DNA of 64,000 bases, from positions 66,712,001 through 66,776,000 of the forward strand of contig OZ024746.1 in the NCBI GenBank assembly GCA_964016885.1. The letters run 5' to 3'. Below, piece after piece: positions 1-64,000 of the stretch; the stretch's first letter is position 1; the number at the start of each line of letters is the position of its first letter. The notes under the pieces were generated by a model. It saw only the letters and a program-made list of their open reading frames with translations, did not search any database and was not told where the DNA came from. The DNA comes from Eledone cirrhosa (Eukaryota). The translations under genes and the position numbers were made by a program.

Positions 1-1720
1 GTGACTTGTAAAATCTCAATAAATCAACTAATAGAGGAGTAATTATTAATGTTTCTTTTCTTGAATTATTACTGCATTAAATATTTAACACAACTTTAAC
101 ATTATGCTTAATGCAGATAGCGTAGATGGATAATTTATTGTTAGGTATTTATTCACCAATTCGGTACAAATTTCTACATATTTTGAGCGATTTTGTGCAC
201 AATACGTCCTCAAATACGATGGGAAATATCCATTTCCGAGAAGGTCTGACATAATTTATCCATGCCTAGATTTGTCTTCCATATTCTCTGAAATTTTTAA
301 TTTATTTCTTCAATTAATAATGCTGTTTCGTCAATTAATGTTTGTATACTAGCTTTAAATATTCATTACCTTATATATGCTTGCCATAATATAACAATTG
401 CTTTTAATATTGAAGGTGAATCCGAGCATTTTATCATCTTTCTCTCTTTGCTTTCTGTTGCTGATGTATTTCAGATACTATTGTTCTATCGTCAGCGCAT
501 ATTTATATATATATGGAGTAATATTGCTAATAGCAAATGAACGTTTCCTATAAGATTCATTATACCACCACGTAAACGCCACTGTTTAGTAACTAACTAA
601 ATACTAAATGTTTACGCCATTCCTTTTGATCACAGAAACTATTCACTCACAAACACCAAACATAGCAAAACGAACACACAAATTAAAATGTCTCTACAAT
701 AATCCTTATAGATAAACTGTATCTTATCTAAACAAACATCAACTGAATCCTTAGAGGAGGTGTACTTAAAATTGTGTCACCTCTTTATAATATATAAGGT
801 ATCTAAAGTCATGGAGTATTTTACATGTTTGCTATTACAGTCGGTAGATACATTGATCAGCCAACGTATCTTCACTTGGATAATGATTCCATTTTTTCCA
901 GCCATCAAATACTTATTAGCTAATTTAGCGTTTAAATTGTCTCCCGTAGCCTATCCCGTTTATCTTCCCCTGGGCATCTTCTCTGTTTCACTATTGTTGT
1001 GTATTTCCCTTTTAGAGTAAACTCACACATGCAATATAGCATTAAGCAATTCTTACCATCCACTGAAAAGTGTCACCGATATATATTTATTTGTATCAAG
1101 CCGTATATTACAGGCAGTAAATGTATACTTAGAATCGTTGAGTGATATATGTATGCATATATTGCTCAATATATATGCATACATATATTGTGCGTGTGTA
1201 CATACTTGAGTTTGTGCTAGTCCGTATTAACTTCTTTGTACATATATGTATATGTACAGAATAGAGACAACCGTGTCGACACAAATGTCTATATAATTAC
1301 ACATTAGTTGTATATGGACATGTAAACAGAGAAATATGAGTTTGTCCCTTGTAAATTGAAATAATCATTGATACCTTTATTTATTTTGGTTCTTCATCGT
1401 CCTATGTATATAACGATATTATTTTCTTATATCTATATATGTATATCAGAATATATGTATCTCTTCTCCGCTCTAGGGCATCTGATCTTTCACCTCATCT
1501 GTTTAAATAGATAAATCCATATAAATATGTAAATAAAAAATAGTGATTCAAAGTAGTAACAACTTATAGTCAGATGGAACAATGTCAAGATACAGACACG
1601 AAATCGCCTTACCTTTGGCTTCATTTTACAGTTTCATTTACATTTCATTCATTTCGTGATTGTTCTATTATATATATATAGGTGTGTGTGGGGGTGCGTC
1701 CGTGTGTGCGTGTGTGCGTG

Positions 1721-1734
1721 TGTATGTATGTATA

Positions 1735-1784
<50 letters not shown>

Positions 1785-1912
1785 TAAAATAACAGATTAA
1801 AGTTTAAGCAAAGAATCGCTGCTTTCATATATATGTATATATATATACTGTATATATATATACATACATATACACGCACATATATGTATATATGTGTGTG
1901 TGTGTGTGTATG
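1721..1912. repeat. (TA)n/(TG)n compound microsatellite
   Basis: Dinucleotide runs visible directly. Confidence 0.95.
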
Positions 1913-2299
1913 TTATACAAATGTATGTTTTATCTTCGCAAATAAGACTTTGAACTACAATATCTTGAAAACCATTTCCTATGATGTCTGTGTGGTGCTG
2001 TTTTTCTGCATCAATATTTCATGATTCAACTCGAAATGGTCTAACGTAGTTCTTAACAATGTCGTTTTCATTGTAGATTCTTCAGTTAAGTTGAAAAGAT
2101 TTTATGCGACTGTCTGTTCCTATTAACATACTGTTTAAGCAAACCGTTTCGAGATTGCCATTACTCCGGCTATGAAAGCGTTCCTCTTGCTATAATGACG
2201 AAAATGATAAATATTTTAAAAATAATATTAATAATAATTATCTTTATTTGCAATGGCTTCTTCATAATAATAATTGTTATTCTTATTCCATTAATAATA

Positions 2300-2483
2300 A
2301 TAATGGTTTCTGATTTAGGTGGAGGGAAAGTCGATTAATCGACCTCCAGTGCATTTTTGGTACTTTATTTCATCGATACCGTAATGAAGAAGGGCAAAGC
2401 TAACCTCGGCAGGATTTTAACTCAGATCGTAAAGGGGCGTAACACTATGCCATAAAGCATGTTGTCCGACGTTCTACCATACT
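2300..2483 (-). mobile_element. tRNA-derived SINE (family S, Meta-domain-like), diverged copy
   Basis: Reverse complement matches the copy at 2541-2738 (GAGTTxAAATC B-box, CTTT..CATxxT..GGxxTCGATxAAATAAAGTACC core); flanked by AAT repeats. Confidence 0.8.
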
Positions 2484-2540
2484 GAATAATAACAATAGTA
2501 ATTGTTGTTGTTATAATAATAATAATAATTATTATTATTA

Positions 2541-2738
2541 GGTGGATTGGCAGTATCGGTAGAGGGTGGGACGCCATGCTTTGACGCATAGAGTTACGGC
2601 CCTTGCCATTCTGAGTTCAAATTCCACCGAGGTTAACTTCACCATTCATCCTTATGGGGTCGATAAAATAAAGTACGAGTAATGTACTGGTGAATTGCTG
2701 GCCTTGTGCCAAAAGTAGAAACAATTATTATTATTATT
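2541..2738 (+). mobile_element. tRNA-derived SINE (family S) with (ATT)n tail
   Basis: A-box-like TGGCAGTATCGG, B-box GAGTTCAAATTCC, core CATCCTTATGGGGTCGATAAAATAAAGTAC resembling the MetaSINE domain, 3' GGCCTTGTGCCAAAAGTAGAAAC followed by (ATT)n; at least 8 copies in the window. Confidence 0.85.
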
Positions 2739-5700
2739 GTTCTTTGAGTCTCAGTCATGGATATTATTTAACTGGAATATCAAGTTGCTACCTGCAGCTT
2801 CAGATATTCAGGACGTATGGGAGGGTTCTTGCTGTTCCCAGCAAGCATGCCTTTTGAAGTTTTCAAAAAGCGGGGCTGGACTAATCTTCTTTAACCATCC
2901 TTGGAAACTTTTTGAGATAGTACCTAGTTCGCATATGACAATCGGGACGATCTTGATTTCATGGCAGTTCCAAATCCTTTTTAACTCCGACTTTAAGTCC
3001 TGGTATCGGTTAATTTTCTCCCTCTCATTTTCTTGCAATCTCGTGTCAAATGGGCAGGCTACATCTACAATCAGGCACGATCTTTTTTCCTCGTCCAAAA
3101 CCACCAGGTCAGGCCTATTGTGTTCTAATTTCTTGTCCGCCTGTATCCTAAAAACCCATAGCACCTTCACCTGATCGTTTTCTATCACCGACTTCGGCTT
3201 ATGCTCATACCACTTCTCAGAATGTGGTAAATTGTTTACTTTGCATAGATCCTAGTGGATCACCCTGCCCATCACATCATGTCTTTATAGTGAGTCTGGG
3301 CTAGGTGTTTACACTCGGATACAATGTGAGATCCTACACGGTGAGCTAGCCTCCTCCTTGTCAATATGGTGTTTCACCCATTTCGTTCTGAGGGCTTGCT
3401 CTTGCGCAGCCATTGGCATTCCTTCTCTGGATTTTTTAAGGTCTCCATTTTTATCCAGTTCCATGTCTGTGGATCTCTAAATTCAGTTTTTCTAAAGAAG
3501 GTACTGTTAAGGGGTTTTTCAAGAAGTCTGCTCTTCCTCCATGTTGTTAGTTCCTCCTTGGACATCCCCTGGTCTATTGTCTTCTCCTTCAGTACAATTT
3601 TGAGCATTGGCTCCCTACTGTCAGACATATATTTGCAGGTTGTTTTTCTCCATCTGAACACAGTACTCTATGCTGATAAGATCTCTTCCACCTTCAGATC
3701 TCTTTAAGTAGAATCTATCGACATCACTCCTCTTGTGGAACATGTTGTAGATAGTCAATAGCTTCCTAGTCTTCCTATCCATTTCTTTTTGTTCAGCAAC
3801 ATTCCATTTCAGAATTTCCGCACTGTCCCTAATAATAGACAGAGCTCGGCAATTCTCTGCACTTATGACATTCCTACTATTTAGATGTGATTTTAATACA
3901 CTCCTTACTCTCCTTATGTACTCAGATTTTATCGATTCCTTCATTTTTTTTTGTTCTTGATGTCATCTGCTTCCAGAACACCTAAATATTTGTATACCTC
4001 TTCAGTGTCAATTTTCTTTATCATCTCACATGTTGGTACCTGGATTCCGTTGCTTCTGCTCAATTTCCCCCACTTCATCACTAGGACTCCACACTTATTA
4101 ATACCAAATTCCATACATATATCATTGCTGAAAATACGGACAGTATCAACAAGTACATCAAACTCCTTATCATTTTTCCCAAAGAGCTAAAGATCGTCCA
4201 TGAAGTTGAGGTGGTTTTCCCAACTTGTATCCTGCTCTCACTTTTCGCAATATAACGGTTAAGGGTATCAGGGCAAGGACAAACAGCGGAGGGGTACACA
4301 CTATCTCCCTGGAAGATACCTCTCTTGATCATCACGCATCCCAATGATTCTTGACCCGATGTTAACTCTGTTTCCCAGGACTTCATACTTTTGCTCCACA
4401 ACTGTCTGATGTTATCTGCCACCTTGAACATCTCTAGGCTTTTGGTTATCCAAGAATGAGGTACCATGTCGAATGCCTTTTTGTAATCTATCCATCCCAT
4501 GGCAAGACCAGTGTGCCTCCTCTTGCAATTCTTCATTACCATCTTATCAATAAGTAACAGGTCTTTTGTACCACGGGACTTCTTTCGGCATCCTTTCTGT
4601 TCGTTCGGTAACAAGTTGTTTATGTGGAGGTGATGGTAGATTTCCTCAGACACAATGCTTGTTAACAGTTTCCACATTACGGACAGACATGTGATAGGCC
4701 TATAGTTGGTAACATCATTACCCTTTATTCGGTCTTTCATTACCAGAACTGTGGTAACTTCACCCGACATCAAGCAGTCATTGAACATGGTTGTCAGTTT
4801 CGGGTGGAGGGATGTTACATTTTTAATCCAATACCCTTGCACACCACGTGGGCCTGCTGATTTCCAGTTGGTTAGTTTTTTGGCCTGCCCTTCAAGAGTT
4901 TCAACTGTGATACTCAAATCAGGTTGTTGGTGTGCTTTTTCACTAATCCCCTTCTGACTATTATGTTCAATATCATGCTCCCATATTCCTCTCCAGAATG
5001 TCTTAGTCTGTTCCGCCTCAGGGATCACGTCGTTGCCTCTTTCTTTCCTTTCAAGGTGTCCAAAAAACATCTTCTGGTTGTAGTCAAACATGCGGTTCCG
5101 TTTATAATGAGTGACTCTGTTCTCAAACCGTCTAATATTTGCAGTTTTTTGCTACAATGCGTTGCTTCAGTTCCTCTATGATAATATTTAGCTTTTTCCC
5201 CATATTATTGTATTTTATTTCAAATCTATCTTTAGTGTCTATGTTTTGTAATGTCCCATTCAGTAAGGACTCAAGTTTTCCAATGTCTTTTCTCATTTCC
5301 TTGATTTGACCATTCAGTCGTTTCTTCCACCAAGGTTCTGATCTTTCTTGTTTGTTGTTTCCTCTAGTTTTTATGCCGCATTTGCGGTTGCTTTGAGGAT
5401 ATTGTTGCATTGGTGAAGGTTCCTCGCCTCAAGGTATGGGATGACTTTGTTTACCTTAGCTCTTGTTTGTTTTAACTTTTTCCTGTCTACAAATCTTAGG
5501 TTCATAGGTTTTCCACTATCATTGTTAATTTCATCTACCACTAAATTCAGGATATCAACCAAATCTTGTCTTAAACCGTCAGCATTCATTTCCTCAATGG
5601 CCGTATATTTGTTCCAGATGTTATTTATTTCAGCATTCAGATCATTGTCTGCTTCGGATGTTTCCTCAGCTCTCTCAACCTATTCACCTTCATTTCCCAC

Positions 5701-6296
5701 TGGCTCGTTTGCCTGACACACTCCACTCTCTATTTCCAACTTAATCTCTCTGCTCAGTTCCTCCAGTTCCAACTCGCTTATCCATCCATTAGTTCTTATT
5801 ACCCAAGCCTACCCGACCAATTTTTGTTCAGCTAATTGAAATAGACCAATCGCGTTCCAGATGTTATGCATCCGTTTCCTATAGCCTTTTTCCATGGGGT
5901 TACTCTTCTGGAAACATTTCATGACAGTTCTATTCAATTATTTCGTCCAGTTGGTTCTTGACCCTTTCCTTCTTCCTCCAACACCAGCAGTATTTGGATG
6001 ACACCCAGGTCCCTGCTGCTGGGCCAGGGTACACTTGCTGGGGGAGAGTCTTTCACATGACGTCCCAGTCTCCTTTCCACCGTTATTCTAACTGTTTAGG
6101 TTCGACATTTAAACACTCATATCGAGGATTGGTGAATGTATGGTTACATAAACACCGGTCATTTCATCACCCCCGGTGGTTTTAGCGTGGCACCATCACG
6201 CTGTAGACGAACATAAATAAATAAACGAACATAAATCAATAAAAACATAAAAAAATAAACATTAGTTTCATCGTAATGTTTGAATGTCTGACTTGG

Positions 6297-6298
<2 letters not shown>
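2739..6298 (-). mobile_element. R4/Dong-clade non-LTR retrotransposon (RT + restriction-like endonuclease), near full-length, degenerate
   Basis: N-terminal WT..N..VM.C...GYRKRM..IW motif (~5860-5950); RT motifs YRPITCL, EQKGCRKKSRGTKD, WIDYKKAFDMVPH, GIFQGDS, FMDDL (~4190-4205); HIVSEC zinc-knuckle remnant; RLE motif RPDLVVLD..IVDVACP..EK..RY.DL; both ends abut (TAA)n. Confidence 0.9.
2790..6120 (-). pseudogene. Fragmented single ORF of the R4/Dong element (RT-RLE)
   Basis: ORF pieces 5371-5589, 5132-5410, 4081-5091, 3621-3944, 3374-3661 and 2808-3188 are collinear parts of one protein broken by frameshifts and stops. Confidence 0.88.

Positions 6299-6330
<32 letters not shown>
6299..6330. 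repeat. (ATT)n microsatellite separating the Dong and Tx1 5' ends
   Basis: TTA repeats directly visible. Confidence 0.95.
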
Positions 6331-6544
6331 GAATGCCATGGTTGACGGAGGCTCGGCTCTGTAAGGTATAGTAATTTTTAACGTTATAACAATTGTAAAT
6401 TGTTTAAAACTTGAACCAAATTGTAGATAAAGACACCCTCCTCGTCGTGAGGGTATCTCTGCCCGTTATTTGGTCCTTCGCGGTTAAATAACCAGTTTTT
6501 GGGGTTCTGTACCCAATATTCATTTTAAACAGTAAAAAAATAAC

Positions 6545-8720
6545 ATGGCTACTAAAGAGAATTTTCACAAGTCACTCCCACTCCTTCCGTCTTCTTCTTC
6601 CTCAATCGTCATTACGTCAGAGAAAAGATTCTCTCTCTCCTTCCATTCTCTAAATGAGGTGTCGCCTCTGTCGCCTCTTTCGCAAGCGACGCCATTAAAG
6701 AAAAAGAAAAATGTAGTTTCTCGTAGCGTTCTTCATCAAGAGAAGCGCGTACCGTGGAACATTTCTCCATGACAACGACAACAACGAAAGATGTGTGCGG
6801 TAAATACGGAAAGCCATTTCATTCGTCTCACGTCATGAAGAATAGCAGCAGCAACCGTTATTACAGCAGCAGCAGCAACAGTGGCGAGGAGAATACTAGT
6901 AGCAGACGCAACAACATCAGCATAAGCATAAACAACAACAGCAGCAGCAGCAGCAACAGCAACAACAACAGCAGCAGCAGCAACAACAACAACAACCACA
7001 GCAACAGCGGCGGCAACGGTCGTAGTACCAGCAGCAACAACAAAATTAACAGCAGCTCTGACGACAACAACAACAATATCAAGAAAGTAAACCAATCTCG
7101 TTTGCAGGTATCGCAAAGAACCTGGAAACCATCCTTATAACAAATGAGTAATTACAGGAAGCAAAGAAGATGGTGACGAAAACCAGACACCGAGCAATCT
7201 GCAAGGCAGCCGAAGAATTTTTCGAAACCCAACAGCACTGTACGGTCACGTACCGTACAGTAAGCACAAAATCACGTAGGGTTGAAAGAGCCACTGAGGC
7301 TCAAATACAAATAGCCTTAGCGTCTGTGTGGCAGCGGAAAACGCATATCACTCGAGGCAAGTAATATGCCACCGTGGATGTGCTTTTTGTCACACACCAG
7401 GAGGCAAAGGCTCAATCCTTAGTGACCCTAAGGAGCGAGAAAGTGGTTTTGGTGCCCTCCTACTGCGCGCAACAAATTGAGAAGGTCAAACTGACCCCCC
7501 CCCCCCTCCGGGATGGCCCTTCTTGGCTGGCCGCGCCTGTTCTCGTCGGAATCGAGGACAAAACAACGGTACTGCAAGTGCAGAAAAAAGTACGAGAAGA
7601 TTGGGTCGGCGCCTCCATTGAGATGTTAATTCAAACCAACCAGGAGTGCATCGAAACTATCTCGGATGTGATAGACTTCGATAACGGCACTCAACTTCCC
7701 ATAAGTGTTGAGGGCAAATGCCCGAAATGCTTTCGCTGTGCGTCGAAGACTAACCTCAGGGCCTTCTGCAATTGGAAGACCCTGAGAAAGGAGAAAACGC
7801 CCCAACTTCCGAAACCGGCTCCACTGCTACCAGCGAGAGGAGAGGCGGCAAGCACGAGGGATAGGTCCGTAGCACCCATACCCACGCCACGGAAATCAAG
7901 AACAGCAGCAGCAGCAGCAGTGGAAGTATTAACAACAATAACAGTAATACCAACTGCAGCTGCAACAGAGACTCCACTGCAACCATCACCAACAAAAACA
8001 AGTGAAATAGTGGAGCTGGTACCCCTCCACGACCTCACAGAATCGGACATGGAGTGTGAGGTTGGTGAGGGATGGCAAAAGGTCGCAAGAAGGCACAAAC
8101 GCAGAAAACAGCGCATCGTCGCCTTCGAAAAGGGAAGAAAGAAATGAAAAAAGGGTAAAGGCTACTGCAAAGAGACTCACAGCAGCAACACCACCAACAC
8201 CATCAACACCCACACTATCACCACCATCACCACCGGCGGCAACCCCACCGCCAACAACAACAACACCTTCAACAACACCACCACAAGCAGCAACATCGCA
8301 AACACAACAACAAAACACACACACCCAGCAACAACTACAAGAAAATAGCAGAACCACACCCCACCCCCAAAAAAGAAATGCACAGTAATAAATACACACA
8401 ACAAGAAACTAATGACTTACATAATTGAACACACAGACATTTCACAGCACGAATACATAATACCAGCACCAATCAAAACACCAACGAACATAAGACTGGT
8501 AAGAATAGCACAGAAACAATACACAAACATTAAAACGAAATTCCCCAACGCAGTTGGTGATTTCAGAGACATAGGACGGACATTCAACCGGAGAGTATAT
8601 TCGGATATACCCACAGAAGAGCCGACGACCAGCCGAAGGGACGATTCAACGGTCCCATCACCACACGATCAAGTGAAAAGGGATGGAGAAACTTTCCTTC
8701 CTCTACGAGAAGTAAGGTAA
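6545..8720 (+). pseudogene. ORF1 (gag-like, CCHC knuckle) of Tx1-A copy 1, disrupted
   Basis: Fragments 6545-6772, 6754-7140, 7170-7364, 7374-8147, 8056-8388 and 8412-8720 align to ORF1 of copy 2; knuckle is CFRCASKTNLRAFC (His lost). Confidence 0.85.
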
Positions 8721-8754
8721 GTGGTATTTCCCATCTTTTCCACTCCATTTCAAC

Positions 8755-9038
8755 ATGACTTCACTCAGAATAGGCAGCATAAATGCGCGTGGCTTGGTGT
8801 CGTCATGGAAGCAGGGCCACCTGCTCAACGACCTCAGGTCACTAAACGTAGATGTAGTGGCCATCAGCGAAACCAGAATCTCCGAAGCACGGGCCTTCGC
8901 ACCGATCTTCGGCGGGTACGACGTGTACGCATGTCCCAGCCGTCCTGGATCGGGGGGAGGATTTGCTGTGCTTTTTCGGAGAGGTTTGGATCTCGCCATA
9001 CGGGCCATCTTCCTGAACCCAGAAGGTAAGTTGATGGT
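8755..9038 (+). pseudogene. Truncated ORF2 N-terminus (AP endonuclease) of Tx1-A copy 1
   Basis: SINARGL, VAISET and GGG.AVLF APE motifs; nearly identical to 16850-17133. Confidence 0.88.
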
Positions 9039-9256
9039 CAGGGTAACCGTGGCTTTTTTTAATGGGCTTTCTCCACGAATGTCCCTCGGAAGCCTCCCCC
9101 CTATTGTATCTTTTTTTATTACAACCTCTGTTTTTGTTTTCTTTTACACGCAGAAATGGCCATTTGTACCGTCCTGTATTGTCCTGTATTGACCTGTACT
9201 GTCCTTAATGTCTTACTTTGTGTAAACCCTTGTGGTTTATAATTATTATTATTATT

Positions 9257-9455
9257 ATTGGCAGTATCGGTAAGGGTCGGACGCCATGCTTTGAAGCATA
9301 GAGTTACCTCCCTTTATGATCTGAGTTCAAATCCCGCCGAAGTTAACTTTGCCTTTCATCATTACGGGGTCGATAAAATAAAGTACCAGTAATGCACTGG
9401 GATAATTGCTGGCCTTGTGCCAAAAGTAGAAACAATTATTATTATTATTATTATT
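9257..9455 (+). mobile_element. SINE family S in (ATT)n between two Tx1 elements
   Basis: Matches 2548-2738; (ATT)n on both sides. Confidence 0.88.
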
Positions 9456-9661
9456 GGTCTAAGCGGACGAGTTTTGCTCGCTCACAGTAAGTCGCTTTAT
9501 TTGCCTGTTAAAATTATTTGTTGTTAAATATTTCTTGTTGTGTAAGGGATATAAGCCCTTAGCCTTTGCCCCGTGAAGGGGAAAATATAATATTTGGGCC
9601 TTTTAGCCCAAATAGTTAAACTTTTTTTTACATGTTAACAAATTTACGAAGAAAAAAATAC

Positions 9662-11590
9662 ATGGCTGAGCCACGCCCCCCAACGATATGTCGGCTCTCG
9701 TGCGACAACGACGTAGAATTAATAGGAGCGCTACAGCGAAATTAACACACATTGATAACACAAACACGGTAAACAAAGACACCAATTATACCAATAAGAA
9801 CACTAATTTTGAAAAAAAATGACAGTAACAGCGACAACAAAAATACAGATAACAAAAAAAAATAAAACAAATACAACAATATCAACACCACTAACATGAA
9901 AACAAATAGCGACAACACCAACAGCAACAATACCAGCTGCACCGAGAACAACGGTGGCAACAAAGACAACAATGATAACAATGACAGTGCTAACAACAAC
10001 ACCAACAAGAACAACAACAACAAAACTCCCAACGAAAACAAGAAGAACACTTTCACTGCGGCAGCCACAAAAAAGAGGCCATGCTTCAACATGGACCTCT
10101 CAAACAAAGATGAAAAGTTTGCCCAGACAAGGAAGCTCATCAAGCAAGAGCAAACTTAACTGTCCCGGTAGAAGCTATTGAGACAGTGGAGCGCAAAACG
10201 GTGCATTATAGATGCATCTCAGCACAAACCAAAAGGGCAGCGTTAATCCCACAAGAAGATATCGATGTCGCGCTGAGGTGCATCAGAGAACACACCAAGT
10301 ACATAGAGAGCGGCAGACAGTACGGCACCATTTCGGTGTTGTTCAAGTCAGAAGCCCTCGCGATGAAACACGCCATGCCTCCTTGCAAAACCAGCAAGGT
10401 TATAATGTACCCCTCCCACATGGGAAAAAGAACAGCCCGTCTCCGCATTCCCAGAATCCCACCAGGACTTGACATGTGGTGGCTTCTGGGATGTGTGATT
10501 GTGGAGGGGACGGATGCAGTCCCTATAGAAGTGACCAGAACGGCCAGAGAGGACTGGTCCGGGGTTGACCTGGAGATCCTTCTCCAGATCAGGCCCGAGT
10601 ATGTGAAGACAATCCCAGACCATATCCGACTTCAGAATGGGACTGTCATTCACATTATAACCGAAGGCAAAAGGCCGCAGTGTTTGATTTGTAGGGAAAA
10701 AACCCATTTGCGAGCCTTCTGCCCTCAACTGTTGAAAGGGGCAAGGGGTCGAAAGGCTCCACTGCTGCCGACGCCGGGGCGAGGACCACAACCAACACCT
10801 GCACCGGCAAAACCAACAACAACAACACCAATAGAAAAACTACCACCACCATTGACCACCCAGGGGGGAAACGAAGAAAGCTGTCAAATTCCCCCTCCCC
10901 CCAAGAATACACACACCAATACAACCTTAAACATACATACAAACACACTTACAGACACAGACCCCTCATCTACCAGTAGTTAAGATGAGGGAAATCCAAA
11001 ATCCCCCAAAATACAAAAAAGGAAACACAAAAAGAAAAAAAAAACTCAACAAAGCACAAAAGCACCCACAATAAAAAAACGCAGACACCTTCCACGCAAC
11101 CATCTCTCCAATAACACCAACATCAACACCACCATCACCATCACCAGAATCCCCCAACCGCAAACAACCGAAACAGACGCAAGAACAAATATACACACAA
11201 ACATCTGAAACCACAGACACCGCACTCACAACAAACACAGATACAACAGAAACAACGCCACCAAAACCATCACCACCACAGCCACGCAAACAAATAAAAT
11301 CACACCAACAAAACATACAAAACTTCGTACTCGTCAGGAGGGCCAACAAGGAACTGATGGCCCTCGTAGCACGAAGTGAAAATATACAAAAAGAGGGGGA
11401 AATGTTTAAAAGATTTGGTTCTGGTGCGAATGTCGCTCGACATATTCAAAGAAATACGAGACAGCTTTCCTCGGGACATAGGAACCCCAAACGTAAAACC
11501 CACTTGAAGACTTTTAAAGGGGTTCCCAAAAGAAACCCCACTAACTATGGAGGTCGAACAACCCGACCTTCACAAGAGTCCGGAAGGTAA
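9662..11590 (+). pseudogene. ORF1 of Tx1-B, disrupted
   Basis: ATG at 9662 in ACATGGCT context like family A; pieces 9896-10159, 10186-10983 and 11357-11590; CX2CX4HX4C knuckle. Confidence 0.8.
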
Positions 11591-11625
11591 GTAAACCTTC
11601 CTCTCTCTCTGTTTAACCTGCCAAC

Positions 11626-14206
11626 ATGGCCGTATTAAGAGTAGGGTGTTTAAATGTTCGAGGCCTGGGATCGTCCTGGAAGCAGGGTCACCTGCTCAAC
11701 GACCTCAGGTCTATAAAAATGGATGTAATTGCAGTCAGCGAGACCAGGATTTCTGACACGCGCGCACTAGCCCCCATTTTCGACGACTATCAGATCTTTG
11801 CATCTGTTAGCCAGCCGGGAATGGGAGGCGGGCTGGCAGTGCTGTTTAGGAAAGGCCTGGATCTCGAGGTAAGGTCGATCTTCCGGGACCCGGACGGGAA
11901 GTTGGTGGTCCTGGACGTGAACAATAATGAAGGCAGTGCCTTTAGACTGGTGGCCGTCTATGCTCCTACTGGGACAGGACGGCCGGACTTCTTTAGACGC
12001 CTGGAAGCCTTTCTGGGTACGTCTTGACCTTTACTGTTAGCGGGGGACTGCAACGGCATCTTAGACGCACGCTGGGACTGTGTGAGAGTATCCGATAGGA
12101 GCGGGGGGTGCAAAAGCCTCAAGAACCTGATCAGCCATTTCCAACTGTCTGACAGGTACCGACTAGATTTCCCTAATGCGCCAGTGTGGACCTAAATATG
12201 CCAGAATTGTTCTCCAATCTCCTCGAAGCGCTCTACTGCAACTGGCAGCAAAACGGGAGTATTCCCAGTTCTGTGAGCCGGGGCGTAGTGACGCTGATAA
12301 GGAAAGACGAGAACAAGAGGGACATATTAGACAATTTCAGGCCCATAACTCTGCTCAACACAGAGTTTAAGATTTTGGCCAGGTTGTTAGCGAAGAGGTT
12401 GGCGCTTGTCGTCGGGGATTTGGTTGGGGAGACGCAAACTTGCGCAATCCCAACCAGGTCCATACACGACAACCTCCACCTAATGCGATACATCATAGAG
12501 AGGGTAGGTGTAAACCTGGGTTCGGTGGGGCTCTGATCAATTTAGAACAATCGAAAGCATTCGATAGGGTCGACCATCGGTACCTGGAGGCTGTCCTCAA
12601 GGCGGCTGGCTTCAGCCCCGTCTTCAGAAGCTGGATCGCTGCAATGCACAGCGGCACCTGCTCGATCGTCAAAATTAATGGCCACCTCTCGGAGCCGTTT
12701 CAGGTCTCCCGATCGGTCCGTCAAGGGAGCCCTCTCTCCTCCCTTCTGTACGTATTGACTCTCGAGCCTTTACTGCGGAAGCTGGAGCTGTTGCAGGGCA
12801 TCCCGCTCGAACCGGGACGCAGAAAGGCTGTGTCGGTTTATGCGGACGACATCGCCGTGATGGTGTCGGACACCTCAGAAATCGAGGTGGTCGGCAACTT
12901 ATTGGAGGAATATGAAAGGTTGACGGGAGCAAAACTTAACCGAGAAAAGTCAGTGGGCTTGCAACTCGGCACCTGGAGAGGCAAGTCCATGCCGTCCAAC
13001 AGCGTCGTTAGGCGCTGGACGGACGGACCGGTAAAGTTGCTAGGGGTTTGGTTCGGGCCAGACCTCCAGGTGGATAAGATTTGGGACGAGGTGACGGGCA
13101 GGGTAGTCTGTCTCACCCAGAAATGGGCGGGGATGAAGCTATCACTGAAAGGTCGGGCGGAGGTGGCGAACGCGTACATCGCGTCCGTCATCTACTACCG
13201 TCTGACTGTCGTCCCTTGCCCCCGTTCGCGGCTCGCCATCTTGGAGCGGCTCCTCTTCAAATTCTTGTGGAGGAGTCAAGTTCCGCTGGTGAGGCGGTCC
13301 ATCTGCTGCCAGCACCCTCTACGTGGAGGGCTGGGCATGCCGTGGCTAATGATGCGCAGGCACGCGCTGAGGCTGCGGCATCTCCAGATATTCTGCCTAA
13401 ACGGTGAACAGGTGTGGTCGCAGTTTGTCAGACGGGCCTCTCCGCAGCTCGTTTATTTGACTGAGTTGCAGTCCTGGGTCAAGAAGAGACCGAGACTGGG
13501 TGACTGGCATCTGGAATGTTGCCAGGCCCTCACTGCCCTCTACCAGGCGGGCAATGCAGTCAGTGGAACTTCCACTCTCGAGTTCTATAGAGGATTAGTG
13601 GTGGGCACGTGCGACGAGGCACTCGGAGAGCCTCTGGGAGTCAACGAAGTCGAACTAACCAGTCTGTACCGGAGGACTTTCGAGCCGGGGACGATGGATA
13701 ATTTCCAAAAATCCCTCGCTTGGCAGTGCTACCGGGGGACACTGCCGGTTCGAGATAAACTCTACAGGCACGGAAGTGCTGTCAGACGGACCTGCCCGAG
13801 ATGCGCGCAGAGTGACGAAACCGTTCTGCACGCACTCGTCCAGTGTCCGTGCATTACTGACTTGTGGCGTTATGTTGAACAGCTGTTGTCGCGTGTAGAA
13901 CGGATCCGGCTATCGGGCGAGTCCATAGTGAAGATCGACCCACCGCCTTCTTTTGGCCAGGAAGGGCAAGCAATTTTCCTCTGTCTGGTGGCAGTAGCGA
14001 AAGAGGTTGTATGGTGGACGAGGTTGATAGGACTGAAGACAGACACTTTTCTCTTCGGCCAATCCCTCATCAATTTTTCAAGTTTCACTTGGAAAGGAAG
14101 GTGAGGGTGGAGAGAGAAGTGCTGCCCCAGTAAATTTGCTGAAGGGTGCGTGAATGTGGCGAGAATGGCCCGTGTGAGTAGGCCTACTCTGGTCATGCGG
14201 CTGTAG
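11626..14206 (+). pseudogene. ORF2 (APE-RT-zinc finger) of Tx1-B, disrupted
   Basis: Pieces 11626-12027, 12186-12536 and 12440-14104 are homologous to ORF2 of copy A2; stop at 12025, deletion at ~12191, frameshifts. Confidence 0.88.
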
Positions 14207-14482
14207 GTAGGTAAATGTGAAGAGGAGAGGGGTGCCCTTCCAGGGTTCGCTCGAAGCGTCGGGTCGTTCAGGACTGGTTGGGTACCTGAGCGAACCCTAG
14301 GTGGTCATCTCCCTCTATTGGGGAATATTTTCTTGTAATTTTCTTGTTACTTTATTGTGACCTTGTTATTGTTACTTTGTTATTGTTATTTATATTGTTT
14401 ACTCGATTTTTCTGTAAAACCCCACTGTCTCAGTCTTTTGTATTGTCCCCTATATGTCGGCCATTGTGGCCAATAAATGAAA

Positions 14483-14517
<35 letters not shown>

Positions 14518-14731
14518 GAATACCATGGTTGACGGAGGCTCGGCTCTGTAAGGTATAGTAATTTTTAACCGTTAAAACAATTGTAAATTGTTTAAAACTT
14601 GAACCAAATTGTTGATAAAGACACCCTCCTCCTCGTGAGAGGGGTCTTTCTGTCCGTCATTTGGCCCTTCGGGGCTAAATAACCAGTTATTGGGGTTTTG
14701 TACCCAATATTCATTTTAAACAAAAAACAAC

Positions 14732-16814
14732 ATGGCTACGAAAAAGAAATTTCATACGTCACTCCCACTCATTCCGTCTTCTTCTTCGTCAATCATCACT
14801 ACAGCAGAGAGAAGATTGTCTCTCTCCCTCCCTTCTTTAAATGTGTCTCTCTCCCTCCCTTCTCTTTCGCAAGTGACGAAAGAAAAGAAAAGTCTCGTGC
14901 AAAGCGTGCAAAGTTTCTCCACGACGACGACGACAGCGACGAAACAGGTGTGCGGGAAATACGAAAACCCAGTTCATTCGTCTGACGTCAGGAATAATAG
15001 CAGTAGCAGCCGTAATAACAACAGCAACAGTGACAATGAAAACAACAGTAGCAGCCGCAACAGCATCACCAGCAGCATAAACAACAACAGCATTAGCAGC
15101 AGCAACACCAACAACAACCACAGCAACAGCGGCGGAGGCAGTAGTCGTAGTACCTGCAGCAACAACAAAAGTACCAGCAGCTCTGACGACAACAACAACA
15201 GCAGAGAAAAACCAATCTCATTTGCAGGTATTGCGAAAAACTTGGAAACAATCCTCATAACAAATGAGGAATTAGAGGAAGCGAAGAAGATGGTTACAAA
15301 AAACGGACACCGAGCAATCTGCAAGGCAGCGGAAAAATTTTTCGAAACCCAAGAGCACTGTACGGTCACGTACCGTACAGTAAGTACAAAATCCCGTAGG
15401 GTGGAAAGAGCCACAGAGGCCCAAATACAAAAAGCCTTGGGGTCTGTGTGGCAGCGGAAAACGCACATCACCCGAGGCAAAAAATATGCCACCGTAGACG
15501 TACTTTTTGCCACACCCCAGGAGGCAAAGGCCCAATCAGTAGTGACCCTAAGGAGCGAGGAAATGGTGTTGGTGCCCTCCTACTGTGGGCAAAAAATTGT
15601 GAGGGTCAAACTAACCCACGTCCCCCCCCCCCGGAATGACCCCTTCTTGGCTGGCCGCGTCTGTCCTCGTCGGAATCGAGGACAAAACAACTGTACTGCA
15701 AGTACAGAAAAAAGTACGAGAAGATTGGGTCGGCTCCTCCATTGAGATGCTAATCCAAACCAACCAGGAGTGCATCGAAGCTATCCCGGATGTGATAGAC
15801 TTCGATAACGGCACTCAACTGCCCATAAGTGTTGAGGGCAAACGCCCGAAATGCTTTCGCTGTGGATCGAAGACTCACCTCAGGGCCTTCTGCAACGAGA
15901 AGACCCTGAGAAAGGAGAAAACCCCCCTCCTTCCGAATCCGGCTCCACGGCTACCAGCAACAGGACAAGCGGCAACCAGGAACGATAGGTCCGTGGCACC
16001 CATACCCACTCCACGGAAATCAAAAACAGCAGCAGCAGTGGAAATATTAACAACAACAACAGCAATACCAAATGCAGCTGCAACAGAGACTCCAGTGCAA
16101 ACATCACCAACAACAAGTGAAAGAGTGGAGCTGGTACCCCTCCCCGACCTCACAGAATCAGACATGGAGTGTGAGGTGGGAGAGGGATGGCAAAAGGTCG
16201 TAAGAAGACACAAACGCAGAAGCAGCGCATCGTCGCCTTTGAAAAGGGAGGAAAGAAATGAGAAAAGGGTAAAGTCTACTGCAAAGAGACCCACAGCAGC
16301 AACAACACCAACACCATCACCACCCACACCAGCACCACCATCACCACCGCCAACAACACCTTTAACACCACCACCACAAGCACCAACATCGCAAACACAA
16401 CAACAAAACACACACACCCAGCAACAACGACAAGAAAATAGTAGAACCACACCCCACCCCCAGAAAAACAAATGCACGGCAATAAATACACACAACAAGA
16501 AACTAATGACTTACATAATTGAACACACAGACATTTCCCAACAGGACTACATAATACCAGCACCAATCAAAACGCCAACTAACATAAGACTGCTAAAAAT
16601 AGCACAGAAACAATACACAAACATTAAAACGAAATTCCCCAACGCAGTTGGTGATTTCAGGGACCTAGGAGGAACCATCAATCGAAGAGTATACTCAGAC
16701 ATTCTCTTAGAAGAGCCGACGACCAGCCGAAGGGACGATTCAACGGTCCCTTCACCAGACGATCAAGTGAAAAGGGATGTAAAAACCATCCCTCCTCTAC
16801 CAAAAGTACGGTAA
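14732..16814 (+). pseudogene. ORF1 gag-like protein (Asn/Ser-rich N-terminus, CFRCGSKTHLRAFC CCHC knuckle, Pro/Thr-rich tail); one frameshift in a C11 tract
   Basis: ORFs 14732-15745 and 15636-16814 join if one C is removed from the run at 15622-15632. Confidence 0.87.
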
Positions 16815-16849
16815 GTGGTCTTTCCCATCTTTTCCACTCTATTTTAAAC

Positions 16850-19800
16850 ATGACCTCACTCAGAATAGGCAGCATAAATGCGCGTGGCTTGGGGTCGTCA
16901 TGGAAGCAGGGTCACCTGCTCAACGACCTCAGGTCACTAAACATAGATGTAGTGGCCATCAGCGAGACCAGAATCTCCGAAGCACGGGCCTTCGCACCGA
17001 TCTTCGGCGGCTACGATGTGTACGCATCTCCCAGCCGTCCTGGATCCGGTGGAGGAGTTGCTGTGCTTTTTCGGAGAGGTTTGGATCTCGCCATACGGGC
17101 CATCTTCCTGGACCCAGAGGGTAAGCTGGTGGTGCTGGACGTGACCAGCGGAGACGGGCAAGCTTTCAGGCTAGTGGCCGTCTATGCCCCGACAGGAGCA
17201 GGGCGGCCTGATTTCTTCCGGCGTCTGGAGAACTTTCTTGGAACGTCCCGCTCTTTAGTGTTAGTGGGCGACTGGAACGGGATCTTAGATGCACGCTGGG
17301 ACTGTGTAGGATTAGCGGATAGGGGTGGAGGGTGCAAGAGCCTCACCAACCTGCTCAGGCGTTTTGAACTGTCTGACAGGTACCGATTGGATTTCCCGAA
17401 TGTGCCAATGTGGACTTGGACAAACCGCATAGGGTCATCCAGATCATATCTAGATAGAGTATTTTGTAGGGAAATAGATAGGTCTAGCATAGGCTGTCCA
17501 CAATTCAAGATAGTCAGCTACACGGACCACAAATTCGTGACCTGTGTGCTTGACTTAGATAGGCTTCATAGACGAGGACCCGGCTACTGGAAGCTAAACG
17601 CGTCCTTACCAGCGCGCAAGGCCTACAGAGACCGGATTAGCGAACTAGTTAAGCGGGCGTTGACGGGGGCCATCGTCAACAACAAGTGGTGGTTTGCTCT
17701 GAAAAGAGCGATTAGAATAGAATCGATTAGGTTTAGTAAGGCTTTAGCAATAGAGAAAAATAGAGCAGAGGGAGAACTAGTTAGAAAATTAGACGAGGCG
17801 CTTAGCAAAGGCATTGCGACCGACGTGCTTGCGGCAAAATTGGCCCTTGACCAATTCTTCAATGCAAAGCACGAAGGCTGCGTTGTCAGAGCTAGGGTGC
17901 GTGCTCTCAGACACGAGGGGACGAAAGCCGTTCAATGGGCCCGAGTGGCGGAGGCGCGTCGTGGCAACAAAGCCACGATCCGGTCTTTGGTGGACCACGA
18001 CGGGCGCATGCTACTCGATCCCGGGCAAATGTGTGAAGCTTTTCAGCGACACTTCGCTCAGCTGTTCGGGGGAAGCGGGGGGCCGGGTAGAGGGATGGAC
18101 TTTAGTGTCTACCTCGACGGACTGCCGCGGCTCTCGGCCACTGAGGCGAAGTGTTGCGAAAAGCCGATAACAGCCGCTGAAGTACGGGAGGCAATGACTG
18201 GCTGCACAAGGGGTAAATCGCCTGGTTTGGATGGTCTGCCCTATGAACTTTACGTACAGATGCCAGACTTGTTCGGAGGCCTCTTGGCGGACGTCTACTG
18301 CAACTGGCAACAGAACGGGAGAATTCCCAGTTCTGTGAGCCGAGGAGCGGTGGGACTGCTGAGAAAGGATCCGAACAAGGGGGATAACATAGACAATTTC
18401 CGGCCCATAACTCTGCTAAACACATAGTTTAAGATTTTGGCCAAGGTGCTAGCAAAGAGGTTGGCGCTTGTCGTTGGTGGTCTGGTGGGAGAGGCGCAGA
18501 CATGCGCCATTCCCGACAGATCCATCCACGACAACCTCCACCTCATGCGATACATCGTAGAGAGGGTAGCTAGGGAACCTGGCACGGGTGGGTCCTTGAT
18601 CAATTTAGATCAGTCGAAAGCTTTCGATAGGGTCGACCATCGTTACCTAGCGGCAGTCCTGAGGGCGGCAGGCTTTGGGCCCGTCTTCAGAGGCTGGATC
18701 GCTGCCATGCACAGCGACATCTGCTCTGTGGTGAGAGTGAACGGTCACCTGTCGGAACCGTTCAACATCATGCGCTCGGTCCGCCAAGGATGTCCCCTCT
18801 CGTCCCTCTTGTACGTATTGACTCTCGAGCCATTATTGCACAAACTGGAGACGTTGAGGGGAGTCCCGCGCGAACTAGGATGCGGAAGATCCGTGTCAGC
18901 ATATGCGGACGATGTCACCGTAGTGGTGTCGAACGCCAAACACATCGAGGCGATCGGCACTACACTAAGAGAATACGAAGCGTTGACAGGAGCAATGATC
19001 AACCAGGAAAAGTCAGTGGGCCTGCAGCTCGGCACCTGGAGAGGCAGGTCCATGCCGTCCAACAGCGTCGTCGGGCGCTGGACGGACGGACCGGTTAAAT
19101 TGCTAGGGGTCTGGTTCGGTCCGGACCTCCAGACGGACAAAAACTGGGACGAGGTGACGAGCAGGGTGGCTTCTCTCACCCAGAAATGGGCGGAGAGGAA
19201 GCTATCCCTGAAAGGTCGAGCGGAGGTGGCTAACGCGTACATCGCGTCTGTCATCTGCTACCGCCTAACCGTCGTACCTTGTCCTAAGCCTCGCCTGACT
19301 GCGCTGGAGCGTTTGCTCTTTCGCTTTTTGTGGAAGGGACGTGCTCCGATGGTCAGGCGGTCCATCTGTTGTCAACACCCGCTACGTGGAGGGCTGGGCA
19401 TGCCGTGGCTGATGATGCGCAGGCACGCGCTCAGGCTACGACATCTCCACCTCTTCCTCGACGGTGATCAGGTGTGGTCGCCGTTTGCTAGACGCGTTTT
19501 TCCCCAGCTCGTTTCCTTGACGGAGCTGCAGTCCTGGGTCAAGCGAAGACCGAGAGGGAGCGCCTGGAGACTGGAATGTCTTCAGGCGCTCACAGCCCTC
19601 GACCAATCGGGCAATGTGATCGGTGGAAACTCCACCTCGGCGTTCTATAGAGGATTAGTGGAGGGGAAGAGCGACGACGTACTTGGTGAAACTCTAGGCG
19701 TCGACGAAAATCAACTAGCCAATCTCTTCGGAAGAACTTTCGGGCCAGGGCCTATGGACAACTTCCAGAAATCTCTGGCCTGGCAGTGCTACCGAGGAGC

Positions 19801-20269
19801 CTTGCCAGTTCGGGATAAACTCTACAGGCATGGAGGTGCCGTCAGCCGGGCATGTCCGAGATGCGCGCAGGGCGACGAAACCGTCCTGCACGCACTCGTC
19901 CAGTGTCCGAAAATTGCTGACTTGTGGATTTATGTCGAACACCTGCTGTCGCGTTTAGGACGGATCCAGCTATCATCTGAGTCTATCGTGAGGATTGCCC
20001 CGCCCTCCTCCTTTAGCCGGGAAGGGCAGGCAGTTTTTATCTGTCTGGTGGCCATGGCGAAAGAGATAGTATGGTGGACACGTTTGAAAGGGCTGAAGAC
20101 GAGCACTTACCTCTTCGGTGATGCTCTGATTGACTTTTTCAAATTTCATTTGAAAAGGAAAATCAGAGTAGAGAAGGAAGTGCTCTCTTCCCAGCATTTT
20201 GTTGAAAGATGGGTGAGAGAAGCAAGAATGGCCCGAGTGAATGGGCCGACTCTGAGTATATATCTGTAA
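16850..20269 (+). pseudogene. ORF2 APE endonuclease-reverse transcriptase-zinc finger, single in-frame stop
   Basis: ORFs 16850-18427 and 18437-20269 are in the same frame; TAG at 18425-18427 corresponds to GAG (Glu) in family B; motifs GDWN, LDRVF, TDH, PGYWKLN, KSPGLDG, DQSKAFDRV, QGCPLS, YADD, CPRC...H...C. Confidence 0.92.
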
Positions 20270-21386
20270 ACTAAAGGTGGAAAACTGGGAGAGGGCACTT
20301 GCCTTGGTGGTCAGGGTCATTGTGGCTTTTTACTGGGCTTTCTCCACAAATGTCCCTCCGAAGTCTCCCCCCTATTGGGGAATTTTTCATTGTTATTTTC
20401 ATTGTTATTTTTGTTACATCCTCTGTTTTTGTTTTTTTACACGCAGAAATGCCCATTTGTACCGTCCTGCATTGTCCTGCACTGTCCTTAATGTCTACTT
20501 TATGTAAACCCTTGTGGTTAATAAAGAAATCATTATTATTATTATTATTATTATTAGTAGTAGTAGTAGTAGTAGTAGTATGCAGCGGAAAAACGAATAT
20601 GGTGACGATGGCGATAATAAAAGCAAGTAGAAAAAATTAAGTAGGCAAAAAGTAAAGAGAAAAATAAATAAAAAAAGAAACAAACAATTAAAGAGAAATA
20701 ACCTATAGAACGTAGGAAGAAAAAATATAATAAAGCGACGTAGAACCAATTATAGCTGTAAAAATATTTGGTAAGCACGTTGAAGTAGGAACAGGAACAT
20801 ACAGGCACTTCAGAGTCCTAGAAGATAAAAGGTTTGTATGAAAAACTTAATAACCCATGCTGTTTTGAAGTCCAATGTATTAAAAACAAAGTCTCTATCG
20901 GTCAAACATGACAGGCCAGACAGAACTGAGGATTTAAAGAAAACATGTTTTAAACGATATATTTATTTATGTTTATACATAAAACGTTAACCACCGCACT
21001 AGATGACAGATGCTTTAATTGGAGGTGGGAGTTAATTTCTAACAATATTATTGACAGGTGATACACTAAAGTTTCTTTTTTGTCATTTATGTTTCCTCAT
21101 TATACTGACACTAAGGGGTAAGTTTTTAAAGAAAGATTGTATTCAACTCAAATGATTTAGATAATTAATGGCAACTATTTTATTACCTAAGTACAGAGGG
21201 AAAAATGGGCATTTATCTTTTTTTTAAATCGCCATTGACACAAGGGAAATAAAATAGTGTAATGATGTTAGTTCGTGCTCTATTACTACAGTCACTTCCT
21301 CTGTTTAGGAATATGGTAGCAGCCACTGAATTTACGTCAAATCATTACATTCTATCTGTTTAGAGTTTTCATTTCATTATATATAT

Positions 21387-21712
21387 ATGGCTCTGAACAT
21401 TAATCAGTATACACTGAGGATGAAAAACTCAGAGTTGTACAGGAACCTCCCAAGAATCAGATCAAAAGGAACACAGAGAAGACTGAGGTTAGCTAGACAT
21501 GCTCACCGACATCCAGAGTTGACATTGCACTCAGTGCTCCTGTGGAATCCCCTGCATGGACACACTGGAAGAGGATGACCGAAGTTAAGATATGTTGATA
21601 CTCTGAGTACAGACACTGGTCTGTTGGAGACGCAGGACATGGCAGCGATAACGAGGGACAGAGACCGCTGGAGAGAACTCGTCCATGGATATGGGGAATT
21701 TTATTCGCCCTA
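21387..21712 (+). mobile_element. RTE-type LINE 3' fragment
   Basis: Translation RRLRLARHAHRHPE...VLLWNP.HG..GRG.PKLRYVDTL..DTG...RDRDRWR is typical of the RTE C-terminus; second copy at 39933. Confidence 0.75.
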
Positions 21713-21748
21713 TATATATATTTATATATAAATGTGTGTGTATATATG

Positions 21749-21784
<36 letters not shown>

Positions 21785-21984
21785 AGTCGCCTTACTCGAA
21801 AACGAGTTGGCAGCCACCATGTATATATATTATATGTATGTTTATATATCGAAGGGCAAAGAAGCTCTTAAGAGTCAATGGTCAACCAAAATCACCGGGA
21901 GAGATGAGCCCTTAGCCTTTGTCAAGGCAGAATTCTAGGAGAAGGAAAACTCTGATATAACACCTGCAACCCTGATGGTATCCA

Positions 21985-22317
21985 ATGATGTTGACTTGTT
22001 CTTCTTTTTGGTAAATATCATCTTGGTTAAGAGAGTGGGACTGGCTTTGTGCAGTGCCTTTGCTCACTATAAAAGCTTCACGGCACAGGCATCGCTTTAT
22101 ACCTGGAGATCTCTCTGCACGTGTCGTCACATGGTACCATAGGCCCAGCACTATGTGTCAATAATTGTCACAAGTGTAGTGTTTGTACCAGAGTTTTCAA
22201 GTCGCTGGCTGGACTAAAAAGTCACACTTGTTCAACGCATCGGTAGGAGTTCTCCTACATGGATATAAAGTAGTGGCCGTACTGGAAAACGAGTTGGCAG
22301 CCACCATATATATATAG

Positions 22318-22399
<82 letters not shown>

Positions 22400-23314
22400 G
22401 AAGTAATTCCGTCGGAAAGGTCCAGGAAAAACAAGTGCTCTATGTAGGTAACAGGGCTTAATAGTTATGTAATAAAAACATAAGGCAATTATTTCATTTA
22501 CCAGTTGTTTCTTAAATGCAAACAAATTTTGCTATCAATCATCAGAATGAAAAAATCCTGGTGTATTTATTGGCATTGGATTTTAAATACAAAAATATAA
22601 TCTATATGAAAGTGAGGCTGGAAAAGGAAGAAGGAAAGGAAAAATAAACACACATGCACACGCACACACACACACACACAATTACAAACATACACATATA
22701 TATACATACACACATACATACACACACATATACACACACACACACATATATATATATGTGTATATATATATAGACATACACATATAAATACACATACATA
22801 CATACACACATAAATAATCAACATATCCATACATACACATACACACATATACATGCATATATATATATATATATGAACATACATATACATACATACACAC
22901 ACATACATATATATACACACATATATATATATATATATACATACACATACATACACATATATATATACACATACATACACACAATCATACATATATACAC
23001 ACGTACATACACACATATATAAACGCATACATACGCATGCACAAATATAGATATATGTACACACACCTACATACTCACACACACAAATAATTATAAGAAA
23101 AAATATAATAAGAAAAATACCGTCACGTAAGAGTAAAAATGAATATAAAAATGATTATAGTGTTGACAGCGATACATGCAACAAATAAATGAACAAATCA
23201 ACAAACGCACGTGGTAAGCAATACACACAATTGCACGTACACATACATATACAATTACATATACACCTACATACGCATACACATATATATACACACACAC
23301 ATATATACATATAT

Positions 23315-23390
<76 letters not shown>

Positions 23391-23709
23391 TGGCTGCCAA
23401 CTCGTTTTCGAGTACGGCCACTACTTTATATCCATGTAGGAGAACTCCTACAGATGCGCTGAACGAGTGTGACTTTTTAGTCCAACCAGCGACTTGAAAA
23501 CTATGGTACAAACACTACACTTGTGACAATTATTGACACATAGTGCTGGCCCCATGGTACTATGTGACGACAAGTGCAGAGAGATCTCCAGATATAAAGC
23601 AATGCCTGTGCCGTGAAGCTTTTATAGTGAGCAAAAGCACTGCACAAAGCCAGTCCCACTCTCTTAACCAAAATGATATTTACCAAAAAGAAGAACAAGT
23701 CAACATCAT
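21985..23709. repeat. Inverted repeat pair (~325 bp arms: 21985-22310 and 23384-23709) around microsatellite-rich spacer
   Basis: Arms are reverse complements with scattered mismatches; a short third copy lies at ~21778-21820. Confidence 0.9.
22492..22552 (-). ncRNA. Type I hammerhead ribozyme motif
   Basis: TTTCATT-CTGATGA-stem II (TTGA..TTAA)-GAAA-C AACTG G-TA-AATGAAA; 7-bp stem I, GUA triplet. Confidence 0.75.
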
Positions 23710-23805
23710 AGGAGAAGGAAATATATATATATATATACATATACATACACACATATATATATATATATATATACCTACACACACATATACATACACATAC
23801 ATATG

Positions 23806-23836
<31 letters not shown>

Positions 23837-24058
23837 GCATATATATATATATAAGAAAAAGCATAAATATTATATATATAAAAAAACATAAATATTGTAT
23901 ATATAAAAATAAAAAGTTGGGAATACAACAAATAATAAATAAAAAATTAATTGGAAAAGGGTATAAATGTTTATAGCTGATTTAGAGCACTCAACAAGTC
24001 CTGGAGCAAATGATCAATGAAAATAAGCATTAAATAACTGTATGTAATTATGCATATG

Positions 24059-24113
<55 letters not shown>

Positions 24114-24541
24114 TAATATTATTACTATATATATATATATATATATATACATATATATACATACACACACACACACACAAACATAAACACAGAAATACAC
24201 ACACACACATACATACACATACATACATATACGTATACATATATACACACACATAGGAAAAAGTCTGACCCCACGGCAGAACTCAAGCCGTTTCTAAGGC
24301 TATTATATACACACAAAACCATTATATAAAAATACATATACACGCACAAATATACACACGCCCACACACACATTAAATCTATATATACACACATACATAC
24401 AAACACATATATACATATATATATATATACATATACATATATATATATATATATACACACACGCACAAACACAACAGAAGCATATAAAATACAACTATAT
24501 ATACATATACATATACATACAGATAAATATAAACATACATA

Positions 24542-24583
<42 letters not shown>

Positions 24584-24620
24584 TACACACATATACGCAA
24601 CACACACGCACACACACAAA
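22645..24620. repeat. Extended (TA)/(CA)/(TACA) compound microsatellite region
   Basis: Direct inspection; interrupted by the inverted-repeat arm at 23384-23709. Confidence 0.9.
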
Positions 24621-24851
24621 TATAAATATCTAAAAATAAAAAAATTGGGTATGTGAAGGGTAAGGCAGAAAGTAGGGGGGAAAATAAGGAAAATAAATGA
24701 CATAGGAAAAGGTTTAAATATAAGGGGAGATAAGGGAGAAAGAGAATACGAGAGTACAGAAAGTGAATTCAGAAGGTAAAAAAACCGTAGTTAATTTAAG
24801 GCGTAGAGAGCAGAGAAGGAGTTCAGGGTGGTTGAGTTATCGTAGGATAAC

Positions 24852-25430
24852 TCAGTTACAGATCAGATGTGATTTCAGGTGAGGACAACATCTGAAGATC
24901 TCGGTCTTTGAGTTCAGGCAAGCAGAAGTGGCTTTCAAATTTTGTAAAATCCTATATTTTTCAGTGGTACACAAAGAACAATTCTTTGTGCCCCTTTGGT
25001 ACTCCCTCAAATGGTCTAAAATAGACCAATCGATAGTGTACGGGATGTTTTTATCCTTGAATTCCCACACCTTACTTGCGAGGGCCGTTGCTGTTCTTTT
25101 ATCGGAGTGCTTAAAAGAAGCGACATGTGCATAAAACTTGGTTTTAAACCTGTCCTGGGTCATGCCTACATATCGTTCACTCCGGGCTGGCTGGTTGTTG
25201 ATTAAAGGTGTCACTTTGGCCTCATATACAACGGATTTGGCTTTAGATTTGCCCTGTAATGGACATTCATCCGGCTTCCTGCAACTGCATCCTGGATTTG
25301 TTCTCGTACGATTTGAATTAGTGATCTTAGAATTCATTGATGGGCAACAAGAGTAACTGATCTTAACTACATTTCTATTAAATATCTTATAATATCTATG
25401 ATTAGGAGGAAAATGTTTATCTAAGAGGTC
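24852..25430 (-). mobile_element. Penelope-like element (Naiad-like) 5'-truncated ORF: linker, Zn motif and GIY-YIG endonuclease
   Basis: Frame extends upstream of the listed ORF: LDKHFPPNHRYYKIFNRNVVKISYSCCPSM..CSCRKPDECPLQG..VVY..YVGMT..FK..H..SF..TALAS.VW..W.IL..C.LC..EK. Confidence 0.85.
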
Positions 25431-26240
25431 ATATATATATGGGGGAGGCTTTCACGCATGCATGTGGCGTTCTGTGTGTGCGATTAGGATCCAAAAGTTT
25501 TCAGAACATACATGGTCATAATGCCACGAATCCATAACAGAAACCTCCCAATAAAATTTGTTGTTAAGTTTTAATTTTTACCGTTTTTCAACTTCAAATT
25601 TAACTTGGTTCTTTAAAAAAATGTTTGACACGTGGTAACATATGTCCAGAAATTCTTTTAGTGTCTGTTGGTATGAAGGGTGGTGGAAGCATTTCTGAAT
25701 GGGGGGGGGGGGGATTTGGACAATTTACTTGTAGTGATTAGTTTAGTTCTTTGCCCTATAAAATGGTGAGAAAACTTAGATATGCGATAAACATAACATA
25801 TACATAAACTGCAGCGCATATCCAGATAGATGTGTGTATCCAGATAGATGTGTAGGTAGGCTGTCGAATCGGCTGGAGTTCAGCCGTCTGGGTCCTGACT
25901 CTTTTCCTATATATATATGTATATATAAAATTAAAAACGGTGTTAAAGTCTCGCGTAAATCTCCTGTAATTTAATGAGTTGAAGGGATTGAATGCGGGTT
26001 CTTTATAAGACAGCATATAGAGAAAAATACACAAAGAGGTATATGTTCAATTATAGGGGATAAAATACCACCAGAGTGAAAAAACATATTGTCTAAGAAA
26101 GGGATGGAGAATACATATCAATTAAAAGAATAAAGTAAAATGCACAAACCATCGACTATGTTGCATATATGCATACACACACACACTCATATATATATAA
26201 ATTTTGAGTATATTTTGGTTGTTTACCGACACCAATTCGG

Positions 26241-26295
26241 ACTGCCTGAAGAGGTAACCGCCAATGATGGCTGTCACCGAAATATATATAGCAGT
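26241..26295 (+). ncRNA. Type I minimal hammerhead ribozyme (PLE type), intact core
   Basis: ACTGC-CTGAAGA-GGTAAC..GTCACC-GAAA-T ATAT A-TA-GCAGT; G10.1-C11.1 pair, palindromic loop 3, AUA triplet. Confidence 0.85.
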
Positions 26296-26346
26296 ATATC
26301 TATAATTTGTAAGAAATGAAGCCAAATTTTACATATTTGACTTAAT

Positions 26347-26438
<92 letters not shown>

Positions 26439-26528
26439 TTAGGTTAATAGGAGTTAGGTATTGTATACCCGTGTCTCATTAAGGTATTGGCAGCATAATA
26501 ATTAGCTCTATGCTTTGGAGCAGAGCCG

Positions 26529-26875
26529 TATATATGATAACGATCACAAGAGCGTCTACAACATCAAAAGATTTTTATTGGCTTACAATGTTTCTTCCTA
26601 ACGTAACCGTAGGATTCGTCAGAGCTATAAAAGGGGTTTGATTGGTGTTATGGACTCTACCAACCAAACATTCAAGAACAAAGAGTAAAGAGAGTAAAGA
26701 ACAACAGTTTTGCTCTTTACTCTCTTTACTCTTTGTTCTTGAATGTTTGGTTGGTAGAGTCCATAACACCAATCAAACCCCTTTTATAGCTCTGACGAAT
26801 CTTACGGTTACGTTAGGAAGAAACATTGTAAGCCAATAAAAATATTTTGATGTTGTAGACGCTCTTGTGTTCTTT

Positions 26876-26885
<10 letters not shown>
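26529..26885. repeat. Near-perfect palindrome (~175 bp arms) with a hammerhead-like motif on each arm
   Basis: Centre ~26707; GCT-CTGACGA..GAAA-CATTG-TA-AGC at 26788-26834 (+) and its mirror at 26580-26626 (-). Confidence 0.92.
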
Positions 26886-26912
<27 letters not shown>

Positions 26913-27298
26913 GTGTATGTGTATGCATATATACGACATAGTCGAATCTGACCTAGAACCATACAAATGATAATGGAAAACTCTCATGGAACAACCTAAA
27001 TCCATAGTCAGTACTAAGACTATAGTCACACCTGGCATGAAAAAATACTACCGCCATCAAAATTAATAATATATTTCCTATAGTTAACAACAGTACATCG
27101 TACTTATCATGTATAACTATTCCACTATTTGTCTCCCACGGATGTCCAAGATATTTCCGTCTCCCTTCATATTAATCGTTTTTTTATAAAACAAATTAAA
27201 GTACCTTAATTTACTACGTCGATATCATTAAACATATCAGCTGAAAGAAATCTCATTATCCGTGATACCAACGTAAACATAATCATAATTAATATAGT

Positions 27299-27451
27299 TG
27301 ATAATAACAACTATATTAATTATTGTTTCTACTGTTGGCACAAGGCCAGCAATTACCCAGTGCATTACAAATAGAGTACCAGTAATGCACTGTGAAATTG
27401 CTGGCCTTGTGCCAAAAGTAGAAACAATAATTAATATAGTTGTTACTATCA
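27299..27451. repeat. Short palindrome made from the SINE S 3' end plus flank
   Basis: GTTTCTACTGTTGGCACAAGGCCAGCAATT mirrors AATTGCTGGCCTTGTGCCAAAAGTAGAAAC; mirror extends into non-SINE flank. Confidence 0.85.
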
Positions 27452-29024
27452 TTGCCATCGCCTTATTTGACATGGTCATTATCACCGTCATTATACTCTA
27501 CCGTCGTCATCATCAACATCATAATCATTGGTATCATCATCAAAGTAAAACCGTGCGTCATGTTCATTAATGATCATCATCACCGCCTTGATTATGGTGA
27601 TCCTCATCAACGTCAGTGCCAGCGTTCCCATTATTATTGTCATCACGTGAAAGATTAATTTTAATCTAAACACGAATTTCAATAAATAATTCTCTATCAT
27701 AACTCAGTCCTCAGGGCAAAATCGAAACGTAAAGAAAGAAAAAAATCACATTTGAAGTAGAAACTCAATTAGACACCCTCCAGCGGAATTTATATTTATT
27801 TATTTTCCTGGATTCAAAGCTCATATTATTTTCTACTTTTCTCATATCTAATTGTGTATTAAACAGTTTTGAAAGAACAGTTTTGATTAACAACGATTTC
27901 CTTAGGTGAGTATACACTTCGTTTAATTTTCCTCTACAGGTTTCGGTGATTGATCGCATGATTATGCTGGGGCACCCTAATTGTTTTTAAATTCCTAATA
28001 TCCACTGTAATGCCTTTTACGGTGAATATTTCATCGTTCAATAATATATATGTATATATACATATAAGGACTCGTAGGTCACTAAACTGAGGCAAGCATA
28101 TATATCTGCAACTTTGAGTGAAAGTTTTGCTGGTCTTGATTTCTATGGCACCTTGGAAAACTTTACAAATAAGGTTTACTCTGTGTGAGCTGAGGTACGT
28201 GATTTCAGAAACTGAAAATACTAGAGAATTTGGATGAAATCGAACATAATATCAACCAGCTACTGGAAAGTAAGCATAATCTTAATTGAAAGCTCGTGAA
28301 TCAGAATCTTGTTATGCAGCCGTCTGATGAGAAAGCCTACAAAGATCACCACTCAACCCTGCAATGCGAACTTCACAGGATGAAAATCAGAGTTTGAGCA
28401 AACGCTTTTCTGAAATTCAACAGATTCAACAGATTCAAAGTCGTTTAACATCAAACACAGACAAACACGAACATATGGTAAAAAAAGGTATAATAGTCAG
28501 AGCACGACTATACGATGAATTAGATCTAATTGGCGTGTAACATAAATGCTCGTTTCAGGAACACGCAGGAACTTGTGAAAGAAAGCGCAATCAGCCTTGC
28601 CTGCTTTCGAGAACATTTAGCTAGCAATCATTTACAAATTTCCCTGTCCTATTCGAATTCCCCCTGTACAAATGATAACACATGTATATAACATTATGTT
28701 TCTAACCAAATCATGAATAGCTGTCTACTTTTCTCGAAATGGATTTTGGATTTTATATCTTGTCATAATCGAACCAGTTCTCGTTATTCTTTCTTTATAT
28801 ACCAATCTCACCAGCTGCTAGACGTAAGCATAATTTACAAATATATCTGTTGCTAATTTAGTCCTATATTTATCAACACTTTTCATGTGTGTAGCAACAC
28901 TTTTCTATAGTGTAGGAGTTTCACCACATATTCCCCTATGTTGATGAGATCTTTCAAAATACATAGAAACATTACATGTATATCAACTCAAAGTATGGAT
29001 TTCTTGATTAGTGGTAGTAATAAT

Positions 29025-29152
29025 TGTTTCTACTTTTGGCACAAGGACAGCAATTGCCCCAATTCATTTCTGGTGCTTTATTTTATCGACCCCGTAAGGA
29101 TGAAAGGTAAAGTTAACTTCAGCGGGATTTGAACTCAGAACGTAAAAGGCCA
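29025..29152 (-). mobile_element. SINE family S, 5'-truncated, 16-bp TSD
   Basis: TSD TAGTGGTAGTAATAAT at 29009-29024 and 29153-29168. Confidence 0.88.
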
Positions 29153-29465
29153 TAGTGGTAGTAATAATATAATCGATAAAGTGAGGAGATTGTAGATGAC
29201 CCCACAATCTATTACATTTAGGCTTCTCTCTGGAGAGAATGTTGTTTACGAGCAGTGAGTTCATAGAATAATACGACAAAGCCATAATATATTAGCGGTA
29301 TAATCTCTCTCTCTCTCTCACTCTCTATCCCTATCTCTCTCCCTCTCTCATTCTTTCTCCCTTTCTCTCTCTCTCTGCATCGATCTATCTATCTATCCCT
29401 CCATCTCTCTCTCTTTATATATATATATGTAAGAATATTTTCGAAATAGCGAGTGGGTGTGAAAT

Positions 29466-29803
29466 TATTAGAAATGTAAGCTATCGCCGTATTTTGACTA
29501 AAGAAATTAAAGAAATTATTTAGCTTGATTGTGGGGTTAAGAACCCTCGGAGAAATGGAAAAAGATGAGTATTGACGTGCATGGGAGTCGAACCACATCT
29601 TTGGTTATCCGGATCACTGTGCTACCATTTACCCCAACATATCACCCGTCTTTTTCCGTTCAAATTAGAAGCTATAAACTTAGCGACTGTACGTCAATAC
29701 TCATCTTTTTCCATTACTCCGAGGGTTATTAACCCCACAATCAAGCTAAATAATTTCTTTAATTTCTTTAGTCAAAATACGGCGATAGCTTACATTTCTA
29801 ATA
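29466..29803. repeat. Inverted repeat (~110 bp arms) enclosing a tRNA-like head
   Basis: 29466-29578 is the reverse complement of 29691-29803. Confidence 0.88.
29573..29643 (-). pseudogene. tRNA-like sequence (pseudogene or SINE head)
   Basis: Minus strand GATATGT TGGGGTAAATGG...GGTTCGACTCC CATGCACGTCA: A-box, B-box and an imperfect acceptor stem. Confidence 0.55.
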
Positions 29804-29846
29804 ATATATATATATATATATTTATATATCTGGCAGGAAAGTATAC

Positions 29847-29885
29847 GTTGCTGACGATAGCTAATAAGCTTGAAACTAGTACAGC
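29847..29885 (+). ncRNA. Type I minimal hammerhead motif
   Basis: GTTG-CTGACGA-T AGCT AATA AGCT T-GAAA-CTAG-TA-CAGC; palindromic stem III ACTAGT. Confidence 0.7.
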
Positions 29886-30030
29886 ATTCCTTTGTGAGTG
29901 TTGAACAAACGAGCAACGATGGTTGCCAGACACTACGGCTTAATACGGGATGTTTGTTTACAAACACACCTAGCATTATAGTGAATGTTCGGTGAATCCA
30001 TACGTACATATATATATATATGTGTGCATG

Positions 30031-30070
<40 letters not shown>

Positions 30071-30242
30071 CTACTGTACGTCTGTATACATATATGTATA
30101 TACGTGTACATACTTATATTTAAGTAACAGCCGTACTAAGAGTGAGAAATGAAATTTCGTTTCATTTTTTCCGTTTATCGTTTTCGGTGCACCCGGCCGA
30201 TTAACCCACTCGATATGCAAATTGGGCTACTCAACCGTTAAT

Positions 30243-30318
<76 letters not shown>

Positions 30319-30324
<6 letters not shown>

Positions 30325-31099
30325 GACCTAAAAGAAGAAAATTTTAAAAATTAAAAATTAACTTACTTACTAAAGTTTTCACTCCAACTAATTAATGTAA
30401 CTACAGAGAATTCCTTACGTCATCAGGGAGTCTATTCTCAGCTAAGTTCCCAGGCAATGCGCGGACACTAGGAACCCATATAAAAAGGTACTAAGACATA
30501 ACATATATATTTGCTAGCATGGGTTACATCTGTATACATATGTTGGTAGATATACTAATTCTCTATATTTAGCTCCAAATTATTTGTTGAGTAAAACTTG
30601 CCAAAATTTACTGCCATGGTTCATGGTAGTAGTAGTAGGCACTTGTCATAATACCACCCCACTCCTCACTGATTGACATCAGTGTCACGTGATTGATTCT
30701 TTAGAATTTGCCACTGACCCAGTAGGCAGTGATTTTTTTTCAGTGCTCTGGAATTTAGTCCCCGCTCGCTTTATTCCATCCACTGAATTATTATTTTTAT
30801 ATGGGTTCCTAGTGTCCGCGCATTGCCTGGGAACTTAGCTGAGAATAGACTCATTGATGACGTAAGGAATTCTCTGTAGTTACATTACGTAACTATATTT
30901 ACTCCCTTACAGAAACTAATTAGTTGGAGTGAAAATTTTAGTAAGTAATTAATTTTTTATTTTTAAAATTTTCTTATTTTACGTCTTTCATATAATTGTT
31001 CTGCATCCCCCTGCATATAACCACAAAGGTACTAAGACATAACATATATATTTGCTAGCATGGGTTACATCTGTATACATATGTTGGTAGATATACTAA
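30319..31099. repeat. PLE-like pLTR remnant: inverted arms 30319-30486 / 30794-30992 plus direct repeat 30484-30559 / 31025-31099
   Basis: Direct comparison; degenerate hammerhead at 30849-30930 (+) and 30381-30431 (-). Confidence 0.8.
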
Positions 31100-31110
31100 T
31101 GCTCTCGCTC

Positions 31111-31219
<109 letters not shown>

Positions 31220-31758
31220 GGGTGTGTGCAGGTTTATGTCTGTGTGTGTATATTTACAGTTAATAAACACACACTGAAATTCAAAATATTCTTTAGCCGC
31301 ACGCAGTAGTATGACTGAATTTATATACTCTAACAATATTCTAACACAAGATTCTTTAATACGCTCGATGTTGCAGAATGATCTTTTTTAATAAAATTAA
31401 ATGGATATTTGTGTTTCAGACTTCTGTAATTTTTCACTGACACGGATTTTGAATATGCTTTATCTCCCTTCAGGTAAAAATTCAGAAAGTGAAATCAACT
31501 TATAATTCATGGATGCCGTATATTAATATTTCAAAGCACGCTACGAAATACAGCATAAAAATATGTTATGTATATTACATGATGGCGGATATACGCCAGA
31601 CAGGTTTCATTAATTTGAGGTTTTGTAGCTCTATCTTCCGTTCCGTAGTCGTTACAGTAGTAATCCTTTTTTTATAATATTCTCATATTTTATTTAACTG
31701 TTCGAGATAAAAATGCCGTAGGATGTTTATGACCAAGAATATTGTGGTAGAATTAATG

Positions 31759-31794
<36 letters not shown>

Positions 31795-31939
31795 CAATTG
31801 GGAGTTATATATTCTGACTAGGAAGAACATGATCAGCTAGGTACTCAACATATTGGAACGTAGCGTGTATGTACTTTAAATAATTAGTGCCCGTAGGGTG
31901 AGCTCACGTCCTCTCGACGACGAATGGTTTCCATTCTCC

Positions 31940-32270
31940 GTCATGTAGATCTATATTCTCCGAATATATAGATCTACGATGCTGTTGAAGAGCTTTTTCA
32001 TCTGTTTTGAATGTCTCAGATTGTGTTTGTTCGAAGAGTTTGCTGGCGAACTGGAAGGGGTCTCTGAAGAAGCAATCTCTTGCGTGTTTCCTTTTGTTTG
32101 TTTTCTTCCTAGCTGTTTCTGCTTTGCCTAGGGCAAGGCGTTTTGCTTTGAGATGTCACCAGATTTTTTTTATAACACTTGGATCTCAAGGGCTGAGACA
32201 ACCATTATCTGATTTTGAAATACCCTCATTTCCACCCAATGTTATCCATCTCTACCCTATACACTAAGCT
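31940..32270 (-). mobile_element. Hero/NeSL-like non-LTR retrotransposon fragment (pre-RT region)
   Basis: Minus-strand translation LKAKRLALGKAETARKK..RKHARDCFFRDPFQFASKLFEQTQS..DEKALQQH..SIYS resembles the RAE..R..F..DPF.F.K.L...SG.L....L..HL...YSD motif. Confidence 0.55.
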
Positions 32271-32354
32271 CTGTTTTGTGTTAAACAAAACTATTCGTAA
32301 TATTTACAGCTGTGAATTTGATCGGGACGATATTGACTATCAACTCAGTTCAAT

Positions 32355-32500
32355 GAAGGCGCATGGCTTAGTAGTTAGAGCATTATGCTTTCAATCGAAA
32401 GGTAGTGAGTTCAGTTCTCGGACCGGGTGATGTGTTGTTTTCTTGAGCAAGACACTTTATTTCACGTTGGTCCAGTTTACTCGGCTGTAGAAATGAGATG
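32355..32500 (+). mobile_element. tRNA-derived CORE-like SINE (octopus OR-type), 5' part
   Basis: A-box TGGCTTAGTAG, B-box GAGTTCAGTTC, CORE-like TCTTGAGCAAGACACTTTATTTCAC...GCTGTAGAAATG. Confidence 0.7.
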
Positions 32501-35500
32501 ATAGGTCTGGGGTCCCTATCATTAAATTACCCAAGACACCTCCAACAAGATATACCTTCGATGAGGCCAGCTAAACTTGCATAGGTGTGAGCTGTAACAA
32601 CAAATCAGTTCAGCGAATATATGCAGAAATTGCACAAAGACCTCCCTATTTGAAAAGTTACAGCTGTACTTCTAATAGACCAATATCAACACAATCCTTC
32701 TTTATGTGCTTGTGTAGTTATTTTATCTGCATTCTTAAAAACATTGTATTTGTAAAGACACAATTGTAAACATTCTGACCGAGATTTTTAAAATCACAGA
32801 GTTCACATGAATATATATATTTGATATATATATATCACACGTCCTACTTTATGGTCCAATGAAATATAATCGTAAATTTAGTTTCGGATTGATATTTATG
32901 ATTTCATTTCATTGCTATTTGTTAATGAACAACGATATAAGGTCAATTAATAATGAAATCTGTGGATACTCATATATTGATAGTATTATTCTGTTTATTC
33001 TACTTAGTTGCCTCTAATACGTATTAGTAGCATTCTCAAGTGAGTAATAATCACATTGCGATACAAGCCAATCAATCGTAAAGGTTTCAATTTCAAATAC
33101 ATCATCTGTATAAGGTAATATGCTCGATTCACTGTTGAAGAAAATATTATCCCGCTTAATTAATCTCCGTTGCCTGCGATCAGATGTTTCGAAGCCCTCG
33201 TGCTAATTATATTGAATTATCCATTATTTCAATCTACCAAACAATGTGTTACATATAAATACACAGTTGCAACGAGAAGGCATTCACTTCCTTCGGATAT
33301 TTAGTTTTCCCACCATTCTATTATTTCTTACCATACAATTATCTTACTAGAATTGAATGTGCATTTCTCTCTCTTTGAATCTAAATACAAGGGTGCGGAA
33401 CTAACACACAATCAAAAACGTTTATCCAAAATTATATTTCAAGCATTATATCAAAACTGTAATTGAATCATCACGTATTTCCTGGTAATTATTATGGAAT
33501 CCCCTTCCAGTCTTCTTATTAATTAATTTTCCCTAATATATAGTGAAATTTACGTTGTTTGGTTTCTTTTCTATATATGATATTGGCATGTCACGCACCA
33601 TCAATATCTGGAATATACTCGTTATATTATCTCCAAATAGGAATCAATAGTTCAAGCGTTTATATTGCTCTCTGTATCAATATTCCTAAGAAATGCCGTA
33701 TAGAGAATAACGTTTAATCCCGTGATTATTATGTTATCAACTCCGAATTGACATTTTTTATCGCGTAGGATGCAGAAATGAGTGCATGAATTCAAATTTA
33801 CTGTACTCTTTAGTCAGAGAAGGAACGTCAATATCTAAAACTATTTTCAGAACCACAGTGAAATGCAGAGTGGAAACACACGGCACGTTTGCCCGAAAGC
33901 TTGCAAGTGTTTGGCTTTCACTTGAGCTAATCAAATGTGCTGCTAAACATTCTGGCAGTTAATGTCTGCTACGATAAAGTCACATTTAGGTAGCACTAGA
34001 GATCGCGACCGACATTGAAAAGGTTCCATATATCTACAGTCATTGAAAAATAAAAATTAAAGATTACAATGACAGTATTTGAATCTGCAATGATGAGCAG
34101 TAACAAATACAAGACATTTTCCTTCGTTCTAAACTTTGACTGAGTGATGATAAGGATTTTCGAAAAATAAAACATACACACTATTTTGGGCACTTCAGAA
34201 ATATAGTCCATTATTCTGACCATATATTCAACGAACAAAGTATGACAATTTACATAGATAAAGAACAATATATAAAATATCCATTAATACACTCAAAACT
34301 TATTCTTGTATTAATATTCACTCACCTGCTTGTTTATGTGCAAGTTTTGTTAATTCGTGTTCATATATTCGAAGATACATATATCCAGGAGCTATACTAT
34401 TAATTAACTTATTTAAATGAGCAGCTGTTTTAATATCATAAATAGAAAATAATTCTATGAAAAAGACATGTCATTTAAAAGAATTACACAACGGTTCATT
34501 TAATTGTGGAGACTGTAAGCAGTAAGTATATCCTATTGATTTATATTGATTTTTTTTGATAATCATGCACATTTTTGTCATATTTCCTTCATTAAAAAGG
34601 AATATAATTTCTTGTTACACGCACACATTCGTACATAAATCTCCAGTCTAAACGAGCGGCATCCTTAAAAATCTAAATTTTCTTTCTACAAATAGTTTAT
34701 TTTGAATATATAACATATTTCTATATAGAGATAAGTAAACAATTTAAAGTCTTATCTTTTCGATTTATAGTAGTATGGTACCTAACGTTTGGACATCACC
34801 TGAAAAATATGCTGCGCACAAAATATATTACAATTAAGCCAACATAAAACATATGAATCGCAATGAATAGTCTAATCCAACAAAAATATAAGATTGTGTA
34901 TCTATTTTGCATCGTCTGCCAGGATTATGTAAAATATAGTTTAAATTAATTTCTTGAAAATATTCCGATATATATCCAGAAGGTAGAGCAATTAATTAAT
35001 GAATTACACATGTTTATGTTGTGTCTGATGTAAAAACGTTAACAAGTTAAATTCAATGAGGATGTAGGTGTAAGAAGAGAAGATTGGAAGAGGTATTATG
35101 TATATATCAGGGAAACGGTAAAATAGGTTGGGACGCTTTGGTGGGGATATCCAATTAGTAATTCTAGAATCCATTGTATTGGCGATAGAGGGAAAAACAC
35201 AAATATCCATATCAGGAGTGAAATGTTAATTACATATTTGCTAATCTGTCGAGAGGCCAACCTTTGATGTATTCTTTGATATAATTTTGATTATATATGT
35301 CAATGTCCAAATTGGCTCGTACCATGACGTATTATAGGCATATCATCCAATCAGGTAGGAAATATTCACTTGACCTTAAGAGCAACGATTCCTTGTATTA
35401 CATTTATCAATATATGTTATGGGGGTCGATGAATCAATGTGGAGCGTAGCATTTGTAGTCTGTATGTTATAGCCAGTGTGTATATTATAGCCAGAAATCT

Positions 35501-37595
35501 TTATGTATAATAATATGTTTTTTGTCTCTCGTCATCATTGAAACATCTACTCACTTATTATTCATTTCCATGTTTCTTTATAAATAGTCAATCATTTTTA
35601 TCCACAATAATTTACGTTATTAGATAAATATATGAATAATGTAAATCGAATTCACTAGATAACATGCATCCTTAGAATAGAGACACCATGTGACGAATAA
35701 CATAAATAATAACAGAATAAAAATAAAAATAATTATATTCTTACATGGGTTCGGTCCTTAAATCCTATCTCAATCGGTTTTAATATTTAAGAGATACTTT
35801 TTATCTGTGTACAGCAATTGTTTTCTTTCTAGTTGTTACTCATCAATGAATTCCATGTTAAACACATAGAGTGAAGTATTGAGATATTTGTACCAAGGTT
35901 GAACAAAGTAACCTCCACTACGGAGTTATGATTGTTGTAGATCTAAGTATAAAAATTGGTGCAAACTGTAATCTGTTTGCCTGCCTATGCAATTTGTTTC
36001 GCTCTTTTTTTAATAGCCTTTTAAAGTTTAATATTTAATCAATAGTGTAACACCTCTTCTGATAGGTCACATATTAGGAAGTCGCAAACAAGCACTTAAT
36101 TATACATGAATATTACAAGTAAAATAGGCAGGCGTATAAATTATTATGATGTTTAAAATCCTCCAGCCCTAAAATGCTAACTGTTGAATTCTGCATGCTC
36201 TAAATCGTCTGGTAAACTTTGTCATAGTACAATATTAACATTTAGGTCTAGACATATGCAGGATATAATTACGTAAATCTAAATCTAAACTGAATTATCC
36301 AAGATACGCTATGTACATAAACAGTCTATATATTATATAGTGTAACCAAATCATACTAATTGCCATCTCAGAACAGAAATAGCAACTGCAATGTAACATG
36401 TCATTGATGGAGGCGATTCAACAATCTAAGAATCGGAATTATTTAACCCCGTACTACATAAAGATATATATACAAACGCAGGTATATCAAATATTAAAAT
36501 TAGTTATTAAATCCCCACTATGTAGTACGCGGTTCTATATAACACCATATGGACAATCTCCGCAGGCAGTCTATGCACATCCAGTTACTGAGAGGCCAGA
36601 GAAACCTCAGTATCTACGAGGAAGCCAACATCTCTTACACCGGGTCAATGATTACAAAATATCAGCTTCGATGGCCTGAGCAGTAGTTAAAACAAGTATT
36701 TTAGTTAACATGTATTTCTCTTAAATAAGAGAATAATTATTGAGGTGGTAAATGGCAACGCATCAATTAGGATTTTAAATTGATCTGAAAAGATGTGGCA
36801 TGAATAATGTTGAATGTGAGTTACTAAAAGATAATCGGTGCAAATGATGAAAGATGATCTACAGGGAATCCCGTTACTTCAGAACTATAAGCGTAAATAG
36901 CAGGCCGATGCCGTCAACCCATTACTGTCTTCCCTTGAGACAAGAAGTGCCCGGCTTTCGACCGACACCTACATAGCAAATTTGACAATAAATTGGAAAC
37001 GCGGTGCCGTAGTATTTAATTCTGGTAAGCAATCATCCTCAATCTCAAGGGAATGACGATGACGCAGATTGAGGATGCTTGACAACTGTTAAAGCTTTTC
37101 GGTGTTTCCTTATGACCATTACGTTGATAGTACATATAAAGGCGACTTCAAACTTGCTTCTCATCTTCTCCAAAATAGATAAGATAGCATACAAAAAATA
37201 GTGACACAATTACCTGATATGAAATAGGTAGCGTTATTTAAAATTTTCAGATAAGAAACGAAATGATTTTTTTTTTTTTTCATAATACTTTTAAAATATT
37301 ATTCTACAAACATTGTCTAATATCCATTTCATGTTCTCAGACTTCGTTGGAAGTAAATGTGTCAATATTCTTTTCAGGTTTAGATGACATAAAATGTTGA
37401 TAATGAGGTACAATACGAATGAAGAATACGGAAATAAATGATCTCTCACAAAATTAAATGACTTTGAAGACATATAATCACGTAGTTCTATATCAGGCAA
37501 GATATGGAATATTGCAATTACATTTAATTTCTATCTTATTCCATTCACCCAAAAGGAACGATAAATATATGTACAGTATCAAATAGCATACTACC

Positions 37596-38129
<534 letters not shown>

Positions 38130-38130
<1 letters not shown>

Positions 38131-38380
38131 TAGTATAAAAAAACAAAATATCAGTGATGCATCTGGACTCAGTTTATTGCGTGTTACAATTGTTTCGCCG
38201 GCAGGTAGCTCGAGACATGATCAGTGTATGGATCTGGCTGATCCATACAGTAGAATCCATACTGTAGAATCAGCCAGATCCATACAGTGATCATGTCTCG
38301 AGCTACCTACTGGCGAAACAATTGTAACACGCAATAAACTGAGTCCAGATGCATCACTGATTTTTCGTTTTTTTATACTA
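38130..38380. repeat. Near-perfect palindrome (~120 bp arms) containing the 3' half of a hammerhead
   Basis: Mirror arms around ~38255; GGCGAAAC AATT GTA on the right arm. Confidence 0.9.
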
Positions 38381-38504
38381 TTCACACTCTGCCCTGTAAG
38401 AATATTGAGTGCTAATTTTGGCATACCGCCTATGGAAATACCATAGCTACCATTATACACACGTATATATGTATATATATATATATATTATCATTAAGTA
38501 TTTG

Positions 38505-39926
38505 AGGTTTGTGAAATTACTTTCTCAAAAGCAACAGTCTGCTGAACTCCAATCAACATGGGTTACGTAATGTAAGTGTTTGAATAACCCATGTACTAAA
38601 TCACTTTGATGAAATTTTGAGATCTTTGCGAGATGGCTCCAGCACTGATGTCCCCTGCCTTGATTTCAGCAAGACGTTTGACCCAACATTCTACTGAGAA
38701 AACTATCCAACATCAGTGTCACTGGATAGTTGCTGCAATGGATCAAGTGTTTCCTGTCAAAAAGAGCCCAACATGTTGTAATCGGAGGAGTACAATCCAG
38801 TCCAGTCAAAGTCAGTAGCGTTGCCTCACAATGTACTATGCTGGGCCCACTTCATTTCATTATCTATATTAATGACATTACTGACATCATCAAGCACAGC
38901 AGCATAAAAGCCTTCGCAGATGATTTCAAGCTCCAGAAGGTCATCGATGGCATGTGTGACCGGATATACCTCCAATCCGATCTACTGGGTGTTATCCAAT
39001 AGGCGGAAAAGAACAATATGATGGTGAACGAGTATAAATTTTAGTTATTCCACTTAGGAAAAGATGATACCCTGGAACTCCGATACACCCTTGCTTCAGA
39101 TGAAACTCTCGTGGCATACAATCACATCAGAGACTTATGAGTAATTGTGGACAACAACATAATATGGGCCACTCATATAAACAGCAAAGTTGACATGGCC
39201 CGCCTAATGTGTTCCTGGATTCTCAGAACATTCCAGATGACAGATATGCATACTATTATCCTTCTCTTTTCCACATTTGCCCGACCACACCCTAAATACG
39301 GTTGTACACTGTGGGATCCCCACAGGAAACAAAATATCATGAAAATTGAAGCTCCTCAAAGGAGATAGATGGCATGTCAGGCCTTTACTATTGGGATCTA
39401 CTAGAAATGGATAGATGGCATGTAAGAAATGGATAGATGGCATGTCAGGCCTTCACTATTGGGGTCTACTAGAAAAACTCAAACTTTATTCTCTCCAACG
39501 CCGCCGCGAGCACTACATTCTCTGCATGATGTGGAAAATATTCCATCAACATTGCCCAAATTATGTTGGCATTACCTTTAACCCACACCCAAGACTTGGA
39601 GACCGTACAATCCGCCCATAACAAAAATCACCCTCGCATCTCATAACAAAAATACGGCACAAATTGCGCCTCAATTGGCCCCGCTCTCTTCAACATTACA
39701 CCAAAATACATTAAAACAAAGGCATACTCCATAAAGTTCAAGAAGTCTTTGGAAAAATTCCTTCAAGAAACCCCGGATAAACCTCTTAACCCGGATATGT
39801 CTCCGCAAACAATACCTCCCTTCTTGAGTGGGCCATGATGTCTAAATACTGATTTGAAAGACTTCGCCAGGTGGTGCTATTAGACATGGCCAAGGCCAAT
39901 ACAGGCCCAAAGTTATCAAAGTTATA
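38505..39926 (+). mobile_element. CR1-group LINE, 5'-truncated, degenerate RT
   Basis: QHG.R, DFSK.FD, WIKCFLSKR.Q.V, LGPLHFIIYIND, FADD, LQSDL, L.LYSLQRRRE; short tandem tail AAAGTTATC; small internal duplication ~39364-39465. Confidence 0.85.
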
Positions 39927-39932
39927 TATATA

Positions 39933-40095
39933 CACACTAGAAGAGGGAGACTGAGGTTGAAATATGTTGATGCCTAAGGACAGACACGGGCCTCTTAGAG
40001 ACGCAGGACATGGCAGTGATGATGAGGGACAGAGACCGCTGGCGAGAACTCGTCCATGGTTCTCGGGAAATTTACCCGCCCTAGATAGATAGATT
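39933..40095 (+). mobile_element. RTE-type LINE 3' end with (TAGA)n tail
   Basis: Homologous to 21560-21712. Confidence 0.75.
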
Positions 40096-40398
40096 TGTAT
40101 ATATAAATATGTCTTGCGAGGTTTTTGATAGGAAATGGTGTGTCGAAATAAATATAGTTATACTTGGGGGGTCATATTTTTTAATAATATTGCCAGAAAT
40201 AATAACAGAACACACTCACTGTTTGGTTGGTTTTCGTTTCTGTATCTTTTATATCTCCACAGTTAATTCATTTGGCCATCAATGTTTATCATTGACTGAC
40301 CAACGGTCATAGATATATGACATACCGCTACGGTCTTGATTATTCAATTCCAGTATTTAATCAAGATCGTAGCGCTATATCATATATCAAATCATATG

Positions 40399-40457
40399 TT
40401 TTGTCTGATGAAAACGTACTGAAACAACATAGTACCTTTGAAATATATATAATAAGG
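40399..40457 (+). ncRNA. Type I minimal hammerhead motif
   Basis: TTGT-CTGATGA-AAA(C)GTACT..AGTAC(C)TTT-GAAA-T ATAT A-TA-ATAA; preceded by a long hairpin at 40312-40388. Confidence 0.75.
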
Positions 40458-40605
40458 TATATATTTTGATTATGAGAATATTTTTCATTTGTTAACATTT
40501 TAAATAATATTAAAAACTCCAGGAAAACTCCCAGTTCAGTGATTCTAATCTATTCTAAAATTGTATTCGTAGAGTAATCAACGAACCATACACATCTTTG
40601 GTTAT

Positions 40606-40658
<53 letters not shown>

Positions 40659-40663
40659 CATAC

Positions 40664-40713
<50 letters not shown>

Positions 40714-41004
40714 TAAAACGGAATGTCTTCCGATCAATTGAGTAATGATATAGTATGATATAACATGATTGTATGTGAACGTAGAGTAAAAGGTAAAAGG
40801 AAAGGAAATTGTTAAAATTATTTGATACTTGTTGAAGAAAAAATATATATAATATCATGCGTTTTATATTATCGTATAAAACTACTTGGAGCATACTAGA
40901 AGGTATTTGTTACTGGAAAATTTGAAATCCATATGGTCTCTTAATTTTAAAAATTTTTTATTATTTCCAAATGTTAATGCATACACAGTCACGCACAGAT
41001 AGAG

Positions 41005-41059
<55 letters not shown>

Positions 41060-41174
41060 TAAAAAAATAATGAATAAAACAATGAAACAGTTCCTTATAT
41101 TAAACAAAAAAAGTTCATTATTTAACGATCGTTTCTAGGATATATATGTGTTAGAATTGGCATGCATATTACAA

Positions 41175-41211
<37 letters not shown>

Positions 41212-41250
41212 GATATTAATAAATGGAATCTATATTTATAAAACCATATC

Positions 41251-41315
41251 TATTTCATTATACATATTTCAGGGATACCAAATTAAATTATGGTATGCCT
41301 TCATCAGACAAAATG
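41251..41315 (-). ncRNA. Type I hammerhead motif
   Basis: TTTTGT-CTGATGA-AGG.ATACCA..TGGTAT.CCT-GAAA-TATGTA-TA-ATGAAA. Confidence 0.75.
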
Positions 41316-41635
41316 CAATATATAACAGTTTTACAAATAAGCTTTGACGTACCCTTTTAAAATGCAACCATTATTTTTGGAAGCCATTTGGTATCCCTGA
41401 AATATGTATAATGAAATAGATATGGTTTTATAAATATAGTTTCCATTTATTAATATCGTATATCTACTCCAAATACTTGTCGGGTGCTTTATATCAGTTA
41501 TAAAAATATTTACTTGTTGTATCCCAACAATTTTAAATCGAACTTTTGCATATATATATAACGTTATTCCGAGTTGAATCGGAGGTAACCACAGTAAGTA
41601 AGGTACTCAATACATTGCAGAGTATAACAGTTTCT

Positions 41636-41694
41636 GATGAGATTCCTGATGATTTCTATAGAATGAAACAGTTCTAGTCCTGTAGAATCTCATC
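41636..41694 (+). ncRNA. Type I hammerhead motif with 10-bp stem I
   Basis: GATGAGATTC-CTGATGA-T TTC TATA GAA T-GAAA-CAG..CTG-TA-GAATCTCATC. Confidence 0.75.
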
Positions 41695-41702
41695 TATATT
41701 AA

Positions 41703-41771
<69 letters not shown>

Positions 41772-41897
41772 AAAGTTCTATTTAAATTGTTGGGATACAA
41801 CAAGTAAATATTTTATAACTGATATAAAGCACTCGACAAGTATTTGGAGTAGATATACGATATTAATAAATGGAAACTATATTTATAAAACCATATT

Positions 41898-41962
41898 TAT
41901 TTCATTATACATATTTCAAGGATACCAAGTTAAATTATGGCATGCCTTCATCAGACAAAATA
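41898..41962 (-). ncRNA. Type I hammerhead motif (copy of 41251 family)
   Basis: Same architecture as 41251-41315. Confidence 0.7.
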
Positions 41963-42998
41963 CAATATATATCAGTTTTACAAATAAGTATTGACGTACC
42001 CTTTCAAAATGCGACCATTACTTTTGGAGGACATCAGGATAGTGGTTTGTTTATATTATTTTAGTAAGTCTTAGTGTTAAGGACAATTACAAAAGACGGA
42101 GAGAGAGAGAAAAGCGTCTAGAAAAAAAGGAGAGAGAGAGAAAAGCATGGAGAAAAAGGGAGAGATAAATAATGAAAAAGGGGAAAGAAAAGAAGAAAAA
42201 AGGAAAAAATAAGAAAACAGTTTTGATTGCAGATATGCATAATTTTAACAGCCATAAATGCATGAAAGTTAATCCTGTATATTTATATATATATACTGTG
42301 AATTTTTTATTTAATAACACAAGGAATGTATAGCAGTAATAACAAAATCACTTATGCTCTGTATGTATATATTATATGCGGGAGTAGATATAATGTCTAT
42401 TTTCTGAATGTATGTGTATATATATATTTATGTATCTTTGCCTATATATACGTGCTGTACGATAGGTAATTTCTATAGCAATATACATTTTGTGATGTTT
42501 AAATTCCAATTTTTAGTATTTTGATCTCAATTTTTAAACTAAATATCTAATCATAATTAAACAATGATTAATTTCTCATATTATATACGTATATTCCATT
42601 CATGAATATTAATATTTCTAATTTTATTTATTCATTTCATCTCAATTGTTAACTCAACTTAATATGACATGACTTAAGGCTTTCGTTATCTCCACCTCTC
42701 TCTATCTCTTATTTCTCTCTCTTGAGTTTTTTCTCTCTGTCTGATGGTTTGATATCTCTCTGTTGCTTTCCTCTGTTTTCTTATTTTTTCCTTTTTTCTT
42801 CTTTTCTTTCCTCTTTTTCTTTATTTATCTCTCCCTTTTTCTCCACGCTTTTCTCTCTCTCTCCGTCTTTTGTAATTGTCCTTAACACTAAGACTTACTA
42901 AAATAATATAAACAAACCACTATCCTGATGTCCTCCAAAAGTAATGGTCGCATTTTAAAGGGTACGTCAATGCTTATTTGTAAAACTGATATATATTG

Positions 42999-43063
42999 TA
43001 TTTTGTCTGATGAAGGCATACCATAATTTAATTTGGTATCATTGAAATATGTATAATGAAATA
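42999..43063 (+). ncRNA. Type I hammerhead motif (copy of 41251 family)
   Basis: CTGATGA 43007-43013, GAAA 43044-43047, stem I TATTTTGT/ATGAAATA. Confidence 0.7.
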
Positions 43064-43160
43064 AATATGGTTTTATAAATATAGTTTCCATTTATTAATA
43101 TCGTATATATATATATATATATATAATATAAGATCAAAAGATGGTTAAAGGAGTTCCATA

Positions 43161-43231
43161 TATTTTATTATGCGCATTTCAAAAACAAACATCATCAAGC
43201 AATAATATTTGTGTTTTCATCAGATAAAACA
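43161..43231 (-). ncRNA. Type I minimal hammerhead (mirror of 45787)
   Basis: Reverse complement of 45787-45857. Confidence 0.78.
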
Positions 43232-44496
43232 GGAGAACATGATATGAAGGCTAAAAAACACTTGTGGATAGTGCAGTTTTAAATCAACATATGAAAAGTG
43301 GTTTTAGATTGATGTGTGATATTGGGAAAAATATTTTATTTAGAGAGGGGGGGGGAGGATGAAAAGGGAAGGAGATGAGAGGGAGAGATGGGTGATAGAG
43401 AGAAAGAGATAGTTTTTATAACTGAGAGGAGATATATTTTTTACATAGAGAGGTTGAAAACCGTTGGAAGATACTGTATAAATTAAAAATTTTGAAAATT
43501 AACGAAGGGAGGATATGTGCGAGGAAAACATATTTTATTTAGGGAGGGGGGTGGAAAGGATGAAAAAAAGGGGGAGGAGATGAGAGTGAAGGTGGAGAGG
43601 GAGAGATGGGTGATAGAGAGAAAGAGATAGTTTTTATAACTGAGAAAAAGATATATTGTTTTAATATAGAGAGGTTGGGAACCGTTGGAAGATAATGTAT
43701 AAATTAAAGGAATTTGAAAATTAACGAAGGGAAATTATGTATGAAGATAGAGAGAAAAAAATAATAATTGTGGGTGAATATTCTAACGTCAAAAGAAGAA
43801 ATGTATGTATTGTGGCAATTTCAAAATTAGCGAAGAGAAAAATTGTTAAGGTTTGTGTGTAGAGGGATTTGAGAAAAATAATGTGAAGTTAAAGTTTGTA
43901 TATTGATTGAATTGATAATATGTGCGAATAAAGAGTTAATATGTATTAATAATGAGTTCGTTGATGGGGAGAAAAAAATAATAATAAATTAAGGATGAAA
44001 TTGAGATTAAAAAGATTTATGATAGAGAGAAAAAATAATAATGATTGCGGATGAATATTCAAATGTCAAAAACAAATGTTATGATTTTACGAGAAGATAG
44101 AATGAGGGTAATGAGTAAACGAGTATTATAGAGTGTATAATGCCCTTTAAAGTAAGGTAGATGGGTATATTTTAAAGAGGTGTATGTATATGTGCCTTTG
44201 AGAAAAGATTCTAAATTGATAAAGAATTGAATATTAACTGTATACTTTGTGAAAAGTTCTATGGAATTTATGCAGGCAGATAGAAAACAAATCTGAGCGT
44301 CTATTTATTATAGAATCTAGGTTAGAGATAATGGTAAATTTTTCATTTAGGCAGAGATTACAGATTTTAGATAGAGAGCTGTTCAAGTATGAGGATGCAG
44401 AAGAAATCTTCTTCCAAAAGATGGTATATTTAATGTTTTTGTCTTTTAAGGACCATATGAGTTCTGAGAGAGCAGTGTTAGTTCTTGTAAATTTGT

Positions 44497-44780
44497 AATC
44501 ATCATTCATCTTTCAAATACAAACTTAAAAGAACTAACACTGCTCTCTCAGAACTCATATGGTCCTTAAAAGACAAAAACATTAAATATACCATCTTTTG
44601 GAAGAAGATTTCTTCTGCATCCTCATACTTGAACAGCTCTCTATCTAAAATCTGTAATCTCTGCCTAAATGAAAAATTTACCATTATCTCTAACCTAGAT
44701 TCTATAATAAATAGACGCTCAGATTTGTTTTCTATCTGCCTGCATAAATTCCATAGAACTTTTCACAAAGTATACAGTTA
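44497..44780 (+). pseudogene. GIY-YIG endonuclease C-terminal fragment (PLE); mirrored at 44234-44497 (-)
   Basis: Homologous to the C-terminal half of the 24852-25337 ORF. Confidence 0.85.
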
Positions 44781-45786
44781 ATATTCAATTCTTTATCAAT
44801 TTAGAATCTTTTCTCAAAGGCACATATACATACACCTCTTTAAAATATACCCATCTACCTTACTTTAAAGGGCATTATAAACTCTATAATACTCGTTTAC
44901 TCATTACCCTCATTCTATCTTCTCGTAAAATCATAACATTTGTTTTTGACATTTGAATATTCATCCGCAATCATTATTATTTTTTCTCTCTATCATAAAT
45001 CTTTTTAATCTCAATTTCATCCTTAATTTATTATTATTTTTTCTCCCCATCACCGAACTCATTATTAATACATATTAACTCTTTATTCGCACATATTATC
45101 AATTCAATCAATATACAAACTTTAACTTCACATTATTTTTCTCAAATCCCTCTACACACAAACCTTAACAATTTTTCTCTTCGCTAATTTTGAAATTGCC
45201 ACAATACATACATTTCTTCTTTTGACGTTAGAATATTCACCCACAATTATTATTTTTTTCTCTCTATCTTCATACATAATTTCCCTTCGTTAATTTTCAA
45301 ATTCCTTTAATTTATACATTATCTTCCAGCGGTTCCCAACCTCTCTATATTAAAACAATATATCTTTTTCTCAGTTATAAAAACTATCTCTTTCTCTCTA
45401 TCACCCATCTCTCCCTCTCCACCTTCACTCTCATCTCCTCCACCTTTTTTTCATCCTTTCCACCCCCCCCCCTCCCTAAATAAAATATGTTTTCCTCGCA
45501 CATATCCTCCCTTCGTTAATTTTCAAAATTGTTAATTTATACAGTATCTTCCAACGGTTTTCAACCTCTCTATGTAAAAAATATATCTCCTCTCAGTTAT
45601 AAAAACTATCTCTTTCTCTCTATCACCCATCTCTCCCTCTCATCTCCTTCCCTTTTCATCCTCCCCCCCCTCTCTAAATAAAATATTTTTCCCAATATCA
45701 CACATCAATCTAAAACCACTTTTCATGTGTTGATTTAAAACTGCACTATCCACAAGTGTTTTTTTAGCCTTCATATCATGTTCTCC

Positions 45787-45857
45787 TGTTTTATCTGATG
45801 AAAACACAAATATTATTGCTTGATGATGTTTGTTTTTGAAATGCGCATAATAAAATA
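45787..45857 (+). ncRNA. Type I minimal hammerhead with GCGC palindromic loop 3
   Basis: TTTTAT-CTGATGA-AAA..TTT-GAAA-T GCGC A-TA-ATAAAA. Confidence 0.8.
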
Positions 45858-46063
45858 TATGGAACTCCTTTAACCATCTTTTGATCTTATATTATGCATA
45901 CTCCAGTCCCACAAACTGTAGAGTGCTTCTTATCCGATATCTGCATTGCTTTATTGTACTACAATAAAACTCACCTCCTACATATATATATATATATATA
46001 CACTTCTGTGTGTGTAACTGTGATAAAATGCCTGCAAAACTTATATATATATATACAAATATA

Positions 46064-46104
<41 letters not shown>

Positions 46105-46659
46105 GTAAGCTTGCAGGAAGTTTATCACTTCAATGTTATTTAAGATAATTTTATTTTCTTGCATTTATGACCATTATACATATAACAAAGTACACGTTTT
46201 TATGCGTGAAAGTAAACAAACATATAAAGTGTATTATGGAGAATACATTTGATTTTTTTTCCCGCATAATGAAATTTATGCTTGGAAATCGCTTCACGAA
46301 TTCTAAGAAAAATACAAATTTCTACATTTAATCTTCATGTTCCAAGTTTTGTTGGGTGTGCGTTAAAATGGCGAAATATCACTTTTCCTATGGCTGTGTT
46401 TGAGTTTATTAAATCGTATGACTTATGCTAGAAAAAATATATCACCTGGCAAGACGTTTTTTTATTTAAATGCGAAACAATTTTCAGAAAAGAAAATGAA
46501 TGAAATCAATCACTTATGCTGGTTCTGTATTTGTATGGAGATTTACATTTGTCAGACTCATGTAAACTTCTGTAAAATAGAAGCAGTGTATACTATTATA
46601 TATAAAATGCAAGCTGCGTCTGGAGAAATTAATATGGCTTTAAGCTCTCTTTCTCTCTC

Positions 46660-46760
46660 TCGTTATATATATATATATACACATACATAATGTATTTATA
46701 TATATATACATATATATATATACATAATGTATTTATATATATAATATATATAATATATAT

Positions 46761-46802
<42 letters not shown>

Positions 46803-46805
46803 GTG

Positions 46806-46836
<31 letters not shown>

Positions 46837-46845
46837 GTGAGTGTG

Positions 46846-46886
<41 letters not shown>

Positions 46887-46963
46887 ATATATATATATAT
46901 AAAATTCATAAACGTCTTCAAGAAAAATGGTATGTCATATAATATATATAAAATATATATATA

Positions 46964-47058
<95 letters not shown>

Positions 47059-47190
47059 TTATTTATATATATAATATATATAATATATATATATATATGT
47101 TTATATATATATATATATATGTTTATATATATATTTATATATATATTATCTGACATATCACTTTTCTTGAAGACGTTTATGAATTTTCTT
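46660..47190. repeat. (TA)n-rich block with ~43-bp inverted repeat (46901-46943 / 47145-47187)
   Basis: AAAATTCATAAACGTCTTCAAGAAAA mirrored by TTTTCTTGAAGACGTTTATGAATTTT. Confidence 0.85.
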
Positions 47191-47309
47191 CTTCAGCAGT
47201 ATTCAATGTCTAGAAAACGAGAAAGCCACAGTGAAAAATATTAAAATGAATAATGTTGAAGTGGAATATAGAAGCGAGCCTAACGGCGATAAGTATGATT
47301 CTGAGTTTA

Positions 47310-47360
47310 ATGATGATGAATGATGATGATGATAATAATAACAATAATAATAATAATAAT

Positions 47361-47398
<38 letters not shown>

Positions 47399-47426
47399 TA
47401 AATATAATAACGACAATAACAACAAC
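47310..47426. repeat. (GAT)n/(AAT)n microsatellite
   Basis: Direct inspection. Confidence 0.95.
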
Positions 47427-47543
47427 ATTTATTGCAGACAACAAAATGCATGCAGACGACGAAACTTTGTGGTTATCAATATGTAGCAATAAAAACAACT
47501 TTTTTAGAAATTCACACACACACACACACACACTCATATATAT

Positions 47544-47587
<44 letters not shown>

Positions 47588-47718
47588 TAGTATTAGAATA
47601 TTTCATATCGTCAGCAACTTTAATAGTCAATACAGATATGTACTTGATGGTGTTGCTTCATAAAGTTGCACAAAACATGTGAACATTCCGTACCTCTACT
47701 AATACTAGAAATAATAAT

Positions 47719-47905
47719 AATTGTTTGTACTTTTGGCACAAGGCCAGCAATTACAAAGTACATTACTGGTACTTTATTTTATCGACCCCGTAAAGATGAA
47801 AGGCAAAGTTAACCTCGACGGGATTTGAACTCAAACTGTAAATGGACGTAACTATGCCAGAAAGCAGGGCGTACAAGCCTCTACTGCTACTGCCAATTCA
47901 CCGCC
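47719..47905 (-). mobile_element. SINE family S, full-length, ~14-bp TSD
   Basis: TSD CTAG(A/C)AATAATAAT at 47705-47718 and 47906-47919. Confidence 0.88.
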
Positions 47906-50900
47906 CTAGCAATAATAATCATAAAAGCAATAATAATAACAATAATAACGTGTACGCTATATATTTCATGAAAGGAAAAATAAATGATGTGCATACAACG
48001 AAAATCTCTAGCTATTAAATAGGTTAACATTATGCTTATATATGTATATATAATTATGTGTGTGTACGCGTGCGTCCCCTTGCGTTCTAATGTGCGTGCA
48101 TGTGTGTGTGTTTGTGTTTGCGTGAATGTGTAGCTGTATTTTTAAGCGTGCTACTGTACGCCCCTGTGTTTATACTATATGTCACAATCTATAATACGGT
48201 CTGTATCAGTATCAATGATATATCTATCTTCATCAGTGTTCCTAATTTTTACTTTTAAATATTCGTAACACTTAAAATCAAATTCAGTTGTTAGACACAC
48301 TGTGCATTCGGAGGTCTTTAAATGGGAGTCTTGAACAACAGACACCTGCGAAAAGGCACAACGATTAACGTTTGTATAGCTGTTATAGCAACCATAATTC
48401 TATATGCCTCCATATCATAGGCTAATAACAGCCATGAATAAAATATCCACGACTGCTTCTACCAGTACGGTCTTGGTACCATATAAAGGTATTGACGTTT
48501 AGCTTCTGTCGGCATCAAGCAGACCTACAACAAATGATTTTACAGCAATGATCATGATCATCACACTCATTAAAAAAGAAGTATATGACCAAGCTGTTAA
48601 AATATAGAGACATTACGTATAATTAGATATAATACAACCATTTCCAATATCGGCTGTTGAAAGATCGTGGGAGGTTTGGGTACAATTTCTAGTAGTTTAA
48701 TCGTATATTCAGTTGCTGGCTTAGCTTTACAGCGTGTAAATTATGGAAGATTCGGTAAAACAATAATTGCTTGAGCTATAAATCAGATGTGTATTTCAGA
48801 ATAAATGTATTATATATCTTCTTCAAACGTCCCTTTCATATTCACACAGACTGGTGATAATGCCTGAGAGTGCCGTCAAATTAATTATTAAATTGAGTAG
48901 CAAAACAAAAATATCATGTTCATGTATATAAAACAGCACACAATCCCATTTCAACGTTACTTCAATACATATATTATGAGATTTGCAGTAAAACATTTAC
49001 ATCAATTATATCTCAAACGTGTGTGGTTGTCAGTCCATAAAAGTAACTTAGCTTAGTGATTCGATTCATAACATTTCATATGTAATGATTTGACAAAAGC
49101 ATGAAATAAATATGTTTCATAAAGTTCTAAATCAGTGGTTATAAAAGCAAACGTTTTATCAGTAACAAAAGTGTAAGTTTTGTTTTTTTATCAAGAACAG
49201 CATGAATTTCTGAGTAACCATTTAAAGAGAGTGATAAAACTCAGTCGATCAAAATCGATACGTATGAAGTGCGAAGGAAAATATTTGTGAATCGATGGCG
49301 AAAAAAACTTTAGCTTTTAGCGTTTTTGCTGCTAAATCTTATATTATATAAATATACATAATTTATGTGGTAAAACTTTAGTCGAATACTGTTACTAATG
49401 ATGATTCATTACATTTAAAGTTCATACAAGGCATATATGGCTGTTATGTGCTAATTTTATTTAATAAAGAAAACTACTATATATGTAAATGATGAGATTA
49501 TCTGCAAAAGTTCAAATTAAGGATTTGTCCAGAGTTTATTTTTGTTATTTTTTCCAATAAATAAGAGAATTTTCCAGTGATAATACTAGACAAAATTTGA
49601 TATAGAATCAATAACAAAAATAGTACACTTGCTTTAGTATATTGTATTATATTTTAACAAAATGTTATCACCTGTAATAAATATATTTGATAAAATTATA
49701 TTAATCTAACGTTGATGAGTATGTGTACAATGTTTGTCAAGCGAAATACATCCATCTGCAATTCTTTATTTGAATTTACTTTTGATTCTATAATTCAAGA
49801 AATTTTATTTTGCATATTAGTCGAATAATACTGAACCATGTGTGTTTGGGAACAGTATGAAACTTAAATTATTCAACATACCTCTTATCAAATTTAGTTA
49901 TTATGCTTCTATGTTTACAAAATTAAAAGCAAATTACACTTTAAAAATCGTAGGTTAAGTCACCTTAAGGCAATACTAGCGTGTATTACATTTCCTCTTT
50001 CTATAGGACCCTTAAATGTATCATCACACTCTCTTATTGTCATTCTATTATAACACTGAAGATTCGTACCATTATAAAATCAATATTCAACTTACGTAAT
50101 ATAAATCAATATTTGCTTAAAAATATCACAGCCTATCTAAAAATCAATACCCTATACTTGACAATAAAGTGAAGCACTCCATAATTAATCTTTGACTTGA
50201 AAGAATTCCTTTGCAAATATTGGATTTTAAGTGAGCTAAGATCATGATAGGATGTTAAATGAGATTGAATATAATTCGGTTAATTTTGACCAGTGATGGA
50301 ATTCATAATCACTTCGCAACTCAGTATTGCTTTTTTAACACTATAAAAATATGGAAAGTTTGTTCCTTATGGAAACAAATCAATGTGTAAGTCATCATTT
50401 ATGAAACAATTTTTTATTTTATTAGACAAATATTAGATCGAAATATGTAAAGAATCATTAGACGTAACATTGCTGAAAAGTCACAAGATTCTGGTATACA
50501 TTTTATATTTCGTTAATACACGTGTATTTATGAAAATAATGACAACAAAATTACAGGTACTTATTTACCAACGCTACCCATTATTTAACTTATATTATAT
50601 TTATGGTATTTATAACATATAGATCATATTTAACACAGCTAGGTTAAGAGAATGGGAGTTGTTTTAGAGTGCTGGTTGTGTTGATGTTTATCCCTTCGTC
50701 AATAATCATTTTCTCTATATAGTATTATATATTTAGGAATTAGTTTTGTAATTATATCTCGCACAACATGGATATAGTCACTGATTGAAGGGTTTTAGAC
50801 GTGGATATGATGGATAGATTCAGTTTGCCTCCGTGCAAAGTCGTAGCTATACATGAAAAATATACAAATGTTACGGACATCTATTTTCGTATTTAATCGA

Positions 50901-51761
50901 AATAAGTTTTGGTAAACTTACTTTCAAGGCTGAAAGAATATTGAAATAAACGCCATCCCATATCATTGTTATTTCTACCATAATCTAATATTCCATGTGT
51001 TCAGTCTAGGTACTACACAACGCCGCTCCTCTACACATTTGTTTATGGGCAATGTTTCGTATTTTTATTCTTAATCTTTATGCTCTTACAATTACTCTAA
51101 ATAATAGCTGAACAGTTTTTAGAAGTGCCATTTATTGTATGTTTCTCGTTGGAAATCATAGACATACAGTATAATATAGATGAGCAGTAGTGCAATTGCT
51201 CATAATCTCTGATCTCAGCAATGAGGAGCGGTAAACACCAGTCCAGGGTGATCATATGGACAATTAGTTTGTATGCCTAGTAATTGTCTTTCCACTTTAA
51301 TAAATGAATGCATATATAATGCAAAGGTTACAATGAATACAGTCCAACCCAAATCAGTCATACGGTGAACATTCTCAGCAACATTTCCATCGCCTTTCAT
51401 TATCCATTCAAGAACAAACTCTTTCTTTGTCTTCGATGCAAGCAATGAATACTCATCGTTTGTAATATTAATCTATTCTACATATATTCTCATGAAGTGA
51501 TGTGAAAACATTTAACCAACATCTTTAAATGCCATCGCGGTTAGGGGCGTCCAATTGGAAGTCACTCTTGTTACAGAATGTTATCATCTACTTTGTTGTA
51601 TAATCTTTCTACTTCTTTATTTGATTTCATCCCTGTATATTAACATTAAGTTTCAATATTGTGTCTGTTCTTCGTTCCAATTTTGTTTCCAAAAAAGTTT
51701 AATTTTTCAACATCAGCTGTCACGTGCTCTTGAATTTTTCATTCCATGTAAAAGTGTAAAG

Positions 51762-52000
51762 AACCCTTAGATCACGAATAACCATAGAATGTTCGCCTGG
51801 AATGTTTCCCTTCGAAGCACATGCCCGAGCAAGTTTTTCTCTTGTGGAAGATCAGTAGTCGCCCATACACAGCAGTTTCCCCTCATCATGCTAACAACCT
51901 CATGCAATGGAAAGATAATAGCCGATCCAGATTGGCACTAGTACCGTCGCAAACTTTCTTCAGCTGCTTGAATTGTAGCAAGGTGAAATAACCTTTTATG
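51762..52000 (-). mobile_element. Decayed SINE with CORE-like and Ceph/RTE-5'UTR-like domain
   Basis: Minus strand TATTTCACCTTGCT..CAGCTG..TGCGAC..AGTGCCAATCTGGATCGGC..GAGGGGAAAC..TGGGCGACTACTGATCTTCCA..TTCCAGGCG; recalled resemblance to the Ceph domain, not checked by alignment. Confidence 0.55.
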
Positions 52001-52199
52001 TGTCATATTTCATACACATTGAAATCAAAGTTTGTATCTATTATGTTGTTATTTGTTCGTATCCTTTTGACCAAAATATGTTGATCCCACTTTACAACAG
52101 TTGTTAGGAAACATATTAAGGACATTCCAATCATACAAAATCAAGAGATCAAGAGATCATACGAAAACACACGTTAGCGGTCTTATATAGAAAGGAGCT

Positions 52200-52880
52200 C
52201 TTACCACCTGAATGCTATATTTTCATTCTAAACTAGGATGAATTCGCATGTTTCCTTTAGTATTTCAGCTTACAATGTTTTTTGTTCAATAGATTTACGT
52301 CAACTTGTAGATTTACGTCAATAATTTTACATTCCTTTCCATTCACCTCTTCTGCCACGGTTCGTACTCCTCGATCTTTATTGTGCAGCCTTTAAAACCT
52401 AATTCATTCGCCACATATAAAAGCACTGCTTTAAAGGGGTTATTGATTTCGGATATATTGGATATGCTTATATGGTAGATAAATCGATTTACATTTTTGG
52501 TTAGCTCTTCCAGTTTAATCCTATCGGGTTTCTGAGTTGCGTCTTCTCGGCAACGGAACGTTGTTTCCTTTTCCATAGTTGGAACAATATTCCTTATTAT
52601 TTCTTAGGCTTCTTTCCTGGAATGTGTATGGTTATTTAACATATTGTTCGTCCTCCTGACACTTCCGGCTCAGACTCTAACTGCTTATTACCCTGAGGTT
52701 ATCCACTATTTCATTCCCCTTCACCTCTATATTCATTTACACCTTCTGGTAATATTTTTGAAAGATTTTTCCTTATTACTTCCATTTTTAATTCAGTAAG
52801 TTATCCAAGTTTTCTTCTTATCCATGGCTTGGCTACGTATAATTTGTTCGCTATCTTATTCTCTGTACATTCGGTGTCTA
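52200..52880 (-). mobile_element. Highly decayed R4/Dong-type N-terminal fragment
   Basis: ORF 52343-52576 (DR.KL...TK.VN..I..I...NISE.NN...A....VA..LG...EPW.KR) parallels the Dong region at 5330-5500. Confidence 0.6.
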
Positions 52881-52902
52881 TGAATCGTATTGCTATTATC
52901 TA

Positions 52903-53074
52903 ATCGGTAGAGGGTCGGACGCCATGCTTTCCAGCATAGTTACGTCCCTTTACGGTCTGAGTTCAAATCCCGTCGAGGTTAACTTTGCCTTTCATCCTTA
53001 CCGGGTCGATAAAATAAAGTACCAGTAATGAACTGGGTAATTGCTGGCCTTGTGCCAAAAGTAGAAACAATTAT
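52903..53074 (+). mobile_element. SINE family S, 10-bp TSD
   Basis: TSD ATTATCTAAT at 52895-52904 and 53070-53079. Confidence 0.88.
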
Positions 53075-53506
53075 CTAATTATTCAATTGCTTTTATAGTA
53101 AACTTACTTGAAATTATTGGCTACTTTATTATTTCATCTACGTTTCAAATGATTGTTAGCATTTGCATTTAAACATCAGTAACTATCACTTCTTTCCCTC
53201 ACAAAGTGTATTGTGGGGAAACGTAAGTCATTTGAACTGCCACATGTCAAATTAGTTGATGTTGGAATCAGCCCTACCCTACGATCTTCAGTGTTTCTGT
53301 AAAATTTCTTATTTAGGTGTAGGAGATTGCGTGGTGCTAAGTTTTTCCTTTGTAGGACCAATATGAACGACGTGGAGATATCTTTTCTGAAATTAGTCTG
53401 ATTACGAAGAAAACAACAAAATGTTTTCACATTACTTTAACCTTTTACAGCAAGGGTTATAAATTTATAGATATTATATTCTGGGGATATCTTATTTCTC
53501 ATTCTT

Positions 53507-53542
53507 TCTTCTGATGAAGGATTAGTGTCCGAAACGTTAAGA
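53507..53542 (+). ncRNA. Type I minimal hammerhead motif (GAAACGTT type)
   Basis: TCTT-CTGATGA-A GGA TTAGTG TCC-GAAA-CG-TT-AAGA; stem III reduced to the ACGT palindrome. Confidence 0.7.
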
Positions 53543-53632
53543 CACTCTTCCTGCTATTTCAAGCGTTAACCTAATATATTCCTTCTATATACTGTACCGA
53601 TTGTGTTACTATTTCTGTTTACCTTATATATA

Positions 53633-53730
<98 letters not shown>

Positions 53731-54136
53731 TGTGTGTGCAGATTATTGCATTATCCATGGTTTCATAGACATGAAACAATGGTAGTAGTATGGTGTACCC
53801 TACAATCGAAGACACAATTCTAAGCTGATCATTTTATTTATTTCAATTATATCACACAGACAGTTATTTGGTACCAATATACTGAACATTCAATGACAAG
53901 ATCTCCAAAAATATCTAATTCAGAGAATTAGATGAATATCGTTTTTTTCTCTTTTTCACTCATACTTCGAAATAAAGCCTCTGATCAAAGAATACTCTTC
54001 CCACATTGCTTGCCTTAAATCATAAAAACGGCCAATATGTTTTGTTCATTCTAGAAAGAACAGATAGGGACTAGATGCGAGCGAAGATCTCTTATATTAA
54101 TATACTCAATGTTAAAAACGGTGGTAAACAGCAAGT

Positions 54137-54228
54137 CAAGTGATAGATCAGTTGGTAGAGCGTAGCACTGTAGTTTGTTATATTAAGCTATCATCATTAG
54201 GTCGATCGTTCGAATCCGTTTCACGAGA
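54137..54228 (+). pseudogene. tRNA-Tyr(GTA) pseudogene retaining a ~19-nt intron
   Basis: TAGATCAGTTGGTAGAGCG..CTGTAG [intron 54174-54192] ATCATTAGGTCG..GTTCGAATCCG..TCACGAGA; anticodon at 54170-54172; mismatches in several stems. Confidence 0.8.
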
Positions 54229-57200
54229 TTAATGTAGATAGATAAGTAAGTAGATAGATAGAGGGTTAAATATACAGAAAGAAGAACGGACAGAAATATT
54301 CATACTTTTTACATAAATAGTACATAAAAGTTTGTGTAAACAGAGGTAGTACTGACGTATATAGAATATTATGTGGATTGTATCGCAATAGGCAGATTAT
54401 CCATAGAAATATTTCACCATTTTTTGTAATAACATATTTAATTAAATACGTTAAATTAGAAATACTTCATAAATCCATTCATCTTGCCAATATAAATTCT
54501 CATGTCAAAGAATTATTAGAAAGCTACAAAAGAGAAGGTCATTTGGGAAATGCAGGCGTCAAACTAATATGATTTGCTGGATGAATTAGAATACTTTTTT
54601 TGTACAATAAACGGAGTTGTGGAAAAAGGCAGTAATGAAAGAGCAAATGTATTTTTAATATAAAAGCCTTGACACCCTTCATAATATAACATGCGTAGTT
54701 AAATCGAATAACATGACGGAAAGAATTAATACAAATGTCAATGGTTTTCTTAGTTGCTTAGATTCAGGTTAGCCCTGACCTTGGAAATATGCATAAATGA
54801 ATCCCAGCCACAACAATATCGTCAATATATTCCATGAAATGTGCACCTGAGAGTTCCATCTTCAACTTTAACGTTCGAAGGGAAGTATTTAAATGTGTAT
54901 TTCCTCATTTGAGCAATTCCAGAAGAGCAGCCTCATTGATACGAAAAACTAAATTTTGAAGATGACCCTTTAATTGTTATCTAAATTTAATAACATAATA
55001 TATCCACAATTTCTACACTTATTTATGTTTAATTATAATCATGTTATATCAAACTATTGCGGGGCAATGTAATATTGCAGTTATTCTCGACTGTTATGCA
55101 TGCAAACGAGAAAGGACCGTCGGATATTCGTTCGCGCCTATGATATATTATGGATACAGTAAAAGTTGAGGAGAATAGTGATTGCCAGGTTATAAAAATA
55201 TTCTTCACTGTCAATCTTCGCTCTTAGGTTGAGAAACAGAGCCTTGAGAGCCGCGATGCAATGAGTAGAAAAGGGATTAGATACCAATTATAAACGGCCA
55301 TATTGCAATATGCAGCAGTAACTTTGTGCTCCATTGCTTTCGGTTTCAGAACAATAGCTTTCCTCCACCAAATCGGGATCCAGTCATTACACCAGAGAAA
55401 TTGACAGCCAGATATGTGGTGGAGGATTCCTTGGGTATTGTTGACCATTCTTCGTAAACAAACTTTTCGAATACTTGAGATGTGCTGTTCAATCGAAAGT
55501 GTAGAGTTAGTTTATTGTTTTTAGCTTTGTTTTACCGTCACATTGTAAATTTTTAATAAATTTAAACTGATGAAAATCTAATGAAAAAATAAAACTTTAA
55601 ATTTAAATATATGTGTTGGTTAATGAGACAAACAGACGTGTAAGGTTTTAGGAAATGCCCCTCATCTTAGAAAGGTTTCAAATTCACTAACGTGGCTGTT
55701 TATATAGATTGGAAGTAAATAAGTTAATTAACAAATATATTAAGAGGTGGGTATCCATGCAAAACCTTTTTAAAGTTTGAAAAATCAAACTGAGAATAAA
55801 ATTAACACGAATGAATGATAGTGACGTGTATGCAGCATTGGAATTAGGTCAATACAGCTACATTAGTATCCAGTGTATAATTGTTCTTTTGCACCACTAA
55901 TTAGCTACATTTCTTTTAAAGTTACACGATATGGATTAAGTAGTAGAGATTTAGGGCTGTATGAAATATGATGAGACAATGGATAAGAGCAGTACAGAAT
56001 ACATACACATCTGGCTAATCAAATACATAGCTCAGGGATTATCCAATTGAAATAGGGTTCAAGAGATCAAGGTCAAATTCAACTAAATCGGTGTGATGTT
56101 TTGAGTAAATTTGAAATGGCTTTGCAATGTGTGACCTTTTGAATTGAAATACCGAACTAGAAGTTTGGGGAGTGGCTAATTGTTGTTAAACATATCTAAA
56201 TGATGTTCGATGGCGCGATTACTTTCGTGATGTTCGTAAGTCGCACATATGGAGATATGTAGAGTTTACGATTGTTATAGCCATTAAGCATAATGGTGAT
56301 ACAGGCAAAGTGGTAGGAGATTTGGAATAAATTGTTGAGATGAAATTACAAATGTAACATCTGTCGTGCATGCTTTTTAAGGAAACGGGCGCAGAATATA
56401 ACCCTCGTTCTGGCGAGGAAGGTTTGATTTGTATTTATCGAGAGACACTGCGTTGTAATATATGCCTGTATTTAGAGTGTCAGAATATAGATTTTGGAAG
56501 TTGAAACGGCTAATCAGTGGAAGTATAAAAACTGACATGTAAAATATATTTGAAAAACAGGTATGAATAGATGTAAATGTATTAGCATGGTGGATATGTT
56601 AGAGGTGATATCACCAAGCTCATTTGTTAAAAGAATAGAATATGAATCAAATGATTTTGGTTGCAGTAACTTCTTTCAGCTGTGTATTTAATATTTTTAC
56701 GGATGATCATGTTATCTTTCCGTAGGCCAAGGTTATTGCACAACTGTAATAGTCGGACTCGATTATTGTTAACTTTCCAATACTGAAGCGCCTTAAGTGA
56801 GACGACATGTTACAATCACGACCCAGTCTGGTGCTAAAGTGAGCTGAGATAATGATATTTCACAAGTCAGGAAAGAGAGAATGACATTTATGAGGTTTTA
56901 CTCGAAAGGAGAAAATGACTCCTTTGGTGAATAAAAAGTAGTAGCAGCAGATATAAAATACGCATAACACTCGCAAACTGGTACTAATCGAATATTCATA
57001 ATTCAGTCTCATACCTTGGATGGTAGCTCACCCAGTATTTCAGCTAAATGTTTCTTGACCGCAATACAAACAATCCCGTAGGTTGTTTATTCAACCTAAC
57101 ATATACTATATCCCCATAATATTTCAGCAGATAAAACTCTCTCTTAAAGAGCAGTAATATCAATGTTATATCGGTCAAGCCCTGCCGCAATGAAATCATT

Positions 57201-57899
57201 TCGGTGGTACTCAGGCGTACTAGAATGTTTCATAGAATATGATCCAAGGGTTCCATCAACACATCCCATAGTTATACATTTTGATTGTTTACGTTTTAGA
57301 TATAGATATTTTTGTTAAGGTGATCAGCCAGCAGTCTTGCTAAATCAACAAGCTTTAAAGGAAAACAATCTTTCGGACCGGCGATATATGATATTGCAGG
57401 GCTGCATACAATATGCAAAGAAATGCTCAAAGAATGATCTAGCGACATACCTGAAACCTGCGAACCTTTGAGGGTCAGGTGGTACAATTAATTACATAAG
57501 ATATGGCTGAACCATGCTTTCAAATGTCAGTACAATCTACCAAGAAAAGGTACATTTAAAGTGCACAACACAAGACCTTCTGTAGAATATAGAGACCTTC
57601 AGTTGCATCAGCCGCACTTGGTCACAGTGGTCTTGTATGTGTAAATGTATGCAGATCTGCAAATGGGATGCTAGTCGTATGCACTAAGATGCAACCCCAA
57701 TTCCTGATTTACTTGTCCAAATTCTTGCCACATCTGCCATGTAAAACTTAAGAAAGTTTGAAAGAGAGTTAATCTAAGATCCCAGAAAATCAAACGTCTG
57801 ATATAGGTTGACGACTGCAAGGAGAAACTGGTTTAGCTTGGATATGACTCAACGACGCATTACATGCATATACACGACCTTACAAAACCACATACATGG

Positions 57900-57990
57900 A
57901 CACATATACATACATACATACATACATACATACATACATACATACATACATACATACATACATACATACATACATACATACATACACAAA
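57900..57990. repeat. (TACA)n microsatellite
   Basis: Direct inspection. Confidence 0.95.
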
Positions 57991-59311
57991 GATATACGTA
58001 CATATATATACACACACATATGTGTGTCTGTTTACGTACGTTTGTGTGTGTGTCAGTGTTTGCGTATTAATTTCATTAACGGTTGCGTACACTTAAGTGA
58101 ATAAAAATAGTTAAAGCCTATATCGCAGCAGCATAAAATAGACATTAAGACAAAAGTGGCCATCAATCTTTCTCAATACACTATGATTCGACCTGAATCT
58201 AAATAGACGTATACTTCACTCTAAAACATTGCTTTGTGTCTAGACATAATGATAACATAAAAAGCCTTGAAAACACAACTAGATTTTTTCTTTGATTTTA
58301 CTTTTTTGTTTAGTATATTTCTGTCCTTTGATCAAAGTCAATATGCTTGCTTTCACACGTTATCCTATATAGACTTATAATCAACTCTGGCAGTCATTCT
58401 AAAAATAGAGGATAGTTGTGCTTTGGCAATCTGTCAGTCTTCATCAATAGCGCTTTAATTCAACTGACCATCTGTCTGTCATAGCCTAAATATCTACACA
58501 AGATAGAGGCACTCAAATTGGCTATTCGTTTGACAAATAGAATGAAGACAAGGAGAATAATAACATCAAAAATCGGAAATGTATTCTAGCGAATGATGTT
58601 GCAGTAGTGGTGGGAATTAATTGTTTTATTGTTATTGAAAGATCTCCGAGAAAATTGCAGCATATATATCGTTTCTGTAATGTGCACTCAACGATATTAT
58701 CTGAGTTACTTTCCATTGTCTGGGAAAATATGTTGAATACTTAGAATCTGTTTACAGGCATGTGTCGTTCTATATTCCTACTGTTCGTTTCTATCATAGA
58801 GATATTTCAACTCATTGGAATATATATATTCACCATAAATAATCGCTGAATTCCAAATCCAAGTACATTATTGTGTTAACAACCCTTGCATAAGCATACA
58901 CCACCTAAATACACCATTCAAAGAGGGAAAAAATGTACCTATTTAGATATTTAATGCTATATTTTAAACGTACATACGTACATAAACATTCATGTATTTA
59001 CAAAGAATATCAGATGTTCTAAATGTAAATGTATATGAGTTGGGGGAAATTATGTATAAATGAATTCTGTATGAACGTCTGCGTATTAGGCATGTAAGAA
59101 CGCGTATGTAAATAGCTGAATATCAGTTTAAAGTTAGATAAGGTGTAAGATAGATAAATTGATAGATAGATAGATAGATAGATAGATAGTTAGATTGATA
59201 GGTAGGTAGAGGACAGTGAGGGAGGGTGTGAGAAAACAGGCAAAGTGACAATGAATGAAAAGGTTGGTTACAGAGAGAAAACATAGACTGTGGCACTCTA
59301 ATAGAGAATAA

Positions 59312-59319
59312 ACACACAC

Positions 59320-59373
<54 letters not shown>

Positions 59374-59445
59374 ACACACGCACGCATACATACATACATA
59401 CATACATACATACATACATACATACATACATACATACATACATAC
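59312..59445. repeat. (CA)n(TACA)n microsatellite
   Basis: Direct inspection. Confidence 0.95.
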
Positions 59446-60506
59446 TGGATGTATTTTATTATAGTGTCAGCACTACCCCTTTACAAAGAGTACTAGATTA
59501 GGAATAACATCAAACAATACTGATGGGTCGTCACCATCTATACACCAGAATTGTATTTGCCTTTGTTGACTGGAATTGTGACGACTGGTGTGTCTACGCG
59601 TGCGTGTGTTTGATTGTGTATTTGTGTGTGTTTGTGTTTCGATATTTGTATGTCTATTTTTCTATTTTTCTGTGCCAATTTCTCCGTGTTTTTGGGGTTT
59701 TTTTTTTCATATTGCCTTTTTTATGTCCTGTAAATTACTGGTACATGAATTATAGTATGCATTTATGAGAATCATTATCATCGCCACATAGTGGGGGGAA
59801 AGGTAATATATATTTTAGCTTGCAGAATATATTGCTCACTTTATATGAAGGATGTGGTAGTGAGGGTTAGATACATTCGCCCCGGCCGTTTTTCTTTGTC
59901 AAGTCCAATAGCTATCTATTAAAAGGTTTCATTATTTTTTTTTAAATGCTCATTTACATTTTACCTACGTGTAGAAAGATCAATGAATAGTGTTAAAATA
60001 ACTAATTAGAAATACATAAAATAATAATGATTCATGCCATTATTTAAAAGAATACAAATAAAAGAAAATATTTAAATAAGTAAGATAAAATAAACTTAAC
60101 TATATGTATTTGTAATAGTATGCAGAATAATAAAATGTTCTTCGTTGGAAATAGTAAAAAATATATATCAACAGGAGTATATTTCTATTATCACTTTCAG
60201 TTGTAATACCTATTATTTGTGCATTCTATGTCTGCGATCAATAGAACAATATAAACTATGACATGACAGAATACGTACATAGAATGACTGGTGAAATTTC
60301 AAAATAGCATATGATCTGCTTTATACATGCCATTACGTCACGTACACATATAAATGAATATTCAGTGAGAAACAGCATGTATCTCGCTTGTTACATAAAT
60401 ATAATTTGAATATAAATTACATAAAGGAACACTCACAGCCAGATGTTCATCTGTGCATTCTCACTATTTCTTTACATAGACAGACCACCCCATCCGCACA
60501 TTATAC

Positions 60507-60922
<416 letters not shown>

Positions 60923-62429
60923 CATATACATACATATATACATAAATACACACAGACACACACCTATATATATATATAGTTCAAATTTTAAAAAAACAAA
61001 CAGCGATACGATTGCACAAATTTTATTGGTTTCATATTTGGTAGAAAAGGAATGTTTCAAATTTGCGGGGGTTAGACTTTCATCAAGAGGATTAGAGTTA
61101 CAAGAAAGAGGAAGCTTGACATTGACAGTATCATTTTATAGTGAATAATTATCATTCCATTGCTATGTACTTCAATTTCGTCTCTAATCGTCCATATCTA
61201 TTAGCCAAACAATATCATTCACAGGAAATACATCCATTTCTCACACAAATTTCATTGAGATTATCACCATTCCATCACCCAAGGCGTGACGTAATTTGAA
61301 CGTGACATGAATTGATTTTGTAACTGATCTAGACAAGACGTGGAGTTCCACACCACATTGACTGATATGAGTGAACAAAAGCAAGCAACAACAGAAATAG
61401 CAAATGCACGACATATGCTTATATGGATGAATGTGTCCATTTTGGTACGTATGTATGTATATAAGCTTGTTTTCAGGAATACATAAGATTTGCATTCTTA
61501 TAGTTTTACATCGTAATAATCGGTAATTACCGTCTGTTGCGTAGTTGTGGTCAATCACCAGCAAAAGTACACATATAAAAAAGATCAGTATTGAAAATAT
61601 TTTAATTATTGATTAAAAAATTAGAGACCAATTCATTTAAACCTATTTACATTCTTCTATACTAACATGGTATGGCTGCCTTTCTTTCACACCCATTTAT
61701 AGAGTTCATATATATAAAATGTTAGTTAAGTTTTCTAGAAATGTTTACAGTAGCTGACTTAAGGAGCATTAGCAGGATATGGAAGACAAGTAAAATTTCA
61801 TTTGTGTAGGTAAACATCAAGTAATTTTTATATGTATCTGTATGCGTGTATCGTAATTGTTTTATACTTCTTTTGAAACACTCACAAATTCCGTACTTAT
61901 ATTCTTATATTTGTTTCATATATTTATGTGATCTGCGTTATCATATGTATCGCGTTTAACTATATATACATTTGATTTTGTGTTTTTTTTTCTGCATTAT
62001 TGACCTCAGGTATATATGCTATTCTTCTATTTATGCATGTATGTATTTAAGCTCCTTTTCAGCCCCTTAATATATTATAATTGTGTAAGTCAACAAAATT
62101 CGTGTGTAAAACACGACCAATGATCATATTCATGGACACAGCTGTGACAGAAATCTAATGGTGTAACATTATGTCTATGATTTAGAGCTATATTACTGGT
62201 ATTTAACGCGCTATTACTGCATTTAGGACATTAGTATTATATTTAGAATACTAATACGGCTATATAGAGCAGTGCTACTGTATTCTGTTTCAACAGATTC
62301 TGACACGACCGACAGAATACACTATAATCTGGAAAGTTTCGTTTCACATAGATTTTATGGTATTATATTTGTTTCTAAAATTCGGATGAAAAACATCATT
62401 TAACCAAATGAAAAATATTATTAAAAAAT

Positions 62430-62588
62430 GCGGTGGATTGGCAGTATCGGTAGAGGGTCGGACGCCATGCTTTCCAGAATAGTTACGTCCCTTTACGATC
62501 TGAGTTGAAATCCCACCGAGGTTGACTTTGCCTTTCATCCTTATGGGGTCGATAAAATAAAGTACCACTAAAGTAAAAACAATTATTA
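62430..62588 (+). mobile_element. SINE family S (3' internal deletion), 10-bp TSD
   Basis: TSD ATTATTAAAA at 62417-62426 and 62582-62591. Confidence 0.85.
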
Positions 62589-62636
62589 AAATTTACATGG
62601 GTATTGAACACTCATTGTTGCATCTATCAACATCAC

Positions 62637-62672
<36 letters not shown>

Positions 62673-63024
62673 GTACATGGATACGTACATACGTTCGTAC
62701 GTACGTGCATGCGTGCGGTCGTGCTAGCGTCCGTGCAGTTTTAAAACTGATAACCACAGACATACAATAATAATAGTCATATAAGCTTCATGCTTAAAAG
62801 AAAAGAAAAGGAAATGTCCACCTATCAGACGTTAGTCTTCCATCAGGAGTAGAGGAAACAAAATATGAGGTTCATAGAAGATTATACAAATGGGTGTATA
62901 TAAGAGTTTGTATGATTTGGTGGAGAACTGCATGCATTCTTTGCGATTTTACATAGGTGTGTCTGGGTGTACAAACATCGTATTTATATGGGTTTAGTCC
63001 GGGAGTGTTACAGATATATATATA

Positions 63025-63221
63025 ATGTGCCCAGTCAACACGATAAATGTGTTTGGTATTAGGAAGGGCATCCAACAGTCGAAAACCTGCCAGATAGTTC
63101 TATACGGGAGAGACACGTCATCCAACCAATCTTGCCTCAAGTGGGACAACTCCCGTCTAACCCATGCTAGCGTTGAAGATAGACGTTAAACGATGATGAT
63201 GACGATGATGATGATGATGAT
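63025..63221 (+). mobile_element. SINE/LINE 3' end with (GAT)n tail
   Basis: AGGAAGGGCATCC...AACCCATGCTAGC..GACGTTAAACGATGATGATG, recalled as a common cephalopod retroposon tail. Confidence 0.6.
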
Positions 63222-63391
63222 TTAAAAGAAACACAACCATGACTGACATCCAATGTTTGAATTTTGATAAAATTATACATTTTATTCTAATCAACAGCTA
63301 GAAGAAAACTATATTGCATGTAACTATATTGCATGTATAATAAAACTATATTGCATGTATAATAAAACATTCCACGCATTATTTTACATAT

Positions 63392-63530
63392 ATAGTTACG
63401 TCCCTTTACGGTTTGAGTTCAAATCCCGTCGAGGTTAACTTTGCCTTTCATCCTTACGTGGTCGATAAAATAAAGTACCAGTAATGTACTGGGTAATTGC
63501 TGGCCTTGTGCCTAAAGTAGAAACAATTAT
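63392..63530 (+). mobile_element. SINE family S, 5'-truncated, 15-bp TSD
   Basis: TSD ATTATTTTACATATA at 63378-63392 and 63526-63540. Confidence 0.88.
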
Positions 63531-63532
63531 TT

Positions 63533-63574
<42 letters not shown>

Positions 63575-63595
63575 TACACAAACACACACACACAT

Positions 63596-63627
<32 letters not shown>

Positions 63628-63703
63628 AAAGTAGCGAAACAAACGGTTATTAAACAATTTTCTAAATAAATTAAAAAATGTTTAAATAATCACCTGTTCA
63701 GAT

Positions 63704-63784
63704 GCTGTTACCGACGGTTTCATCATTCCGAAAGATTGGAAATCCAACGAATTTCCAATGGAAAGGAATGAATCTTCAGACAGC
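63704..63784 (-). ncRNA. Type I hammerhead motif with long stem II
   Basis: GCTGT-CTGAAGA-T TCATTCC..GGAATGA T-GAAA-CC GTC GG-TA-ACAGC. Confidence 0.75.
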
Positions 63785-64000
63785 CCTATTTCCACGCTAT
63801 AAGGTATAGCAAGTAAATATTATGCTCCCTGCCCAACGCATGCGGTCAAGCCGTTAAAGTGACACACACGCAAATCAGGTCGCTGATAAAAGCTGGATAT
63901 TATAAACATGTCGAATTGCCACTAAAATTAGCGGCATTATTCAATGTTTTGTTCTCTACGTAAGGAGAATAAATTATAGAAGTGGATGGATACCTCAACA

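Follow-up and report, generated by a model that had tools for sequence, protein, structure and literature searches.

How did seven retroelements come to lie end to end at one locus of the octopod Eledone cirrhosa? Within a 64,000-nucleotide stretch of contig OZ024746.1 (hereafter the window, with positions counted from its first letter), three SINEs, one Dong/R4-type LINE, and three Tx1-like LINEs (A, B, A) abut over positions 2285 to 20580 (~18.3 kb; Table 1). Two bodies of published work frame the question. Insertion-site preference is one described route to tandem elements, as for R1 arrays, jockey, and P dimers (PMC5932611), and several LINEs of the Tx1 clade target microsatellites, namely Kibi on (TC)n, Koshi on (TTC)n, and crocodilian Tx1 families on (TTCC)n/(TTTC)n (PMC4494074).

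Results

Architecture of the array

A sequence-only reading of the window had described a tandem array, and element order, strands, and junctions proved to be as first described. Across the eight boundaries, spacer DNA amounts to 219 bp in 18.3 kb and consists mostly of ATT/AAT. Such a run is present at all eight; the two on the far left are partly degenerate, the other six pure. Runs of at least four ATT or AAT units occur 11 times in the window; eight are array boundaries, leaving three in the remaining 45.7 kb. A strand rule holds throughout: Tx1s and SINEs carry ATT on their sense strand, while the Dong-type element carries AAT. The array copies are incomplete, with large ORF2 deletions in Tx1-A#1 and Tx1-B and a frame-shifted Dong-type ORF. 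An Rfam scan of the array returned chance matches only.

Table 1. Elements and joints of the retroelement array (positions in the window).
Feature	Position	Strand
SINE1 ATT tail (AAT on + strand)	2285..2303	-
SINE1, diverged long-tail form without 3' hairpin	2304..2484	-
Head-to-head spacer, degenerate AAT block turning into (ATT)4	2485..2540	.
SINE2, nearly full length; predicted 3' hairpin 2699-2711	2541..2723	+
(ATT)5, tail to tail, common to SINE2 tail and Dong-type tail	2724..2738	+
Dong/R4-type LINE, decayed, full length	2739..6298	-
T5 + (ATT)9, Dong/Tx1-A#1 head-to-head junction	6299..6330	+
Tx1-A copy 1 (Tx1-A#1); predicted hairpin 9223-9239 in 3' UTR	6331..9240	+
(ATT)6 spacer	9241..9259	+
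SINE3; predicted hairpin 9410-9422	9260..9434	+
(ATT)7 spacer	9435..9455	+
Tx1-B; predicted hairpin 14459-14471, then AATAAA	9456..14484	+
(ATT)11 spacer	14485..14517	+
Tx1-A copy 2 (Tx1-A#2); predicted hairpin 20507-20519, then AATAAA	14518..20531	+
Right array edge: (ATT)8 then (AGT)8	20532..20580	+

Six of the eight boundary runs adjoin a 3' end, so that a tail alone could account for them. The two head-to-head junctions are the only boundary runs that no neighbor's tail can explain, and the (ATT)9 between the Dong-type element and Tx1-A#1 is the best single sign of target DNA. The elements had initially been described as docked in one (ATT)n microsatellite. The ATT/AAT joints stand, while the single microsatellite does not, because SINE1 sits in an oppositely oriented (AAT)n block; the tract is a compound of (AAT)n, (ATT)n, and (AGT)n.

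The LINEs of the array

In Tx1-A#2, ORF2 (16850-20269) encodes an APE endonuclease, a reverse transcriptase (RT), and a zf-RVT domain with a single stop at codon 526, and ORF1 (~14732-16814) carries one frameshift and a CCHC knuckle. In Tx1-A#1, a decayed ORF1 and the first 95 codons of ORF2 remain, while ~3.2 kb of ORF2 is missing (break near 9038). Where aligned, the two copies are 90.6% identical; with ~9% divergence and differing breaks, a recent tandem duplication of Tx1-A is rejected. Tx1-B ORF2 (11626-14203) has a ~0.84-kb deletion near 12193 as well as stops and frameshifts, and shares 72-74% amino-acid identity with Tx1-A.

The Tx1-like assignment of the initial reading is supported by the ORF2 domains (PF03372, PF00078, and PF13966, all above the Pfam cut-off) and by human L1 ORF2 as best PDB match with the catalytic positions aligned. 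RT trees, with target-identified loci in place of Tx1L, Kibi, Koshi, Keno, Dewa, Mutsu, and vertebrate L1, are compatible with it. Argonauta hians supplies the closest named protein, with 73% identity across the RT region, in keeping with an octopod host; the array RTs cluster with this protein, among relatives inserted in U2, 5S, and tRNA genes. They belong to a 54/59-row group (SH-aLRT 95) with elements flanked by U2, 5S, and U1 genes according to Rfam, and to a 22-row group (97) with locus L037, which by eye interrupts a tRNA-like gene; the loci of this tree were gathered using motifs from the array's own lineage. ORF1 of the Tx1 clade carries a gag-like CCHC knuckle, unlike the ORF1 domain of vertebrate L1. 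Here, the knuckle CX2CX4HX4C is present in Tx1-A#2 and Tx1-B, and ORF1 weakly matches ORF1 of the U2-inserted relatives in BLASTP, with no Pfam family found on the four ORF1 pieces scanned.

The Dong/R4-type identity was likewise borne out, by a single ORF with an RT and a C-terminal nuclease and by AAT at both ends. The ORF (~6108 to 2803) encodes the RT and a C-terminal PD-(D/E)xK-type nuclease but is split into seven frame-shifted pieces, which match residues 16-1141 of the homologous protein P0208. Homologues are RT proteins of ~1130 residues with no PF03372 among the domains listed, and their alignment carries CCHC and PD..D..K motifs. AAT runs on the sense strand flank both ends of the array element; among related loci, runs of at least 15 bp were found at 4 of the 8 examined (10 retrieved), and L165 and L167 border long AAT runs. 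No named Dong or R4 appears among the 120 matches listed for the protein. As far as described in the cited texts, Dong inserts in (TAA)n (PMC7998251, PMC3812793) and Dong-R4 elements occur in octopus (PMC13282606, PMC9115989). The array element agrees with published Dong in its single ORF, its RT with C-terminal restriction-like nuclease, and sense-strand AAT at both ends, differing only in being decayed.

The SINE family

Ten SINE segments lie in the window. Copies are dispersed and short, with a simple-repeat tail, and four are bounded by target duplications of 10-17 bp. Compared with the other in-window copies, SINE1 differs at 38 of 170 columns, SINE2 at 18 of 171, and SINE3 at 9 of 170; SINE3 is slightly 5'-truncated, at an ATT inside the SINE head. 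By eye, this head shows motifs resembling the A and B boxes expected of a tRNA-derived SINE, and neither ARAGORN nor Rfam gave a match to it.

A predicted 3' hairpin common to SINE and Tx1

A predicted 3' hairpin is common to Tx1-A, Tx1-B, the SINE, and LINEs of a sister Tx1 lineage, in which AATAAA stands behind it. As a motif (at least four pairs, C-G closing, loop (C/A)TNGT), defined only after these 3' ends had been inspected, it occurs nine times in the window, at three Tx1 and six SINE 3' ends and nowhere else. SINE1 and the copy at 62430 have no hairpin; it is broken at 29025 and shortened at 63394. On 12 aligned ends, the four inner pairs are intact in 46/48 cells and three vary on both sides; the covariation score was reached by none of 500 shuffles.

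In primary sequence, the SINE-Tx1 match is weak and not top-scoring along the whole of Tx1-B or Tx1-A#2; it is significant only within the last 80 nt, and there for Tx1-B and the sister lineage but not for Tx1-A. Over these 80 nt, 2-16 of 1,000 shuffles equaled the match to Tx1-B and 166-277 of 1,000 that to Tx1-A#2. The Dong-type LINE was rejected as partner, since it has no hairpin motif and 345-935 of 1,000 shuffles match equally well.

As judged from the shared, covarying 3' hairpin, Tx1 therefore likely mobilizes the SINE: the Tx1 ORF2 protein would recognize the hairpin, and the SINE RNA would be copied. Stringent SINE/LINE pairs with a common 3' stem-loop are described for L2, CR1, RTE, and monocot L1 (PMC3747384, PMC4824008), and the crocodilian SINEU/Tx1-Mar pair provides a Tx1 case (PMC4494074). 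Like these, to the extent that the sources describe them, the pair proposed here shares a 3' hairpin in which changes compensate each other, and both partners end in one kind of repeat. It differs from the stringent pairs in that the partner would be a mollusc Tx1-like LINE and that the sequence match is short.

Target choice: short ATTAT sites or (ATT)n

All three Tx1 5' ends, at one locus (n=3), are preceded by 7-11 pure ATT units, and two of the three junctions adjoin another element's tail. For SINE copies outside the array, all five analysable cases show an upstream match to the 3' flank that starts with ATTAT, a motif with a background frequency of 0.0042 per position. Four of them are unique 10-17 bp duplications in non-microsatellite DNA, and the fifth is a 9-bp match in ATT-rich DNA. 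Both the ATTAT sites used by the hairpin-sharing SINE and the microsatellite-free arrays of the sister lineage point to a preference for a short motif and away from strict microsatellite specificity.

That Tx1-A and Tx1-B are instead strictly (ATT)n-specific through a sequence-specific endonuclease, as Kibi is for (TC)n and Koshi for (TTC)n, we regard as unlikely. The pure ATT units at all three 5' ends, one of them without a neighboring tail, would fit such specificity; families of this kind are already published (PMC4494074), and the nearest named outgroup, turtle and wrasse proteins, could be the Kibi/Koshi side. Yet these 5' ends come from a single locus and two of them lie beside another tail, the hairpin-sharing SINE takes its short sites outside microsatellites in four of five cases, and a microsatellite follows 0/67 sister-lineage 3' ends. 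By the criterion of PMC4494074, a family counts as microsatellite-specific once over 20% of its genomic copies are flanked by the repeat.

Head-to-tail arrays of the sister lineage

Among the contigs of G001, sister-lineage Tx1s form long head-to-tail arrays. Of the 67 3' ends in these arrays, 61 run into DNA found elsewhere in arrays and none into a microsatellite; the SINE of the Eledone array has no match in them, and a shared SINE was therefore rejected as a clue to their host. On contigs C5, C9, and C17, copies are set apart by a short spacer whose sequence matches the beginning of the flank at the end of the array, and C9 holds two copies with one common truncation point. The likeness within these arrays may in part stem from tandem duplication and not from new insertion.

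These arrays allow a second reading of the Eledone locus, in which the lineage seeks out the 3' ends of existing copies, in the region of hairpin and AATAAA, regardless of what lies behind them, and the ATT runs are tails that are not recognized. The G001 ends and spacers agree with it, as do SINE3, Tx1-B, and Tx1-A#2, each of which lies behind a hairpin-bearing end, with Tx1-A#1 joining them if the Dong-type element came later. We nevertheless hold it to be improbable: SINE copies outside the array are solitary at ATTAT sites, the Dong-type element appears more decayed than Tx1-A#1, and the G001 arrays may alternatively reflect a double insertion and subsequent unequal exchange, the course described for R1 (PMC5932611).

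Probable growth of the array

Serial target-primed reverse transcription, with Tx1s, SINE, and Dong each inserting into the ATT tail or duplication of an earlier element, is in our judgment the probable origin of the array. The sequence-only reading had proposed that the array extends itself through earlier ATT tails; this is supported, given that no unique DNA separates the elements and that decay mostly declines from left to right (SINE2 at 18/171 columns and SINE3 at 9/170, Dong in seven pieces, Tx1-A#1 ~9% from Tx1-A#2, and Tx1-A#2 itself just 57 letters in ~5.8 kb from five contigs of run X4), the measures differing by element type and not forming one clock. SINE2 is the likely seed. It would have inserted first, into a run of just ~four ATT units, with later elements stacking behind it, and Tx1-A#2 is the youngest element.

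Mechanistically, the Tx1 endonuclease would nick a short ATTAT-type site and the (AUU)n end of the RNA would pair with the nicked strand; ATT runs and old tails would therefore be preferred but not obligatory. Together, ATTAT preference and tail-target pairing would lead to serial insertion into older tails.

A gathering of the elements without target preference, be it through chance, recombination at ATT runs, or mis-assembly at microsatellites, is highly improbable. The large internal deletions in two LINE copies do mean that rearrangement has occurred at the locus, and no read or contig among those compared spans a junction. Against such a gathering speak four different families whose ends are intact and whose strands follow one rule, with no unique DNA between them, as do Tx1-A copies whose 9% difference argues against a recent duplication and related lineages that make arrays in independent long contigs.

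Discussion

Microsatellite-seeking LINEs and tandem insertion are already known, and the array is a tidy example of them without a new principle. Like the R1, jockey, and P tandems, its elements abut with target sequence alone between them (as far as PMC5932611 describes these); it differs in combining four families on both strands in one tract, where each tail would renew the target. With Kibi, Koshi, and the crocodilian Tx1 families, the array Tx1s share two ORFs, an APE endonuclease with RT, a simple repeat, and a fixed strand, and they differ from Kibi and Koshi in the repeat, ATT, and in the octopod host, a comparison made by published description and not by named sequences. The main texts searched, which did not include Kojima and Fujiwara 2004 or entries of Repbase and Dfam, report no ATT-targeting Tx1; if the reading is true, it would add ATT to the Tx1 targets, and from a new phylum.

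A wider scenario is plausible, and we put it forward tentatively. An octopod Tx1 lineage with hairpin-recognized RNA may have switched its tail to (ATT)n, renewing ATT sites with each jump, and may have become the engine of a high-copy octopus SINE and thus a rare stringent partner from the L1 group; the sister lineage would then represent ancestral stacking behind its own 3' end without a microsatellite. For comparison, PMC3747384 counts just three SINEs with L1-clade tails, set against over 800 LINEs of that clade. In Octopus vulgaris, SINEs account for 11.6% of the assembly, and most of the recently active SINE families are unclassified (PMC13282606); the same paper lists 13 recently active families each of L1-Tx1, RTE, and CR1. 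The portions of the literature searched name no partner LINE for an octopus SINE. If true, a Tx1 partner recognized by a 13-nt hairpin would offer a direct test of what drove octopus SINE expansion, and the same partnership a test of why ATT tracts in octopod genomes fill with retroelements.

Relatives in other sequence data

Neither the 5' end of Tx1-A nor the core of the SINE, each searched as a pattern, was matched in metagenome, genome, or viral contigs, and protein scans found no relative in viral contigs. Of 80 metagenome loci, whose best segments of 23-42% mark them as distant, one has an ATT run. Reads and contigs from 4 of 24 runs were compared with 9200-20640, a comparison that does not extend across the repeat junctions; two raw-read runs yielded 8 and 292 reads, nearly all less than 90% alike, and five contigs of run X4 differ from Tx1-A#2 at 57 letters in ~5.8 kb. 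SINE contig depth is very high in run X1, and at 9401, 535 contigs show the SINE1 tail form in their loose end.

Array structure

Seven retroelements are arranged as an array with ATT/AAT junctions, as the sequence-only reading had proposed and as the sequence, self-comparison, and junction listing bear out; the array is real and non-random. Its eight spacers total 219 bp (junction listing, 2285-20580), and the window has 11 tracts with four or more ATT or AAT units, eight of them at array boundaries and three in the remaining 45.7 kb. Six of the eight boundary runs adjoin a 3′ end and could thus be tails alone, which the runs at the head-to-head junctions 2485-2540 and 6299-6330 cannot be. 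The strand rule is strict, with ATT on the sense strand of the Tx1s and SINEs and AAT on that of the Dong-type element. As the AAT block around SINE1 is oriented opposite to the rest and the right edge of the array reads (ATT)8(AGT)8, the site is a compound tract and not the single (ATT)n microsatellite previously claimed. Outside the array, the sole long free-standing (AAT)n tract (47343-47395) has no insertion inside; a SINE lies ~300 bp from it within ATT-rich DNA.

Elements of the array, in window coordinates
Element	Position	Strand	Evidence
SINE1	2304-2484	-	sequence, self-comparison, junction listing
SINE2	2541-2723	+	sequence, self-comparison, junction listing
Dong-type LINE	2739-6298	-	sequence, self-comparison, junction listing
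Tx1-A#1	6331-9240	+	sequence, self-comparison, junction listing
SINE3	9260-9434	+	sequence, self-comparison, junction listing
Tx1-B	9456-14484	+	sequence, self-comparison, junction listing
Tx1-A#2	14518-20531	+	sequence, self-comparison, junction listing

Identity of the LINEs

The Dong-type identity of the minus-strand LINE is upheld by its match to a single-ORF RT protein (residues 16-1141 in seven frame-shifted pieces), by a C-terminal PD-(D/E)xK-type region among these pieces, and by AAT runs of at least 15 bp in four of eight related loci examined (10 fetched). These runs fit the (TAA)n target of Dong, as given in PMC7998251. L1-Tx1 and Dong-R4 families have been counted in octopus (PMC13282606; PMC9115989; PMC8967140; PMC10294476), and the accessible parts of these papers yielded no target analysis.

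ORF2 of Tx1-A#2 comprises 1139 codons with one stop read as X, contains the domains PF03372, PF00078, and PF13966, and is alignable with human L1 ORF2. Tx1-A#1 retains only the first 95 codons of ORF2, while Tx1-B, with 72-74% protein identity to Tx1-A in ORF2, lacks codons 190-468. A CCHC knuckle is present in ORF1 of both Tx1-A#2 and Tx1-B. The closest named protein to the window RT comes from Argonauta hians (73% identity over the RT region), pointing to an octopod as the likely host. In trees built with FastTree (126 rows) and IQ-TREE (59 of those rows), the window RTs cluster with protein P0002 and the Argonauta protein (support 99/100), and in both they are positioned among target-identified elements. 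Their sister group (support 100) is a lineage of unnamed proteins and of loci from G001, a genome record classed as bacterial. Families A and B are likely, and only likely, members of the Tx1 clade, since the references were target-identified loci with no named Tx1 or vertebrate L1, and the loci, retrieved by means of 24 aligned relatives, were sampled using motifs of the window Tx1 lineage itself.

Rfam analysis of 50 of the 128 fetched loci placed U2 beside five, 5S beside four, and U1 beside two. These neighbors are the targets of Keno and of Mutsu. By eye, element L037 interrupts a tRNA-like gene. U1 snRNA sequence adjoins Tx1-like elements at L121:2104-2267, L121:9029-9205, and L043:9079-9233; the L121 element groups with U2-inserted relatives and may represent a U1-targeting offshoot. 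Further, a well-supported Tx1-like group carries a GDSL esterase domain in ORF1 (L027, L028, L031, L033, L036, L040).

A predicted 3′ hairpin shared with the SINE

The ends of Tx1-A, Tx1-B, and the SINE share a predicted hairpin with a stem of at least four pairs and a five-base (C/A)TTGT loop, located 12-13 nt upstream of the ATT tail in Tx1-A#2, Tx1-B, and the SINE. The motif, which was defined after inspection of these ends, occurs nine times in the window, always at Tx1 or SINE ends, and in 1-8 of 20000 shuffled 40-mers. In the sister lineage, the hairpin is followed by AATAAA (66 motif matches in overlapping stretches, 67 distinct ends), and among 86 more distant loci the motif is found somewhere in four. 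In an alignment of 12 ends, the inner four pairs are intact in 46/48 cells and three of them vary on both sides; none of 500 shuffles attains this level of covariation, and scores are lower for slid structures. The hairpin is absent in two SINE copies and damaged in two more.

A longer SINE form is represented by SINE1 and by 535 contigs that have a loose end at 9401. Its pyrimidine-rich stretch resembles one directly before the sister-lineage hairpin, and we infer that this longer form runs on into the hairpin. When the SINE was compared with the last 80 nt of each element, 1000 shuffles equaled the sequence match 2-16 times for Tx1-B, 2-90 times for three sister units, and 166-277 times for Tx1-A#2; as best match across the whole element, the likeness was never significant for the Tx1 and sister elements compared. 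The SINE's real partner may belong to a different Tx1 family or be some other LINE. The SINE core presumably resembles Deu/Nin. SINE/LINE tail pairs have been reviewed (PMC3747384, PMC4824008, PMC4758252, PMC5786205), including three SINEs with L1-clade tails (PMC3747384), and the accessible parts of these four reviews name no Tx1 partner for an octopus SINE. A Tx1-type hairpin on a high-copy SINE is the most useful new lead.

Short motif or microsatellite as target

Scans of metagenome, genome, and viral contigs found no close copies of the array Tx1 or SINE sequences. The window contains seven SINE segments outside the array, two of which form an inverted pair (27324-27426) that was excluded from flank analysis. 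All five analyzed segments show an upstream match, starting with ATTAT, to their 3′ flank; the background frequency of ATTAT is 0.0042 per position. Four of the matches are unique duplications, of 16, 10, 10, and 17 bp, and the fifth, of 9 bp, lies in ATT-rich DNA. The SINE thus requires a short motif and not a microsatellite. The excluded pair (27290-27450) consists of two 3′ fragments head to head with mirrored flanks, a fold-back unlike the other insertions. The 5′ truncation of SINE3 falls exactly on an ATT within the SINE head (9257-9262), pointing to 5′-junction microhomology with the target.

Tx1 families specific to (TC)n, (TTC)n, (TTCC)n, and (TTTC)n have been described (PMC4494074; PMC3812793), and strict (ATT)n specificity of the window families would suit the runs at the array boundaries. 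Set against the SINE flanks and the sister-lineage arrays described below, both indirect guides to the Tx1s, such specificity is unlikely, and a short-motif preference is the likelier property. Of the original proposal, self-extension fits the array anatomy. No ATT-targeting Tx1 was reported in the published literature searched; descriptions of these families may already exist in Repbase, Dfam, supplements, or older papers.

Among full-length relatives with flanking sequence, the closest (41-44% over ORF2) lie in animal-like DNA binned in G001 (86 matches), where the LINEs lie head-to-tail in units of ~6.4-6.9 kb. Within 40 nt after the 67 3′ ends, no microsatellite was found; 61 ends are followed by DNA recurring elsewhere in the arrays, five by DNA seen once, and one is too close to the contig end. 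In contigs C5, C9, and C17, copies are separated by ~17 nt that look like the beginning of the terminal flank, and the C19 spacer has 12 nt in common with it. The 5′ regions differ among units, some of which are truncated. This pattern fits repeated insertion at one site, a known route to tandems (PMC5932611; PMC4640811), and two copies with identical truncation suggest some duplication as well. Array building is thus habitual in this lineage, whose connection with ATT is not ancient. Homing to earlier 3′ ends irrespective of ATT could produce such arrays; as an account of the window array, we regard it as improbable. The G001 arrays (contigs C3-C15, C17-C19; loci L081-L120, L123, L128, L129-L164) span several hundred kb of mostly intact Tx1-like LINEs with up to 13 3′ ends per contig; they mix 5′ variants, have array-specific spacers, and may constitute a LINE-built satellite.

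Serial insertion is probably how the window array arose. The Tx1 endonuclease would nick a short ATTAT-type site, and the (AUU)n end of the RNA would pair with the nicked strand. Each insertion would leave a fresh ATT tail and a duplicated target, such that old tails draw new copies. Dong would use the same tract from the opposite strand with its own nuclease, while the SINE would be mobilized by Tx1 via the hairpin. Nicking, pairing, and SINE mobilization are suggested by the anatomy together with established target-primed reverse transcription. Chance or mis-assembly could place elements side by side but hardly with so strict a strand rule, and is very improbable.

Proposed order of insertions

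The empty site may have held only about four ATT units, because (ATT)4-A-G precedes SINE2 and (ATT)n-A-G closes the array. Serial insertion would have packed everything at 2739-20531 into SINE2's tail and duplication. Decay runs mostly from left to right, with measures that differ across element types and do not form one clock: SINE1 differs in 38/170 columns (partly as another subfamily), SINE2 in 18/171, and SINE3 in 9/170; the Dong-type LINE is broken into seven pieces; Tx1-A#1 and Tx1-A#2 diverge by 9%; Tx1-B ORF2 carries stops, frameshifts, and a deletion; and Tx1-A#2 differs from five contigs of sequencing run X4 by 57 letters over ~5.8 kb. Both older Tx1 copies have large ORF2 losses with both ends kept (breaks at 9038 and 12193), and the joined sides overlap by ~8 nt at the Tx1-A#1 break. 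Both Tx1-A copies contain an AT-rich hairpin in the 5′ UTR (6357-6420, 14544-14608), whose Rfam match is at chance level.

Follow-up and report, generated by a model that had tools for sequence, protein, structure and literature searches.

A short 3'-terminal hairpin predicted in Tx1-like LINEs and in an abundant SINE of Eledone cirrhosa points to a probable LINE/SINE partnership

Pairs of Tx1 or L1 elements with SINEs have precedents. A Tx1-SINE pair was proposed earlier in crocodilians (SINEU and Tx1-Mar; Kojima 2015, available text of PMC4494074), and the available parts of two further papers pair ZmSINE2/3 with LINE1-1_ZM in maize/sorghum and SINEX-3 with L1-1_CR in Chlamydomonas (Ohshima 2012, PMC3472496; 2013, PMC3747384). 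The original prediction took L1-group elements to be relaxed in the RNA they accept, a view to which exceptions have been published, namely the L1 elements of maize and Chlamydomonas (PMC3472496, in its available text). In octopuses, SINEs account for ~12% of the assembly in O. vulgaris (PMC13282606, available part), and the tRNA SINEs OK, OR1, and OR2 (Ohshima and Okada 1994) are cited in the available portions of PMC4758252, PMC4824008, and PMC5804259. No partner LINE for octopus SINEs was named in the literature searched, and no tail-based SINE partnership for the Tx1/L1 group of animals was found there.

The window, i.e. the whole stretch of 64,000 nucleotides of E. cirrhosa DNA analyzed here, contains a pile-up of retroelements within an (ATT)n microsatellite. 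On the forward strand these are a tRNA-type SINE copy (2541–2723, terminal hairpin at 2699–2711), a first Tx1-A copy (6331–9241) with an internal deletion of ~3.2 kb, a hairpin at 9225–9237, and the terminal purine run lost, a young SINE copy (9257–9434, hairpin at 9410–9422), a Tx1-B copy (9456–14484), and a second, full-length Tx1-A copy (14518–20531). The Tx1-B copy has an ORF1 followed by an endonuclease-like region, RT, and zf-RVT, which are broken, and it ends with a hairpin (14459–14471) and a poly(A)-signal hexamer. In the second Tx1-A copy, the ORF2 (APE-RT-zf-RVT) has a single in-frame stop at 18425–18427, and the hairpin at 20507–20519 is followed by the hexamer at 20520–20525; contigs of four runs compared with this end, a weak check, had no common variant listed in 20507–20531. 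A decayed LINE with an RT (2739–6300), which we take to be Dong/R4-like from its C-terminal motifs, is also inserted in this microsatellite, but on the opposite strand. The (ATT)n run at 6302–6328 (forward strand) stands between it and the first Tx1-A copy, and other runs (2724–2738, 9242–9259, 9435–9455, 14485–14517, and 20532–20555) separate the elements.

All five predicted hairpins of these forward-strand elements were confirmed with a 4-bp stem and a 5-nt loop. The window holds 355 pentamers of the loop type, counting both strands, and 14 of them are closed by 4 Watson-Crick pairs; with equal base frequencies ~1.4 would be expected, and in AT-rich DNA more. Element ends make up nine of these (the five above and four further SINE copies), and five are background. 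The ten SINE copies of the window comprise six with the exact hairpin, two with one change, and two with no hairpin. Outside the pile-up, the hairpin is found in both of two 5'-truncated tails arranged head to head (27303–27437) and in the copies at 47710–47904 (reverse strand) and 52903–53083 (forward strand). It carries one stem substitution in a 5'-truncated copy at 29015–29154 (reverse strand, 16-bp duplication) and a broken outer pair in another at 63382–63531 (forward strand, 17-bp duplication). It is deleted in an older, long-form copy at 2292–2503 (reverse strand) and absent from the copy at 62430–62575 (forward strand).

The SINE is a short, non-coding element of 188 nt and high copy number, with 5'-truncated copies bounded by target duplications, and its tail has 215,135 exact matches genome-wide. 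For the young copy at 9257–9434, 39 other copies are 98–99% identical among 40 scored. The head is putatively tRNA-like, with A- and B-box-like motifs recognized by eye (also in the young copy), ARAGORN and Rfam gave no tRNA match, and the DNA carries no poly(A). The element is possibly identical or related to OK/OR1/OR2.

The ORF2 of the partner candidates contains the domains PF03372 (APE), PF00078 (RT), and PF13966 (C-terminal zinc-binding), with human L1 ORF2p as the best solved relative (E 3e-18). This APE-RT-zinc architecture, together with duplications within roughly 7–20 bp, is that of the L1 group. The name Tx1 is used here as a putative assignment, as the searches made yielded no named Tx1 reference; the nearest named matches are unannotated cephalopod proteins of Argonauta (68%) and Acanthosepion (38%). 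The Tx1 clade features an ORF1 with a CCHC zinc knuckle, and this knuckle is present in the ORF1 translations of both Tx1-A and Tx1-B. The clade is also marked by preferences for certain target sequences, for instance microsatellites. About ten Tx1 tail types were distinguished genome-wide. Most copies of the (ATT)n group are flanked by (ATT)n on both sides, a sister group sits in (TATC)n, and the Tx1-A family includes a large number of near-identical copies whose open frames are full. The A-starting loop described for Tx1-B is present, but as a minor variant (2 copies versus 24 with a C-starting loop). In all Tx1 types, what was described as an A-rich spacer after the hairpin is a canonical poly(A)-signal hexamer; the SINE has none.

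The SINE and the Tx1 tail types have in common, genome-wide, an end of ~25 nt, in which a stem of 3–4 bp with a 5-nt loop is followed by a purine run and the target junction. In an end-anchored alignment with the last 24 nt of the SINE, all ten Tx1 ends score 16–25 (p 0.001–0.036) and all nine non-Tx1 LINE ends (three RTE, four CR1, one I-like, and one Dong) score from –3 to 7 (p 0.14 or more), the p values being calculated against 1000 shuffles for a length picked after the motif had been seen. In this partial sample of RTE, CR1, I-like, and Dong ends, which combines the top matches of a few searches with 600 kb of randomly drawn sequence, no other LINE fits the SINE tail better. Pairwise comparison of eight Tx1 representatives (28 pairs) gives an identity of 82% over the last 26 nt, as compared with 54–56% at UTR positions 52–200 upstream and 66% at the ORF2 end. 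The 13-mer of the U-A-closed Tx1 form has 534 exact matches, found with several different UTRs, and the SINE 13-mer differs from it solely at both partners of one pair. Among the Tx1 groups, the one nearest to the SINE by its tail is the (TATC)n group, and the SINE does not use the target of that group. In old SINE copies (n = 50), the identity is 84–94% in the stem, 76–96% in the loop, and 38–78% at four spacer positions.

A SINE subfamily carrying the Tx1-type pair was considered and rejected: 19 matches were found against ~5 expected from single changes, but 17 of the 19 are SINE copies that are scattered and belong to different subtypes. The excess is explicable by unequal ages. A Tx1-like end after an old SINE body was seen at a single locus (L413), which may represent a nested insertion. 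A search for a SINE body fused to a Tx1 tail gave 117 matches; most of the 100 listed consist of a SINE with a short, separate Tx1 behind it.

The (ATT)n, described originally as the tail of the SINE, proved to be mostly target-site duplication. The SINE duplications (13–21 bp) start with the first five bases of the (ATT)n run, and these five bases follow 123,857 of 150,743 exact SINE ends genome-wide (82%); the (TATC)n target follows only 2. The ends of the (ATT)n-group Tx1 show the same pentamer, strand, and junction geometry. Duplications were found in 79 of 128 SINE copies, with a length of at least 13 bp in 46 of those. Tx1 copies with non-repeat duplications are six (13–16 bp), five of them from the (TATC)n group, so that the (ATT)n group is represented by one informative copy. 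The modal duplication is 13–15 bp for the L1 clade and 10–12 bp for RTE (PMC6007223), and the SINE duplications are L1-like in length. The SINE target is looser: 99 of 128 SINEs have two or fewer repeat units after the end, versus 70 of 77 (ATT)n-group Tx1 with at least three.

The pairing of the stem was evaluated in 13 family-level rows, with the exclusion of single copies with 4- or 6-nt loops (L042, L043), of L031 (a private loop change), and of all tails chosen by stem pattern. In these rows, 86.5% of the cells are paired, versus 73.2 +/- 3.7 in the shuffles, of which none in 500 is as high; slid controls reach at most 61.5%. The shuffle result is not a probability, since the rows are related to one another and the structure was derived from these very sequences. 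Two-sided changes are observed in three of the four stem pairs, each corresponding to one or two evolutionary events. The compensatory covariation originally claimed is real at the level of families, but it amounts to ~4–5 events in a four-pair stem whose outer pair often fails (it is unpaired in 5 of the 13 rows). Also in the SINE the outer U-A pair, presented before as part of the stem, is not fixed: among 213 tails it is kept in 111 copies and broken in 61, i.e. in 61 of the 172 with an intact inner stem (~35%). No single end folds better than its own shuffles (z from –0.99 to +0.09), and the case for the hairpin rests on the comparison across families, not on the folding of single ends. 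The predicted hairpin pairing is 0.15 and 0.02 in two full-length SINE forms, due to competition from an upstream segment in the predicted fold, and reaches 0.8–1.0 only when the last 30–60 nt are folded alone. In eight of the nine Tx1 ends the inner pairs are predicted at 0.4–0.99, and in Tx1-D at 0.0.

Tx1 is probably the partner LINE of the SINE, a reading well supported by the tail, specific to Tx1 among the sampled LINE ends, by the shared pentamer and polarity, and by the L1-like duplications. As both share the predicted hairpin and the type of site, the SINE likely borrows the Tx1 copying enzyme. Near-identical young copies occur in both, a co-activity that does not discriminate, because the young elements here also include CR1, RTE, and others. 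We assign a probability of roughly 0.58 to the full reading, in which the SINE, sharing with Tx1 the ~25-nt end and the insertion signature, would be copied in trans by the ORF2p of an (ATT)n-targeting Tx1 that recognizes the predicted hairpin and the purine run. That such recognition by the putative Tx1 ORF2p is stringent is only slightly favored. The tail of the SINE would derive from an ancestral Tx1 whose stem was closed by U-A; the SINE would have shed the poly(A) signal, which an RNA made by Pol III does not need, and one C-G pair would have been flipped into G-C. ORF2p would nick the complementary strand of the (ATT)n run; reverse transcription would begin at the nicked end, with which the last few bases of the RNA would pair. 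The SINE may pair through about five bases only, with more repeat units borne by the Tx1 RNA, which would explain its looser targeting.

Tx1 might instead mobilize the SINE and have given it the tail with no role of the hairpin in recognition. In Tx1 the hairpin would be kept as primary sequence or for 3'-end processing next to the poly(A) signal, and priming would depend only on the pairing of the last bases with the target. The hexamer adjoining the stem in all Tx1 types, the loose outer pair, and the full-length SINE and Tx1-D predicted without the hairpin agree with this. We nevertheless hold it to be unlikely, as the SINE dropped the hexamer yet retained the stem and the loop while the spacer drifted, and as its sole change in the 13-mer from the U-A-closed Tx1 form restores pairing.

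Mobilization by another clade (an unsampled RTE, a CR1 ending with (ATT)n, or Dong), with the likeness to Tx1 being chance or a relic, is improbable. It draws on the partial LINE sampling, on the looser SINE target, on a young CR1 family with an (ATT)n end on the same strand, and on RTE partners, which also link the duplication start to the terminal repeat (PMC6007223). The sampled RTE, CR1, I-like, and Dong ends and the L1-like duplication lengths speak against it. Dong was rejected for its opposite strand and unlike end. The (ATT)n CR1 was rejected as well, having its own repeat tail with a different, longer hairpin and lacking a long duplication, as judged by eye, in 24 of 30 loci where a 5' end is visible; RTE shows other terminal repeats among the loci listed, of 30. 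A PF09004 search for CR1/L2 ends gave no match. Slightly less probable still is an unsampled Tx1/L1 family with a SINE-type stem and a relaxed target, of which Tx1-A and Tx1-B would be relatives, not carriers. The Tx1 tails are diverse, with several older types, and the SINE combines a stem like that of the (TATC)n group with the target of the (ATT)n group. Such a carrier should be young and visible, because the SINE has very young copies, but targeted patterns gave no Tx1 family with the flipped pair among the matches listed: for the one pattern (166 matches) the 100 listed look like old SINEs, and for the other (1,148 matches) the 100 listed look mostly like single mutants.

If copying by Tx1 is true, the engine behind a major SINE expansion would be identified, and the L1/Tx1 group would gain an animal example of tail-specific recognition, which bears on the poly(A)-only recognition of mammalian L1 as a possible derived state. 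We see an even chance for the wider picture, in which octopod Tx1 would be stringent, hairpin-recognizing animal elements of the L1 group, whose ~25-nt signal was kept as the target changed from (TATC)n to (ATT)n and was captured by the dominant SINE, which, with one pair flipped, would outnumber its carrier ~tenfold and insert more freely. A direct test is feasible with the near-identical intact Tx1-A copies, for which the natural stem variants are ready controls.

In respect to known systems, the Eledone elements resemble the Tx1 families Kibi, in (TC)n, and Koshi, in (TTC)n, in sitting in microsatellites, here (ATT)n and (TATC)n; the available text of PMC4494074 mentions no SINE partner for those two. 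Like the tRNA-derived OK/OR1/OR2, the SINE is an octopus element, putatively tRNA-derived, and in the available portions of PMC4758252, PMC4824008, and PMC5804259 these are given no partner LINE. The binding of a terminal stem-loop by ORF2p, with a short terminal repeat in priming, follows the model of UnaL2/UnaSINE and ZfL2 (Hayashi 2014, PMC4176376), which are of the L2 clade and, in the available text, were shown by assay, whereas in Eledone recognition is inferred. As in crocodilian SINEU/Tx1-Mar, a Tx1-clade LINE would mobilize a SINE, the argument there being a shared target preference and ages that overlap; SINEU combines snRNA heads with poly(A) tails, in contrast to the putatively tRNA-like head and the DNA without poly(A) in Eledone, and for the 3' half of SINEU-1 no similar LINE was found, whereas the Eledone SINE shares its predicted structured 3' end with Tx1 (PMC4494074, in its available text). 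The closest likeness in the tail itself is to the maize and Chlamydomonas pairs, with an L1-clade LINE and a SINE of common 3' end, a variable hairpin stem with compensatory changes, and a conserved loop and 3' flank. Those pairs, as far as the available text of PMC3472496 and PMC3747384 describes them, belong to plants and algae, share ~50–80 nt, and have stems of about –11 to –18 kcal/mol, whereas the Eledone pair belongs to an animal, shares ~25 nt with a stem of 3–4 bp, and targets microsatellites.

The window (36% GC, in an assembly of 3.0 Gb) contains a pile-up of retroelements at 2292-20555, in which the elements are set apart by (ATT)n runs. Their order is SINE (minus strand), SINE, a Dong/R4-like LINE (minus strand), an internally deleted Tx1-A, SINE, Tx1-B and a full-length Tx1-A. 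In the first Tx1-A copy the endonuclease region is fused to the 3' UTR with an ~8-bp overlap at 9031-9038 (an internal deletion of ~3.2 kb). Long inverted repeats (95% identity over 415 bp) and nested inverted units of ~200 bp, located at 21981-22395 and 23301-23713, 41183-45692 and 29464-31105, are likely non-autonomous DNA transposons. The marginal SNORA11 (Rfam) match at 745-828 (37 bits, cut-off 36) is likely due to chance.

The Tx1 elements of the window belong to the L1 group: their ORF2s contain APE, RT and zf-RVT domains, and the nearest solved structure is human L1 ORF2p. Among named proteins the ORF2 is nearest to those of cephalopods (Argonauta at 68%, Acanthosepion at 38%), which suggests an octopod host. 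No named Tx1 reference was found among the matches, and we infer the narrower label from the microsatellite flanks and the ORF1 knuckle. The 137 Tx1 3' ends collected genome-wide by protein searches split into (ATT)n-flanked (families A, B, C, D) and (TATC)n-flanked (E, F and relatives) ends; the two groups are also apart, at full support, in an ORF2 tree whose bootstrap is not fully settled. The (TATC)n-sited sister group (loci L105, L108, L243-L272) retains the same hairpin end, and the two groups represent a target switch inside a single radiation. Tx1-A is very young, with all 150 scored matches at 99-100% identity and many open frames near 1,200 aa. Its head-to-tail arrays (G000, e.g. C1:441104837-441135723 and C1:234592724-234617955; spacing ~6 kb, many near-identical full open frames) point to a very recent burst of re-insertion into its own (ATT)n flanks.

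In nearly all Tx1 ends a stem of 3-4 bp closes a 5-nt loop, variable at its middle base, and is followed by a poly(A)-signal hexamer and a short run of purines. Identity among eight representatives (28 pairs) is 82% over the final 26 nt, compared with 54-56% higher in the UTR and 66% at the ORF2 end. A pattern spanning Tx1 A-D and F gave 21,684 genome matches (control, 98). In predicted folds of Tx1-A, C, E and F (L008, L108:6479-6522, L045, L256), a U-rich upstream stretch pairs with the A-rich run 3' of the hairpin, forming a longer stem that would mask the poly(A) signal; no such stem is predicted in Tx1-B or Tx1-D. Tx1 copies just 25-45 nt long, starting slightly upstream of the hairpin, were seen at L460 (a 26-nt copy flanked by a 13-bp duplication), L471, L456, L457, L464 and among the matches listed. 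Truncations may accumulate at the stem, or the search patterns may have selected for such copies.

The SINE is 188 nt long and lacks the poly(A)-signal hexamer; its 17-nt tail word occurs exactly in 215,135 genome matches, and young copies show 98-99% identity. Most of the repeat 'tail' belongs to the target. Of 128 copies, 79 have duplications (at least 13 bp in 46), which start directly after the final SINE base. Of 150,743 exact SINE ends, 82% continue into the initial five bases of an (ATT)n run, and only 2 ends into the (TATC)n target. The Tx1 junction is the same, with duplications of 13-16 bp where readable (one informative case in the (ATT)n group), and these lengths are closer to the L1 clade than to RTE (PMC6007223). 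The run lengths do not match: at least three units in 70/77 Tx1 versus at most two in 99/128 SINEs.

All five hairpins on which the original prediction of a covarying structure was based are present (SINE, 2699-2711 and 9410-9422; Tx1-A, 9225-9237 and 20507-20519; Tx1-B, 14459-14471), and 9 of the 14 hairpins of this type in the window are element ends. No single end exceeds its own shuffles in stability, and the hairpin therefore counts only through comparison across families. Over 13 rows (11 Tx1, 2 SINE) 86.5% of the pairing cells are paired, a value that neither shuffled nor slid controls approach. The innermost pair is unchanged in all rows, the second from the loop reads G-C in the SINE but C-G throughout Tx1, the third has A-U in Tx1-A and G-C elsewhere, and the outer one, which is U-A, G-C, A-U or G-U, is broken in 5 rows and in 61 of the 172 SINEs. 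One Tx1 form, matched 534 times and with several types of UTR, has the SINE loop and closes its stem with U-A; it differs from the SINE solely at both partners of a single pair, in support of the proposed register. Two-sided changes in three of four pairs favour covariation, but they go back to only some four or five events, and the sequences are related. Among old SINE copies with an alignable tail (50 of 62), stem and loop retain 76-96% identity, against 38-78% at four positions of the spacer.

The last 24 nt of the SINE align above shuffles to 10/10 Tx1 ends and 0/9 ends of other LINEs, the latter an incomplete sample of three RTE, four CR1, one I-like and one Dong end. Dong uses the opposite strand, and the 3' ends of RTE differ from that of the SINE. 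A young CR1 family (L241, L242, L323-L352) ends in an (ATT)n tail of its own, on the strand that the SINE uses, but its terminal hairpin is longer and different, and no long duplication was found in 24 readable loci; the tails of this family frequently serve as SINE targets (L324, L339, L351). Among the matches listed, genome pattern searches found neither a Tx1 family with the SINE stem nor a SINE family with the Tx1 stem. An older SINE family (L181, L224, L259, L342) has the body in common with the SINE and a different 3' part, its sequence suggesting another LINE partner. At a single locus, L413, an old SINE body is followed ~90 nt further on by a Tx1-type end; this is a short Tx1 nested there or else the remnant of a SINE with a swapped tail.

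The shared 3' end is real, and we put the probability of a Tx1-SINE partnership at about 0.8. Predicted pairing of the hairpin is high in most Tx1 ends and nil in Tx1-D; in the whole SINE, competition from an upstream segment lowers it to 0.02-0.15. Dependence of recognition on the hairpin is somewhat favoured. Most likely, ORF2p of the (ATT)n group would bind Tx1 or SINE RNA at its terminal hairpin and purine run, nick the strand opposite an (ATT)n run and prime there, the final RNA bases pairing with the nicked end.

The literature searched, including MetaSINEs, gave no report of a structured tail common to a SINE and a Tx1 element; Repbase, SINEBase, and Ohshima and Okada 1994, outside that search, may already record the pair. 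Nor does the literature searched, which includes PMC13282606, PMC8967140, PMC4758252, PMC4824008, PMC5804259 and PMC4176376, name a partner for octopus SINEs. In the Ohshima 2013 review (PMC3747384) Tx1 is mentioned five times, in phylogeny text only and so not in its 58-pair table. Bivalve SINE partners, in the accessible part of PMC11481361, are CR1, CR1-Zenon, L2 and Nimb. For maize and Chlamydomonas, the available sections of PMC3472496 describe L1-clade pairs of the stringent type whose hairpins show compensatory changes. Kojima 2015 (PMC4494074), in its accessible text, tied SINEU to Tx1-Mar by their targets and ages, with no tail in common, whereas the SINE described here shares its 3' end with Tx1. 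Precedents exist in the Tx1-linked SINEU and in the stringent L1-clade pairs, and a Tx1-SINE pair with a shared structured tail would be a variation on them.
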